From NCBI GenBank assembly GCA_903845135.1, contig CAIMWL010000025.1, forward strand, positions 528 through 64,527: 64,000 nucleotides of DNA. The letters run 5' to 3'. A program made the position numbers and the translations under genes. This DNA is from an uncultured Bacillales bacterium. Its GTDB lineage: Bacteria > Bacillota_I > Bacilli_A > RFN20 > CAG-826. Positions within the stretch are counted from its first letter, which is position 1, and each line of letters opens with the position of its first letter. This document shows, piece after piece, positions 1-64,000 of the stretch. Under the pieces are notes generated by a model. That model saw only the letters and a list, made by a program, of their open reading frames with translations, had not been told where the DNA came from and ran no database searches.

Positions 1-1
1 T

Positions 2-718
2 ATTCGATATATTCCAGATTATTTTCAAGCTTTGGGAAATGATAATCATCAAATTAAAACCTTTGACCAATTATATGCTGGCCCTCAATTAGAGGAACGG
101 TATAAAAATTTACCCTATGTTGAACCTGGAAGCACCACTACAGGTGGCGGTGGGGCCGTTATCACTTATAACTCCTCTGTGGCCGATGGCGATACCGCAT
201 TCTTTTCAGCGGGAAATGGTTTTCCTGGTGGATCTGTTCGATACTATTACATCAATACACCCGAAGTAGATGGAAGTTATACCAATGCAGAACCTTGGGG
301 ATACGTCGCCAGTAAATACCACAAAGAATACATTATGGCAAATAAGCAAAGTTCTACCTTTTATGTTCAATCCATACCTGGAGGAGCGTTAAAAGAAGTG
401 AACAATCGTAATTTAGGTCTTATTTGGGTGAATGGTCAACTTGCTCAATTTCTCATTATTCGTGAAGGATTATCTGAAAATGTTGGATTATCTTATGGAC
501 CTAGCGATTTAGCACTGACTGACCGTGATGTTCCTTACTTAACGTTTTTGAGATTTGCTGAACATCAAGCAAAATTGAATGGTTGGGGTACCAAAGGCTA
601 TCCGATCGTGGCAACTGGTGAAAAATCACCCGATTGGAACTATCAAGCCCAAGGTGGCCTAGGGGCTCTTGCCACTACTAATCCCGTTTGGTTCCCTCAT
701 ATCGAGTTGCCTTGGTAA
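2..718 (+). CDS. 3' part of a larger gene (5' end outside window): protein with a staphylococcal-nuclease (SNase/thermonuclease)-like domain
   Basis: The frame is open from the window edge, with no stop between nt 2 and the TTG at 32 used by the ORF track. SNase-like hallmarks are present: ADGDTAFF, SVRYYYINTPE, NNRNLGLIWVNG...IIREGL. The stop at 716-718 is followed by a hairpin terminator. Confidence 0.55.
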   Translation: MRYIPDYFQALGNDNHQIKTFDQLYAGPQLEERYKNLPYVEPGSTTTGGGGAVITYNSSVADGDTAFFSAGNGFPGGSVRYYYINTPEVDGSYTNAEPWGYVASKYHKEYIMANKQSSTFYVQSIPGGALKEVNNRNLGLIWVNGQLAQFLIIREGLSENVGLSYGPSDLALTDRDVPYLTFLRFAEHQAKLNGWGTKGYPIVATGEKSPDWNYQAQGGLGALATTNPVWFPHIELPW

Positions 719-724
719 AAAATT

Positions 725-749
725 AAAAACCCGCAATTGCGGGTTTTTT
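725..749. terminator. Rho-independent terminator hairpin, usable on both strands
   Basis: The sequence is aaaaACCCGCaattGCGGGTttttt. A T-run follows on the plus strand (end of the nuclease-like gene) and an A-run precedes it, giving a T-run on the minus strand just after tRNA-Leu. Confidence 0.8.
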
Positions 750-756
750 AATTCAT

Positions 757-841
757 TGGTGCAGGTAGGGAGACTCGAACTCCCATGGGTTACCCCATAC
801 GCCCCTCAAACGTACGCGTCTACCAATTTCGCCATACCTGC
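757..841 (-). tRNA. tRNA-Leu (anticodon GAG)
   Basis: The reverse complement folds as a type-II tRNA. Acceptor is GCAGGTA/TACCTGC. Anticodon stem is TACGT/GCGTA with loop TT-GAG-GG. It has a long variable arm (TGGGGTAACCCAT), a T-arm GGGAG-TTCGAGT-CTCCC, and an encoded CCA. Confidence 0.9.
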
Positions 842-873
842 GCGAATAGTATTATAACTAAACCCTTTGAAAA

Positions 874-2295
874 TTAAAAGAAATTGAATAAAAAGTTCGC
901 CAGCACAAAGTAAATCAACAGACTGCTAAAATCCACGATTGTGGTTAAAAATGGTGAAGACATAACTGCAGGGTCTTTGTTTAACTTCAAGGCTAATATG
1001 GGAATAAGGCTACCTAGCATTTTTGAAAGCAAAATTGAAATGAACAAGGTTAAGCTGACTAACCCAGAAATCCTGGTAATAAATAACCACCACGGTGCTT
1101 CATACATAGGCATACCCATATCTAAGGGTAAACGAATAAAGCCCGTTGCTAATTCAAAAAATATAAACAAAAATGCAAATAGTGCCGTAAGTAACGCTGT
1201 AAATATTGATACCTTTAACTCTTTACGAATTACAAATTGAAAATCTTTTATCGTAATTTCTTTAACTGCAATGGCGCGAGTAATAATCGCAACCGATTGA
1301 TTACCGGTATTGCCACCGGTATTCATGATTCCTGGAATGAAGGCAGTCAAAATGACGACACTTTCTAAAATTCCTTGAAATTGATTGATGGTGAAGGTTG
1401 AAATTGCGCCAATTACCATCAAACCAAATATCCATGGAATTGACTTCATGACGATTGCAAAGGGCTTAACTAGTCGATATTGATCATCGATAGGTTGAAC
1501 TGCCGCCATTTTTAAAATATCTTCAGAGGCTTCTTTTTCAATGACATCGACAATGTCGTCGATGGTGATAATGCCAACCAAATGTTTTGATTCGTTTAAG
1601 ACCGGTATAACCGATAAATCATAGCGCTTAAATAACTGAGAAACTTCTTCTTGATCGGTGTGGACTTGGCAGGAAATAAATTCTTGATTCATCACTTCTT
1701 TAACAAGTTGAATGGATTCATGAAACACCACATCCTCGATATAAATGATGCCTTTAAGGAAACGGTTTTGATCAACAATAAAGTTTGAATAAATGGTTTC
1801 TTTATCTCGTCCAGTTTTCCTGATTTTTTCTAATGCTTCTCCAATCGTGGCATTTTCAGGTATCGTGATGTATTCCGTGGTCATAATACTACCAGCAGAA
1901 TTAGGTTTGTAATTGAGTAAAATGTTAATTTCTTGTCGAAGTGAGGGGTCCGCCACTTTCAAAATTTTTGATACTAAATTTGCTGGCATATCCGAAAGAA
2001 AGTCTGCAATATCGTCTTGATAAGAGTGATTCAAAAGTTCAATTAATTGTTTATCAGTAAAAATATGGATGAGATTTTCTTGTTGTTGATTAGACAAATG
2101 CGAAAAGAGTTCTGCTGTATGGTCAGAATTACAGGTACGAAAGATAAACAATAAATCTTCTGGATGATCTAACTGATTGACTAAAGTAGCTAAGTCAATA
2201 ATATGAAAACGGTCAAAAAGAGCTCTTAGTTTTTTCACATCTTTTTGCTTAAGATATTGCTTTAATGTTTTTATTTGGATAAGTTTTGCTGACAT
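874..2295 (-). CDS. mgtE: Magnesium transporter MgtE
   Basis: 473 aa with an N-terminal MgtE-N-like helical domain. There are two CBS-like repeats (FLKGIIYIEDV, HLVGIITIDDIVDVIE). The C-terminal TM domain carries the conserved GIMNTGGNTGNQS motif. Confidence 0.9.
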   Translation of the reverse strand: MSAKLIQIKTLKQYLKQKDVKKLRALFDRFHIIDLATLVNQLDHPEDLLFIFRTCNSDHTAELFSHLSNQQQENLIHIFTDKQLIELLNHSYQDDIADFLSDMPANLVSKILKVADPSLRQEINILLNYKPNSAGSIMTTEYITIPENATIGEALEKIRKTGRDKETIYSNFIVDQNRFLKGIIYIEDVVFHESIQLVKEVMNQEFISCQVHTDQEEVSQLFKRYDLSVIPVLNESKHLVGIITIDDIVDVIEKEASEDILKMAAVQPIDDQYRLVKPFAIVMKSIPWIFGLMVIGAISTFTINQFQGILESVVILTAFIPGIMNTGGNTGNQSVAIITRAIAVKEITIKDFQFVIRKELKVSIFTALLTALFAFLFIFFELATGFIRLPLDMGMPMYEAPWWLFITRISGLVSLTLFISILLSKMLGSLIPILALKLNKDPAVMSSPFLTTIVDFSSLLIYFVLANFLFNFF

Positions 2296-2339
2296 TGCTT
2301 ACTATTTTACTCCACTTTCGTTAAAATGAAATCAAGATT

Positions 2340-4607
2340 ATGAAAGTAAATCAGAACCAAGTTAATCTGGACAGAAAGAATGGGTCTTCATCTCTTTTTA
2401 GCATTGTATTTCTATTCATTTCTATCGGATTAGGAATTCTGCTATCTTTTATATCCATTTTAAGTGATTTCGGTACCTTTGATTGGCCAAATTTTTTAAG
2501 ATTTGAACAAACATGGCTTCAGAATGAATGGATGTTCATCGTTTCTGTTTTGATGTTTTTATTGATTATCATTAGCAGTGGCTATCGTTATTGGATTCTG
2601 CTCAAGGACAAAAACATCATGGTTAGTTTTTGGCAAAGTATTCGGTTTGGAATTCTCGCTAGATATTATGTTTTGATTACGCCATGGGGTTTAGGATCCC
2701 AACCGATTATGATTGGACTAATTTATCAAAAAGGTGTGTCCATTGGTAAAGCTACTTCCGTGGTGATGCTCGATTTACTACTGATGCGTTTAGCGATGAC
2801 CATCATCGTTGCATTTGCGTTAATTTTTTATGGTTATTTAATCAATCCCACTATTTTATTATTTGCTTGGTTTGGTTTTCTTTTCACCTGTTTAGGCCCG
2901 ATTTTTTTTGTTGCTGCTTCGTTGAGTCCATTCATCGAGAAGTTAACTTTACAATTCCTTCGAATTTTTTTTCCAAAAAAATACCCCAGATGGAAGTTAA
3001 GTATTTCTGATAGTTTAAATCAATATCGAAAAGCTTTTAACAACTATAAATACAAGCAAAGTAAACTTTGGATAGTTTTGATTTGGTCGATTATCTCTCA
3101 GCTAGCGTTATTAAGTTTACCATTTTTTATTTTGAGCACTTTTCCTCAGACAAATTTTGGTTTAATTAATCCACCCTTTAATTATTTCAATGTTTTGATG
3201 ATGATGGCATTCGCCAATGTTGTCTTGGGTACAGTTCCAACCTTGGGTAGTGCGGGTGCCGCTGAGTTTACCTTTACCACGTTATTTAATGTTTTTCTAT
3301 CTGGCCAATTTTTAATCATTGCCATCTTTGTTTGGCGTTTTTTATTATTTTATATTTGGTTAATTTTAGGAATGTTGATGACGATTTCAGCACAAATAAA
3401 GATGCGAAATCTAAAGAATAAAACCAAGAAAATCAATTTTAAACTCCCCTTAAAAGTATTTTTATTTAACGATGGATTTTATCCTTTGATTGATGGAGTA
3501 GTGAGAACAGTAGACGCATATGCTCGCCATCTCGTAAGTGAAGGAATTGATGTATCCGTGGTAGTGCCATTTCAAGGTGATGTTACGCCATTCCCCTATC
3601 GAATTATTGCGGTTCCCCAATTGAAAATTCCAGGTTTATTTTACCCAATACCATATGGTTACAATCGGCAAAAATTCCGCAAACTATTTAATTATGATGG
3701 ACCGACGATATACCATGCACACACCCCTTTTTTATTAGGTAACTTGGCTTTAAAACTTGCCAAAAAGAATCAAGTACCTCTGATTGCAACCTTTCATAGT
3801 AAATATTATGAAGATTATTATGCTGCTACTAAAAGTAAATGGTTATCCAAGATCTTAAACAACCTGACGATGCAATTTTTTTCAAAAGCCTTTGCTTTAT
3901 GGACCGTTTCAAAAGCAACCGTTAAAACCATTCAAAATTATGGTTTATCTAGACGGGGCATCAAAGTCATTTCGAACGGAACCGATATTCAAGCCTTTCA
4001 CAATCCTAATCCGCAAAAATTAATTGAGCTTCAAGATAAATTTAGGATAGATTTTAATCAAAAAACGATTTTATTTGTTGGGCAAATAATCTGGCAAAAA
4101 AATCTAAAGTTAATCATTGATACTTTACATGAACTTGATCATCTCAATCGTCGGTATCAATTAGTCTTGGTAGGAGAAGGGCGTCACCAAGAAGCAATCC
4201 AATCATATGCTCAAGAAAAAAACATGAAAAATAAAGTCATTTTTACTGGAAAAATTACCGATAATCAAAACCTATCTTTGTTATATAAAAATGCAGACTT
4301 ATTTTTCTTTCCTTCTGCTTATGATAATGATCCCTTGGTTGTCAAAGAAGCTTCCGTCCATGCATTACCTACTTTGGTGATGAAGCATACTTCTATCGCT
4401 GATCAAATTATGGACAATGTGAATGGTTTTATTCAAAGCGGAAACGCGAAAAACTTTGCCAAACGTATTATCGAGATATTAGATCGTCCTTCGAAGCGGA
4501 AAAAAGTTGGTGAACAAGCTCAAATTGATTTAGTTAAACGCTGGCCAGATACGTTAAGGAATCTCAAAAAGGAGTATCAATCCGTGATCAAAAAATATTA
4601 TCCTTAA
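2340..4607 (+). CDS. Fusion protein: polytopic flippase-like (LPG-synthase-TM/UPF0104-type) membrane domain + GT4 (GT-B) glycosyltransferase
   Basis: 755 aa. Residues ~15-345 are a run of hydrophobic helices. Residues ~365-755 show a GT4 pattern: LFNDGFYPLIDGVVRTVDAYARHL, FVGQIIWQKNL, VLVGEG, and the EX7E-like FFFPSAYDNDPLVVKEASVHALP. Confidence 0.7.
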   Translation: MKVNQNQVNLDRKNGSSSLFSIVFLFISIGLGILLSFISILSDFGTFDWPNFLRFEQTWLQNEWMFIVSVLMFLLIIISSGYRYWILLKDKNIMVSFWQSIRFGILARYYVLITPWGLGSQPIMIGLIYQKGVSIGKATSVVMLDLLLMRLAMTIIVAFALIFYGYLINPTILLFAWFGFLFTCLGPIFFVAASLSPFIEKLTLQFLRIFFPKKYPRWKLSISDSLNQYRKAFNNYKYKQSKLWIVLIWSIISQLALLSLPFFILSTFPQTNFGLINPPFNYFNVLMMMAFANVVLGTVPTLGSAGAAEFTFTTLFNVFLSGQFLIIAIFVWRFLLFYIWLILGMLMTISAQIKMRNLKNKTKKINFKLPLKVFLFNDGFYPLIDGVVRTVDAYARHLVSEGIDVSVVVPFQGDVTPFPYRIIAVPQLKIPGLFYPIPYGYNRQKFRKLFNYDGPTIYHAHTPFLLGNLALKLAKKNQVPLIATFHSKYYEDYYAATKSKWLSKILNNLTMQFFSKAFALWTVSKATVKTIQNYGLSRRGIKVISNGTDIQAFHNPNPQKLIELQDKFRIDFNQKTILFVGQIIWQKNLKLIIDTLHELDHLNRRYQLVLVGEGRHQEAIQSYAQEKNMKNKVIFTGKITDNQNLSLLYKNADLFFFPSAYDNDPLVVKEASVHALPTLVMKHTSIADQIMDNVNGFIQSGNAKNFAKRIIEILDRPSKRKKVGEQAQIDLVKRWPDTLRNLKKEYQSVIKKYYP

Positions 4608-4645
4608 TCGTTAATCCATAATCATATATAATAGTGAGGATAAAA

Positions 4646-5218
4646 ATGAAAACCATTTTAGTTGAAACTTCTGCTCGGCATATTCACCTTACCCAAAAGG
4701 ATTTAGAAATCCTTTGTGGGCAGGGTTTTCAGATGCAAGCGGTAAGACCATTATCACAACCAGGACAGTATGTTTCGAATGTTCGATTAACGCTAGTTGG
4801 ACCCAAAAGAACCTTTGAAAATGTCGTGGTTTTAGGACCAGTCAGACCTGCATCTCAAGTCGAAGTATCGGCGACTGAAGCAAGGATGTTAGGTATTAAT
4901 CCTCCCATTCGTGAATCCGGTGATATCCAAGGTTCAAGTCCCATTACCATCATCGGGCCGAAGGGGCAAATTATACTCCCAATTGGTTGCATTATTGCCA
5001 AACGCCATATTCACATGACACCTGAGGATGCAATTTATTTCCAAGTAAAAGATAAGCAAATAGTTTCGGTGAAGTTAGCCTCACCTTCCCGTTCGTTAAT
5101 ATTTGGAGATGTCGTCATACGTGTTAGAAAAGATTTTTCTCTTGCCATGCATATCGATACCGATGAAGCCAATGCCGCAGGTTTAAGTGGTGACACTCAA
5201 GGTGAGTTAATTAAGTAA
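4646..5218 (+). CDS. pduL: Phosphate acyl(propanoyl/acetyl)transferase PduL
   Basis: Shows the duplicated PduL motif (SARHIHLTQKDLE and AKRHIHMTPEDA) and MHIDTDEANAAG near the C-terminus. ATG 4646 is preferred over GTG 4634 because GAGGA lies 5 nt upstream. Confidence 0.8.
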   Translation: MKTILVETSARHIHLTQKDLEILCGQGFQMQAVRPLSQPGQYVSNVRLTLVGPKRTFENVVVLGPVRPASQVEVSATEARMLGINPPIRESGDIQGSSPITIIGPKGQIILPIGCIIAKRHIHMTPEDAIYFQVKDKQIVSVKLASPSRSLIFGDVVIRVRKDFSLAMHIDTDEANAAGLSGDTQGELIK

Positions 5219-5224
5219 AATTGA

Positions 5225-5252
5225 TTGATTTTTAGCACTAAATTTGTATAAT
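5225..5252 (+). promoter_or_regulatory. Sigma-70-type promoter of the metK leader
   Basis: TTGATT (5225-5230), a 16-nt spacer, then the extended -10 TGTATAAT (5245-5252). Confidence 0.55.
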
Positions 5253-5260
5253 GTAATTAA

Positions 5261-5401
5261 GGTCATATCCCGACACTGTGTAGACGAACCGACCACAGTA
5301 GCAACTCTAGAAATCTAGTAAGTGCTGGTTCAAGCAGAGTTCCACCTCTGAACGATATGAGCGAAAGTCGTTCACAACTTTCCTTCGTGGAAAGTTTTTT
5401 T
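5261..5401 (+). promoter_or_regulatory. SAM-I-clan-like riboswitch (atypical P2) with intrinsic terminator, upstream of metK
   Basis: P1 is TCATATC (5263-5269) / GATATGA (5354-5360). P2 is ACTGTG/CACAGT. GCAAC precedes a short P3 (CTAG aaat CTAG). The J3/4-like segment is AGTGCTGGTTCAAGCAG. P4 is CAGAG ttccac CTCTG, followed by GAAC. The P2-loop GAACC (5286-5290) is complementary to GGTTC (5327-5331), giving a pseudoknot as in SAM-I. The terminator AACTTTCC ttcg TGGAAAGTT + T7 (5376-5401) lies just before the metK RBS. Confidence 0.55.
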
Positions 5402-5420
5402 ATTCAAGGAGGTTTCATGA

Positions 5421-6590
5421 ATGAAAGAAGAAATGGTTTTCACCTCAGAAGCAGTTTCTGAAGGTCATCCTGATAAGGTATGCGATCAAATTGCAGATGC
5501 AATATTAGACGCCTGTTTAGCAATTGATCCACTAGCACACGTAGCGATTGAATGTTTTGCTGCGAAGCAAAAACTATTAATCGGCGGGGAAGTAAGATTT
5601 TCCAATTCTAGCATCAAAAGACCAGATTTCACCTTGATTGCTAAACAAGTGATGAAAGAGATTGGATATACAGATCCCAAATTAGATTTTTCGGTAAATG
5701 AAGTGCAAATTTTTGACTGGGTGCAAAGCCAATCAGAGGATATCAATCAAGCTGTAACCAAAGGGGAAACAACTGCTGGCGATCAAGGATTGATGTTTGG
5801 ATTTGCGACTGATGAAACTGAAGGGAAAATGCCTCTCGCAATTGTCATCGCTCAAAAATTGGTAAGAATTGCATCTCGTCTCAGAAAACAAGGGCAATTT
5901 CCATATGCAAGGCCGGATATGAAATCCCAAGTCACAGTTGCATACCATGGGAAAAAAGTAAAAGTTAGCAAAGTTGTGATGTCCATCCAACACGATCCAA
6001 AAACTCCTTTTGTTGAATTTAAGGAATTCATATCTGAAAAGATTATCAAACCAGTTATCCAGTCCTTTAACTTAAATTTAGATTATGAAGTGTTTATTAA
6101 TCCCTCGGATCGATTTGTCATTGGTGGTCCTGCAGGCGATACCGGATTAACTGGAAGGAAAATCATTGTTGATACCTATGGGGGTTATGCCCGCCATGGA
6201 GGCGGATCTTTTTCTGGTAAAGATGCCACAAAAGTTGATCGCTCAGGAGCCTATTTAGCAAGATATATTGCGTTAAACCTCGTTGCCGCTGGTGTTGCAA
6301 AAAAAGTAGAAGTTCAAATTGCGTATGTCATCGGACAAGCGGAACCCGTTTCCTTAACTTTATTTACCTTCGGTACCTTAAAAAAAGGTTTAACTGAAGC
6401 AAAAGTTCTTCAAGTCGTCAAAAAGTTATTCTTTTTTAAACCCGGTGACATTATTCAACGCTTCTCGTTGAATCGGCCATCTTTTAAATATAGAGATTTA
6501 GCGATCTACGGTCATTTTGGCAGGCCTGATTTGGATGTTCCTTGGGAAAAAACTGATAAAGTCACCGATATTCAAAAATTACTTTTTTAA
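5421..6590 (+). CDS. metK: S-adenosylmethionine synthetase
   Basis: Motifs GHPDKVCDQIADA, GDQGLMFGFATDET and GGGSFSGKDATKVDRSGAY. AAGGAGG RBS upstream. Confidence 0.97.
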   Translation: MKEEMVFTSEAVSEGHPDKVCDQIADAILDACLAIDPLAHVAIECFAAKQKLLIGGEVRFSNSSIKRPDFTLIAKQVMKEIGYTDPKLDFSVNEVQIFDWVQSQSEDINQAVTKGETTAGDQGLMFGFATDETEGKMPLAIVIAQKLVRIASRLRKQGQFPYARPDMKSQVTVAYHGKKVKVSKVVMSIQHDPKTPFVEFKEFISEKIIKPVIQSFNLNLDYEVFINPSDRFVIGGPAGDTGLTGRKIIVDTYGGYARHGGGSFSGKDATKVDRSGAYLARYIALNLVAAGVAKKVEVQIAYVIGQAEPVSLTLFTFGTLKKGLTEAKVLQVVKKLFFFKPGDIIQRFSLNRPSFKYRDLAIYGHFGRPDLDVPWEKTDKVTDIQKLLF

Positions 6591-6655
6591 AAATCTCCAT
6601 TACCACTACCTTGTTCAAGAAAAACTTGAGATAATATCAATAGAAGGAGTGGCAT

Positions 6656-7204
6656 ATGAAATACCAAATTGTCGGAAAAAATATTGAGGTTACCAGTGCT
6701 ATTTCGAATACAATTCAAAAGAAACTTGAACACCTCTCTAAGTTTTTTGTTATCAAGGATGATGTCACATGCCGCGTGGTCGTTCGTTCCTATAAAGTTG
6801 GAGCCAAAGTTGAAATTACCATTTTTACACCGATGATGGACGTCAGAGCCGAAGTTAAACATGATGACTTATATGCGGCAGTGGATTTAGCACTCGATAA
6901 ATTGAATAACCAACTCCGCAAACTCAAGACCCGAATTAAAAGTTATAAGCATCAAAGTTTAGGAGAATCCATCATTTTAGAAGCAATTGAAAGTGAAAAA
7001 GTTCAAAGTAAAAAAGATGAAGTTGTTCGTACAAAATCAATTTTTTTGAATCCCATGACGATGGAAGAAGCGATTACCAGAATGGAAGCCTTAGGTCATA
7101 ATTTCTTCATCTATCTTGATATTGAAGATAAACAAATTAGTCTTTTGTACCACCGCCAAGACGGTGGTTTTGGTTTAATTCAAGCTGAAAATAAATTACA
7201 ATAA
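6656..7204 (+). CDS. hpf: Ribosome hibernation promoting factor (long form)
   Basis: 182 aa with a RaiA/HPF-type N-terminus (MKYQIVGKNIEVT...). The C-terminal dimerisation domain (PMTMEEAITRMEALGHNFFIYLD) is typical of long HPF. GAAGGAG RBS. Confidence 0.9.
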   Translation: MKYQIVGKNIEVTSAISNTIQKKLEHLSKFFVIKDDVTCRVVVRSYKVGAKVEITIFTPMMDVRAEVKHDDLYAAVDLALDKLNNQLRKLKTRIKSYKHQSLGESIILEAIESEKVQSKKDEVVRTKSIFLNPMTMEEAITRMEALGHNFFIYLDIEDKQISLLYHRQDGGFGLIQAENKLQ

Positions 7205-7207
7205 AGC

Positions 7208-8038
7208 ATGCCAAAATTGTTTGCAATCGATTTAGATGGAACGTTATTCTATCCAAAAAAGAGAATTAGCTTAGTATCTAAGCAAAATATTGCATTTTTA
7301 AAATATGCAATTGCCAAGGGCCATCACGTTGTTTTTGTTACTTCGAGAAATCGCTTTTTTGTGGAAAAGGTTTTAAAACAAATTAATTTAGATCTTGACT
7401 TTGTTTGCCGTAATGGATGCATGGTCGTGCAACAACATCAAGTGATACTTGACCAATCCATGACCTCAAAAGACGTTGAATCCGTAACAAACTACATCAA
7501 AAGCAGGCACCGACGTTTCATGTTCTCGATTGATACTAGCAATGAATCCAATTTAGTATTTACTTCAAATTATGTTTGGTACCTCGATATCATTTATCGA
7601 CTTTATTACCTTTTTCAAGGTCGATATCGTGAAGCCTATAAAAAAGACAATGCCTACTTTATGAATCAAGTTCATGGCGATGCAGTGATTCAAAGGTTGT
7701 TGATTTATTTTGGGATTAGTAAGCATGGAAAACGTTTAGCTTTGGAAGAAAGTAAAAAATTAAAAAAGAAATTTCCCCATCTTGAAATTGCATGGATTAA
7801 TGGATTAATTGAGGTTGCCGCACTTGGTACCAATAAAGCCAATGCGCTAAAAGTCTTGATTGATAAAAAAGGAATTAACCCAAAAGATGTCATTGTGGTG
7901 GGTGACTCTGGAAATGATATTCCCATGTTTAAGGCATTTGCTCAAAGTTATTGCATGGAGCATGCTCATCCAGAAGTCAAAAAACATGCCAAATTTTTCA
8001 TTAAAAGAGTCTATCAATTAAAAGAAATCATTGAATAA
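7208..8038 (+). CDS. Cof-type HAD-IIB phosphatase
   Basis: Motifs FAIDLDGTLF (motif I), VTSR (II) and VGDSGNDIPMF (IV). Confidence 0.85.
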   Translation: MPKLFAIDLDGTLFYPKKRISLVSKQNIAFLKYAIAKGHHVVFVTSRNRFFVEKVLKQINLDLDFVCRNGCMVVQQHQVILDQSMTSKDVESVTNYIKSRHRRFMFSIDTSNESNLVFTSNYVWYLDIIYRLYYLFQGRYREAYKKDNAYFMNQVHGDAVIQRLLIYFGISKHGKRLALEESKKLKKKFPHLEIAWINGLIEVAALGTNKANALKVLIDKKGINPKDVIVVGDSGNDIPMFKAFAQSYCMEHAHPEVKKHAKFFIKRVYQLKEIIE

Positions 8039-8084
8039 ATGCAATTGATATTTCCCTTAATAATTGCTAAAATAACCCTAGGAA

Positions 8085-8432
8085 ATGAATATGACGAATA
8101 ATAAAAAAATGCAATTAACGTTGGGGCAACAATTCTGGCTTATGGTATCCTTGCTCTTTTTGGTAGCAGGTTTAGCACTTGCTATTCTTGGTTTTTTGCG
8201 TGATTTTTTACCTTTATCCTATGAACAAAATTGGATTAGGATTGCCGAAAGTGCGATGAATGAGTTTCTCTCGACTAACTTTTCTTGGCAAATTTGGGGT
8301 AGTTTACTCATGATCACTGGTGCTGTGATCTTTGCATTGTTAATGCAACGCCTTGCCAGTGAAGAAGAAAAACAATTAGAAAAATTACAACGTCGCGCTC
8401 AACGTTTACAAGATGCTAAGATTGCTGAATAG
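8085..8432 (+). CDS. Small 2-TM membrane protein with charged coiled-coil tail, function unknown
   Basis: 115 aa with two hydrophobic segments (FWLMVSLLFLVAGLALAILGF; IWGSLLMITGAVIFALLM). The tail is EEEKQLEKLQRRAQRLQDAK. No recognisable family motif. Confidence 0.5.
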   Translation: MNMTNNKKMQLTLGQQFWLMVSLLFLVAGLALAILGFLRDFLPLSYEQNWIRIAESAMNEFLSTNFSWQIWGSLLMITGAVIFALLMQRLASEEEKQLEKLQRRAQRLQDAKIAE

Positions 8433-8452
8433 GCAATCTTTTTTTCTTTAAT

Positions 8453-9940
8453 ATGAAAACGCGATACTATCATGGTCAGTTTTATACTTTGAATGAATCA
8501 CAACCTACGGTTGATGAAGTTTGGGTTGAAGACGGCAAGATTATTCATTTAGGTCATCATCCAATTTGGCGAGCTCAACGGTCTATTGATGTTCATGGTT
8601 GGATGGGTTTACCCGGATTTGTCGATGCGCATTTACATATATTGGGATATGGTGAAAAACTTACTTTATTGCAATTAAATAAGTCGACAGATAAAAATGC
8701 GATTCTTAAGAAAATTCAGCAGCATTTAAAATCTCCATTTTTGTATGCCCAGGGTCATCTTGAACAGAATATAACCAAAATTGATCTCGATCGACTGTCA
8801 TCAACCATACCTATATTGCTTAGACACGCAGACTATCATGGGGCAACTGTGAATCAAGCATTATTGAATCGTATTGGCCTTCATCATCATCCTACTGGCA
8901 TTCTTCATGAGGCTGAGGCAATGGCAGCAGTCCAGAGTATTCCTAAATACTCAAAATCTGAATTGACCATGATGATTGTCAAAGCGATAAAGACCTTACA
9001 AGCTTTTGGGATAACCGGCGGCCATAGTGATGATCTTTTTTACTTTAATGGGTTTAAGGAAACCTTAGAAGCTTTTGAGGATGCATTAAAAATAGCTCCT
9101 TTTCGCGCGCATTTATTAATTCATCACTTAGAATTAACACACTTCCTAGAAAGTAAACGCCCCTGGTTAAATCAAAATCCTTATTTACAACTTGGCGCGA
9201 TTAAGACTTTCTATGACGGCACAATTTCTAGTCAAACCGCCTGGATGTCTCAACCTTACCAACATTCAAAACAATTTGGAGAAAGACAATTCAGTTTGCA
9301 GGATTGGGAAGCTTTGTTGGTCCGAATTCGTCAAGCAGGGTTACCGATTGCGATTCATACCATTGGCGACCAAGCATTAGATGAAGTTGCGGATTGGTTA
9401 ACCAAGCATCCAGTCAAGGCTGGATTGCATGACCGCATTATTCATGCTTCATTTGCCAAACTCTCAACTTTAAATAAATTAAAAAAACTACCCTTAATTT
9501 TTGACATTCAACCTCAGTTTATGTCATCAGACTTGCCTTGGGCATTGGCAATGATTTCACCTAAAACCGAACTGATTTATCCTTGGAAACACTATCAACA
9601 ATCGCAATTGGTCTTATGTGGTAGTAGTGATGCTCCCGTAGAAATTCCAAATCCATTATTGGGTATTAAAGCTGCCTCTCTTCGCATCAGCGACCATAAT
9701 CAGCAAGTCTATCAACCTGAAGAAAAATTAACGATGTTGGATGCGGTTAAACTCTATACAATTGGAGCAAATACACCCACCTATGATTTAGCCCATCGCG
9801 GCACACTCCAGGTTGGTAATCTTGCAGATTTCACGTTCTTTGATCAAGATTTTTTAAAGGACGAAAAAAAATTAGCAAGTACTTCGGTTATGATGACCAT
9901 CATTGATAATCAAATCGTCTATCAAAAATCAAATCATTAA
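8453..9940 (+). CDS. Metal-dependent amidohydrolase (YtcJ-like, amidohydrolase_3)
   Basis: Motifs PGFVDAHLHILGYG (HxH), AIHTIGDQA, IIHASF and CGSSDAPVE. Confidence 0.8.
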   Translation: MKTRYYHGQFYTLNESQPTVDEVWVEDGKIIHLGHHPIWRAQRSIDVHGWMGLPGFVDAHLHILGYGEKLTLLQLNKSTDKNAILKKIQQHLKSPFLYAQGHLEQNITKIDLDRLSSTIPILLRHADYHGATVNQALLNRIGLHHHPTGILHEAEAMAAVQSIPKYSKSELTMMIVKAIKTLQAFGITGGHSDDLFYFNGFKETLEAFEDALKIAPFRAHLLIHHLELTHFLESKRPWLNQNPYLQLGAIKTFYDGTISSQTAWMSQPYQHSKQFGERQFSLQDWEALLVRIRQAGLPIAIHTIGDQALDEVADWLTKHPVKAGLHDRIIHASFAKLSTLNKLKKLPLIFDIQPQFMSSDLPWALAMISPKTELIYPWKHYQQSQLVLCGSSDAPVEIPNPLLGIKAASLRISDHNQQVYQPEEKLTMLDAVKLYTIGANTPTYDLAHRGTLQVGNLADFTFFDQDFLKDEKKLASTSVMMTIIDNQIVYQKSNH

Positions 9941-10702
9941 AAGCGATAATGCCATCACAGCCATACCACCGATTAATCCTAGAATCGATAAATGATGATG
10001 CCCATATTTTTCTGAGGTAGGCAGTAATTCGTCTAAAGAAATATAGACCATGATGCCAGCGACAAATGGAAAAATGACACCAAAGACGCTCGTCGGTAAT
10101 ATTGAAGAAAAAATTAAAAATCCAATCAAAGCGCCAATCGGTTCGGCCAATCCAGAAAGTAAGGCAAAATTAAAAGCTTTCACGCGATTTTTTGTCGCTT
10201 GAAATATCGGTAGTGCAATCGCAACGCCTTCTGGAATATTATGGAGCGAAATCGCAATCATTATCCCTAAACCCAAATGTACATCCTCGAGTGCGGCATA
10301 AAACGTTGCCATTCCTTCAGGAAAATTGTGTAGGGCAATAGCAAAAGCTGAAAATAAACCCATTCGCATTAAACTTGAAGTTTGGTTTTTTTCTTTAATT
10401 TCATGAGGGTTGTGATCATGAGGAATCAATTGATCAATCAATAAGATAAACAAAATTCCAATAAAAAATCCACCGATTGCAATCCATTCACTTACCGCTG
10501 ACGTAAAGTTTTGGTTTAAAGCGACTAAACCTTTTGGAATGATTTCTAAAAAAGAAACATAAATCATTACCCCTGCAGAAAAACCCAAACTCGAAGCAAA
10601 AAATTTCGCATTATTTGCCAGTTTTGTAAATGCTAATAATCCACCGATACCAGAAGCTAGTCCGGCAAATAAAGTAAGAAGTAAGGGTAGAATGATATTC
10701 AT
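9929..10702 (-). CDS. zupT: ZIP-family zinc transporter ZupT
   Basis: 257 aa and polytopic. Carries the ZIP signatures ALHNFPEGMA and SLHNIPEGVA. The start lies 9 nt downstream of tRNA-Ser(GGA). Confidence 0.9.
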   Translation of the reverse strand: MNIILPLLLTLFAGLASGIGGLLAFTKLANNAKFFASSLGFSAGVMIYVSFLEIIPKGLVALNQNFTSAVSEWIAIGGFFIGILFILLIDQLIPHDHNPHEIKEKNQTSSLMRMGLFSAFAIALHNFPEGMATFYAALEDVHLGLGIMIAISLHNIPEGVAIALPIFQATKNRVKAFNFALLSGLAEPIGALIGFLIFSSILPTSVFGVIFPFVAGIMVYISLDELLPTSEKYGHHHLSILGLIGGMAVMALSLLMI

Positions 10703-10711
10703 TGTTTTGTT

Positions 10712-10802
10712 TGGCGGAGAAAGAGGGATTTGAACCCTCGCGCCCGGTTAAGGACCTACAAGCTTTCCAAGCCTGCCCCTTCAGCCACTTGGGTATTTCT
10801 CC
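10712..10802 (-). tRNA. tRNA-Ser (anticodon GGA)
   Basis: The reverse complement is GGAGAAA-TA-CCCAAGTGGCTGAAGGGG-CAGGC-TTGGAAA-GCTTG-long variable arm-GAGGG-TTCAAAT-CCCTC-TTTCTCC-G-CCA, 91 nt. An extended -10 (TGTTATAAT on the minus strand, 10812-10820) lies 9 nt upstream of +1. Confidence 0.9.
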
Positions 10803-10864
10803 GTGATTATGATTATAACAAAACTTACCAGATGGCGACACCAAGAAGTGATAAAATATCGGAG

Positions 10865-11830
10865 ATGAAACAAATTACCATCACCGCTCAAACCGCCAAT
10901 CAAAGGGCGGATAAATTTATGCGAAAGTGGTTAAAAGAAGCACCGCTTTCATTTATTTATAAACTATTTAGAAAAAAAGATGTCAAAGTCAATGGTAAGA
11001 GAATTACGATAGAATATATTTTAAAAGAAAACGATATTCTCCAAGCCTATGTCCATGACGATCAGTTACAAGACTTTACCGTTCATCGCCGATATCAAAA
11101 AAAACTTTTGGATTTACCCATTGTTTATGAGGATGCCCATTGTTTGATGATTCACAAACCCAAAGGGATGCTAGTACAAGGCGAAGATGATACTCGGCAA
11201 CATACCCTTACGGAAATGGTCATTGAACATCTCTATGCAAAAGGGGAATACCAACCTAATCAACCTGGCTTTACGCCCGCGCCAGGTCATCGTCTTGATC
11301 GGAACACCAGTGGATTAGTTCTATATGGAAAAACGATTGAAGGTTTACAAGCGTTACATCGCCTATTTAAAGATAGAGATGAAATTAGTAAGCAATATCT
11401 TGCTCTTGTTGTTGGGCCATTAACTGGCAAAGGTAAAATTGATTTACCCTTGGTGAAAGACGAAAGCAAAAAAATGGTATTGATTGCAAAGCATACTCAA
11501 CAAGGATTGTCTGCACTAACCGAATATGAAGTCATCAAAAACTATGGGAATTTCACCTTGATTAAAGTCCATTTAATTACTGGAAGGACGCATCAAATCA
11601 GGGTGCATATGCAAGCGATTCAACACCCGATTGCAGGTGATCGAAAATATGGTGATTTTAAAGCGAATAAATGGTTAATGGACCATCACCATTACGAACA
11701 TCAGTTCTTGCATGCCACTGAATTAAGTTTTGGCGAGATTACTGGAGTTTTAAAAGGGTTATCCAATAAAAACTTTACAATTAAATTAGATAGAACAGAA
11801 GAAGAATTATTGGTAAAATTATCCTCATGA
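10865..11830 (+). CDS. RluA-family 23S rRNA pseudouridine synthase (RluC/D-like, S4 domain)
   Basis: Motifs HRLDRNTSGLVLYGKT and GRTHQIRVH, with an S4-like N-terminus (RADKFMRKWL...VKVNGKRI). The ORF-track start at 10730 lies inside tRNA-Ser. ATG 10865 (or 10832) is more plausible, so the start is uncertain. Confidence 0.85.
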   Translation: MKQITITAQTANQRADKFMRKWLKEAPLSFIYKLFRKKDVKVNGKRITIEYILKENDILQAYVHDDQLQDFTVHRRYQKKLLDLPIVYEDAHCLMIHKPKGMLVQGEDDTRQHTLTEMVIEHLYAKGEYQPNQPGFTPAPGHRLDRNTSGLVLYGKTIEGLQALHRLFKDRDEISKQYLALVVGPLTGKGKIDLPLVKDESKKMVLIAKHTQQGLSALTEYEVIKNYGNFTLIKVHLITGRTHQIRVHMQAIQHPIAGDRKYGDFKANKWLMDHHHYEHQFLHATELSFGEITGVLKGLSNKNFTIKLDRTEEELLVKLSS

Positions 11831-13551
11831 ATAACTTAGCAAATTCACAATATTTATCTTGGTTAAATCATCCGAACATGCCTGCCAATTTTAAGGCTCA
11901 ATTACAAACTTTAAAACCTACAGAAATCGAAGATGCTTTCTTCAAAGATATTGAATTTGGTACGGCAGGGATGCGCGGGCTGATGGGTCTTGGAACCAAC
12001 CGAATCAATGAATTTACTATCAAAAAAGTTACCGTTGCATACGGTTTAATGCTTCGTCGACTTTACCCACAATCGCTAACTAGAGGGGTGGTTATTGCCC
12101 ACGATAATCGTCGTAATGCCATTACCTATACAACCTTAACCTCACAAATTTTAAATCAAATGGGCATTGATACTTATGTATTTACCGAGCTCGTTCCTAC
12201 TCCCTTATTGTCCTTTGCTGTCAGGCATTTACATTGCTTGGGCGGCATTATGTTAACTGCTTCTCATAATCCAAAAGAATACAATGGTTACAAAGTTTAT
12301 GATGATCAAGGTTGTCAATTGGTTCCTCACAAAATTGAATCCCTGATTCAAATTCTTTCGACATTACCAGAACCATTAGCAATCGAAGTCCCGAAATTCG
12401 AACCAACAGGTCGAATAAAAACCGTGCCTTTGGAAGTTGAAAATATTTACGTGAATTTAGTCAAATCTTTACAACTTCAACCGCATTTGCCCAAGCATCA
12501 TTTTAAAATTATCTTTTCTCCACAACATGGTGCAAGTTATCGTATCCTTCCTTCACTTTTTAAGTCATTAGGATTTGATGTGTTTGTTGTGCCAGAACAA
12601 AGCCAACCCGATCCCGATTTTAAGGGTACTTTATCACCCAATCCCGAAGAAAAGTTAGCTTATGAAAAGGCGATAGCCTATGCGCAAAAATTTAATGCCC
12701 CATTAGTGATGGTCGCGGATCCAGATGCAGATCGTGTTGGATTAGGTTATCGTGATGCAAATGGGGATTACCAATTATTAGATGGCAATCAATCAGCTTC
12801 GCTTTTAATCGAATATTTGCTCTCACATCGTCTTCAACAAAATAAACTTCCCTCCAATGGCATCATTTATGATACGATTGTTTCTTCCCCACTTGGGCGT
12901 AAAATTGCCCAACAATACAAGGTTAAAACTGAGACCTTTCTCACCGGTTTTAAATTTATAGGCGATCGAATTGATTTTTATGAACACCATGCTGGGCCAC
13001 ACTTCATTTTTGGTTACGAAGAATCATATGGGTGTTTAATTGGTGATTTCGTTCGTGATAAAGATGCGATTCAAGCGCTTACACTTTATGCAGAAATGGC
13101 GTTACATTATGCACTTCATGGCATTAATTTAGGACAAGCTTTAGATCGACTATATCAAACTTATGGCTACCACCTTGATAAGCAATTTTCCTTGAGTTTA
13201 TCAGGGATTGAAGGTGAACAATTCCTTAATCAATTGATGAATAAAATACGCCAGACTCCATTTAAACCATTCCAAGAATGGAAAGTGGTGTTATTTGAGG
13301 ATTATCTATTCCAAGTTGCCAAAGATGATAAAGGACATCATTCCACAATTGCTTTACCGAAAGCGAATGTCATTAAATTGAATTTCAATGACGGTTCAAG
13401 TATTGTCGTTCGTCCAAGCGGAACTGAACCTAAGTGCAAATTCTATTTTTTAATCCACGGAAAGAGCACCACGGAAGTGCAAGTAAAATTAAACCAATAT
13501 CTACAATCTTTTTCTAAACTTTACTTAAGTGAAGACAAACGTTTGAAATAA
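11827..13551 (+). CDS. pgcA: Phosphoglucomutase/phosphomannomutase (PgcA-like)
   Basis: Motifs TASHNPKEYNGYKVY (phosphoserine loop), VADPDADRVG and FGYEESYG. ATGA overlap with the upstream gene. Confidence 0.9.
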   Translation: MNNLANSQYLSWLNHPNMPANFKAQLQTLKPTEIEDAFFKDIEFGTAGMRGLMGLGTNRINEFTIKKVTVAYGLMLRRLYPQSLTRGVVIAHDNRRNAITYTTLTSQILNQMGIDTYVFTELVPTPLLSFAVRHLHCLGGIMLTASHNPKEYNGYKVYDDQGCQLVPHKIESLIQILSTLPEPLAIEVPKFEPTGRIKTVPLEVENIYVNLVKSLQLQPHLPKHHFKIIFSPQHGASYRILPSLFKSLGFDVFVVPEQSQPDPDFKGTLSPNPEEKLAYEKAIAYAQKFNAPLVMVADPDADRVGLGYRDANGDYQLLDGNQSASLLIEYLLSHRLQQNKLPSNGIIYDTIVSSPLGRKIAQQYKVKTETFLTGFKFIGDRIDFYEHHAGPHFIFGYEESYGCLIGDFVRDKDAIQALTLYAEMALHYALHGINLGQALDRLYQTYGYHLDKQFSLSLSGIEGEQFLNQLMNKIRQTPFKPFQEWKVVLFEDYLFQVAKDDKGHHSTIALPKANVIKLNFNDGSSIVVRPSGTEPKCKFYFLIHGKSTTEVQVKLNQYLQSFSKLYLSEDKRLK

Positions 13552-14348
13552 CGGTCTAGTTCATCGATAATACCGTCGTGCTGATGATCTTTTTTGGTGA
13601 TAAATTTACCATATTTTTTGATGGGTGGTTCCGCATTTTTCATCACAAAGCTAATTGCTGCAAATTTTAACATTTCTCGATCATTTTCTGCATCGCCAAA
13701 ACTCATAAAATATTTTCTAGGAATGCGATAATGCTTTAATAAACTTAATAATGCAGTCCCTTTAGATATATGACCATAATATATTTCACAAAATTCCGAA
13801 CGACCCCAAAAGCGAACCTTTAATCCTTGATGTTTTTTCACCGCTTCGATAACTTTTTGATCTAGTTTTGGGCTTCTTTTTTTAACTTTGATAATCATGG
13901 TCATTGGATCTTCATTTAAAGTATTTTCCAGTGGTCCATAGATGATATTCATATTTTCATGCCAAAAAAATGAGGCAAGATTTTTTTCTTCCTTTAGCAA
14001 CCAAATGTTGACGTTGGTTTCGCACATCACATTATCGAGATGGTCAACACCAATGTCTAAATAGATTTGTTTGACCACGGCTTGAGGAAATGCAAAGCTA
14101 GTGGATTGAAAGGTGGCATCGGTGGGATTGGTAACATAGGCACCGTTATAGCAAACCATCGGTGTATTGAGACCAAGTTGCTGATAATATTTGATAAAAG
14201 AACGATAAGGTCGACCCGTTGCCAAAATAATCACATGCTGATTTTTAATTCGCTTTAAATAACTGAGGGTTTGCTTTGAGATTTTTTTGTCTTGATTGAG
14301 CAAAGTTCCATCTAAATCTAAGGCAATCAAATGCCGGGGAATTACCAT
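13521..14348 (-). CDS. Cof-type HAD-IIB phosphatase (second copy)
   Basis: Motifs IALDLDGTLL, ATGR and FGDAENDREM. The 3' end overlaps the pgm 3' end by 31 nt (convergent). Confidence 0.85.
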   Translation of the reverse strand: MVIPRHLIALDLDGTLLNQDKKISKQTLSYLKRIKNQHVIILATGRPYRSFIKYYQQLGLNTPMVCYNGAYVTNPTDATFQSTSFAFPQAVVKQIYLDIGVDHLDNVMCETNVNIWLLKEEKNLASFFWHENMNIIYGPLENTLNEDPMTMIIKVKKRSPKLDQKVIEAVKKHQGLKVRFWGRSEFCEIYYGHISKGTALLSLLKHYRIPRKYFMSFGDAENDREMLKFAAISFVMKNAEPPIKKYGKFITKKDHQHDGIIDELDRYFKRLSSLK

Positions 14349-15325
14349 AATCCAATTGCTTTCTTTACGCGTTGCAGGGTGGCATTCGCAACAAGTTCAG
14401 CTCGTTTTGCTCCTTGATTTAATACTTCCTGAACGAGTCCGGATTTGATCATGGATTGATAACGTTTTTGTAAAGATCCAATTTCTTCGGTTACGACATC
14501 GGCAACTTTTGTTTTAAATCCACCATAGGTTAAACCTTGCACACTCGCGACTGTCATTTCCATAGATTGATTGGTTAAAGATGCAAGAATACTCAGCAAA
14601 TTACTAATCCCTGGTTTGAGTTTTTCATCAAAGCGAATCGAAATTTCGGAATCGGTCACTGCACTCATAATTTTTTTTCTAATACTTGATAAGTCTTCCT
14701 TTAATTCAATGTTTCCTTTTGGATCTGATTTAGACATTTTTTTAGTTGGATCAGATAAAGACATTATTCGCGTTCCTGTTTTCCCCAGTTGTGCTTTCGG
14801 GATTACGAGGATATCGCCAAAACGATGATTAAAACGTTGGACTAAATCACGTGTAAGTTCTAAATGTTGAACTTGATCTTCGCCAACAGGCACCACTTCA
14901 GCATCATAAAGTAAAATATCACTCGCCATTAAAACGGGATAGGCAAATAGGCCTAAACCAATTGCCGAATCATTCATTTGCAATGATTTTTCTTTAAATT
15001 GCGTCATTCTCGATAGTTCGCCCATATAAACAAAATTTTGCAAAATTGCATTTAATTCCGAGTGCGCACTGACCTGAGATTGTAAAAAGATGGTGCTTAA
15101 ATTTGGATCAAGTCCTGCTGCTAAATAAAACGCTGCAAGATCAAACGTATTCTCTTTTAACATCTTGGGATCGATAGGAAGCGTTAAAGCATGTAAATCC
15201 GCAATAAATAAAAACGTTTGGTACTGGGATTGAAAACTGGGAAAGCGCTTTAACGCACCAATATAATTACCTAGCGTAAGGCCACCTGTTGGTTTGATAC
15301 CACTAATCATTCTTGTCATATTCAA
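14342..15325 (-). CDS. trpS: Tryptophanyl-tRNA synthetase
   Basis: Motifs GIKPTGGLTLGNYIGA (HIGH-equivalent) and KMSKSDP. Typical 327-aa length. No T-box fits in the ~100-nt upstream region. Confidence 0.95.
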   Translation of the reverse strand: MNMTRMISGIKPTGGLTLGNYIGALKRFPSFQSQYQTFLFIADLHALTLPIDPKMLKENTFDLAAFYLAAGLDPNLSTIFLQSQVSAHSELNAILQNFVYMGELSRMTQFKEKSLQMNDSAIGLGLFAYPVLMASDILLYDAEVVPVGEDQVQHLELTRDLVQRFNHRFGDILVIPKAQLGKTGTRIMSLSDPTKKMSKSDPKGNIELKEDLSSIRKKIMSAVTDSEISIRFDEKLKPGISNLLSILASLTNQSMEMTVASVQGLTYGGFKTKVADVVTEEIGSLQKRYQSMIKSGLVQEVLNQGAKRAELVANATLQRVKKAIGLW

Positions 15326-15428
15326 TCAATTTTTACTCTTTTCAAATCATTTTAGCAAATTCATTGTAAAGTTTCGATAATCATTAGGTAAATAGTACCC
15401 AAAGGGGTATACTAAATTTAGGAAAATT

Positions 15429-15860
15429 ATGGTTAGAATCTATACATCTCCTAGCTGCTCAAGCTGTCGGAAAGTTAAAAAGTGGTTTGAAATAGAAGGA
15501 ATTCCCTTTGAGGAAAGAAATATTTTTTCTGCAACATTAAATGAGTCAGAATTAAAAGAAATGTTAGAAAAGTCAGAAAATGGCACTGAGGATATCATTT
15601 CCACACGCAGTAAAGTTATTAAAGAACAAAACTTGGATGTGGAAAATATGTCCATTTCACAATTGGTTTTATTTATTCGAGAAAATCCCTCTGTGCTCAA
15701 AAGACCAATCATGGTAGACGACCGCCGTATTCAAGTTGGTTACAATGAAGAAGAAATAAGGACTTTTATTCCCATCTCAAAGCGGCAATCAAGTTTCAAA
15801 GAAAAAACAGTCAATCCTTTAAAAAAAAAGGCTTTTGATATTGATGCCTCTGAAAAATAA
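15429..15860 (+). CDS. spx: Spx/ArsC-family redox-sensing transcriptional regulator
   Basis: MVRIYTSPSCSSCRKVKKWF (CxxC), TEDIISTRSKV and LKRPIMVDDRRIQVGYNEEEIRTFIP closely follow the Spx pattern. A ~12-aa longer, divergent C-terminus contains an A9 tract (15821-15829). Confidence 0.9.
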   Translation: MVRIYTSPSCSSCRKVKKWFEIEGIPFEERNIFSATLNESELKEMLEKSENGTEDIISTRSKVIKEQNLDVENMSISQLVLFIRENPSVLKRPIMVDDRRIQVGYNEEEIRTFIPISKRQSSFKEKTVNPLKKKAFDIDASEK

Positions 15861-15868
15861 ATTCAAGG

Positions 15869-16444
15869 TTATTTTAAGGTTTTAATCGCTCGAGCGTATT
15901 TTGAAATATGATTAGGTTTATATTCAATTTTAGCTTTCTCACATAATAATTTGAGTGTTTCTGCAGCATTCTTTAAGGAAGATTCTTCGCTTTCTATTTC
16001 ATAATCCACGAGGCCATGATATTGATTTTTATCTAAGCAAACATGGCGACCATCAAAAGTGGTTTCATATCGATCAGTGGTAAGGTGGGTAATGATTTTG
16101 AATGTAGCGGTATCAAACCCGAACATTTCTAAAAAATCTTTAATTAATCCTGTAGGGAAAATTGATTTTTGTTGTAATGCTAAATAAGCATCGCGATTAA
16201 TTTGTTGATTTTTTTCAAGCGTTCCTTCCGCCATCGGTGACTTTAAAGTTAGGGTATACGTTTGCCCAAGTTCACGAATTCTTAAGGCAAAACCATATCC
16301 CCTCAATGATCCCTTTTGATCATCAACATAATAATTTGTTTGGGTTACCTTTAACTTTTCATCAATTTTAAGTAAGGACTTTAATTGATTAAATTCTTTT
16401 TCATTAACAAGGATTTTTGCTTCAATTTCAATGTTTGTTGACAT
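15869..16444 (-). CDS. CYTH-domain (YjbK-like) triphosphatase-fold protein
   Basis: N-terminal EIEAKIL (ExExK) signature, 191 aa. It sits between spx and the NAD kinase gene, as in the Bacillus yjb region. Confidence 0.75.
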   Translation of the reverse strand: MSTNIEIEAKILVNEKEFNQLKSLLKIDEKLKVTQTNYYVDDQKGSLRGYGFALRIRELGQTYTLTLKSPMAEGTLEKNQQINRDAYLALQQKSIFPTGLIKDFLEMFGFDTATFKIITHLTTDRYETTFDGRHVCLDKNQYHGLVDYEIESEESSLKNAAETLKLLCEKAKIEYKPNHISKYARAIKTLK

Positions 16445-16513
16445 ACAGTTTCCTCTTTTTAGTTTAACGTCTTTTATATGATAAAATAAAATTCAACAAT
16501 ATACCAAAAGAAT

Positions 16514-17302
16514 ATGAAATACACATTAATTGTTAGGGAAGATGATCAGTCAAAAATGATTGCCAAGAAATTGGAAATCAAACTAAATTTTGCTGGGCAT
16601 ATTCAAGATACTCAAAAACCGGAAATTGTTATTTTTGTTGGTGGTGATGGATCCTTTCTCAGGTCCATTCAAACCTTTTTATCAATTCTTGATCAAGTCA
16701 TTTTCGTAGGGGTTCATACTGGTACCCTTGGCTTTTTTTGCGAATTTTATGCTGAACAATTAGATTTACTGGTGAAATCGATTCCGCAAATGCGCCGTCA
16801 AAGTATCGAATATCCGTTGGTGGAACTTAACCTAATTGGTAAAAAGACCAGCACTTTTTATGCCGTAAATGAAGTTAGGGTTGAAAACCCATTCCATACT
16901 TTTGTCACGGATGTCTTGATCGATGATCATCATTTACAAACTTTTAGAGGAACTGGATTGATTGTGGCAAGTACCTTAGGAAGTAGCGCCTACAACAAGA
17001 GCTTAGGTGGTGCCCTCGTCGATGTGGCCACTGCCAGTTTACAATTAACAGAAATGGCGACCATTCAAAATAATGCATACCGATCGCTCGGTAGTTCCCT
17101 GGTGTTAGATGCAAGCCGGGTCCTCACCTTCAAAGGCGACTTTAGAAAAGCAATTTTTGGTTATGATTACCTTTTAGTTAATCCCGAAGAAAATATTGAA
17201 AAAGTAAAAGTAAAAACCAGCAAAAAAACATTCCGACTGTTTCATCAACAACAAAACCCTTATTTTGATACGTTAAAAAAGACCTTTGTTAAAAACATTT
17301 AA
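16514..17302 (+). CDS. nadK: NAD kinase
   Basis: Motifs GGDGSFLR, NEVRVE and STLGSSAYNKSLGG. Confidence 0.93.
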   Translation: MKYTLIVREDDQSKMIAKKLEIKLNFAGHIQDTQKPEIVIFVGGDGSFLRSIQTFLSILDQVIFVGVHTGTLGFFCEFYAEQLDLLVKSIPQMRRQSIEYPLVELNLIGKKTSTFYAVNEVRVENPFHTFVTDVLIDDHHLQTFRGTGLIVASTLGSSAYNKSLGGALVDVATASLQLTEMATIQNNAYRSLGSSLVLDASRVLTFKGDFRKAIFGYDYLLVNPEENIEKVKVKTSKKTFRLFHQQQNPYFDTLKKTFVKNI

Positions 17303-18981
17303 GCAGGCAAATTTCGATTCATAATCACTGGAATAATCATAGGATTCCTTTGAGTTTTGATAAATAAATACTTACCGACTACTTCTTTAATGGTGTTCTT
17401 TAATTCTGAGAAAGAAACGCGATTTTTCATCAATAATTTGAGGCGTTCTTCTAATTTAAATTCAGCATTTTTTAGCATGTCATTTGCCGATTGGAAAACA
17501 AATCCCAGCGCCGTAATGGTGGGTTTGATTAACAATTGATTTTGCTTGGCATCAATCACAACTGAGACTGATACTACACCATCATCCGCTAAAATCTTTC
17601 GGTCTCGGATAACCGCAGTCGATAATCCATTAATATCTTTTCCGTCAATATAAACTGCATCTGCTGGTACTTCTCCGCCGCGCGAGATTTGATGATTTTT
17701 TAATTTTAAAATATCGCCATTGCGACAGATGAAGGAATTTTGTTTAGGAATACCTAAAGTTTCTGCAATCTCTGTATGTAGTTTTAACATCCGATACTCA
17801 CCGTGCATCGGCATAAAATATCGTGGTCTAAATAGTTTTAACATCAAACGAAGTTCTTGTCTGGCTGGATGCCCCGAGGAGTGAACATTAAATAATATCG
17901 AATTGGTTAAAACGTTAGCCCCGGCCCTTGTCAATTGATTGACAACTCGATTGATACTGAGACCGTTTCCCGGAATTGGGCTTGAAGAAAAAACAACGGT
18001 GTCGCCTGGAACAATTTTAACTTGTCGGTGATCTCCTTTGGCAATCCGGGATAAGGCTGCCATTGGTTCGCCTTGGGAGCCGGTACAAATAATCACCGTT
18101 TCTTCAAGTCTGAGGCTTCTAATATCATCGGATGCCACAATCGATGAATCCGGTATTTTAATGTAACCTAATTGTCGAGACATGCTGACAGCATTTTCCA
18201 TGGAACGTCCGATGATGACTAATTTCTTTTTGTGATTGACCGCCGCTTCAACAATTTGTTGAATGCGAGAAATATTACTGGAAAATGTTGAAACAATTAA
18301 CCGACCGCTCGCATTTTCAAAAATATCATTGATCGCGGAAATCACACTTCGTTCAGAAGGGGTATAGCCTTCGATTTCAGCGTTGGTAGAGTCAGACAAT
18401 AAAAGATCAACACCTTCCGTGCCAAGTTTTGCAATTTTTCCAAGATTAATTTCCGCACCTACTGGCGTTAAATCGATCTTAAAATCACCAGTCGTGACAA
18501 CTCTACCTTCCGGAGTATCTACACATACCCCAAAACAATCGGGGATTGAGTGAGTCATGCTAAAAAAAGAAATCTTAAACTCATTTATATTTAGAATGGT
18601 ATCTTCATCATATTCAACAATTTTCACAGGCTCTTTGATTCTTTGATCTTGCAGTTTATGCCGGATAAATGCAGCGGCAAGGCGTGGCGCGTAAATCACA
18701 GGAACAAAGACATGTTGAACTAAAAAAGGAATACCACCTATATGGTCTTCATGGCCATGTGTGACAATTAACGCTCTAAATTTTCTTTGATTATTTTTAA
18801 TGTGAGAATAATCTGGAATCACATAGTCAACGCCTGGTAAATCTTCCTCAGGAAACCTGACCCCAGCATCAATAAGAATTAATGTTTTTTCCGATTCAAC
18901 TCCGTAAGTATTTTTACCTACTTCCCCCAAACCCCCGAGGGCAAAAATAGACACGCCTTCTTGACCAGCACTAAACGCCAT
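17299..18981 (-). CDS. rnj: Ribonuclease J
   Basis: 560 aa with the metallo-beta-lactamase motif VTHGHEDHIGG. Beta-CASP region with HSSGHP and MPMHGEY. Confidence 0.95.
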   Translation of the reverse strand: MAFSAGQEGVSIFALGGLGEVGKNTYGVESEKTLILIDAGVRFPEEDLPGVDYVIPDYSHIKNNQRKFRALIVTHGHEDHIGGIPFLVQHVFVPVIYAPRLAAAFIRHKLQDQRIKEPVKIVEYDEDTILNINEFKISFFSMTHSIPDCFGVCVDTPEGRVVTTGDFKIDLTPVGAEINLGKIAKLGTEGVDLLLSDSTNAEIEGYTPSERSVISAINDIFENASGRLIVSTFSSNISRIQQIVEAAVNHKKKLVIIGRSMENAVSMSRQLGYIKIPDSSIVASDDIRSLRLEETVIICTGSQGEPMAALSRIAKGDHRQVKIVPGDTVVFSSSPIPGNGLSINRVVNQLTRAGANVLTNSILFNVHSSGHPARQELRLMLKLFRPRYFMPMHGEYRMLKLHTEIAETLGIPKQNSFICRNGDILKLKNHQISRGGEVPADAVYIDGKDINGLSTAVIRDRKILADDGVVSVSVVIDAKQNQLLIKPTITALGFVFQSANDMLKNAEFKLEERLKLLMKNRVSFSELKNTIKEVVGKYLFIKTQRNPMIIPVIMNRNLPA

Positions 18982-19073
18982 AAAAAACTCCTTTGATGAA
19001 CATAATGAATCTATGCATCGTCTTAATTAAGTAAATTATAATCAATGAAAATCTAATTGTAAAGTGAATATTG

Positions 19074-19649
19074 TTACAGAAGGATTGAATTAGATTTTTC
19101 TTTAAATGGGTCTTTTTTATCTAAATAGTCATAAAACAAAATGCCATTTAAGTGATCGATTTCATGTTGTAAAACTATTGCATCAAATCCTTCTGCTTGA
19201 ATTAATATTTCTTTATTTTGAATCAAATCAAATGCTTTTACTGAAATTTTATTCGCGCGGTATACATAACCAGGATGTTCTGAAGGCACCGATAAACAAC
19301 CTTCACCACTCGTCAAGGCAATCTGTTTGATGGATTGCGAAACAATAATCGGATTGGCAAGCATGTATTCAGTTTTTATCTCGCCCCTTTGATAACTAAT
19401 AGCGGTCAGGCGTTTGCTGATACCAACTTGCGGGGCAGCCAAGCCAATGCCTTCTCTTATTTGATGTTTTTCAGCATACGTTTTGTCCTGCGATTGATGG
19501 ACATATTTTAATAACCCCTTTAAGAGGCTAGAATCTTCCTCGGATAGAGGCAAGGAAACAGGCAACGCCCTTTTTCTTAAAATTGGATTGGGATCTTGAA
19601 TGACTTTTAGGGTTTTCATATTTTTCACTTTATCATAATTTTTCATCAT
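19074..19649 (-). CDS. def: Peptide deformylase
   Basis: Motifs GIGLAAPQVG, EGCLSVP and QHEIDHLNG. The start could instead be ATG 19619 (MKTLKV...), which would leave more promoter room. Confidence 0.93.
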   Translation of the reverse strand: MMKNYDKVKNMKTLKVIQDPNPILRKRALPVSLPLSEEDSSLLKGLLKYVHQSQDKTYAEKHQIREGIGLAAPQVGISKRLTAISYQRGEIKTEYMLANPIIVSQSIKQIALTSGEGCLSVPSEHPGYVYRANKISVKAFDLIQNKEILIQAEGFDAIVLQHEIDHLNGILFYDYLDKKDPFKEKSNSILL

Positions 19650-19682
19650 TCGGCAGCGAATTAATTGTGTTAAAGTAAGTTT

Positions 19683-20042
19683 ATGAGTTATGCAGAATTA
19701 ATTACCCTTGCTCGAGATTTAAAAGAAGCATTAGAAGAGGATGATCGTGTTGTTTTACTAAACCAACTTGATAAACAACTCAGCCAAAATCAAACCTTAC
19801 TTGCCTTGAGTGAACATTACCAAAGGTCTCAGGCTAATTACCAATCGATGTGGGAGAGTTATGGCGATGACAGTCCCCATTTATTGAGAGCAAGAGCAGA
19901 ACTTCACCAAGTTAAAATTCAAGTGGATTCGCATCCGCTGGTTCGCGATTATTTAAAGATGTATGGCCAAGTTAGAGAAATCTATTCTTGGATTCAACTA
20001 AAGATTTTTTCTCCATTTAAATCGCATCCACCGGGTTGCTAA
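19683..20042 (+). CDS. YlbF/YmcA-like (UPF0342) helical protein
   Basis: 119 aa and all-helical by composition. Its position directly upstream of rsmD-coaD matches Bacillus ylbF-ylbH(rsmD)-coaD synteny. The family call rests on context plus weak similarity. Confidence 0.5.
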   Translation: MSYAELITLARDLKEALEEDDRVVLLNQLDKQLSQNQTLLALSEHYQRSQANYQSMWESYGDDSPHLLRARAELHQVKIQVDSHPLVRDYLKMYGQVREIYSWIQLKIFSPFKSHPPGC

Positions 20043-20593
20043 TGATGTTAAGAATTATTGCAGGGAAATTCCGCTCTAGAAAACTTATACAACCACCGTT
20101 ATCGATTACTCGTTCTACTAAAGACCGCGTAAGAGAAGCGGTATTTTCGGCAATCGGTAGTAAAGTAGTGAATGCAACAGTTCTTGATTTATTTGCCGGA
20201 TCAGGAGCTTATGGTTTGGAAGCAGCTTCTCGGGGTGCAGGATTCATTTATTTGAATGACCAACATCAAGTGGCTATCAAAGTGATTCAGGCAAATATCT
20301 TAAGTCTGAAAGTTGAGCAAACCAAGGTTTCTCAAATGGATGCTTTAGAATTCATTCGAATGGCGATTGATAATCATTTCAAATTCGATATTGCCTTCTT
20401 CGACCCTCCTTATGCTTATGCTCATTTTCAAGATCTCTTATCTCAATTTGCAAAAGGAAACCTTTTAAATGCTGGTGGAATCATTGTTTATGAGAATGAA
20501 TCGGAAGTTCATAATCTCAACGAAGACAAATTTGTCGTAAAGTCTTATAATTACGGTAGAACCGTAGTTCATATTGGTTGGAAAAAAGAATGA
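20042..20593 (+). CDS. rsmD: 16S rRNA (guanine966-N2)-methyltransferase RsmD
   Basis: Motifs LDLFAGSGAYGLEAASRGA and FFDPPY. ATG 20042 overlaps the upstream TAA (TAATG). The ORF-track TTG 20036 is also possible. Confidence 0.9.
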   Translation: MMLRIIAGKFRSRKLIQPPLSITRSTKDRVREAVFSAIGSKVVNATVLDLFAGSGAYGLEAASRGAGFIYLNDQHQVAIKVIQANILSLKVEQTKVSQMDALEFIRMAIDNHFKFDIAFFDPPYAYAHFQDLLSQFAKGNLLNAGGIIVYENESEVHNLNEDKFVVKSYNYGRTVVHIGWKKE

Positions 20594-21084
20594 AAATTGC
20601 AATTTATCCTGGTAGTTTTGATCCCATTACAAACGGGCATATCGATATTTTAAATCGGGCTTTAAAAATTTTCGACCAAGTGATTTTATTATTAGCGGTC
20701 AATCCAAATAAAATAAGTACTTTCACCCTTGAAGATAGAAAATTAATGCTAAAAGATATTGCAAAACAATATGGTTCGCAAAAGGTGATTGTCGATAGCA
20801 CTGATGGTTTAACCATCCGTTACGCTCAATCCAAAGCCGCTATAGCCTTGGTTAGAGGTTTAAGAACGGTACCTGATTTTGAATATGAACATGATATTTT
20901 TTCTGGCAATCAATTGATAGATGCCAATATTGAAATGGTATTTTTTATGGCAAAGCAACCCCATCAAATCATTTCTTCAAGTCTCATTAAGCAGCTCTAT
21001 TTAAATCAAGTTGATATTTCTACCTTAGTTCCCCACGCTGTCTTACCATATTTTAAGAAATTAAAAACTAACGTAAAGCAATAA
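20590..21084 (+). CDS. coaD: Phosphopantetheine adenylyltransferase
   Basis: MKIAIYPGSFDPITNGHIDI (T/HxGH motif). ATGA overlap with the rsmD stop. The ORF-track TTG 20578 is rejected as an extension. Confidence 0.95.
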   Translation: MKIAIYPGSFDPITNGHIDILNRALKIFDQVILLLAVNPNKISTFTLEDRKLMLKDIAKQYGSQKVIVDSTDGLTIRYAQSKAAIALVRGLRTVPDFEYEHDIFSGNQLIDANIEMVFFMAKQPHQIISSSLIKQLYLNQVDISTLVPHAVLPYFKKLKTNVKQ

Positions 21085-21841
21085 AAGAAATGTGTCGACC
21101 TGTTTTTTGATTTCTTTCATATGAAAAATAGTCTTTTGGGTTGGAATAGGTATCTAAATTACTAACATGGATAGACCTTGGTGAAAGGCCTGCATCAATT
21201 AATTGAAGGTAATTAAGCAGCGGAATATCTAAAAAATATTGGTTACCTATTTTCTTGATGATTTCTTTGAATTTTGAATTTTTTTGTAGTAATTCATTGG
21301 TTCGATTTTGGGAAATCGGATGGTGGGCAAAATCTAAGGAAGGCCCTAAATAGGCAATTAAATCAAGGGGATTAATTTTCATTTCTTGTTTCAATTGATC
21401 GATGGCAATTTTACTGATACCTTCAAGGCTTCCAGGTGTTCCAGCATGAATGATTGCAATTAAATCTTTGGTTTTATGGGTAATAAACACCGGCACACAA
21501 TCCGCATGAAAAATACCTAACATCAATTTTTTTTCAGTGGTATAAAGCGCATCGGCTGCAATTCCATCATTGAATACGTGATTGCCTTTTCCAGCATCTT
21601 TTTTAACAACGCGTTTTAGAACGGTGCTGTGGGACTGATAGGTCAAAACCATTTGGGATCTTGGAATATTCACTATTTTAGAAAAAGCATCACGATTCAT
21701 TTCCACCGTTTTTTCATCATCACCTGTATGAAATGCTAAATTTAAGGATTGATATTCACCCGTAGAATATCCTCCATGTCTCGTGGTGGTGCCAGCAACA
21801 AGGGTTGGTTTTTGAATAGCGTACCAGAATCGATTTTCCAT
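21068..21841 (-). CDS. pgeF: YfiH/PgeF (DUF152, laccase-domain) purine nucleoside enzyme family protein
   Basis: Motifs FHADCVPVF and IIHAGTPGS, with a conserved His/Cys/His arrangement. 257 aa. Confidence 0.8.
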   Translation of the reverse strand: MENRFWYAIQKPTLVAGTTTRHGGYSTGEYQSLNLAFHTGDDEKTVEMNRDAFSKIVNIPRSQMVLTYQSHSTVLKRVVKKDAGKGNHVFNDGIAADALYTTEKKLMLGIFHADCVPVFITHKTKDLIAIIHAGTPGSLEGISKIAIDQLKQEMKINPLDLIAYLGPSLDFAHHPISQNRTNELLQKNSKFKEIIKKIGNQYFLDIPLLNYLQLIDAGLSPRSIHVSNLDTYSNPKDYFSYERNQKTGRHISFIALR

Positions 21842-21854
21842 CTTTTATATTATA

Positions 21855-21884
21855 CAAAAAAACGTTTCCATTCGGAAACGTTTT
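21855..21884 (-). terminator. Rho-independent terminator after the 21911-22699 gene
   Basis: The minus strand reads AACGTTTCC gaat GGAAACGTT followed by a T-run. Confidence 0.75.
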
Positions 21885-21910
21885 AGAATCTATTTAGGAT
21901 GATAAAAACT

Positions 21911-22699
21911 TTAATTTAATTCGAATTGATTGCGATGCATCCAGGCATCAGACAAGGTAACAGCCTTATCATACAAATTAGCGCCAGGAATGGAGATCAG
22001 CAATTCTGAAATGCCTTCTTCTGGACTATTTTCAGATAAGTCATACATAATCGCCGTTGGTGTGGAGATTGCATTTTTTTCGCCACTTTCAAGGGATTCA
22101 ATTTGGGTTTCGTTTATTTGACCATTAACCTTATATGCAGAATTTCTAGCAACTTCCGCTGTCCGTTCTAAAAAATCGGTGTTTCTTAAAAGGAAACGTT
22201 CGAAAGGTGTGGTTGTGTCGTCTTCAGGATAGTCATAGGTTTCATCAATAAAAATGGTGTAAAACTTAAAGGTGCCAAATTGTTCCTTGGTAACAGGGAT
22301 TATCGAATCCGTTTCTTGAGTCCCATAATATCGAGAAGTATTTTCTAAAAGTTCCTTGATACCTGGTTGTGCATCTTTACAGAATTGGCAATCTTTTTGA
22401 ACAAACACGAGCATAAATTTTTCGCCAAATTCATTGGAATTATCCATCATTGCATCAATGAGTTTTTGTGCATCAGATTCTTCTTCGCCTTCTAGTTTCT
22501 TTTGATAATTACGATAATAACTTTCAGGACTGTTGATGCTTTCAGCAATACCATTAACCCATTCGGTAATGGTCGGAATGGAAAAAATGATAGCAAAAAT
22601 AGTTCCAACGATTAACAGAGGTTGAATCCAGGCTGTTTCCTTGATCCAATTCCATAATCCTCCAAAAATCTTTCCAAAAAACGTGCCGAATGGTTTCAT
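21911..22699 (-). CDS. Membrane-anchored thioredoxin-fold-like protein with CxxC
   Basis: N-terminal TM segment (WIQPLLIVGTIFAIIFSIP), then FMLVFVQKDCQFCKDAQP (CxxC in a Trx-like beta-alpha context). The remainder is acidic. Confidence 0.5.
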   Translation of the reverse strand: MKPFGTFFGKIFGGLWNWIKETAWIQPLLIVGTIFAIIFSIPTITEWVNGIAESINSPESYYRNYQKKLEGEEESDAQKLIDAMMDNSNEFGEKFMLVFVQKDCQFCKDAQPGIKELLENTSRYYGTQETDSIIPVTKEQFGTFKFYTIFIDETYDYPEDDTTTPFERFLLRNTDFLERTAEVARNSAYKVNGQINETQIESLESGEKNAISTPTAIMYDLSENSPEEGISELLISIPGANLYDKAVTLSDAWMHRNQFELN

Positions 22700-22832
22700 T
22701 TGATAACCTCCATTGAATCACGAATAGCACGTTAATCTTATCAAATAGTTTCAGTATCTTCAATATAAATTACTTCTAAACCAAAAATTTATAAAATAGG
22801 GTATAATTTCTTCGGTTTAAAGGTGGTTCAAT

Positions 22833-23813
22833 ATGAATAAAATGACACAAAAATTTCAAAACTGGTTAAATACTTATCCAAAGCTCAAAACCATTCTGGA
22901 AAATATTGGTATCTTCCTCGTATCGTGTATCTCTTCATTGTTAGCAGCCTACATTTTCCGATCATTTATCGTTCCAGCAGGTAATCCATTACCAACGCCA
23001 TTAATTACAGGTGGGGTATCTGGTGTTTCACAAATTTTTAATCGCCTTTTTGATTTATTGAATCTTTTTAATCAAATTGAAAACCGTACGATGCAGGCTA
23101 TTCTTTATTTTATTTTTAATATTCCAATTTTTATTTTAGCATTTACCAAGATAGGCAAAAGATTTGCGATTTTCTCATTCATAAATGTCATTACGACCTC
23201 AATTTTCATTGAAATTATTCCTCATGATTGGACACAACTCATTTCGATAACAGATGACTTACTTTCTCGCGCAATTATTGCAGGGTGTATCCAAGGTATT
23301 GCCAGTTCTCTAGCTTATTTAATGGATATCTCAAGTGGTGGTATGGATGTGATCACGGTTTATTTTGCGAATGTCAAATCCACTTCTGTAGGAAAATATG
23401 CCTTCACCTTCAATGTCACCATCTACTTTTTCTTCACCATCCTTTACCTCTTGAATACGGAATCCTCAACCGGGGCATTAAATGCAGTTATTTTTTCAGT
23501 CATTTATTCATTTACAACTTCAAGAGTTGTCGATGCAATTAATATCAGAAACAAGAAGACACAGTTACAGATTGTAACCTCCAGAACCGATTTACCAAAA
23601 ATCTTAATGGAAAAATTCTTTCATGGGTGCACGGTTGTACAGGCTAGAGGTGGCTACACCAATTCAGTAAAATATATTGTTTATATGGTGGTATCAAGTC
23701 GAGAAGTTCCTGAAGTAGTTCGACATATTCGGCAAGTTGATCCTGAATCCTTTATTGATGAATCGCCTTCGCATCAGGTTTACGGTAAATTTTTCATTAA
23801 ACCAATTAAATAA
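22833..23813 (+). CDS. yitT: YitT-family membrane protein (DUF2179 C-terminal domain)
   Basis: Polytopic N-terminal part with a GGxSG-type motif (ITGGVSGVSQI; ISSGGMDVI). The C-terminal soluble domain is HGCTVVQARGGYTN...VVSSREVPEVVRHIRQVDPESFI. Confidence 0.8.
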   Translation: MNKMTQKFQNWLNTYPKLKTILENIGIFLVSCISSLLAAYIFRSFIVPAGNPLPTPLITGGVSGVSQIFNRLFDLLNLFNQIENRTMQAILYFIFNIPIFILAFTKIGKRFAIFSFINVITTSIFIEIIPHDWTQLISITDDLLSRAIIAGCIQGIASSLAYLMDISSGGMDVITVYFANVKSTSVGKYAFTFNVTIYFFFTILYLLNTESSTGALNAVIFSVIYSFTTSRVVDAINIRNKKTQLQIVTSRTDLPKILMEKFFHGCTVVQARGGYTNSVKYIVYMVVSSREVPEVVRHIRQVDPESFIDESPSHQVYGKFFIKPIK

Positions 23814-24842
23814 TTAATTTTGATAACTACTTAAGACTGATTGTAATAAACTTGGTCGATCCGTCATAATGCCATCGACACCTTTTTCAATTAATTCACG
23901 CATGCTGGTTTCATCATTGATGGTCCAATAATGGACTGCAATGTTGTGCATGTGCGCAGTATTGATGAGTAAGTCAGTCGTTAAAGAAAGTCCTAATTGT
24001 TCAGTAGGAAGTTGAAAGGCGGCTACGGGTTCGCTGTAAAAAACACTCGTTAATGTCGTTTGCATAATGAAAAAAGAGAGTACGCCATTAAATTCAGGTG
24101 AGAACATGAGTTGCTTGTGGGTAGTTGACTTTAATCGATTCAATTCCTCGTATACTTCTTGATGAAAGCTGGCGAGGATGATTCGTTGATAGGTTTGATA
24201 TTCTTCGCTTAATGCATCCATTAACTCAATCACTTTTTCAAGTGCATCCAACCCGATCTCACCGGTCTGTTTAATTTCAACATTTATAAGATTGTTAGGA
24301 AATTGAATAATTAATTCCTCTAAGGTCGAGACCAGAAATTTGGACGGATGCCTTGGTTCAATCCCTACAGGATAATTGACATCAAGTGGCGAAACCTCTT
24401 GTCCTAAATAGTTGGTGTATTTGATAAAGGTGTTGGATAGGTTATAACCATTGGCTCCTGAAATAGGATTATGATAACCAAAATCAATTTCGTTTTCGAC
24501 TAAGTCTGAATAATTTGTTGCAATGATATCAGCATTCGTTAAATTTGTCTTTTGATCCAATGAACGGTCATGAGACAAAATAATTACCCCATCTTTTGTA
24601 AGGTTAACATCGGTTTCAAGCATGACCGATTGATTAAGGCTATAAGCATGATAATAAGCCTCTAATGTGTTATCGGGAAATTCTTGATTACCGCCTCCAT
24701 GTGCGATGAGTATTGGAAGCTCGCCTTTAGCGACCCTGAGTGGGTTGACACCATTAAAGTTTTGCGGTCTTGGAAAAACAGCGATAAGACCAAAAACGAT
24801 TAAAATGGTTCCAAATAGTTGTCTTTTTTTAAATTTTTTCAT
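23814..24842 (-). CDS. Glycerophosphodiester phosphodiesterase, membrane-anchored/exported
   Basis: N-terminal signal anchor, then LIAHGGGNQEFPDNTLEAY, LETDVNLTKDGVIILSHD, and WTINDE near the C-terminus. The start is 9 nt downstream of tRNA-Ser(CGA). Confidence 0.88.
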   Translation of the reverse strand: MKKFKKRQLFGTILIVFGLIAVFPRPQNFNGVNPLRVAKGELPILIAHGGGNQEFPDNTLEAYYHAYSLNQSVMLETDVNLTKDGVIILSHDRSLDQKTNLTNADIIATNYSDLVENEIDFGYHNPISGANGYNLSNTFIKYTNYLGQEVSPLDVNYPVGIEPRHPSKFLVSTLEELIIQFPNNLINVEIKQTGEIGLDALEKVIELMDALSEEYQTYQRIILASFHQEVYEELNRLKSTTHKQLMFSPEFNGVLSFFIMQTTLTSVFYSEPVAAFQLPTEQLGLSLTTDLLINTAHMHNIAVHYWTINDETSMRELIEKGVDGIMTDRPSLLQSVLSSYQN

Positions 24843-24851
24843 AAATTTTCC

Positions 24852-24942
24852 TGGCGGAGAAAGAGGGATTTGAACCCTCGCGAGACTTGCGCCTCCTATC
24901 AGTTTTCGAAACTGACCCCTTCAGCCACTTGGGTATTTCTCC
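24852..24942 (-). tRNA. tRNA-Ser (anticodon CGA)
   Basis: The acceptor, D- and T-arms are identical to tRNA-Ser(GGA). The anticodon arm is TCAGT-TTCGAAA-ACTGA, with a long variable arm and encoded CCA. TGTATAAT (minus strand) lies 9 nt upstream of +1. Confidence 0.9.
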
Positions 24943-25002
24943 GTGAGAGAAATTATACACGATTTCACAGTGCATTTCATTGAATCCATTTGTTAAAAAA
25001 AG

Positions 25003-25031
25003 TTGTTAGGATTAAGAGGGAAAGGTATAAT
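25003..25031 (+). promoter_or_regulatory. Near-consensus sigma-70 promoter placing the TSS at or next to ATG 25039
   Basis: TTGTTA (25003-25008), a 17-nt spacer, then TATAAT (25026-25031). Only 7 nt separate the -10 from the ATG. Confidence 0.6.
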
Positions 25032-25038
25032 TTGAAGG

Positions 25039-35592: not shown

Positions 35593-36203
35593 CGGGCTTT
35601 AATTTTGGTAATTAAGCGTTTATCTAATAAGCATTGCAATAACTTTGCCGCCGCTCTGCCCCGGTGAGAAATTGTATTTTTTTCTTCAATGCTCGCTTGC
35701 GAAAAGGGTTTCATTAATTCATCACTGAAAAAAATTGGATCATAGCCAAAGCCGTTGGGATGGTGATCAATGTCACGCGTGATTTTGCCAATGGTTGTGC
35801 CGACAAAGAAACGCATTTCTTTGTGAGGATATAAAATTACAATCGCACTGGTAAACTGAGCTTTTCGATTTTTATGAACGTGCATTAATCTTAAAATTTC
35901 CTTATTCTTTTCTTCGTAAGTTTTGTCCTCCAACCATCGAGAAGAATAAACTCCTGGAAAACCTTGAAGGGCATCAATTTGCAGACCGGAGTCATCTGCG
36001 ATGACGGTTTTATTGACATGTTGGCTAACTGCTTTTGCTTTTAATAAGGCATTTTCTAAAAATGTCCTACCTGTTTCTTTTGGCTTTAATTTTAGTTTAA
36101 GGTCATCTAAGGTCAAAAATGTAACGGTGTAGTCCTTAAAGAAAGTTCTGATTTCTTGAACTTTAGCTTGGTTATTCGTCGCGAGCACAATTTCGTAATT
36201 CAT
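35589..36203 (-). CDS. rdgB: Non-canonical purine NTP pyrophosphatase (RdgB/HAM1)
   Basis: Motifs LATNNQAKVQEI, ADDSGLQIDALQGFPGVYSSRW, FGYDPIF and SHRGRA. Confidence 0.92.
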   Translation of the reverse strand: MNYEIVLATNNQAKVQEIRTFFKDYTVTFLTLDDLKLKLKPKETGRTFLENALLKAKAVSQHVNKTVIADDSGLQIDALQGFPGVYSSRWLEDKTYEEKNKEILRLMHVHKNRKAQFTSAIVILYPHKEMRFFVGTTIGKITRDIDHHPNGFGYDPIFFSDELMKPFSQASIEEKNTISHRGRAAAKLLQCLLDKRLITKIKAR

Positions 36204-36228
36204 TATTAATATTTTACCAACTATTTAA

Positions 36229-36258
36229 GTAAAAAAAAAACAAGTTTCAACCTTGTTT
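36229..36258 (-). terminator. Weak rho-independent terminator after tRNA-Gly
   Basis: The minus strand reads AACAAG gttgaaa CTTGTT followed by T10. The stem is short and AT-rich. Confidence 0.4.
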
Positions 36259-36332
36259 TGGAGCAGGTGACGGGAATCGAACCCGCGTAATTAGCTTGGA
36301 AGGCTAATGTTCTACCACTGAACTACACCTGC
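36259..36332 (-). tRNA. tRNA-Gly (anticodon UCC)
   Basis: GCAGGTG-TA-GTTCAGTGGTAGAAC-A-TTAGC-CTTCCAA-GCTAA-TTACG-CGGGT-TCGATTC-CCGTC-ACCTGCT-CCA (74 nt). Confidence 0.9.
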
Positions 36333-36389
36333 AAGACAACGGGATTATCTTAACATAGAATCGTAGAGAAGAATATCCCGGTTATGGGT

Positions 36390-36701
36390 TTAACTATTGA
36401 CCAAGTTTTCCAGAGCATTCAAAGCATGAAAGCCAGGTTTTTTGTAGGTTTGTTTACCATTTGTAAACACCATCATGGTTGGAATTGACATAATCGCATG
36501 GGTTTCCGCTAAATCCACGTTTTGATCTACATTAACTTTGAGAATGATGACATCAGGTTTCTTTTTTGCAAAATCATCCAATACCGGTGCTTGCATCTTG
36601 CATGGACCGCACCAGTCAGCATAAAAATCGACGATCACTTTTCCTTTTGAATTCGTCAGGATTTCATTGAAATCTTTGGCGTTGATTATATTTCGAATCA
36701 T
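36390..36701 (-). CDS. trxA: Thioredoxin
   Basis: 103 aa with the WCGPCK active site. Confidence 0.95.
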   Translation of the reverse strand: MIRNIINAKDFNEILTNSKGKVIVDFYADWCGPCKMQAPVLDDFAKKKPDVIILKVNVDQNVDLAETHAIMSIPTMMVFTNGKQTYKKPGFHALNALENLVNS

Positions 36702-36724
36702 CTGTTGTTCCTCCTTAGATGAAT

Positions 36725-37585
36725 TTATAAACTCACAACATAATATATCGCATAGAGCACAACGAAGTGTAAAGGATAATATAAGTAACTAAACCATTGA
36801 AACCATTTTGGACTTGCCCCTTTTACGCCTCGATATTGGTAAATAAAATATGCAGCAAATACGGCATATGTCTGGGCTCCCACAAATCGATTCATGTAGT
36901 CAACCACAAGTCCTGAAAGATTGAATCCATCAATCAAAACAACACTTATTATATACCATAGAATGTGCATCGCGATAAGAACCACGCTCGCAAATTGGTA
37001 ACGCTTTTGTTCAATGGTGAGTTCCATTTTTCCTACTTTAAACCAATTGAGTTGATAGAAAAATTCAGGCAATTTTAAATATGAAAGGAAAAATAATAAC
37101 ATCATCATAAGTCCATATACACCATAATCAGCGCTAAGATAATTGGGAATTTGATCGTTAAAGCTTGTTATTAAAACATAACCAATGGGTAGTATCGCCA
37201 ATATACGCAAGGGAAATGATTTTTGTTTAAATAAATTCATCGCGAGCGCAGCCATTGTCAAATCGATGAAAATATTACCCGATAGAGCTTGGATGCCAAC
37301 TTCACCTAAAATAAACATCGACAACCCAATCAAAACACCCATGATGGCGAGTCGGCTAATGTATCGCCAAGGTTGTTTGGAACGAAAAATACCTTCGGCA
37401 ATCATAAATCCAAATAAAGGAAAAGCGAGTCTTCCAATTAATCTTGCCAGGAGATAAAGGGTGCTGATGGTTTGATTTTGACTAAATGGTAATAATACTA
37501 ATACGCCAAAATGATCCACTGTCATGGTGATAATCGCTAACCATTTTAATTGATATGCACTAAAACTTTTTGACTGGATATTCAT
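36725..37585 (-). CDS. TraX-family polytopic membrane protein
   Basis: YQLKWLAIITMTVDHFGVL is the TraX-type N-terminal signature. 286 aa and highly hydrophobic. Confidence 0.65.
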   Translation of the reverse strand: MNIQSKSFSAYQLKWLAIITMTVDHFGVLVLLPFSQNQTISTLYLLARLIGRLAFPLFGFMIAEGIFRSKQPWRYISRLAIMGVLIGLSMFILGEVGIQALSGNIFIDLTMAALAMNLFKQKSFPLRILAILPIGYVLITSFNDQIPNYLSADYGVYGLMMMLLFFLSYLKLPEFFYQLNWFKVGKMELTIEQKRYQFASVVLIAMHILWYIISVVLIDGFNLSGLVVDYMNRFVGAQTYAVFAAYFIYQYRGVKGASPKWFQWFSYLYYPLHFVVLYAIYYVVSL

Positions 37586-38349
37586 GATAAAGACCCAGAT
37601 GAGCTAATCATGCTTGCTTCCGCAATAATTGCTAATACTGAAAAGAGATTATTGATAATGTGAGTGGAAATGGCGACTTGTAAGCCAAATCGATCATAGA
37701 GAAAACAAAACCATGCTCCTGCAATTAAGTAAATGGGTAAGTTTAACAATTCATTGATGAGATTGGCTGCAGTGAAATCGAAATGAATAAAACCAAAAAT
37801 GATTAAGGTCAAAAGATAAGCCAAAAGTTTGTTTTTTTTCTCCAAATATTTGTAAATTCCTAATCGGTAAGTCCATTCTTCAACAATCGGTCCTAAAAAT
37901 CCGAATGTGAAAATTGATATGATTGGTGAATCTTGAACAAGCGCCACAATGGCACTTTGATTTTGATTATCCTCAAGGACAATACCAAGAAAATCATAAA
38001 CGGTGATAATGGCGAAAGAACTAAATAAAATCACAAAAGTAAAGGGAAATCCTAGAAGCCATTTTGAAGATTGGATTGCAGGTATAAATGACCGTTTTAA
38101 ATAAGGAAACAAAATCACAAAGCTAACCATAAAGATTGATAGATAAGTTAAAAAGTTGATAATTTGAAAAAATAGAGGGCTTTCTAAAAAAATAACTGCA
38201 TCATTTTGGTTGAAAAAGAATGGAACCATGATCGGGATAATGATGGCAAAAATCAACGCAAAAACCCATAATCCAAGCCACCCAAGAAAAAACAGCATTA
38301 ACGATTGATTATTGGTGGTGTCTTCATTTTTAACAAGATTATTTGTCAT
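37582..38349 (-). CDS. CPBP-family (CAAX/Abi) intramembrane glutamic protease
   Basis: Motifs GPIVEEWTYRLG (EExxxR), FGFIHF (FxxxH) and THIINN (HxxxN). ATGA overlap with the traX-like gene. ATG 38349 is preferred over 38394, which would sit inside the divergent promoter. An A9 tract immediately precedes ATG 38349. Confidence 0.8.
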   Translation of the reverse strand: MTNNLVKNEDTTNNQSLMLFFLGWLGLWVFALIFAIIIPIMVPFFFNQNDAVIFLESPLFFQIINFLTYLSIFMVSFVILFPYLKRSFIPAIQSSKWLLGFPFTFVILFSSFAIITVYDFLGIVLEDNQNQSAIVALVQDSPIISIFTFGFLGPIVEEWTYRLGIYKYLEKKNKLLAYLLTLIIFGFIHFDFTAANLINELLNLPIYLIAGAWFCFLYDRFGLQVAISTHIINNLFSVLAIIAEASMISSSGSLS

Positions 38350-38429
38350 CTTTTTTTTTCTATATCTTTTGATATGATAGCACACCAAAATCATATAAAA
38401 TGAAAGGGTAAGTCTCCTGGAGGTTTAAT

Positions 38430-41400
38430 ATGTTTTCAATTTTAAGTTTTGGCATTGATCCTACTCAAATTGCCCAGTATTTAGATTATGCATTGTATGG
38501 CATTTTTGGGATGGTTGCTTTAGGTTTTATTCTTGGATTTTTACGTGGGGTTTGGCGTGAAGGGTTTCGTTTACTTTTTGTTGGCGGACTGGTGATTGCT
38601 TCGGTCCTCTTCACTAGACAAATTGTAGATTTTGCCATGGACTACGATGTCTCAAGTATCGCCTCGAGTGCTGGATTTGGTTCCATCGCCTTAAATTTAA
38701 ATGGTGCTCCGATTATTGTTTCTGTGACAACGCCATATGAAACTATTTATGAAATTTTAGAACAAGCATTACTAGCATTTGGTTTCTTTATCACCCCTGC
38801 AATCGCTGATTTAATCATTGGTTTAACCTTAGTTTTGTTGAGATATTTAGTATTTATTGTGCTCGCCATCATTATTTTCTTACTTGGTGAAAGCGTTGCC
38901 GCTATTTTATATTTCATTCCTTTCCGATTCTTAATTCCTAGAAATGTCAGAAAAAAAATGAAAATGCGTCTATTGGGTGGTTTAGCTGGCGCCTTAAAAA
39001 TGGTATTAGTTTTGACAATGTTTCTTTCCCCTTTTACCTCTTTAGTTAACACGATTACCGGTTCCTTTAAAGATTTTGATGAGGAATACGGCGATCAAAT
39101 TGATGCAGAGCTTTACAACGAAATTATGACGTTTGTGAATGCCTACAATGACTCTACATTTGCCCAAACTTTATTCTCTTGGTCAATAACGGATGATGGT
39201 TTAAGTATTGATACCGCCTTGATGGATTATGTGACAGGTCAAGATTTAGATGCATATCGTTTAACGCTTGCCAATGAATTAGGTTCATTTGTTGATATTG
39301 CTGCAACTTTAATTGGTAGTGGCGCAGTTGATAGTACCTTTGCAACAATCGACACTTCGCTATTAATTACCGAAGATGTTGTGACAAATTTGATTACTTC
39401 GTTAACAGGGTCTGTCTTAATTATGAAGCTACTTCCGATTGCTGTGACCATCGGATTAAATCTAGATGAGGTCTCACCATTCTTAGATCCCGACTTAATT
39501 AATTTAGATGATTTAGTTTGGGAAGATGAGTTGAACTATATCGGTGATATTTTTACAGGCGTGATTCGTTCAGGTGTTTTGACGCCTATTTTAGCAGGAA
39601 ATACGGACACCTTAACGCTCATTAACACGATGTTTACGCCTACAGCAAAAGACGAAGTATTGATGATGCTCGAAACCCTAGATACCTCACCATTTCTTTC
39701 ACAGGTTATTCCTGCAGTACTTTATAAACTGGTGACAGATGAAATAAATGCCGGTGGACCAGCAGGTGGTATTGGTTTATCAACATTTTTACCAACAGCA
39801 TGGAGTGAATATGAATCACTTTCCTTTGGTTCTGAATTAAGCCTCATCTATGAATTAGTCTATGAATTAAATGAAGGCGTAGATGGGTTACTGGATGTGG
39901 TATTGCCTGCGAATCAAAATCAAGCACCATTGGGTAGAAAATTTGTTGATGAACCTACCCCAACGCTCATTGATTTATTAAAAGATAATTTTGATTTATT
40001 TGTTGAAGTACTGATTGGTGAAGTGGATGAAGATGGATTACCTATCAATAATGATCCTACGGAGGGCACCTCGATTAATCGGCGGGCTTTGTTGGATTCC
40101 AATCTCATCGTGAATGGGCTACCAACCATTGTCGAGGATTTATTATTACCAACCCTTACCAGTATCGCAGGGGAAACCTTTGATGATACCGAATTAAATA
40201 CGCTAATATCTGACTTTAATAGTGGCAGTCGAGGTGACATTCGCCTTGATTATAAAGGTGAATTTGCAGGGATTTTTAGTATTCTTGGTGCGGTATTAGA
40301 AAACGAAACCCTTATCAGTTTGATTCAACCGGAACCAGGTCAAGCCCTTGATATTTTAGCGCTCCTTGAAGATGGCGCATTTAGAAGTGGCTTAAAAGCA
40401 GATTTAATTCCTGCATTAGATCGCTCCCAAATTATTCTTACCGTGGTCCCAGGAATTCTAGAATCCACACTGACAGGTGCTGGTTTTGATGATTTCTTAA
40501 GTTTAATTTCGTTGACGACTGCTGATCTAAATTTTGAATTTGAAAGCTTATCCCGAGAATTAACGATTGTCGTGGATATGATGGGTTATGCATTTAATGT
40601 TTTAGATGCTAGTGCAGATTTATTAAATCAATTTCCTACCATTGCCTATGATTTAATTGGCTTACTCGACAATATTTACTACTCAGATATTATCAATCTC
40701 AACCCAACCACCAATAATAAGACCACCAACTTCAATCAAATTATTAAAGGCATTTTCTCTTTAGTTGAAGGCATTGGCATCGAAGAAACTGACATTGACA
40801 CCGGTTTTAATCGTGTTGGACCTTCTGGATTAGAAAATGGTTGGACTACCACCTTCATTGATACGAATGGTAACGATAAATTAGATGCATTAGACACCAT
40901 CTCATTTAGAGGTGAAAATTTCCATCTAATCAATTTCTTAAAAACTGCACTAGAATCTGGTTTGTTAGATATTTCTGGCGATATTTTTGCCGCACTTGAA
41001 GATTTAACGACTGGAAGTGAAGACATCGATGATCCAGACGTGGCCACATTATATAAAATCTTTGCCTATGCTGATCGTTCTGAAATCATCGCTGCAGCAT
41101 TTGGTGGCATTCTCGATAATTTATTTGGCACCACGGGTGGTTTATTGGATGCAGACTTAGGAACCTCCTTCAGGAATGTCACATCGTGGACAGAAGAAGG
41201 TTCAACTTTGATGTATCTAGTGAAACAATTAACCAATTTTGCTGATGGATTAGAAAATATTGATTTCTTAAATTCTGATGTTTCGATGATTGAAGAACTC
41301 TTGCAAGGCCTCGCCGCATCACAAATATTTATAAAACCTAACGGGGATTATGTCTTTCCAGATTTTTTATTAGATCAACTGACTGGCATCGCAGATTTGG

Positions 41401-44400
41401 CAAGTTATTTTGAAGACCCCGCTCCCTATCAATCCACATGGGATGATGATGCAACGGATAATTTCACTATTGTGACAGAAGATTTTTATGCCATTAGTAA
41501 TCAAGCGTCTACGAGAGCAAATTGGTACGGTGTTAAAGCCATGATTACCGATGGTAATGGTGACCCTATTCTCGATTTAAACGGTGATGTTCAATTTGAA
41601 TATGTAGGTGGTGAATTAGAAAACATCGTCGGGTTTATTTCAGAATTACAATCAGTCTCAATTAGTGATCTTACATCAGGCACTGGTTTAAGTGGCGAAA
41701 CGATATCGGATGTTTTGCTTGCTCTAAATAATGCTTCCTCTTTACGAGTGTTAGTCTATAACGTATATGATTCCATTTTTGGTGGCACCAATTTTGATAT
41801 TGGGTCTTTATCTTTATCGGACACGAATACATTTGTTTTCTTGGATTTAAATCAAGCAGGTAGGGCTGAACAAATTCAGGCTACCGCGGATTTATTAGAC
41901 ACCATCAGTGAAATGGGACTTGATGGCGGTGGTGCTTTTGACATTGCCAACTTTGATGAATCCACCATCTTAACCGTTGGTGATTTATTAACAATTTTGC
42001 ATGATGCTGCCTTATTTAACTCTTTTAAATTAGGACGTTCCCGTCTCAATGGTGATCTAACTGTATTTGAACAAGCTTATCAATTTTTACTGACGACGGC
42101 TACCCTTGATACCTTTATTTATGATGGTTTAACCGCTCCTCAACGGGAAGCGGCCCTCTACCAAGATATAGTTGCTTTAAATAATAATTTTGGAAATGAA
42201 ACCCCAGATGACTGGGATGGTGTGGATGGTGAAATTCAACGCTTTGTTGATATCATGGTGTCTTTTGTCAATACCGGTATTGATTTTGCCAATTTTGGTG
42301 GAGATGCAATCGGTGATTTATTAAATACCGAAGTTGGTCTAGGAAAAGTAGAAGATCTGTTATTATCGATGAACGAATCAACGATTATTTCACCTGCAAT
42401 CGGAAATTTATTTGGTAATGTATTTGATTCCGATGCCTTCAATATTGGCGGATTAACGATGTCAGATGCTAATACAGGATATTTTAATGCGGAACCCGTT
42501 AAGGCAAATCGGGCTACAGAAATCAGTTTAATTCTCGATATTTACTGGGATATCAATAGTATCGGTATCACCGGTGGTGCTGCTTTTTCTGCAGACTTAA
42601 TTGATCCAGTTTTATTTGATGCTTTACTCAACAAAATGCATGATTCTCGCGTCTTTAATTCGTTTAAATCTGGCAATACGTATTTATTGGATGATTTAAC
42701 CATCTTTGAACAAACGGTACGCATGATTCTGAATACCTCTACGCTTGATACTTTTATTTATGATGAACCAATTAATGCAAACCGATTATTATTACTCCAA
42801 GATGATATTGCTGAATTAGATAATAATTTTGGAACAAGTTTAACGGATGATGATTGGACTGGGAACAACGGTGAGATTAATCAAATCATCGGTATCCTTG
42901 AATCCTTTAAAGAAACCGATATCGATTTTGCAAATTTCGGTGGAGATGCTATTTCGGATTTACTTAGTACAGGTCCGGGATTAACCAAAGTTGAAAACCT
43001 ATTATTATCGATGAATTTATCGACTTTAGTCTCGCCTTCCATTGGCAATTTATTTGGTAATATCTTTGATTCCGATTCATTTAATATTAACGGTTTAACG
43101 ATGTCAGATTCTAATACTGGATACTTTAATCAAGAATCCGTTAAATTAAATCGAGCTCAAGAAATTTCACTCATCCTTGATATTTATAGTGATATTTCAT
43201 CGATTGGATTATCTGGTGGGGCGGCATTCACTAAAGATAAAATTGATCCATTATTGTTTGATCAATTATTAAATAATATGTACTTGTCCAAGGTGTTTAA
43301 TACATTTAAACTTGGTAATAGTTATCTGCTGAATGATTTAACCATTTTCGAACAAACAATTAGTATGATCCTCAATACTTCAACGATTGATACTTTTATA
43401 TACGATGGGGAAATCAATAGTGCAAGATTAATTCTTTTACGCGAAGATATTGAGCATTTAACGAATAGTTTTGCCAATCCAAGTATCAGTAATGATTGGT
43501 TGGGTAATACTGGGGAAATTGCAAACATAATTAATGTATTAGAAAAATTTAAAGCGTTAGATATTGCAGACTTTTCAAGTTTTTCTGGGGCTGGTTCCAG
43601 TGATGTATTGTCAGATTTAACCGAAACAGAAGCAGGCTTAGCTTCAGTTGAAAATTTATTATTTGCCATGAATAGTTCAGCGATTGTTTATCCTGCGATA
43701 CCCAATCTTTTTTCTAACATGTTAAATGCTGGTGCTATTGGCGGTTTAGATGTTGATTTTTCACTGGCCAATACTCGTTATCGTGGCAATCGCAATGATC
43801 CCAACAACCTCCAAGTTGGCAATCAATACTTGCCATACCAAGAATCAGAAATTTCAAACATCCTTGCCATCTTTAAGAATGTGAAAGATGTTGGTACTAA
43901 GCAATATGACAACTTAAACTTATTAACCAATGATGAAATTGATGATATGCAATTTTTATTAGAAGATTTACATGATTCCAATGTATTCCACCAGCAAGGA
44001 CCTAGTTCCGGATTAACGAGCGACTTAACTGTTTTTGAACAAATGGTGGTGATGATGATGAATCAAACCCGTGTTTCTGATTTAATTTATGACTTGAATA
44101 ATCCAAATCCAATTTATATTGGCGCATTTACCACTAAGGAAGAAAAAGCTGAATTCTTAGTTCTGAATTTTGCCACGCTATTTCCGGTAAATAATCTCAC
44201 CCACTTTACCTCAAGTTGGTTAAATACTGCAACTGAAAGCGGTGAATTAACTCGTTTCTTTACAATTTTTAAAGTATTAAAAGCAAACTTACCTGGCGTC
44301 GGTAACTTGGATGGTATCGATGTTGGGGCAATTTCACCCAATGGCATTAGTAATATTATGGCCGCATTAAATTATTCTTCGCTTGCCAGTGATGCAGTTC

Positions 44401-45686
44401 CTGATTTAGTCAAAGATGCCTTTGGTTTTATTTCTTTTTCCACTTACACAGAAAATAACGAAAATTATTACTTAAATCCAAGACAATATGCGTTGACTGA
44501 TTTAAACCAAATGGATTATTCAGGCGTTAATCCTGTAATTGTCCAAACTGGCGTCATTGCTCAAGCGCTCAATAATTTCTATGATAATGATACGAATGCC
44601 TATTTAGATTTAGGGGCAAACTTCAACATGAAAGATTACTTGGAGGATGGTAATTCAACCTTTGCTATTCTTGATTTATTAGCGCGAAGTCAACTCTTTG
44701 GCAATCAAGCAACCATCATTAACGATCCCTCCAATCTTGCCTTAGGTTTGCAGCCCACGAGCTTAACTTTTAAAACTAGAGCCCTGACATTCTTTAATTT
44801 ATTGGATGGCTCTGGGGTGACAAAGTACTTCAATTATTTGAATACCACTGCCGATGAAAAAGAAAAGAAAGTAGATCGCATTGAAGATATTTTTGCCGGC
44901 GACTTTGATACGGTTTTTGAAGCGAATCGACTTGATCAATTTATTGCTGTGCTCTCTGATTTCACTGCCCTCACCGATGCCTCCTCATTGAGTGATAATC
45001 CCAATGAAATGAGGTCATTAATGACACTTACGTACGCCAATACAGGTTACACCATTACGGATCGTGCTTTCTTAGTTTCTGAATTATCCGCTGGGTTCTT
45101 TACGGATATTTTCAATGAAGAATATGCAAATGTCTTGGATACCAATGCTCCTTTCTTTGGTGACAGTGGTAATTTGACCAAACGCATTAATTTTTATGAC
45201 GGCAATCCGAGTAATGGTATCAGTAATGATTTTTTAAACCTCAATCCATACGAAGCAGATGGTCTTGAAGGTTCATTACGATACTTGAATGTGATTGCGG
45301 GTATATCTGATGACTATATCGCGAGTGGATTTGATCCTAATTATGACCCTGGATCGACGCGCATTGCTTTGATGAAAGCCTCAATGGTATTGATGGGAAG
45401 CTTATCTAATAACCAAGTCACTGGGACTGCCCCATTCGGTCCAACTCATGATTTAAATGCTTATGATTACTCCTTATGGACAACTAGTGGTAATTCACAA
45501 ATTGCTAAACTTTTCTATGCTTCACAAGTTGTGCAAGCACCTGGTTTTACATTCTTTAGTCAACTTGTCACTGCTCGATCATTAGTGTTAAATCCAACAT
45601 TCCCTGTTAACTTAACAACAAGTGCATATGCCACCAACTTTGTGTTTGAAATTGAAGGCGAAAAAATAGAGTATATTTTTGCTTGA
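38430..45686 (+). CDS. Giant (2418 aa) acidic repeat protein with N-terminal CvpA-like multi-TM anchor; function unknown
   Basis: Single uninterrupted ORF with GGAGG 7 nt upstream of the ATG. The first ~210 aa contain about 5 hydrophobic segments, and the first (YALYGIFGMVALGFILGFLRGVWREGFRLLFVGG) resembles CvpA. The rest is rich in D/N/L/T/S, I found no Cys on reading, and there is no catalytic motif. Confidence 0.85.
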   Translation: MFSILSFGIDPTQIAQYLDYALYGIFGMVALGFILGFLRGVWREGFRLLFVGGLVIASVLFTRQIVDFAMDYDVSSIASSAGFGSIALNLNGAPIIVSVTTPYETIYEILEQALLAFGFFITPAIADLIIGLTLVLLRYLVFIVLAIIIFLLGESVAAILYFIPFRFLIPRNVRKKMKMRLLGGLAGALKMVLVLTMFLSPFTSLVNTITGSFKDFDEEYGDQIDAELYNEIMTFVNAYNDSTFAQTLFSWSITDDGLSIDTALMDYVTGQDLDAYRLTLANELGSFVDIAATLIGSGAVDSTFATIDTSLLITEDVVTNLITSLTGSVLIMKLLPIAVTIGLNLDEVSPFLDPDLINLDDLVWEDELNYIGDIFTGVIRSGVLTPILAGNTDTLTLINTMFTPTAKDEVLMMLETLDTSPFLSQVIPAVLYKLVTDEINAGGPAGGIGLSTFLPTAWSEYESLSFGSELSLIYELVYELNEGVDGLLDVVLPANQNQAPLGRKFVDEPTPTLIDLLKDNFDLFVEVLIGEVDEDGLPINNDPTEGTSINRRALLDSNLIVNGLPTIVEDLLLPTLTSIAGETFDDTELNTLISDFNSGSRGDIRLDYKGEFAGIFSILGAVLENETLISLIQPEPGQALDILALLEDGAFRSGLKADLIPALDRSQIILTVVPGILESTLTGAGFDDFLSLISLTTADLNFEFESLSRELTIVVDMMGYAFNVLDASADLLNQFPTIAYDLIGLLDNIYYSDIINLNPTTNNKTTNFNQIIKGIFSLVEGIGIEETDIDTGFNRVGPSGLENGWTTTFIDTNGNDKLDALDTISFRGENFHLINFLKTALESGLLDISGDIFAALEDLTTGSEDIDDPDVATLYKIFAYADRSEIIAAAFGGILDNLFGTTGGLLDADLGTSFRNVTSWTEEGSTLMYLVKQLTNFADGLENIDFLNSDVSMIEELLQGLAASQIFIKPNGDYVFPDFLLDQLTGIADLASYFEDPAPYQSTWDDDATDNFTIVTEDFYAISNQASTRANWYGVKAMITDGNGDPILDLNGDVQFEYVGGELENIVGFISELQSVSISDLTSGTGLSGETISDVLLALNNASSLRVLVYNVYDSIFGGTNFDIGSLSLSDTNTFVFLDLNQAGRAEQIQATADLLDTISEMGLDGGGAFDIANFDESTILTVGDLLTILHDAALFNSFKLGRSRLNGDLTVFEQAYQFLLTTATLDTFIYDGLTAPQREAALYQDIVALNNNFGNETPDDWDGVDGEIQRFVDIMVSFVNTGIDFANFGGDAIGDLLNTEVGLGKVEDLLLSMNESTIISPAIGNLFGNVFDSDAFNIGGLTMSDANTGYFNAEPVKANRATEISLILDIYWDINSIGITGGAAFSADLIDPVLFDALLNKMHDSRVFNSFKSGNTYLLDDLTIFEQTVRMILNTSTLDTFIYDEPINANRLLLLQDDIAELDNNFGTSLTDDDWTGNNGEINQIIGILESFKETDIDFANFGGDAISDLLSTGPGLTKVENLLLSMNLSTLVSPSIGNLFGNIFDSDSFNINGLTMSDSNTGYFNQESVKLNRAQEISLILDIYSDISSIGLSGGAAFTKDKIDPLLFDQLLNNMYLSKVFNTFKLGNSYLLNDLTIFEQTISMILNTSTIDTFIYDGEINSARLILLREDIEHLTNSFANPSISNDWLGNTGEIANIINVLEKFKALDIADFSSFSGAGSSDVLSDLTETEAGLASVENLLFAMNSSAIVYPAIPNLFSNMLNAGAIGGLDVDFSLANTRYRGNRNDPNNLQVGNQYLPYQESEISNILAIFKNVKDVGTKQYDNLNLLTNDEIDDMQFLLEDLHDSNVFHQQGPSSGLTSDLTVFEQMVVMMMNQTRVSDLIYDLNNPNPIYIGAFTTKEEKAEFLVLNFATLFPVNNLTHFTSSWLNTATESGELTRFFTIFKVLKANLPGVGNLDGIDVGAISPNGISNIMAALNYSSLASDAVPDLVKDAFGFISFSTYTENNENYYLNPRQYALTDLNQMDYSGVNPVIVQTGVIAQALNNFYDNDTNAYLDLGANFNMKDYLEDGNSTFAILDLLARSQLFGNQATIINDPSNLALGLQPTSLTFKTRALTFFNLLDGSGVTKYFNYLNTTADEKEKKVDRIEDIFAGDFDTVFEANRLDQFIAVLSDFTALTDASSLSDNPNEMRSLMTLTYANTGYTITDRAFLVSELSAGFFTDIFNEEYANVLDTNAPFFGDSGNLTKRINFYDGNPSNGISNDFLNLNPYEADGLEGSLRYLNVIAGISDDYIASGFDPNYDPGSTRIALMKASMVLMGSLSNNQVTGTAPFGPTHDLNAYDYSLWTTSGNSQIAKLFYASQVVQAPGFTFFSQLVTARSLVLNPTFPVNLTTSAYATNFVFEIEGEKIEYIFA
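41724..44366 (+). repeat. Four in-frame tandem repeats of ~214-233 codons inside the giant ORF
   Basis: Units start at 41724, 42369, 43011 and 43668. Shared landmarks are MN(E/L/S)ST..SP(A/S)IGNLFGN.FDSD.FNI.GLTMSD.NTGYFN, EISLILDIY, GGAAF and DLT(V/I)FEQ...TLDTFIYD. Units 2 and 3 are the most similar, roughly three quarters nucleotide identity by eye. Confidence 0.85.
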
Positions 45687-45696
45687 TGACTGCGCT

Positions 45697-46455
45697 ATGA
45701 AAAAGTCTTTTCAGCTAAATTTAAAAAGCCAAGTCAAAAAAACCATCGCGATCATGTCTAGTAAAGGCGGTGTAGGTAAAAGTACCATCACCGCTTTGCT
45801 TGCGACCCATCTTACAAAAATCGGAAAAAAAGTTGGCATTTTAGATGCGGATGTAATTGGACCCACGATGTCGCGACTTTTTGCTTTAAAGGGTAAAATG
45901 GTAGGCCAAGATGGGTTGATTTTGCCCTTGACGACTCCGTTAGGAATTCGCCTTATTTCTTCTCAATTACTGCTTGACCAATCGGATGATCCTATCATTT
46001 GGCGTTCGCCACTCGTGTTAGATTTAATTCGCCAATTCTATGTCGATGTCATTTGGGGGGAGTTGGATTACCTTCTTATTGATTTACCACCGGGAACGGG
46101 TGATGTAACCATGACCGTGTTAGAAAGCCTAAATGTGGATGAAATTATCATGGTGACAACCCCACAGGAAATTGTTCAAGATCTTGTCAGTAAAGGGATT
46201 CAAATGGCAAAAATAATCCACAAACCGATTTTAGGATTGATTGAAAACTACAGCTATTTTATGTGTGATGATTGCCACAAAAAACACCCCTTATTTCAGA
46301 CGAGCGATCGACAACCTCTTTGGGTAAAATACCAATTACCACTATTAGCACAATTACCGTTAGATGCTAAAATACCGAAATTGATAGATAGTGGTAAGAT
46401 AGAAACAATTGAGATTGAAAGCATCAATCAATTAATCAACACTTGGAGGCATTAA
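45697..46455 (+). CDS. mrp: Mrp/ApbC/NBP35-family P-loop ATPase (Fe-S cluster carrier type)
   Basis: Motifs SSKGGVGKST (deviant Walker A), DADVIGPT, WRSPL, DYLLIDLPPGTGD and FMCDDCHKKHPLF (CxxC). The start is ATG 45697, or TTG 45679 which overlaps the giant ORF by 8 nt. Confidence 0.85.
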   Translation: MKKSFQLNLKSQVKKTIAIMSSKGGVGKSTITALLATHLTKIGKKVGILDADVIGPTMSRLFALKGKMVGQDGLILPLTTPLGIRLISSQLLLDQSDDPIIWRSPLVLDLIRQFYVDVIWGELDYLLIDLPPGTGDVTMTVLESLNVDEIIMVTTPQEIVQDLVSKGIQMAKIIHKPILGLIENYSYFMCDDCHKKHPLFQTSDRQPLWVKYQLPLLAQLPLDAKIPKLIDSGKIETIEIESINQLINTWRH

Positions 46456-46459
46456 GATC

Positions 46460-47704
46460 ATGGACGGAAAAGAATTGAACTTAAGAAGAGAAAAATTATT
46501 GGCCCAGGTCATGGAGCAATCCATCATCATTTTATTTGCAGGTGGATTGGTTAAATCTTCCGCAGATGCCACTTATCCATTTGTGGTCAACAAAAACTTT
46601 TATTATTTAACCGGAATTGAACAAGAAAATTCAGTTTTGGTGATGGTTAAAACCCCAACCACAGTCAAAACCTATTTGTTTATTGACGAAATTGATGATA
46701 CAAAAACTCGCTGGGTTGGAAAAAAATTGGATGTAGACACTGCCTCTAAACTTAGCGGCATCCATGATGTCTTTATGCTTTCAATGTTTGACACTAGACT
46801 AAAAGAAATGCTTATTGATACGAATGGTTTCGGTAAAATCACTCATGCTTATTTAGATATGGAAAAATTCCTTATTTTGGATGGAAAACTTAAGACGCCG
46901 GAACGATATGCAGACGATTTAAAATTACTTTCCCCGCAATTAAATATTGAAAATATTTATCCATTCATTACCAAGTTAAGGATGATTAAATCGGCAAAAG
47001 AAGTTGAAGCAATTCGTTTGGCAATTAAGGGAACCGCTTATGGACTGCAATCCATTCGTAAGCATTTAAAACCAGGATTATTCGAACATCAAATTGAAGC
47101 CCTATTTCAATATGCCATAAAAGAATACGGAAATATGGGGCTCGCGTTTGAAACGATTATTGCAAGTGGCAAAAATGCAGTGGTGCTTCATTATCCTAAC
47201 CCCAAAGATAAAATTAGTGATGGCGCTCTTGTCCTTTGTGATTTAGGGGCGACGTATGGTCAATATCGTGGAGATATCACCCGGACCTATCCCGCCAATC
47301 GTAAGTTTAATCCCTTACAAAGGCAAATTTATTCCATCGTTTTAAAAGCTAACCAAATGATTATTCAAATGGCAAAACCTGGTTTAAAAATAATCGACCT
47401 GCAACAAGCAGTGGTGAAATTCCTAAGTGAAGCTGCCCTTAAAGAAGGCTTGATTAAAACACCAGAAGAGATTGGTTCAATTTACTATCATAATGTGGGT
47501 CATCATTTAGGGTTAGATACCCACGATCCAATCGCTAGGGAGTTGCCCTTAGAACCAGGTTGTGTGATTACGGTTGAACCCGGTCTATATATTAAAGAAC
47601 TTGGCATCGGTATTCGCATAGAAGATAACATTTTAATCACGGATAAAGGATGTGAAAATTTATCGATTGATATTCCGAAAACGATTGAAGAACTTGAAAG
47701 CTAA
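46460..47704 (+). CDS. Xaa-Pro aminopeptidase (M24B)
   Basis: Motifs VLCDLGATYGQYRGDITRT, HNVGHHLGLDTHD, VEPGLYI and IRIEDN. Confidence 0.9.
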   Translation: MDGKELNLRREKLLAQVMEQSIIILFAGGLVKSSADATYPFVVNKNFYYLTGIEQENSVLVMVKTPTTVKTYLFIDEIDDTKTRWVGKKLDVDTASKLSGIHDVFMLSMFDTRLKEMLIDTNGFGKITHAYLDMEKFLILDGKLKTPERYADDLKLLSPQLNIENIYPFITKLRMIKSAKEVEAIRLAIKGTAYGLQSIRKHLKPGLFEHQIEALFQYAIKEYGNMGLAFETIIASGKNAVVLHYPNPKDKISDGALVLCDLGATYGQYRGDITRTYPANRKFNPLQRQIYSIVLKANQMIIQMAKPGLKIIDLQQAVVKFLSEAALKEGLIKTPEEIGSIYYHNVGHHLGLDTHDPIARELPLEPGCVITVEPGLYIKELGIGIRIEDNILITDKGCENLSIDIPKTIEELES

Positions 47705-49341
47705 TCTTCGACTTCTCGAAAGCAAGATCCGCCAATAAATTCACGAATTAATGAGTTTGAAGGAATCCATTTTTCTTCCATATCGACAAAATACTTTAGC
47801 ATTCGCATTAATCGTTCAGCAGTTGGAAAATAAACCGTTTCTTTTTCAATCGCTGCCAATAAAGGCATCGCGTATCGTTTCATCACACAAAGCTCATAAG
47901 GTAAAAAAGAGTTAAAGACATAATCTGCTTCTTCTTGCGTTTTATATATCCAAGTAAATTCACCCCTTCTAACAGAGGGCCACATATCAATGGTTTGTTC
48001 AGCCGAAGAACCCCGATATTTTTTATCCCTTACCATTCTTCTTAATAATCTTAAATCCGTTAAGGACATTGGATTATGGTAATCATAATTAATTTGGGAT
48101 TGTGGCGAGATATAAATCTTATATTTTTGCGTTTTGGGAACGAGCGAAGATAACGCATCATTTAAGGCATGGATACCTTCAATAATGATCAAGGTGTCTT
48201 CCTGGATTTTTAATGTTTTAGTTTTCCCTAATGATGCATCAAACTTACTTTGGGGTAAGGTAACCTCTTCGCCGTTAATAAGTTGGGCTAAGTGTTGGTT
48301 AAATAAAGGTAAGTTGAGAGCATTAATATTTTCTAAATCCGGTTTACCATCGCTATCCTTTGGCGCTTGTTCTTTAGGCAAATAATAATCATCAATAGAA
48401 ATACGAATCGGATTAAATCCTCTTGATAATAGTTCAATTCTTAAACGGTTTGCAAAGGTTGTCTTTCCTGAACTAGAAGGACCTGCAATACAAATTAACC
48501 TTAATGCATCACGTCTTTGTTCAATCGCCTCACCTAATTCCACTAACATCCTTGCATGTTTTGCTTCGCAAAGATTGATAAAATCGACGACTCGATCTTC
48601 GCTAACAAAATCATTAATATTTGCTACTGTATCCGCTTGGGTAATTTTTGACCAAGAGTGACTTTCTTTAAGGGTTTGACCAAACATTGGTGCATCCTCA
48701 AATGGTGGAATTTTACCCTTCATTTCAGATCGTGGATATTGAATAATGATTCCTGGCGGATAATAAATTAGTTTCCAATCCTTAATTAATCCAGAAGAAA
48801 TTGCCATCATCCCAAACATGTAATTCGTATAAGCATTAGTTTTATAAAGATGCACTGTTTTTTCTGGGCGATATTTCAAAATATCAATCTTATCGTTATA
48901 TCCAAGTTTTTCATACCATTGCACCGCTTCTTCTTTGTTGACGATTACCCTTTCAAATGATAAATTTTCTTGAACAAGTTGGGTAAGTTTTTGATTTATT
49001 TTTTCAACAAAGGAAGGATCGATTTTTTTAGGAACGCTGAATTCCATAAAAATGGATCGAGAGATGTGATAAGAAAAACGAAAACGATACGTGGGATTCA
49101 ATTGATAAACGGCCATCGCAAGTAAATATCTCAACGTGGTTTCATAGGTGCGAACCGCATCTTGGTCTAAAATGGTCAAAAATTCAATGGTCGCATCAAA
49201 ATAAACTTCATAATTCAAATCACGTATACGGTGGTTGACTTTGGCACATAAAAAAGAATGGTGTTCTGGTAATAATTTTTTTAAAACTATTTTATCTTGA
49301 AATATACTTTCTTTTCCGAGGTATTTTAATCTAAATGCCAT
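47701..49341 (-). CDS. Uridine-kinase/PRK-family P-loop protein with long ThrRS-N-terminal-like (TGS/SAD-like) extension
   Basis: Motifs IAGPSSSGKTTFANRL (Walker A) and IIIEGIHALND. The ~280-aa N-terminal extension is of the kind seen in clostridial 'uridine kinase-like' proteins. ATG 49341 is preferred, with AGGAGG 8 nt upstream. Confidence 0.65.
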   Translation of the reverse strand: MAFRLKYLGKESIFQDKIVLKKLLPEHHSFLCAKVNHRIRDLNYEVYFDATIEFLTILDQDAVRTYETTLRYLLAMAVYQLNPTYRFRFSYHISRSIFMEFSVPKKIDPSFVEKINQKLTQLVQENLSFERVIVNKEEAVQWYEKLGYNDKIDILKYRPEKTVHLYKTNAYTNYMFGMMAISSGLIKDWKLIYYPPGIIIQYPRSEMKGKIPPFEDAPMFGQTLKESHSWSKITQADTVANINDFVSEDRVVDFINLCEAKHARMLVELGEAIEQRRDALRLICIAGPSSSGKTTFANRLRIELLSRGFNPIRISIDDYYLPKEQAPKDSDGKPDLENINALNLPLFNQHLAQLINGEEVTLPQSKFDASLGKTKTLKIQEDTLIIIEGIHALNDALSSLVPKTQKYKIYISPQSQINYDYHNPMSLTDLRLLRRMVRDKKYRGSSAEQTIDMWPSVRRGEFTWIYKTQEEADYVFNSFLPYELCVMKRYAMPLLAAIEKETVYFPTAERLMRMLKYFVDMEEKWIPSNSLIREFIGGSCFREVED

Positions 49342-49440
49342 AAAGAAAGCCTCCTGTTTCCCACACAGGGGAAACACTCAATTATAAATCATTTTTACAA
49401 TTTTCATCACAAGATTTATTTTTGTCGAAATAAAAAGTTT

Positions 49441-49932
49441 TTATACTAAGGTGTGGACATAATTCGCCATAAGCGCTTTAAATCTTGGATAGGAGAAAAA
49501 GGCCTCAGAAGCACTTAGACGATGAACTCTATTCGTTTCTAAAAATATATATAAGGTTGGTGTTGAAAACCCTTCAGGAAAATACTGAGGAAATTGATTT
49601 TGAATCATTGGCAGTTGATGAAGATTTTCAAGTGTGTCTAAGTAATAGACAAGTGCATTCGTCTCATCAATCCAGGTAATCAGGTTTGGTTGAAATCTTA
49701 TGCAGCTACTGCAACTGGGATTTCCTAGATACAAAAGATAATAATCAGACGATAAAGATAAGGTTTCTAAGGATTCCAAATCTAAACGAACCACCCAGTT
49801 ATCAATGGAGGGGTTATTCGCGACCGAATTTGGTAAGTTTGAATTGATGGGAATCCCAATGGTTTGAGCATGCGAAACACACGAAGAAATCATCAATAAA
49901 AGCGTTAAATATATAGGCGTTTTAAGTTTCAT
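49441..49932 (-). CDS. Lipoprotein with thioredoxin-fold-like CxxC region
   Basis: Signal peptide plus lipobox (LLLMISSC). YLLYLGNPSCSSCIRFQP (CxxC) and STPTLYIF (cis-Pro-like) are arranged as in Trx-fold proteins. Confidence 0.55.
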   Translation of the reverse strand: MKLKTPIYLTLLLMISSCVSHAQTIGIPINSNLPNSVANNPSIDNWVVRLDLESLETLSLSSDYYLLYLGNPSCSSCIRFQPNLITWIDETNALVYYLDTLENLHQLPMIQNQFPQYFPEGFSTPTLYIFLETNRVHRLSASEAFFSYPRFKALMANYVHTLV

Positions 49933-50004
49933 TGTGAAAAAATTATAGCATTAGTCAAACTAAAAATCCTTGTTTTGCATATAATGTAACTAAGGGGTCA
50001 CACC

Positions 50005-50535
50005 ATGAATATTTGGCACGACGTTTCTAAAAAAAGGATTAATCCTGAAAAATTTCTTGCTTGTATCGAAATTTCCAAAGGGTCCAAAAATAAGTATGAA
50101 TTAGATAAAGAAACTGGCGCATTGATTCTTGATCGAGTTTTGTTTACCTCGACCCACTACCCTCAAAATTACGGATTTATTCCTAAAACCTATGCAGGCG
50201 ATCTAGATCCGCTTGATGTGCTGGTTTTATGCTCAGAATCCATTCAACCATTAGCACTCGTAGAGTGCTATCCAATTGGCGTCTTTAAGATGATTGATAA
50301 TGGCACTGTGGATGAAAAAATAATTGCTATTTCCGTTTCTGATCCGGTCTTTAGTTCCTATAAAGACCTAAAAGACATCCCGGATCACGTATTCAATGAA
50401 ATGCGACACTTTTTTCAAGTTTATAAAATGCTAGAAGGTAAAGATACCTTTGTTTCACAAGTCGAAGGAAAACAAATGGCCATCGAAATTATTAAACATA
50501 GTATAAAATCTTACGAAGAACACTTCGAAGGATAG
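50005..50535 (+). CDS. ppa: Inorganic pyrophosphatase, family I
   Basis: Motifs KYELDKETG, NYGFIP, DLDPLDVLVL and DEKIIA. Confidence 0.93.
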   Translation: MNIWHDVSKKRINPEKFLACIEISKGSKNKYELDKETGALILDRVLFTSTHYPQNYGFIPKTYAGDLDPLDVLVLCSESIQPLALVECYPIGVFKMIDNGTVDEKIIAISVSDPVFSSYKDLKDIPDHVFNEMRHFFQVYKMLEGKDTFVSQVEGKQMAIEIIKHSIKSYEEHFEG

Positions 50536-50543
50536 CATTACCG

Positions 50544-51065
50544 ATGAACCATGTGGTTCTTTTTCACCCAGAAATTCCTCAAAATACTGGGAATATTATG
50601 CGTACTGTCATGGCAATTGAAGCAAAACTTCATATCATTGGTCCTTTACCTTTTAAGTTAAATGACGAAACCATCAAACGCACAGGACTGGATTATCGAG
50701 ATCATCTTCAGTACGTGTATTACGATTCTTTTACAGAATTTATGCAAACCAATCACCAGCCCAAATTGTATTGCATTACGCGTTATGGAACTAAACTTTA
50801 TACCGACATGCCTGTCAGTGATGCCAATATGAATCATTACTTTTTGTTTGGTTCTGAATCAAGTGGATTAACCGATGAAATATTAAAAGCGAATCAAGAT
50901 CATTTATATCGTATTCCGATGAGTATTTTGGCAAGAAGTCTTAACCTTTCAAATTGCGTTGCATTGGTATTATATGATGCGCTTAGACAACAAAAGTTTT
51001 CTGGATTATCTACCAAAGAAGTACTTAAAGGCGAAGATTTTCTTAAAAACAAATTGAATCAATAA
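50544..51065 (+). CDS. trmL: tRNA (cytidine/uridine34-2'-O)-methyltransferase TrmL (SpoU/TrmH family)
   Basis: Motifs HPEIPQNTGNIMRT, LFGSESSGL and SLNLSNCVALVLY. 173 aa. Confidence 0.85.
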   Translation: MNHVVLFHPEIPQNTGNIMRTVMAIEAKLHIIGPLPFKLNDETIKRTGLDYRDHLQYVYYDSFTEFMQTNHQPKLYCITRYGTKLYTDMPVSDANMNHYFLFGSESSGLTDEILKANQDHLYRIPMSILARSLNLSNCVALVLYDALRQQKFSGLSTKEVLKGEDFLKNKLNQ

Positions 51066-52363
51066 CGTTTAGAGGTTTCTAGAAGTTTTAGACTTAAAAG
51101 GGAATCTGCATTTACTTTGATCGTTTTCGCATCTTTGATGATGACTTGACCAGGCGTCTTCGTTTGTTTTAATGAACCCACTTTTGCATACGTCACGGTT
51201 CCTGCCATTTGTTTTGCCAAAGCTAATACAAGTTGTGAACCGATAATCAAAAGGTCGTGATCAAATTGGTGGTGATGAATCACCACATGGCTACCAGGTT
51301 TACCTTCAATATGCATAAAGATTTCGTTCTTTTTCGCAAGATGAAATGTTAAATGGTCATTTTGTTTAGCATTCTTCCCATAAGAAATCCGAATCCCTTT
51401 ATAGTCAACATAATACGGTGATAAATGCTGAACTTCAGTAGGTTTACCTTCAATTGCACTCAATAAATGCTCTTTTTCAAGAAAAGTTCTTAAAATTTCT
51501 AGATCCTTCTGATTAAGCGGTGGCACCATGACTGTAAATGGAATCATTTCTTGGATTAATTCGTGATTCAACTTTATTTGCGTTTGGGTTAACGCCATCC
51601 CTTTTTTAGCTTTTTTAAAGATTGAAAATAATTCATTTGCACCAGCAAAATCTGTTTTGAACTGTTGATACGGTGGGAGAAGATGATATGGATTGGCATA
51701 GTCTTTCCATGGTTGATTTGGTTGTGTTTGAATCGCCTCAGCAATGGTTTGGTAACCAAGTAATAGTTGATGATGCTTAAGATCTTGCATTAATGCTTCT
51801 TGTTTTCTATTTTTTCTTTCTAACGTTTTTTTGATGATTTGCAAATAAGAAAGCGATAATGAATGGCGGATTATTGATTCAAGTTTGATAGAGGGATCAC
51901 TTACTAACATCGATGGTTTTGACTTGATCATGTCTATGGGCTTCCACCCTAAAATAGAATCAAATAATACCAAATCTGATTGGATTAATTGAAATCTTGG
52001 CGCATAAGGAGCGAGTTGGATTTTAAGGGAAATATATTGTGCTAAATTCTTTAAATCCAAGACAACCGCAAGATCGTTTTCAATCCTGACATTTTGAATG
52101 GTAAAACCTTTTAATTTATCCGTTAAACCTGGATGCAAAAAACTACTTAGTAAAGCCGAATCTATTTTATGTTGTATAGAAAAAGCTGGTTGCTCATTTC
52201 GAAAATTTAGTATTAATATTCCATCGGTTTTGGATCGCATTGCAATGACCCAAAAGTAGGGTTTGATTTCAAATACTTGTTGAATGATTTGATGATTCAA
52301 CTTTTGCCAAATAGTTTCCATTAAAACGCGATTATCTATCATTTTTAAAAGTATATCATACAC
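51059..52363 (-). CDS. Compact NFACT/RqcH-like protein (DUF814/NFACT-R domain)
   Basis: The C-terminal IFMHIEGKPGSHVVIHH is the NFACT-R (DUF814) signature. The N-terminal ~130 aa loosely resemble NFACT-N. At 434 aa it is shorter than typical ~570-aa RqcH. Confidence 0.5.
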   Translation of the reverse strand: MYDILLKMIDNRVLMETIWQKLNHQIIQQVFEIKPYFWVIAMRSKTDGILILNFRNEQPAFSIQHKIDSALLSSFLHPGLTDKLKGFTIQNVRIENDLAVVLDLKNLAQYISLKIQLAPYAPRFQLIQSDLVLFDSILGWKPIDMIKSKPSMLVSDPSIKLESIIRHSLSLSYLQIIKKTLERKNRKQEALMQDLKHHQLLLGYQTIAEAIQTQPNQPWKDYANPYHLLPPYQQFKTDFAGANELFSIFKKAKKGMALTQTQIKLNHELIQEMIPFTVMVPPLNQKDLEILRTFLEKEHLLSAIEGKPTEVQHLSPYYVDYKGIRISYGKNAKQNDHLTFHLAKKNEIFMHIEGKPGSHVVIHHHQFDHDLLIIGSQLVLALAKQMAGTVTYAKVGSLKQTKTPGQVIIKDAKTIKVNADSLLSLKLLETSKRY

Positions 52364-52373
52364 GAAGGTTTGA

Positions 52374-52402
52374 TTGACTTTTAGCTAAATTCATAAGATA
52401 AT
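52374..52402 (+). promoter_or_regulatory. Sigma-70 promoter of gmk-priA
   Basis: TTGACT (52374-52379), a 17-nt spacer, then GATAAT (52397-52402). The ATG lies 10 nt further on with no SD. Confidence 0.55.
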
Positions 52403-52412
52403 TTTTAAAACT

Positions 52413-52991
52413 ATGAAGCAAGGTTTATTAATTATATTGAGTGGTCCTTCTGGAGTGGGTAAAGGCACCATTCGTAAAAGAATTATGCTAGATCCCTCTC
52501 TGAATTTGATTTATTCAGTCTCAATGACAACAAGAAAGATTAGACCAGGAGAAGAGGATGGCAAAGATTACTTTTTTGTTAGTCAAGAAACCTTCCAAAA
52601 GAACATCAACGACAATCAATTTTTAGAATGGGCCGAGTTTGTTGGCAATCGGTATGGCACACCCAAAGCAGAAATTCAAAAGTTAAGGCAAGCAGGCAAA
52701 AACGTCCTACTCGAAATCGAAATCAATGGCGCGAAGCAAGTGATCTCGAAAGCAACAGGACCTGGTTTAGTGACCATTTTTTTGATGCCTCCATCATTTG
52801 AGGCTTTAGAAACAAGAATTCGTAAACGAAAAACTGAATCAGAAGCAATCATTCAAGAACGTCTTGCAAAGGCAAGAAGAGAAATGAATCTTCATCATGA
52901 TTATCAATACTTAGTTGTCAATGACGATGTTGAGAAAACCAGTCAACAAATTATTGACATTATTAAAGAAAGAATGTCATCAATGCAATGA
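52413..52991 (+). CDS. gmk: Guanylate kinase
   Basis: Motifs GPSGVGKGT, SVSMTTRKIRPGEEDGKDYFF and YGT. Confidence 0.95.
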   Translation: MKQGLLIILSGPSGVGKGTIRKRIMLDPSLNLIYSVSMTTRKIRPGEEDGKDYFFVSQETFQKNINDNQFLEWAEFVGNRYGTPKAEIQKLRQAGKNVLLEIEINGAKQVISKATGPGLVTIFLMPPSFEALETRIRKRKTESEAIIQERLAKARREMNLHHDYQYLVVNDDVEKTSQQIIDIIKERMSSMQ

Positions 52992-55192
52992 ATAAGACCT
53001 ATTTACTTGAGGTCTTTATCGAGCATCAATTACAACAACTTAATCGCCCTTTTACCTATACTTATCAAGGTAGCCTTATCCCCGAGAAAGGCATACGTGT
53101 TAAGGTTCCATTTCGGCAACAATCTTTAATTGGATATGTCACTGGCATTAACGTCATTGAAGATATCAATGCCTATCAAGCTTCAAGTCCCTATCCCATT
53201 TTAAATATCACGGAAATCTTAGATGAAAAGCCCATACTATCTGCTGAACTTTTGTTGTTGGTTGATGAATTAGCAGCCCAACAATTTTCATCAAAAATAG
53301 GTTTACTTCAGGCCATGCTACCGCCTTCATTATTTCCGAGTAAACAAAGTCAACGTAGCCCTAAAGTCGCTTATGAGGACTGGTTAATCTTCACGAATGA
53401 ACCTGTGATAGCCAAATTAAACGCTAAACAAAAAAATTGGTGGATTTCAGTCAAAGATAACAAAAAGATAAGAACCCATGATATTAAGAGCAAAGCGGCC
53501 ATCCAATTTTTCCTTGATCAAGGTCTTGCCAAAATTGAAAAGGTAGAAAAACGACGCTTTGATTTTAAACCCTTAAAAGTTGAGGCCAAACCAATCCTTT
53601 CTATGGATCAACAAGAGGTGGTGAATCAAATTAATCTCAGTTCTCAAAAGATTTTTCTGCTTGAAGGGGTCACTGGTAGTGGTAAAACTGAGGTTTACTT
53701 AACTTTATCGGAACAAGTAATTAAAGAAAATAAAACCGTGCTGATGATTGTTCCGGAAATTGCCTTAACCCCAATTATGATGAGTTATTACCATCAACGT
53801 TTTGGTGAAAAGGTTGCGATTTTACATTCAGGTTTAACACCAGCAGAAAAATTTGATGAATATCGAAGAATTTTACGAGGTGAAGTTTTCGTTGTAGTTG
53901 GCGCTCGCTCGGCAATTTTTGCGCCTTTAAAAAACCTTGGATTAATTTTGCTAGATGAAGAACATTCAGAAACCTACAAACAAGACAACTCACCTTATTA
54001 TCATGCTCGTGAAATTGCACTTTGGAGAAGGCAATTTCACAATTGCCAATTGGTAATGGGTTCGGCCACGCCTTCATTAGAAACTCGGGCTAGAGCCCAA
54101 AAAGGAATTTATCAACATTTACGCTTATCTAAAAGAATCTTTGAACAATCCTTACCCAAAACCACCATAGTCGATATGAATCAAACTCAAAACCTTTCTG
54201 GGTTTGATAGTATTTTTTCGCAACGTTTATTAGATGGCATTCAACTTCGATTACAACAAAAAGAACAAGTGATTTTATTGGTCAATCGTCGCGGATATGC
54301 TCAAAGTATTGTCTGTCGGCAATGCGAATTTCGCTTTACTTGCCCGAGTTGTCAAGTTTCATTAGCGTATCACGCTCAAATCAATAGCTTAAAGTGTCAT
54401 TATTGTGACCATCTAGAATCTTTACCTCATCAATGTCCATCATGTCAAGGACAGCAATTAATGAAAGAAGGTTTCGGAACGGAAAAAGTCGTCAGTTCCC
54501 TGCAACGTTTATACCCAGAAGCGATCATCGCCAGACTTGATACTGACATGGCCAGCGTTCGCTCAAATCCAACCCAGATTCTCAAAAAATTTCAAGATAA
54601 ACAGATAGATATTTTAGTTGGAACTCAGATGGTTGCAAAAGGTCATGATTTTCCCAACGTTACTTTGGTTGGGGTGATGCTCGCAGATTTAGGATTACAT
54701 GTTCCTCATTATCGCGCGACGGAAAGGACCTTTCAGCTCATTGCCCAAGTTGTTGGTAGAACCGGCAGAGGTTTCCAACCAGGCGAAGCAATCATCCAAA
54801 CGACGATGCCAAATCATTACGCAATTCAACTAGGCGCAAAACAGGATTATGCTTCTTTTTATAACCAAGAAATGAAAGAAAGAAAATTGAGACAGTATCC
54901 TCCTTTTACATTTTTAGCACGATTTGAATTAACGAGTAAAGATCAAAATCTTCTAGATGAAGTTGCGTTAGAATTAACGCAGTCTTTGAAAAATCAATTA
55001 GAGCAAATTGCAGAAGTGATTGGTCCCAATATTCCTTATCCAGAATTTTTTGCCGGCGTTTTCCGAAGAAGGATATTGTTAAAGTATAAAAAGTATCAAT
55101 TATTGCAACCAATTTTACAAACCATTTATCCTTTATTGCTTACCAAAAAAACGGTTAAAATTTTACTCAATATTGATCCATATGATATCTGA
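52988..55192 (+). CDS. priA: Primosomal protein N' (replication restart helicase PriA)
   Basis: Motifs GVTGSGKTEVY, LDEEH and a Cys-rich zinc module (CRQCEFRFTCPSCQ...CHYCDH...CPSC). ATGA overlap with gmk. Confidence 0.93.
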   Translation: MNKTYLLEVFIEHQLQQLNRPFTYTYQGSLIPEKGIRVKVPFRQQSLIGYVTGINVIEDINAYQASSPYPILNITEILDEKPILSAELLLLVDELAAQQFSSKIGLLQAMLPPSLFPSKQSQRSPKVAYEDWLIFTNEPVIAKLNAKQKNWWISVKDNKKIRTHDIKSKAAIQFFLDQGLAKIEKVEKRRFDFKPLKVEAKPILSMDQQEVVNQINLSSQKIFLLEGVTGSGKTEVYLTLSEQVIKENKTVLMIVPEIALTPIMMSYYHQRFGEKVAILHSGLTPAEKFDEYRRILRGEVFVVVGARSAIFAPLKNLGLILLDEEHSETYKQDNSPYYHAREIALWRRQFHNCQLVMGSATPSLETRARAQKGIYQHLRLSKRIFEQSLPKTTIVDMNQTQNLSGFDSIFSQRLLDGIQLRLQQKEQVILLVNRRGYAQSIVCRQCEFRFTCPSCQVSLAYHAQINSLKCHYCDHLESLPHQCPSCQGQQLMKEGFGTEKVVSSLQRLYPEAIIARLDTDMASVRSNPTQILKKFQDKQIDILVGTQMVAKGHDFPNVTLVGVMLADLGLHVPHYRATERTFQLIAQVVGRTGRGFQPGEAIIQTTMPNHYAIQLGAKQDYASFYNQEMKERKLRQYPPFTFLARFELTSKDQNLLDEVALELTQSLKNQLEQIAEVIGPNIPYPEFFAGVFRRRILLKYKKYQLLQPILQTIYPLLLTKKTVKILLNIDPYDI

Positions 55193-55249
55193 GCTTTTCA
55201 TATCATTTTTAAGCTTTTTAGATTAAAATATGATAGACGAGGATAAATC

Positions 55250-55747
55250 ATGCACATCGAAATTTTTGGATTAGACAAATATGTTGTATCGACGTTAAGT
55301 CATGATTTGCACAAACCCATTATTCAATTAACTAAAATTGACGAAAATAATTTGTTCTTTTCTGTCCATGAAACGTTGTTATTTCATGCTGGTGTCGATC
55401 AGAATGCTTGGCACACCTATATTAAAATTTCTATGCCTGAATCTTTGTTTCCATTTCAAGAAGCATTAAGAACGCTGATCACAGCGGCCCTAAAAGATCA
55501 AACCATTCATATTCATTTTGAGTTTATTCTGCAAAAAGCGAATACGATTTTTACCTATATTCAAAATGGCTATCCGATGTTTGTAAGTGAAAGCAATCAA
55601 GTAAAAATTGATTCAAACGTTGAAGACGAGGCCATTGATAAAAAATCTGAAATCTATCACGGAAATATTTTTGCTGGTAAGGAATCGGAATTAGATAAAC
55701 TTGAACAAAGCTTACCGGCGAAAAGCAAAAAAAAGAAAGTTGCTTAA
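55250..55747 (+). CDS. Hypothetical cytoplasmic protein (165 aa)
   Basis: Good coding look and position in the operon, with no motif I can assign. Lys-rich tail (AKSKKKKVA). Confidence 0.4.
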   Translation: MHIEIFGLDKYVVSTLSHDLHKPIIQLTKIDENNLFFSVHETLLFHAGVDQNAWHTYIKISMPESLFPFQEALRTLITAALKDQTIHIHFEFILQKANTIFTYIQNGYPMFVSESNQVKIDSNVEDEAIDKKSEIYHGNIFAGKESELDKLEQSLPAKSKKKKVA

Positions 55748-55764
55748 ATTAAGATTAATTCCCC

Positions 55765-57021
55765 ATGATTGAATTCACATTAGTAAGTCAAATACTCCAC
55801 AAAATTATCCATGAGAAAGTTCAATTTTCTGATGCCTTAAAATTGGGTTTATTAAATGCTAGCAAATCAATCTCCCAAGGTTTAATTCGTTCATTAACAA
55901 GCTGTGAACTACATCATCATCGGTTATTGGTTCACCTTTGCGACCGTTTTATATCTGAGTTGCCAGTAGAAGATCGATATGTTGTACAAACGGCTATCGG
56001 TAATAATGTTTTTGTTAAACGAATTCCGCATGAGGCCACTATCCTCTTTCTCAAAGCCTTTTTGGGCGAAAAAAAGATTGCTCAGGATCGAATCGATTCG
56101 GTTATTAATTTAGCGGCTCCTGGAAGAAATTTAATTGATCCTTCCATCAAGGAAAACTCAGTAACCTACTTGGGCATAAAATACAATACACCCGATTGGT
56201 TGGTGCAAATGTGGATTAAACATTTTGGGTTTCCACTCACCCTTAAAATTTTATCTACGAATAATAAACCTGTTTTGCAAGCCTGCCGCGTGAACACTAT
56301 AAAGATTTCTACAGAAAAATTGATTGAGCGCTATCCTGAACTGATTGCCACGCCCGTTGAGGATACCGTGATCTATCAAGGCAAAGAACCGTTAAAAAAT
56401 CATCCAGCCTACGCCAAAAATTTAATCTTTCAACAAAGACTTGCCGTTACCGATATCGTGAAACAATTTAGTTTTGATAATGTTAAAGGTGAAATGTTAT
56501 TGGTCGAAACAAGACCTCAAGCTTTATATTTAGAATTGCCAATTTATACCGAACAACAAATTAAAATCAATATTGTGACCAATTCAGTTGAAAGAAAGCT
56601 CGCCATGCAAAAATCATTACAAGCTTTTGAATTACAAAACGTTTCATTATATGAATCTGAACCCAAAGGTTTAATTACCCATTTATCAAAACCGCAAGAC
56701 GTCGTCATGGTGGTTCCGCAATGTTCTAAATTTGACTTAATTCGTTCACTTCCGGATTTTTTCTTTCAATTTCAACAAGAAGAACTTGATTTGCTCATTC
56801 AAAATCAACATGCGGCTATTCATGAAGCGAGTCAATTTGTAGAGGAAGGTGGTTTACTATTTTATGGCGTCAACACGCTTAATCATAAAGAAGGAAAGTA
56901 CTTAATTGCCGATTTCTTGTCAACGCATTCAGCATTTAAGTTAATTCAAGAATTTCAATATTTCCCTTTTGATAAACTAAATACAGCATTGTATGTTGCA
57001 GCAATGAGAAAGCAAAAATAA
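55765..57021 (+). CDS. RsmB/Sun-like protein with degenerate methyltransferase motifs
   Basis: NusB-like N-terminus and the RsmB position upstream of rlmN. MLLVETRPQALY replaces DxCAAPGGKT. VVPQCSKFDLIRSLPDF keeps the PC-Cys. LLFYGVNTLNHKEG replaces (Y/S)TCS. Confidence 0.6.
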   Translation: MIEFTLVSQILHKIIHEKVQFSDALKLGLLNASKSISQGLIRSLTSCELHHHRLLVHLCDRFISELPVEDRYVVQTAIGNNVFVKRIPHEATILFLKAFLGEKKIAQDRIDSVINLAAPGRNLIDPSIKENSVTYLGIKYNTPDWLVQMWIKHFGFPLTLKILSTNNKPVLQACRVNTIKISTEKLIERYPELIATPVEDTVIYQGKEPLKNHPAYAKNLIFQQRLAVTDIVKQFSFDNVKGEMLLVETRPQALYLELPIYTEQQIKINIVTNSVERKLAMQKSLQAFELQNVSLYESEPKGLITHLSKPQDVVMVVPQCSKFDLIRSLPDFFFQFQQEELDLLIQNQHAAIHEASQFVEEGGLLFYGVNTLNHKEGKYLIADFLSTHSAFKLIQEFQYFPFDKLNTALYVAAMRKQK

Positions 57022-57022
57022 T

Positions 57023-58072
57023 ATGGAAAGTATCTTTGGACAAACCTTAGTTCAATTAGAAAATACCCTTGAATCTTGGGGACAAAAGGCCTTTTATGGC
57101 AGTGTCATTTACGATTGGATTTATCAAAAGAAAATTCGAAATTTCCAAGCGATGTCTAACTTGAGCCTTGAACTAAGACAAGCGCTTGAAAAACATTTTC
57201 ATTTTCAATTACCTGTCATTCATGTTCGGCGTGATTCATTAGATCGGACTGTTAAATTACTTTTAAAACTTGAAGATGGATTTTTAATTGAAGCGGTTTT
57301 AATGCGCTACAACTATGGCAATGTCATCTGTGTTACCACGCAGGTGGGATGCAATATTGGCTGTTCTTTTTGTGCATCAGGCTTATTAAAACGTCAACGA
57401 AATTTAACCGCGGGAGAAATGATTGCTCAGATCGTCGTCATGAATGACCTTTTAGATGCCGAAGGTCGAAAAGAAAGAGTGAGTCATATTGTGGCGATGG
57501 GAACAGGTGAACCTTTTGATAATTATGACCATGTGATGAATTTTATTCGCATTGCTAATCATAATAAGGCCCTAGCAATTGGCGCTCGTCATATTACGGT
57601 TTCCACCTCTGGTTTTCCCGAAAAAATCAAGCAATACGGGCATGAACCTTTGCAAATTAACTTAGCAGTTTCTTTGCATGCTCCAACCAATGAAATTCGC
57701 ACACGATTGATGAAAATTAATCAAGCCTTCCCTTTAGAAAAGCTCATTCCTGCGATTCAAGATTATCAAACCAATTCAGGTCGGCGCATTACCTTTGAAT
57801 ATATTTTGATTGAAGGCATCAATGATCAAATTGAGCATGCCATTCAGTTAGCGGCTTTAATTAAAGATCTATTTTGTTATGTCAATTTAATTCCTTACAA
57901 CGCGGTGATGGAGAATGAATATCGTCGCCCCCATCCTCAAGCGGTGAATGCGTTTATGTCAAAATTAATTGAACTTGGCATCAATGCAACCGTACGAAAA
58001 GAATTTGGTCATGATATCGAAGCAGCATGTGGACAATTGAGGGCAAAACATAAGCATGAAGAAACGCGGTAG
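57023..58072 (+). CDS. rlmN: 23S rRNA/tRNA (adenine-C2)-methyltransferase RlmN (radical SAM)
   Basis: Motifs CNIGCSFCASG (CxxxCxxC), GTGEP and a C-terminal catalytic Cys (EAACGQL). Confidence 0.95.
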   Translation: MESIFGQTLVQLENTLESWGQKAFYGSVIYDWIYQKKIRNFQAMSNLSLELRQALEKHFHFQLPVIHVRRDSLDRTVKLLLKLEDGFLIEAVLMRYNYGNVICVTTQVGCNIGCSFCASGLLKRQRNLTAGEMIAQIVVMNDLLDAEGRKERVSHIVAMGTGEPFDNYDHVMNFIRIANHNKALAIGARHITVSTSGFPEKIKQYGHEPLQINLAVSLHAPTNEIRTRLMKINQAFPLEKLIPAIQDYQTNSGRRITFEYILIEGINDQIEHAIQLAALIKDLFCYVNLIPYNAVMENEYRRPHPQAVNAFMSKLIELGINATVRKEFGHDIEAACGQLRAKHKHEETR

Positions 58073-58799
58073 TTTTGCCTTTAAAACTGATATTGGCAAG
58101 GTGAGAACCAGCAATGAGGATCAAGTGGTGGCGATGGTCAATCGCCATCAGGATGTTTTGCTAGGGGTTGCAGATGGGATGGGTGGTCATGCCCGTGGCG
58201 ATCTTGCTAGTCGCTTAGCGATGCAATCCTTAATCAAAGGTTTTAAAAATACATTTGGTTTATTAACTTCTAAAACTGCCACCCTTTGGTTACGGCAACA
58301 AGTGGTGCAAGCAAACCGCACGATCTATCAAGAAGCCCAAAAAAGTTCATCTTTAAAGGAAATGGGCACAACGCTTGTCATCGCCTTAATCGTCAATAAA
58401 GACTTAATCATCTTAAACATAGGCGATTCTAGAGTCTATCTCTTTGAAGGTCAACAATTAACGCAGGCTACAGAAGATCAAACCTATGTCGAATATTTGT
58501 TCCGGCAAGGAAAAATAACAGAAGCGCAAAAAGCGAATCACCCGCAACGACATGTTTTACTCAATGCTTTAGGTCTCAATACCTCCGTTTCCTATGATGT
58601 CAAAATTATTCCCTATACCGGACAAACGATTCTTGTTTGTAGTGACGGCTTGTATAACAATCTTACCGAAGGTGAATTATCAAGTATCATTCGTTCAAAA
58701 GACACCCCTCAACAAAAGGTGGATTCATTGATTAACTTAGCGAATGCCAATGGCGGAAATGACAATATTGCCGTGGCAATTTGGGAATCTGAAACATGA
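58056..58799 (+). CDS. stp: PP2C-family Ser/Thr phosphatase (Stp/PrpC)
   Basis: Motifs RTSNEDQ, VADGMGGHARGD, CSDGL and GGNDNIAV. Confidence 0.92.
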   Translation: MKKRGSFAFKTDIGKVRTSNEDQVVAMVNRHQDVLLGVADGMGGHARGDLASRLAMQSLIKGFKNTFGLLTSKTATLWLRQQVVQANRTIYQEAQKSSSLKEMGTTLVIALIVNKDLIILNIGDSRVYLFEGQQLTQATEDQTYVEYLFRQGKITEAQKANHPQRHVLLNALGLNTSVSYDVKIIPYTGQTILVCSDGLYNNLTEGELSSIIRSKDTPQQKVDSLINLANANGGNDNIAVAIWESET

Positions 58800-59686
58800 T
58801 TAAAGATTTCGATATCATTGATGAACGCTACCGCATCATTAAAGAAATAGGCGAAGGTGGATTTGCCTATGTTTATCAAGCTGAAGATTTAATTACAGGT
58901 AAAGAAATCGCTTTAAAAATTATTAAAGAAAATGCGATTAAATCAAAAGATAATGTCACTCGATTTGAAAGGGAAGCACGCGCTTCCGCTTCCTTAAATC
59001 ACCCTAATATTGTTCGGGTGATCAATATTGGTTACCATCAAAACTTACCCTATATGGCCTCGGAATTGATTAAAGGCAAAACCTTAAGAGGGTTGTTGGA
59101 TGAACAAAAACGATTTAGTTTTAAGCAAGCTTGTGAAATGATGTATCAACTTTGTGACGCAGTTGCCTTCGCCCATAACTCCTTGGTTATCCATCGCGAT
59201 ATTAAACCTGATAATGTTTTTTTAACCCCTGATGAAACAATCAAACTCGGTGATTTTGGCATTGCTTTTTTTGAGAATTCTCGTCGCGTCACTAAAAGTC
59301 AAGTGATCATTGGGTCGGTTCATTACTTACCACCCGAAGTAACCAACGGGCAATCCCCAACTTTCAAAAGCGACATTTATTCTTTAGGGATTACGTTTTT
59401 TGAGTTGATCACCGGCAAAGTCCCTTATGAAGGGAACAATCAAATTACGGTGGCGATGCGCCATATCAAAGAAAGATTTCCATCCCCTAGACAATGGATT
59501 CCTTCAACCCCAAGAATCATCGAAAATATTATTCTCAAAGCCTGCAGAAAAAATCCAAATGACCGATATCGATCGGTCCTGGAATTCCAAAGGGATATTA
59601 AAGAATGTCTAGATCATCCTAAATTAATAACCCCAAAACGATCGTTCTGGGCAAAATTACTGGGATTAAAAGTAGATGAAGTATGA
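58796..59686 (+). CDS. prkC: Hanks-type Ser/Thr kinase, kinase domain only (no TM, no PASTA)
   Basis: Motifs GEGGFAYVY...ALKII, HRDIKPDN, DFGIA and YLPPE. The ORF stops ~25 aa after the kinase core. ATGA overlap with both neighbours. Confidence 0.9.
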   Translation: MIKDFDIIDERYRIIKEIGEGGFAYVYQAEDLITGKEIALKIIKENAIKSKDNVTRFEREARASASLNHPNIVRVINIGYHQNLPYMASELIKGKTLRGLLDEQKRFSFKQACEMMYQLCDAVAFAHNSLVIHRDIKPDNVFLTPDETIKLGDFGIAFFENSRRVTKSQVIIGSVHYLPPEVTNGQSPTFKSDIYSLGITFFELITGKVPYEGNNQITVAMRHIKERFPSPRQWIPSTPRIIENIILKACRKNPNDRYRSVLEFQRDIKECLDHPKLITPKRSFWAKLLGLKVDEV

Positions 59687-60534
59687 CCGGGACGATTGTA
59701 AATTTAGATTTTGGCAAATATTTAGTCTATAACGACGATCGCATTTATTCTTGTCATCTGCGTAAAACCGATAAATTATCATTAAAACCAGTGGTAGGTG
59801 ATCAGGTTGACTTTGATGAAAAAAATAGCATTATCACTGCCATTCACCCCCGTCATACTTTTATTAAACGCCCAAGGGTGAGTAATCTCAGCGATTTGAT
59901 TATTGTCTCAAGTTTAGTGGAACCTGCTTACTCTTTTTTTCTCCTTGCTAAGTTCATCAGTTTTGGCCGATATTATAATTTAAACATCACCAATATCATA
60001 TCCAAAATCGACCAAGGAAACATTCAAGACTATCACCAAGATTTTACCTACCTGGAACAACACGGTTTCAAGGTGCTATTTTTTGATAAACATCATCCTG
60101 ATCTTCAAGCCTTAATCAAGCTAATGGGTCCAAAAAAAGTGATTGCGTTTGCTGGGCAAACCGGGGTGGGGAAATCAACCATCATTAATACATTAAATCC
60201 ATTATTCTCTCGACAAATTGGCACCTATTCAGAAGCATTGGGACGGGGTAAACATCAAACCAAAGAGGTGGTCTTATTACCATGGCATGGTGGGTTTATT
60301 GCCGACACCCCAGGATTTTCCTCCTTGGAATTACCGATGTTAAAAAGTGATCTGGCCAAAGTCTTTCCAGGTTTTGAAGAGCAATTTTCCAAGTGTAAGT
60401 TTTTTAATTGTACCCATCAACATGAACCTGGATGCCAGATTCTTCAAGCAGTAAAAAATGGTAAAATCCCATTAGATATCTATCAAGATTACCTTAAGAT
60501 GTTAGCGCCATTACCAGAACAAAAGGAGTATTAA
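59683..60534 (+). CDS. rsgA: Ribosome small-subunit biogenesis GTPase RsgA
   Basis: Motifs ISKID (NKxD-like), AGQTGVGKST, DTPGF and the zinc knuckle CKFFNCTHQHEPGC. Confidence 0.93.
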   Translation: MTGTIVNLDFGKYLVYNDDRIYSCHLRKTDKLSLKPVVGDQVDFDEKNSIITAIHPRHTFIKRPRVSNLSDLIIVSSLVEPAYSFFLLAKFISFGRYYNLNITNIISKIDQGNIQDYHQDFTYLEQHGFKVLFFDKHHPDLQALIKLMGPKKVIAFAGQTGVGKSTIINTLNPLFSRQIGTYSEALGRGKHQTKEVVLLPWHGGFIADTPGFSSLELPMLKSDLAKVFPGFEEQFSKCKFFNCTHQHEPGCQILQAVKNGKIPLDIYQDYLKMLAPLPEQKEY

Positions 60535-60537
60535 TGC

Positions 60538-61200
60538 ATGAAAAAGATCTTTATCGCCCCATCCTTACTTGCCAGTAATTTTCTTTCATTAGACACGGAG
60601 GTTAAACGTGTTATTGAGGCAAAAGCCGACTATCTCCATTATGACGTGATGGATGGCCATTTCGTTCCCAATATTTCTTTTGGTTTGCCAATTGTTCAAG
60701 CGATTACTTCTCAATTTTCCATTGTCCATGACGTGCATTTAATGATTTCAAATCCTGCTAATTATTTTGAAGCTTTTGCTAAAGCCGGTGCCAATATCAT
60801 TACTTTTCATTATGAAACTGCAAAAGATACGCAAACGATTTTGGCATGGGTCAAACAATTACATCAGCTCGGGGTTAAAGCTGGCATCAGCATTAAACCT
60901 CAAACCAAGGTTGAAGTATTAAAACCTTTACTCGGGGTTCTTGATCTATTTTTAGTAATGTCAGTGGAACCAGGTTTTGGTGGACAAGTATTTATGCCTG
61001 CCGCTTTAGAAAAAATTAAATGGCTTCGCCAACAACTTCATAACTCTAAGTTAACCGGTCTTATTGAAGTGGACGGGGGTATTAATCTAGAGACCGCGAA
61101 ATCTTGTATCGATGCTGGCGTTGATATCCTCGTCGTTGGTAGTTATTTATTCAAACAATCTCATTTTTCTAAAACGATCAAACAACTCAAGCATGAATGA
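60538..61200 (+). CDS. rpe: Ribulose-phosphate 3-epimerase
   Basis: Motifs HYDVMDGHFVPN, MSVEPGFGGQ and EVDGGIN. Confidence 0.95.
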   Translation: MKKIFIAPSLLASNFLSLDTEVKRVIEAKADYLHYDVMDGHFVPNISFGLPIVQAITSQFSIVHDVHLMISNPANYFEAFAKAGANIITFHYETAKDTQTILAWVKQLHQLGVKAGISIKPQTKVEVLKPLLGVLDLFLVMSVEPGFGGQVFMPAALEKIKWLRQQLHNSKLTGLIEVDGGINLETAKSCIDAGVDILVVGSYLFKQSHFSKTIKQLKHE

Positions 61201-61855
61201 ATCTTTAATCTGGATGCTTTGGATCTTGACCTTTATTTTAGGAGCAGGATATTTATACTTTGGCTGCAATCAATTTAAAAAAATCAATCAAAAGGCATAT
61301 GTTTTTTATCATCATTTACCCTTTGAACTTCACCAAAAGCCTTTGGCTTTTCAATTTACCTTTCAACCATTAAACGGATTATTGATTTCTTTTTTAGTAG
61401 CTTTATTTGCCTATTGGGAAGGATTATTTGTTTATCCAAACCAACCCTTGACCTATCTTTTACTAAGTTTAATGATTATTTTTTTAATATCGACGATGGG
61501 AATGTTTACTTTCCAACCTAAAAGAATCGAAATCTATCTTGCCTTGGTTACGTTGTTTCTGGTGAGTGTCGTTGCCATCTTATTATTAAGTAGTTACCTG
61601 ATTTTTATGTCACCTTATAATCGATTACAAACCTTTTTGCCATGGACAACTCTGGCCCAAGGTGTTTTTCAATTAATCTTGGTTTTAAACCCAAAACTTA
61701 CCGATTGGGCTTTGCTAGAAAAAATGGAGAGTGGAAATGAAAAACCACTGTATCGTCGACCAACTTTTTTTGTGATGGCCTACACGCAGTGGTTATCGTT
61801 AGCGAATATGATGCTGTGGGTTTTCTTAACCCAAGTCGAATGGATTATCGGGTAG
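61193..61855 (+). CDS. Polytopic membrane protein, function unknown
   Basis: About 220 aa with ~6 hydrophobic segments. ATG 61193 overlaps the rpe end by 8 nt. The ORF-track start at 61112 would lie deep inside rpe. Confidence 0.5.
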   Translation: MNESLIWMLWILTFILGAGYLYFGCNQFKKINQKAYVFYHHLPFELHQKPLAFQFTFQPLNGLLISFLVALFAYWEGLFVYPNQPLTYLLLSLMIIFLISTMGMFTFQPKRIEIYLALVTLFLVSVVAILLLSSYLIFMSPYNRLQTFLPWTTLAQGVFQLILVLNPKLTDWALLEKMESGNEKPLYRRPTFFVMAYTQWLSLANMMLWVFLTQVEWIIG

Positions 61856-62039
61856 CTTGATTTTTCATCAAGGTTCGATAAGCACGGGCAGACATCTTTA
61901 CTGTTTTTGTAATCCCATTTTCAGTAATTTGATATTTTTGTAAATTTAAATTCCAAGTTCTACGGGTTGCACGTAAACTATGAGAACGAGCATTACCGCT
62001 CATCGGGCCGCGACCTGATACTGCACACACTCTTGCCAT
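61845..62039 (-). CDS. rpmB: 50S ribosomal protein L28
   Basis: MARVCAVSGRGPMSGNARSHSLRATRRTWNLNLQK. GGAGGA RBS. Confidence 0.95.
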   Translation of the reverse strand: MARVCAVSGRGPMSGNARSHSLRATRRTWNLNLQKYQITENGITKTVKMSARAYRTLMKNQATR

Positions 62040-62122
62040 AAATTGATTCCTCCAGACAACGTGCTAATCTTACCATTGCTATGGTAAATTTGCAACGATT
62101 TTCACCCCAATTATGTTAGAAT

Positions 62123-62281
62123 GTTGATAAGGTTGAATGGACTAAAGAAAGTGAACCTTTCCTCTCACCCATTATCACAACCTTCGCTAACTCCGTTAAC
62201 GTTATCAAGCGTGCATAAATATTATGCAAAGTAAGGTGGTACCACGCATTAGCGTCCTTTCAAGGGCGTTTTTGTTTTTTT
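62123..62281 (+). promoter_or_regulatory. T-box leader (Leu) with terminator, upstream of leuS
   Basis: The Stem I base is GTTGATAA...TTATCACAAC. The candidate specifier is CUC followed by A (62164-62167). Stem III is TGCATAA at ATTATGCA. The T-box core is AAGGTGGTACCACG (62233-62246). The terminator is GCGTCC tttcaa GGGCGT plus a T-run (62252-62281). Confidence 0.8.
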
Positions 62282-62292
62282 AGGAGGAATTT

Positions 62293-64000
62293 ATGGGATT
62301 TGACCATAAGACAATCGAACCCAAATGGCAACAGTTTTGGGATGATCGAAAAGTTTTTTACACCAATGTCTATGATTTTTCAAAACCGAAATATTACATT
62401 CTCGATATGTTTCCATATCCTTCCGCTCAAGGTTTACATGTGGGACATCCAGAAGGTTATACCGCAACGGATATTGTTGCAAGAATGAAAAGAATGCAGG
62501 GCTTTAATGTCCTCCATCCAATGGGTTGGGATGCCTTTGGTTTACCGGCAGAACAATATGCTTTGAAAACCAATCACCACCCGATGGGTTTTACCGAAAA
62601 AAATATTGCCAATATTAAAAAGCAAATCAAAGCCTTAGGTTTTAGTTATGACTGGTCTAAAGAAATTGCCACTACTGATCCTCAGTATTATAAATGGACA
62701 CAATGGATTTTTATTAAATTATTAGAAAAAGGGTTAGCTTATATTGATGAAAAACCCGTCAATTTTTGTCCGGCTTTAGGAACGGTCCTTGCGAATGAAG
62801 AAGTCGTAAATGGAAAATCAGAGGTCGGTGGTTTTCCTGTAGAAAGAAGAATGATGCGTCAATGGGTTTTAAAGATTACGGCTTATGCTGAAAAATTATT
62901 AACAGGGTTAGACCAGGTGGATTGGCCAAATTCAACTAGGGATATGCAAAAAAATTGGATCGGAAAATCGACCGGGACTGAAATCGTTTTTGAGGTAAAA
63001 CAATCCAAGGAAACGTTCACCGTCTATACCACTCGTGCCGACACTTTATATGGTGCAACCTATGTCGTGCTTGCACCCGAACACCCATTACTTAAAAAAA
63101 TTACGACACCATCGCAAAGAAACCATGTGGAAAGTTATCTTCAAAACACCGCGACCAAATCTGATCTAGATCGGACCGAATTAAATAAAGACAAAACTGG
63201 TGTCTTCACTGGTGCATTTGCCATCAATCCAATCAATGGGGAAGCGTTACCGATTTGGACTGCGGATTATGTTCTCTATGGTTATGGAACAGGTGCAGTG
63301 ATGGCAGTCCCCGCCCATGATGAACGCGATTTTGAGTTTGCCAAAAAATACGAATTACCTATTCGTCCTGTCATTGAAGGTAGTAGCGACCATGCAGCCA
63401 TGGTTGAGGATGGTCGTCATATCCATTCACCTCTCATCAATGGTTTGATGAATGAACAGGCTAAAAAAGTCATCACCGAAAAACTGATTTCATTGAAAAA
63501 AGGTCAATTTAAAACGAATTACAAACTTCGTGACTGGTTATTTTCTCGTCAGCGATATTGGGGTGAACCTATTCCGGTCTTAATTAGCAAAAAAGATGGA
63601 AGCATCGTTCCATTAAAGTTAAATCAATTACCTCTACTATTACCAGAATTAAAAGAATTTAAACCTTCTGGTACCGGCGAGTCTCCATTAGCGAATGCTA
63701 TCGATTGGTTGGATGTGGTGATGGATGGTAAAGCGTATGTGAGGGAGACAAACACCATGCCACAATGGGCTGGAAGTTGTTGGTATTACATTCGTTACTT
63801 AGATCCCAAGAATAACCAAGTTATCGCCGATGAAAAACTGCTTAAACATTGGTTACCTGTTGATCTTTATATCGGCGGTGCGGAACATGCAGTATTACAC
63901 CTGTTGTATGCTCGTTTTTACCATAAATTTTTGTTTGATATTGGTGTAGTCCATACCGAGGAACCATTTAAAAAATTATTTCACCAAGGCATGATCCTTG
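62293..64000 (+). CDS. leuS: Leucyl-tRNA synthetase (3' end outside window)
   Basis: Absent from the ORF track because no stop occurs in the window. The translation reads [24 protein letters not shown]...[22 protein letters not shown] (HIGH-type HVGH). AGGAGG lies 5-6 nt upstream. Confidence 0.93.

What the first reader, a model, noticed from the sequence alone, without database searches (positions are those of the whole stretch)
38430..45686. Giant cysteine-free acidic protein on a CvpA-like membrane anchor
- **Size:** At 2418 codons this is by far the largest gene in an otherwise compact housekeeping window.
- **Anchor:** The first ~210 aa contain about five hydrophobic helices. The opening segment (LGFILGFLRGVWREGFRLLFVGG) resembles the CvpA family of small inner-membrane proteins.
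- **Body:** About 2200 aa of D/N/L/T/S-rich, K/R-poor sequence follow. I could assign no enzymatic, LPXTG, lipobox or known adhesin motif, and I found no Cys on reading the translation.
- **Expression signals:** It has a good SD and a plausible own promoter (TTGATA ... TATAAA, 38369-38399).
- **Neighbours:** It is divergent from a CPBP-protease operon, and an Mrp-type ATPase gene follows within 10 nt or overlaps it.
- **Why it matters:** A CvpA domain used as the anchor of a megadalton-scale extracytoplasmic array is not an architecture I know to be described. In a wall-less cell it could be a surface coat, spacer or adhesin, or a membrane-remodelling scaffold.
Basis: partly seen in the sequence, partly recalled or inferred. 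Interest (0 to 1): 0.75.

Follow-up and report, generated by a model that had tools for sequence, protein, structure and literature searches.

The report
Giant CvpA-anchored acidic helical surface protein
This is an intact, conserved 2418-residue gene from an uncultured freshwater Bacilli bacterium; it encodes a very acidic, almost entirely helical protein that a distant relative of the small membrane protein CvpA most likely holds on the outer face of the cell membrane, and it belongs to a large family that no database or paper searched here describes.

Summary
ORF 38430-45686 (+) encodes 2418 aa with no Cys, 329 D+E against 105 K+R, and hydrophobic helices only in the first ~210 aa.

**Anchor.** The CvpA idea is supported as remote homology, not as family membership.
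- Pfam Colicin_V scores 10 bits for this protein, below the 29.3-bit cut-off.
- It is nevertheless the Pfam family matched by most members (16 of 51, best E 3e-5).
- A profile-profile alignment to CvpA gives E 2.7e-5 and is collinear over four TM helices and both CvpA motifs.
- CvpA's near-invariant Asp is lost.

**Topology.** Charge distribution across 204 family members places the 2200-aa body outside the cell, matching the predicted periplasmic C-terminus of CvpA.

**Body.** AlphaFold models (pLDDT 81 and 86) are almost entirely helical. Foldseek finds only weak HEAT/ARM-type solenoid matches. The body contains four ~215-aa tandem repeats whose number varies between homologues.

**Family.** At least 591 clusters (50% identity), nearly all giant proteins and homologous along their length. 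All come from metagenomes or MAGs of Bacilli, plus one weaker relative in a complete Mycoplasmatota genome. Pfam, NCBIfam, PDB, PADLOC and PHROGs give no significant match.

**Function.** Untested. My best guess is a membrane-tethered polyanionic surface scaffold.

The parts
38374..38401 (+). Promoter-like site ATGATA-16-TAAAAT
Evidence: Consensus scan, 9 of 12 positions. Not evidence of function.
38419..38423 (+). Shine-Dalgarno GGAGG, 6 nt before the ATG
   Evidence: Read directly from the sequence.
38430..45686 (+). Giant ORF, 2418 aa plus stop
   Evidence: The identical protein is called on 3 public contigs.
38481..39050 (+). CvpA-like four-TM anchor (aa 18-207)
   Evidence: hhalign against a CvpA profile: E 2.7e-5, collinear. 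Colicin_V is the Pfam family matched by most members, 16 of 51.
38493..38543 (+). TM1 (aa 22-38)
   Evidence: Hydropathy, AlphaFold helix 11-39, aligns to CvpA TM1.
38544..38570 (+). Cytoplasmic loop RGVWREGFR (aa 39-47), carrying the CvpA-type 'RG' motif
   Evidence: G40 is kept in 179 of 185 members and position 39 is R or K in 171 of 185. Mean K+R is 2.45 in 9 aa.
38571..38615 (+). TM2 (aa 48-62)
38643..38792 (+). Insert in the outside loop (aa 72-121): a beta hairpin plus a helix, absent from CvpA
   Evidence: AlphaFold strands 85-90 and 93-98, helix 102-116. It is a gap in the CvpA alignment. The loop has a net negative charge.
38796..38933 (+). TM3, one long hydrophobic helix (aa 123-168)
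   Evidence: AlphaFold helix 123-168. Aligns to CvpA TM3.
38937..38969 (+). Basic cytoplasmic loop PRNVRKKMKMR (aa 170-180)
   Evidence: Mean K+R is 6.0 in 11 aa over 204 members. K175, K178 and R180 are nearly invariant.
38970..39044 (+). TM4 (aa 181-205), aligned to the CvpA motif 'DRxLGxxFGxxRG'
   Evidence: q178-195 KMRLLGGLAGALKMVLVL aligns to CvpA TDRVLGVCFGALRGVLIV. The Asp position is hydrophobic in this family.
39030..39050 (+). Family hallmark motif P-F-T-S-L-V-N (aa 201-207) at the outer end of TM4
   Evidence: P201 is kept in 184 of 185 members and N207 in 174 of 185.
39051..41705 (+). Conserved helical core of the body (aa 208-1092)
   Evidence: AlphaFold model 1: pLDDT 81.4, nearly all helix. 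This core matches in nearly all of 144 distant members. Invariant residues include Y239, S242, D261, E611, S666, N756, W920 and E923.
41706..42350 (+). Repeat R1 (aa 1093-1307)
   Evidence: Self-comparison and alignment.
42351..42992 (+). Repeat R2 (aa 1308-1521)
   Evidence: 67% identical to R3.
42993..43649 (+). Repeat R3 (aa 1522-1740)
43650..44369 (+). Repeat R4, degenerate (aa 1741-1980)
   Evidence: 23-35% identical to R1-R3.
44370..45683 (+). C-terminal helical domain (aa 1981-2418)
   Evidence: AlphaFold model 2: pLDDT 85.7. Conserved in many distant members.
37582..38394 (-). Divergent neighbour: CPBP / Rce1-like intramembrane protease
   Evidence: Pfam PF02517, E 1.1e-14. Adjacent to the giant gene in 6 of the 7 loci with upstream sequence, down to about 21% identity; absent in the Mycoplasmatota relative.
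36725..37585 (-). TraX-family membrane protein, in an operon with the CPBP gene
   Evidence: Pfam PF05857, E 2.9e-26.
45697..46455 (+). Mrp/NUBPL-type P-loop ATPase, probably co-transcribed
   Evidence: Pfam PF10609, E 9e-79. Gene call starts at 45697. No terminator-like site in between. Not adjacent in P0050 and P0208.

Best explanation
The gene encodes a polytopic membrane protein. Its first ~207 residues form a diverged CvpA-type four-helix membrane module, with both the N-terminus and the C-terminus outside the cell. In ordinary CvpA the C-terminal tail outside the membrane is short and variable. Here it has grown into a ~2200-residue, strongly acidic (net about -220), almost entirely helical, solenoid-like body. 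TM4 continues as one helix into this body.

The body has three parts: a conserved core next to the membrane (aa 208-1092), a cassette of ~215-aa repeats whose copy number differs between lineages, and a conserved C-terminal domain.

I infer that it works as a non-enzymatic, membrane-tethered surface scaffold or polyanionic coat. It would set surface charge and spacing and offer a large binding surface for cations or partner proteins.

- **Shown:** the ORF, its composition, the family, the repeats, the synteny and the helical fold prediction.
- **Inferred with good support:** the CvpA relationship and the outside location.
- **Inferred weakly:** the scaffold or coat function.
For: - **ORF and composition:**
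- **Family size:** an exhaustive profile search with the N-terminal domain finds 591 clusters (E <= 1e-3). Most of the top 150 are 1500-3000 aa with the domain at residues ~1-240. Of those, 144 match along the body of a full-length HMM, with variable numbers of the repeat.
- **CvpA link:** Colicin_V is the Pfam family hit by most members (16 of 51, best E 3.2e-5; runner-up 6 of 51). hhalign against a 9-sequence CvpA profile gives probability 74%, E 2.7e-5 and score 37.8. Column-shuffled controls score 11.5 +/- 2.1, maximum 19.6. The alignment is collinear over TM1-TM4 and both motifs.
- **Topology:** K+R cluster in loop 1 and loop 3, while the N-tail, loop 2 and the segment after TM4 are net negative, over 204 members. 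CvpA is predicted to be four-pass with a periplasmic C-terminus of variable length. MarP gives a precedent for a four-TM anchor carrying a periplasmic domain.
- **Cys:** the chance of no Cys is about 4e-7. This fits the Cys exclusion reported for proteins of aerobic Firmicutes (PMC2823432).
- **Fold:** pLDDT 81.4 and 85.7, nearly all helix. The only Foldseek neighbours are HEAT/ARM solenoids.
- **Selection and position:** the gene sits at one fixed place among housekeeping genes, and its whole length is conserved.
Against: - The window protein itself is far below the Pfam Colicin_V threshold (10 bits against 29.3), and the hhalign probability is only 74%.
- CvpA's near-invariant Asp is not kept.
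- No dedicated topology predictor was available and no experiment exists. TM3 is a 46-residue hydrophobic helix; if it crossed the membrane twice, the body would be cytoplasmic.
- Distant family members are not Cys-poor, and Cys-free proteins are common in this genome (9 of 40 ORFs, including enolase). Cys-lessness is therefore weak evidence for export.
- Helical solenoids are typical of intracellular scaffolds.
- No expression data exist.
- The scaffold or coat function rests on composition and the absence of enzyme domains.
Confidence: 0.55

Rival explanations
1. The helical body is cytoplasmic: a membrane-attached internal scaffold or cytoskeleton-like element, as helical solenoids usually are.
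For: - Foldseek neighbours are all intracellular eukaryotic solenoids.
- The hydrophobic stretch 112-169 could hold two passes, which would flip the C-terminus to the inside.
- Distant members have ordinary Cys content.
Against: - It would put the six-residue K/R cluster at 170-180 outside and the acidic segments inside, against the positive-inside rule, in 204 members.
- It contradicts the predicted CvpA topology.
- AlphaFold models 123-168 as a single helix.
Confidence: 0.15
2. It is exposed outside but acts as an adhesin or particle/host-binding protein, or as a variable phage-facing surface, rather than as a structural coat.
For: - Size, membrane anchoring and variation in repeat number.
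- Family members occur in both freshwater and gut or rumen metagenomes.
Against: - It is a single-copy gene at a fixed place among housekeeping genes.
- Its whole length is conserved about as well as its membrane-protein neighbours.
- It has no beta-rich Ig, cadherin or lectin-type domains.
Confidence: 0.15
3. It is a precursor. The neighbouring CPBP intramembrane protease cuts at the nearly invariant P-F-T-S-x-x-N motif at the outer end of TM4 and releases the body; TraX may then acylate it.
For: - CPBP and TraX lie divergently next to the gene in 6 of the 7 loci with upstream sequence, down to about 21% identity.
- P201 and N207 are nearly invariant.
Against: - The whole block of gene order is conserved, so adjacency may reflect only shared ancestry of gene order.
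- AlphaFold models TM4 and the first body helix as one continuous helix, 180-223.
- The Mycoplasmatota relative has no such neighbours.
- There is no biochemical evidence.
Confidence: 0.1
4. It is a chance ORF, an assembly artefact or a decaying gene.
For: None found.
Against: - The identical protein is called on 3 independent contigs.
- 50 close homologues and hundreds of distant ones have the same architecture.
- AlphaFold models are confident.
Confidence: 0.01

Closest known systems
CvpA (colicin V production protein; Pfam PF02674 Colicin_V)
   Same: - Four TM helices.
- An 'RG' motif in a short basic loop after TM1.
- An R-x-L-G-x-x-x-G-A-L-[KR] motif at the start of TM4.
- Predicted N-terminus and C-terminus outside, with a variable extracytoplasmic C-terminal segment.
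   Different: - About 15 times longer.
- A 50-residue insert in the outside loop.
- Below the Pfam threshold.
- The near-invariant Asp is replaced by a hydrophobic residue.
- CvpA's own function is unknown, so nothing about function can be carried over.
MarP (Rv3671c) family membrane serine proteases of mycobacteria
   Same: - N-terminal four-TM anchor followed by a domain outside the membrane (PMC4992679).
- NF033740 is the NCBIfam model that most family members weakly match.
   Different: - MarP carries a ~200-aa chymotrypsin-fold protease.
- This protein has no protease or other enzyme domain, and its body is ~2200 aa of helical solenoid.
HEAT/ARM-type alpha-solenoid scaffolds (CRM1, CAND1, importin-beta, SF3B1)
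   Same: Long, all-helical, repeat-built, non-enzymatic architecture. These are the best Foldseek neighbours.
   Different: - Matches are not significant (best E 6e-3, TM about 0.1).
- The only Pfam HEAT-type match is a sub-threshold one in the distant relative P0245 (Cohesin_HEAT, E 0.9); the window protein has none.
- Those proteins are soluble, intracellular and eukaryotic.
Giant surface proteins of wall-less bacteria (for example the Mycoplasma mobile gliding proteins; from my own knowledge, not tested here)
   Same: Very large, membrane-anchored, surface-located proteins in relatives of Bacilli.
   Different: No sequence or fold relationship was tested or found. Those proteins have single-pass anchors and mixed folds.

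Membership tests
CvpA / Pfam PF02674 Colicin_V | Scores above the curated Pfam gathering threshold (29.3 bits) | tested here: not met
   10.3-10.5 bits, E 0.6-0.7 for the N-terminal 238-242 aa. Nothing for the full-length protein at E <= 1.
CvpA / Pfam PF02674 Colicin_V | Statistically supported remote homology at family (profile) level | tested here: met
   Colicin_V is matched by 16 of 51 members, best E 3.2e-5; the next family is matched by 6 of 51, best E 0.75. hhalign profile-profile gives E 2.7e-5 and score 37.8, against 11.5 +/- 2.1 for shuffled columns. The probability is only 74%, so this is likely rather than certain.
CvpA / Pfam PF02674 Colicin_V | Four TM helices, basic TM1-TM2 loop with an 'RG' motif, and a G-rich motif at the start of TM4 | tested here: met
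   Collinear alignment. G40 kept in 179 of 185 members, R/K39, R/K180. G183 and G187 are the commonest residue at their positions, in 91 and 77 of 185 members.
CvpA / Pfam PF02674 Colicin_V | Near-invariant Asp before TM4 (reported as nearly 100% conserved in CvpA homologues) | tested here: not met
   The aligned position (aa 179) is L, G, M or V across the family.
CvpA / Pfam PF02674 Colicin_V | N-terminus and C-terminus outside, with an extracytoplasmic C-terminal segment | tested here: inconclusive
   The positive-inside pattern over 204 members agrees. No dedicated topology predictor or experiment was available.
MarP-like membrane serine protease (NF033740) | Chymotrypsin-fold protease domain after the four-TM anchor | tested here: not met
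   No trypsin or protease family in Pfam or NCBIfam. The body is all helical. Only weak matches, presumably to the anchor, in 4 of 51 members.
HEAT/ARM alpha-solenoid repeat proteins | Recognisable HEAT/ARM repeat profiles or a significant structural match | tested here: not met
   No Pfam repeat family for the window protein. Foldseek best E 6e-3 to 3e-2, TM about 0.1. The general helical-solenoid character is met.
Gram-positive wall-anchored or lipid-anchored surface proteins (LPXTG, lipobox, SLH) | C-terminal LPXTG sorting signal, N-terminal lipobox, or wall-binding domains | tested here: not met
   The C-terminus is ...FEIEGEKIEYIFA. The protein has no Cys, so no lipobox is possible. No Pfam domains.
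Known anti-phage defence or phage protein families | Match to PADLOC or PHROGs models | tested here: not met
   PADLOC gives no family. PHROGs gives one unannotated family at E 0.0016 over 39 aa.

The most novel reading that the evidence does not exclude
In a lineage of Bacilli that has lost its wall and its teichoic acids, this single core gene supplies a protein substitute for them. It would be a lipid-bilayer-tethered polyanionic helical exoskeleton, tens of nanometres long. It would buffer cations, set surface charge and spacing, and vary its reach through the repeat cassette. This would be a new class of bacterial envelope component, built on a CvpA module reused as an anchor.
Probability: 0.15. 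Interest if true: 0.8.

Novelty: new variant of a known kind. Interest (0 to 1): 0.55.

Why it matters
- **For CvpA:** CvpA is very widespread but has no known mechanism. This family shows that its four-helix module can carry a 2200-residue extracytoplasmic body. That supports the published suggestion that the C-terminal tail is where CvpA proteins diversify.
- **For these bacteria:** the family is large (at least 591 clusters), conserved, single-copy and entirely unannotated in uncultured Bacilli and Mycoplasmatota-like bacteria from lakes, rivers and guts. It is a strong candidate for a major envelope component of these organisms.
- **As a target:** the family has a nearly invariant motif (PFTSxxN) and a set of invariant polar residues in the core. 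It would be a good target for structural work and for a new Pfam/NCBIfam model.

Tried and rejected
- **Pfam and NCBIfam, full length:** nothing significant.
- **PADLOC and PHROGs:** nothing useful.
- **Profile of the family against PDB sequences:** only chance-level hits, MCM at E 0.013.
- **Foldseek against PDB (both halves) and BFVD (second half):** no hit with E < 1e-3.
- **Word-indexed profile searches:** returned only the same family and no CvpA-annotated protein.
- **TRF at DNA level:** does not see the 642-nt repeat. BLASTP of the whole protein against itself reported only the diagonal, so I tiled the query instead.
- **A genuine CvpA gene in 524 kb of held loci:** none found.
- **EF-hand or dockerin-like Ca-binding loops:** 2 pattern matches against 0.5 expected. 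This is not enough to claim anything.
- **Names and taxonomy for 20 distant clusters:** no organism more specific than 'Bacilli bacterium'.
- **Literature searches:** CvpA with giant proteins, CvpA with Mollicutes, and giant proteins in Tenericutes found no description of this family.
- **First structure job:** One large alignment exceeded the size limit and a second failed internally.
- **Wall-lessness of the host:** could not be established from 64 kb.
Full report
**1. The observation**

The ORF is real and matches the description. It runs from 38430 to 45686 on the + strand and encodes 2418 aa. It is the largest ORF in the window; the next is 755 aa.

Composition is 13% L, 8.7% D, 7.7% N and 4.3% K+R, with no Cys. 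Forty other window ORFs carry 0.61% Cys, so the chance of none in 2418 aa is about 4e-7.

Strongly hydrophobic stretches occur only at 17-42, 44-67, 112-169 and 180-209. A GGAGG lies 6 nt before the ATG.

The neighbours are as stated. A divergent Rce1-like CPBP protease, TraX and thioredoxin lie upstream. An Mrp/NUBPL-type ATPase starts 10 nt after the stop, or overlaps it by 8 nt if the TTG start is used. There is no terminator-like site between the giant gene and Mrp.

**2. It is a gene, and the family is large**

The identical protein is called on three public contigs. A first search gave 50 homologues at 24-91% identity. Where a source names them, they are hypothetical proteins from MAGs of 'Bacillota' or 'Bacilli bacterium'. 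Genome and metagenome scans placed close relatives in river and lake MAGs.

An exhaustive HMMER search with a profile of the first 238 aa found 591 clusters (50% identity) at E <= 1e-3, of which 230 had E <= 1e-10. Most of the top 150 are 1500-3000 aa long and carry the domain at their N-terminus.

A full-length HMM of the close clade matches 144 of these along the body. The pattern is a conserved core (HMM positions 1 to ~1250), a variable number of copies of one repeat (HMM ~1500-1700), and in many members a C-terminal domain.

None of 20 sampled distant clusters carries a name more specific than 'Bacilli bacterium'. One weaker relative, homologous over only ~400 N-terminal residues, lies in a complete 3.2-Mb genome labelled Mycoplasmatota bacterium, CP074573.

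Pfam, NCBIfam, PADLOC, PHROGs and PDB sequences give no significant match.

**3. The anchor**

For the window protein alone, Colicin_V (PF02674) is the top Pfam hit, but at 10 bits against a 29.3-bit cut-off. Three further tests raise this to a likely remote homology.

- **Pfam scan of family members.** Among 51 members scanned one by one, Colicin_V is matched by 16 (best E 3.2e-5). The next most frequent family is matched by 6 (best E 0.75).
- **Single CvpA sequence.** The family HMM hits it in two collinear pieces (E 8.6e-4). hhalign scores 24.0 against 12.2 +/- 2.0 for shuffles.
- **CvpA profile.** With eight further proteobacterial CvpA sequences, profile-profile hhalign gives probability 74%, E 2.7e-5 and score 37.8. 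Column-shuffled controls give 11.5 +/- 2.1, maximum 19.6.

The alignment is collinear:
- aa 18-71 correspond to CvpA TM1, the 'RGfvrE' loop and TM2;
- aa 122-170 correspond to TM3;
- KMRLLGGLAGALKMVLVL (aa 178-195) corresponds to TDRVLGVCFGALRGVLIV at the start of TM4.

Residues 72-121 are an insert, modelled as a beta hairpin plus a helix.

CvpA's near-invariant Asp is replaced by L, G, M or V. The family instead has its own hallmark, P201-F-T-S-x-x-N207, with P kept in 184 of 185 members.

In NCBIfam the model that most members weakly match is the MarP family protease, presumably through its four-TM N-terminus.

My verdict is that the anchor is CvpA-like, not a CvpA family member.

**4. Topology**

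Over 204 family members, K+R cluster in loop 1 (2.45 in 9 aa) and in the loop before TM4 (6.0 in 11 aa). The N-tail, the long loop 2 and the segment after TM4 are net negative.

By the positive-inside rule this gives four passes, with the N-terminus and the body outside. AlphaFold models 123-168 as a single helix, and TM4 as one helix (180-223) that runs on into the body.

The same topology is predicted for CvpA itself. CvpA has a periplasmic C-terminus that varies in length between species and seems to be needed for function (bioRxiv 10.1101/2020.09.25.314492). MarP has four N-terminal TM helices and a periplasmic protease domain (PMC4992679).

Cys-lessness fits the Cys exclusion reported for aerobic Firmicutes (PMC2823432), but it is weak evidence. 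Nine of 40 other ORFs here also lack Cys, and distant, mostly gut-derived members carry 5-28 Cys.

**5. The body**

Two AlphaFold2 jobs with 40-42-sequence alignments covered residues 1-1200 (pLDDT 81.4, pTM 0.53) and 1219-2418 (pLDDT 85.7, pTM 0.66). Both are almost entirely helical, with a few short hairpins.

Foldseek against the PDB finds nothing with E < 1e-3. The best neighbours are HEAT/ARM-type solenoids such as TBCD, UNC-45, CAND1, CRM1 and SF3B1, with TM about 0.1. BFVD, searched with the second half only, gives nothing.

Four tandem repeats of ~215 aa lie at 1093-1307, 1308-1521, 1522-1740 and 1741-1980. R2 and R3 are 67% identical, R1 and R2 44%, and R4 is 23-35% identical to the others.

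Homologue lengths of 2848, 2418, 2196 and 1965 aa differ by whole repeats. The missing stretches map to the repeat cassette.

Acidity is spread evenly along the chain.

Conservation is also even along the whole length, at 45-77% per 100-aa block in relatives that are 58-63% identical overall. In the same genome pairs the protein diverges about as fast as the TraX and CPBP neighbours. At long range it diverges faster than PepP, PRK or Mrp.

The core holds invariant polar residues, including Y239, S242, D261, E611, S666, N756 and E923. Their role is unknown.

**6. Context**

The order Ham1, Trx, TraX, CPBP, then divergently the giant gene, then Impact_N and/or Mrp, PepP and further genes, is kept down to about 21-25% identity of the giant protein. 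Because a long block is collinear, adjacency alone does not show a functional link. Mrp is missing next to P0050 and P0208. The Mycoplasmatota relative has a different neighbourhood.

The host's wall status is not settled. The window encodes a 296-aa PknB-type kinase without PASTA domains, which is only a hint.

**7. Interpretation**

My best explanation, at confidence 0.55, is a diverged CvpA-type four-helix anchor whose variable extracytoplasmic tail has grown into a polyanionic helical solenoid. It would act as a non-enzymatic surface scaffold or coat, with the repeat cassette setting its length.

The architecture and the family are shown. The outside location is well supported but predicted. 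The function is inferred from composition, from the lack of enzyme domains, and from the gene being single-copy, at a fixed position and evenly conserved.

The rivals are a cytoplasmic scaffold (0.15), an adhesin or binding protein (0.15), a precursor processed by the neighbouring CPBP protease (0.10) and an artefact (0.01).

**8. Novelty**

I found no description of this family in the databases or papers searched. The principle of a four-TM anchor carrying an outside domain has a precedent in MarP, and CvpA tails are known to vary. I therefore rate it a new variant of a known kind rather than categorically new. It is a sizeable, unannotated protein family and probably a main envelope protein of an uncultured group.

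Noticed in passing
window 58796-59686 (+), with PP2C at 58056-58799: The PknB-type Ser/Thr kinase in the usual rsmB-rlmN-PP2C-kinase-rsgA-rpe cluster is only 296 aa and has a Pkinase domain alone. There is no TM segment or PASTA repeats. This is a hint that the host does not sense peptidoglycan, but it is not proof of wall-lessness.
   Followed up: partly
window 37582-38394 (-): The CPBP protease ORF can start at 38394, which leaves only a 35-nt gap to the giant gene and would cover the promoter-like site. Alternatively it can start at the internal Met at 38349. Homologues are 251-285 aa, so the start is ambiguous.
   Followed up: partly
window 40860-40895 (aa 811-822 of the giant protein) and aa 1041-1061: DTNGNDKLDALD looks like an EF-hand or dockerin-type Ca-binding loop, and DGNGDPILDLNGD lies in a small beta region. 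Pattern matches number only 2 against 0.5 expected by chance, so nothing can be claimed.
   Followed up: partly
window 2340-4607 (+): A 755-aa fusion of an LPG_synthase_TM membrane domain with GT4-type glycosyltransferase domains. It is possibly a membrane glycolipid synthase.
   Followed up: no
window 49441-49932 (-): A 163-aa PedC-like protein with a lipoprotein-type signal (…LMISSC) and a CSSC motif. This is a likely extracytoplasmic thiol-disulfide oxidoreductase in a genome that otherwise avoids Cys.
   Followed up: no
window 33620-35592 (-): A gene pair with overlapping ends: a zinc-ribbon plus DUF6320 membrane protein (234 aa) and a 428-aa protein with weak alcohol-acetyltransferase / PapA-type matches. 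The pair is also present in the 58%-identity relative.
   Followed up: no
L029 10001-14947 (CP074573, Mycoplasmatota bacterium): A 1648-aa protein, KHQ81_01285, shares only the CvpA-like anchor and about 200 further residues with this family (E 4.9e-22 against the family profile). It sits next to an ISL3 transposase and has no CPBP or TraX neighbours. It may be a second, shorter architecture built on the same anchor.
   Followed up: partly
family members in alignment A5: One member gave a weak NCBIfam match to the Spiroplasma motility-associated membrane protein Scm1 (E 0.0025). It is a single hit and probably reflects TM composition.
   Followed up: no
window 760-841, 10715-10802, 24855-24942, 28257-28346, 36262-36332: Five tRNA genes and no rRNA in the window. 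The one at 36262-36332 lies between the Ham1 and thioredoxin genes of the conserved block.
   Followed up: no
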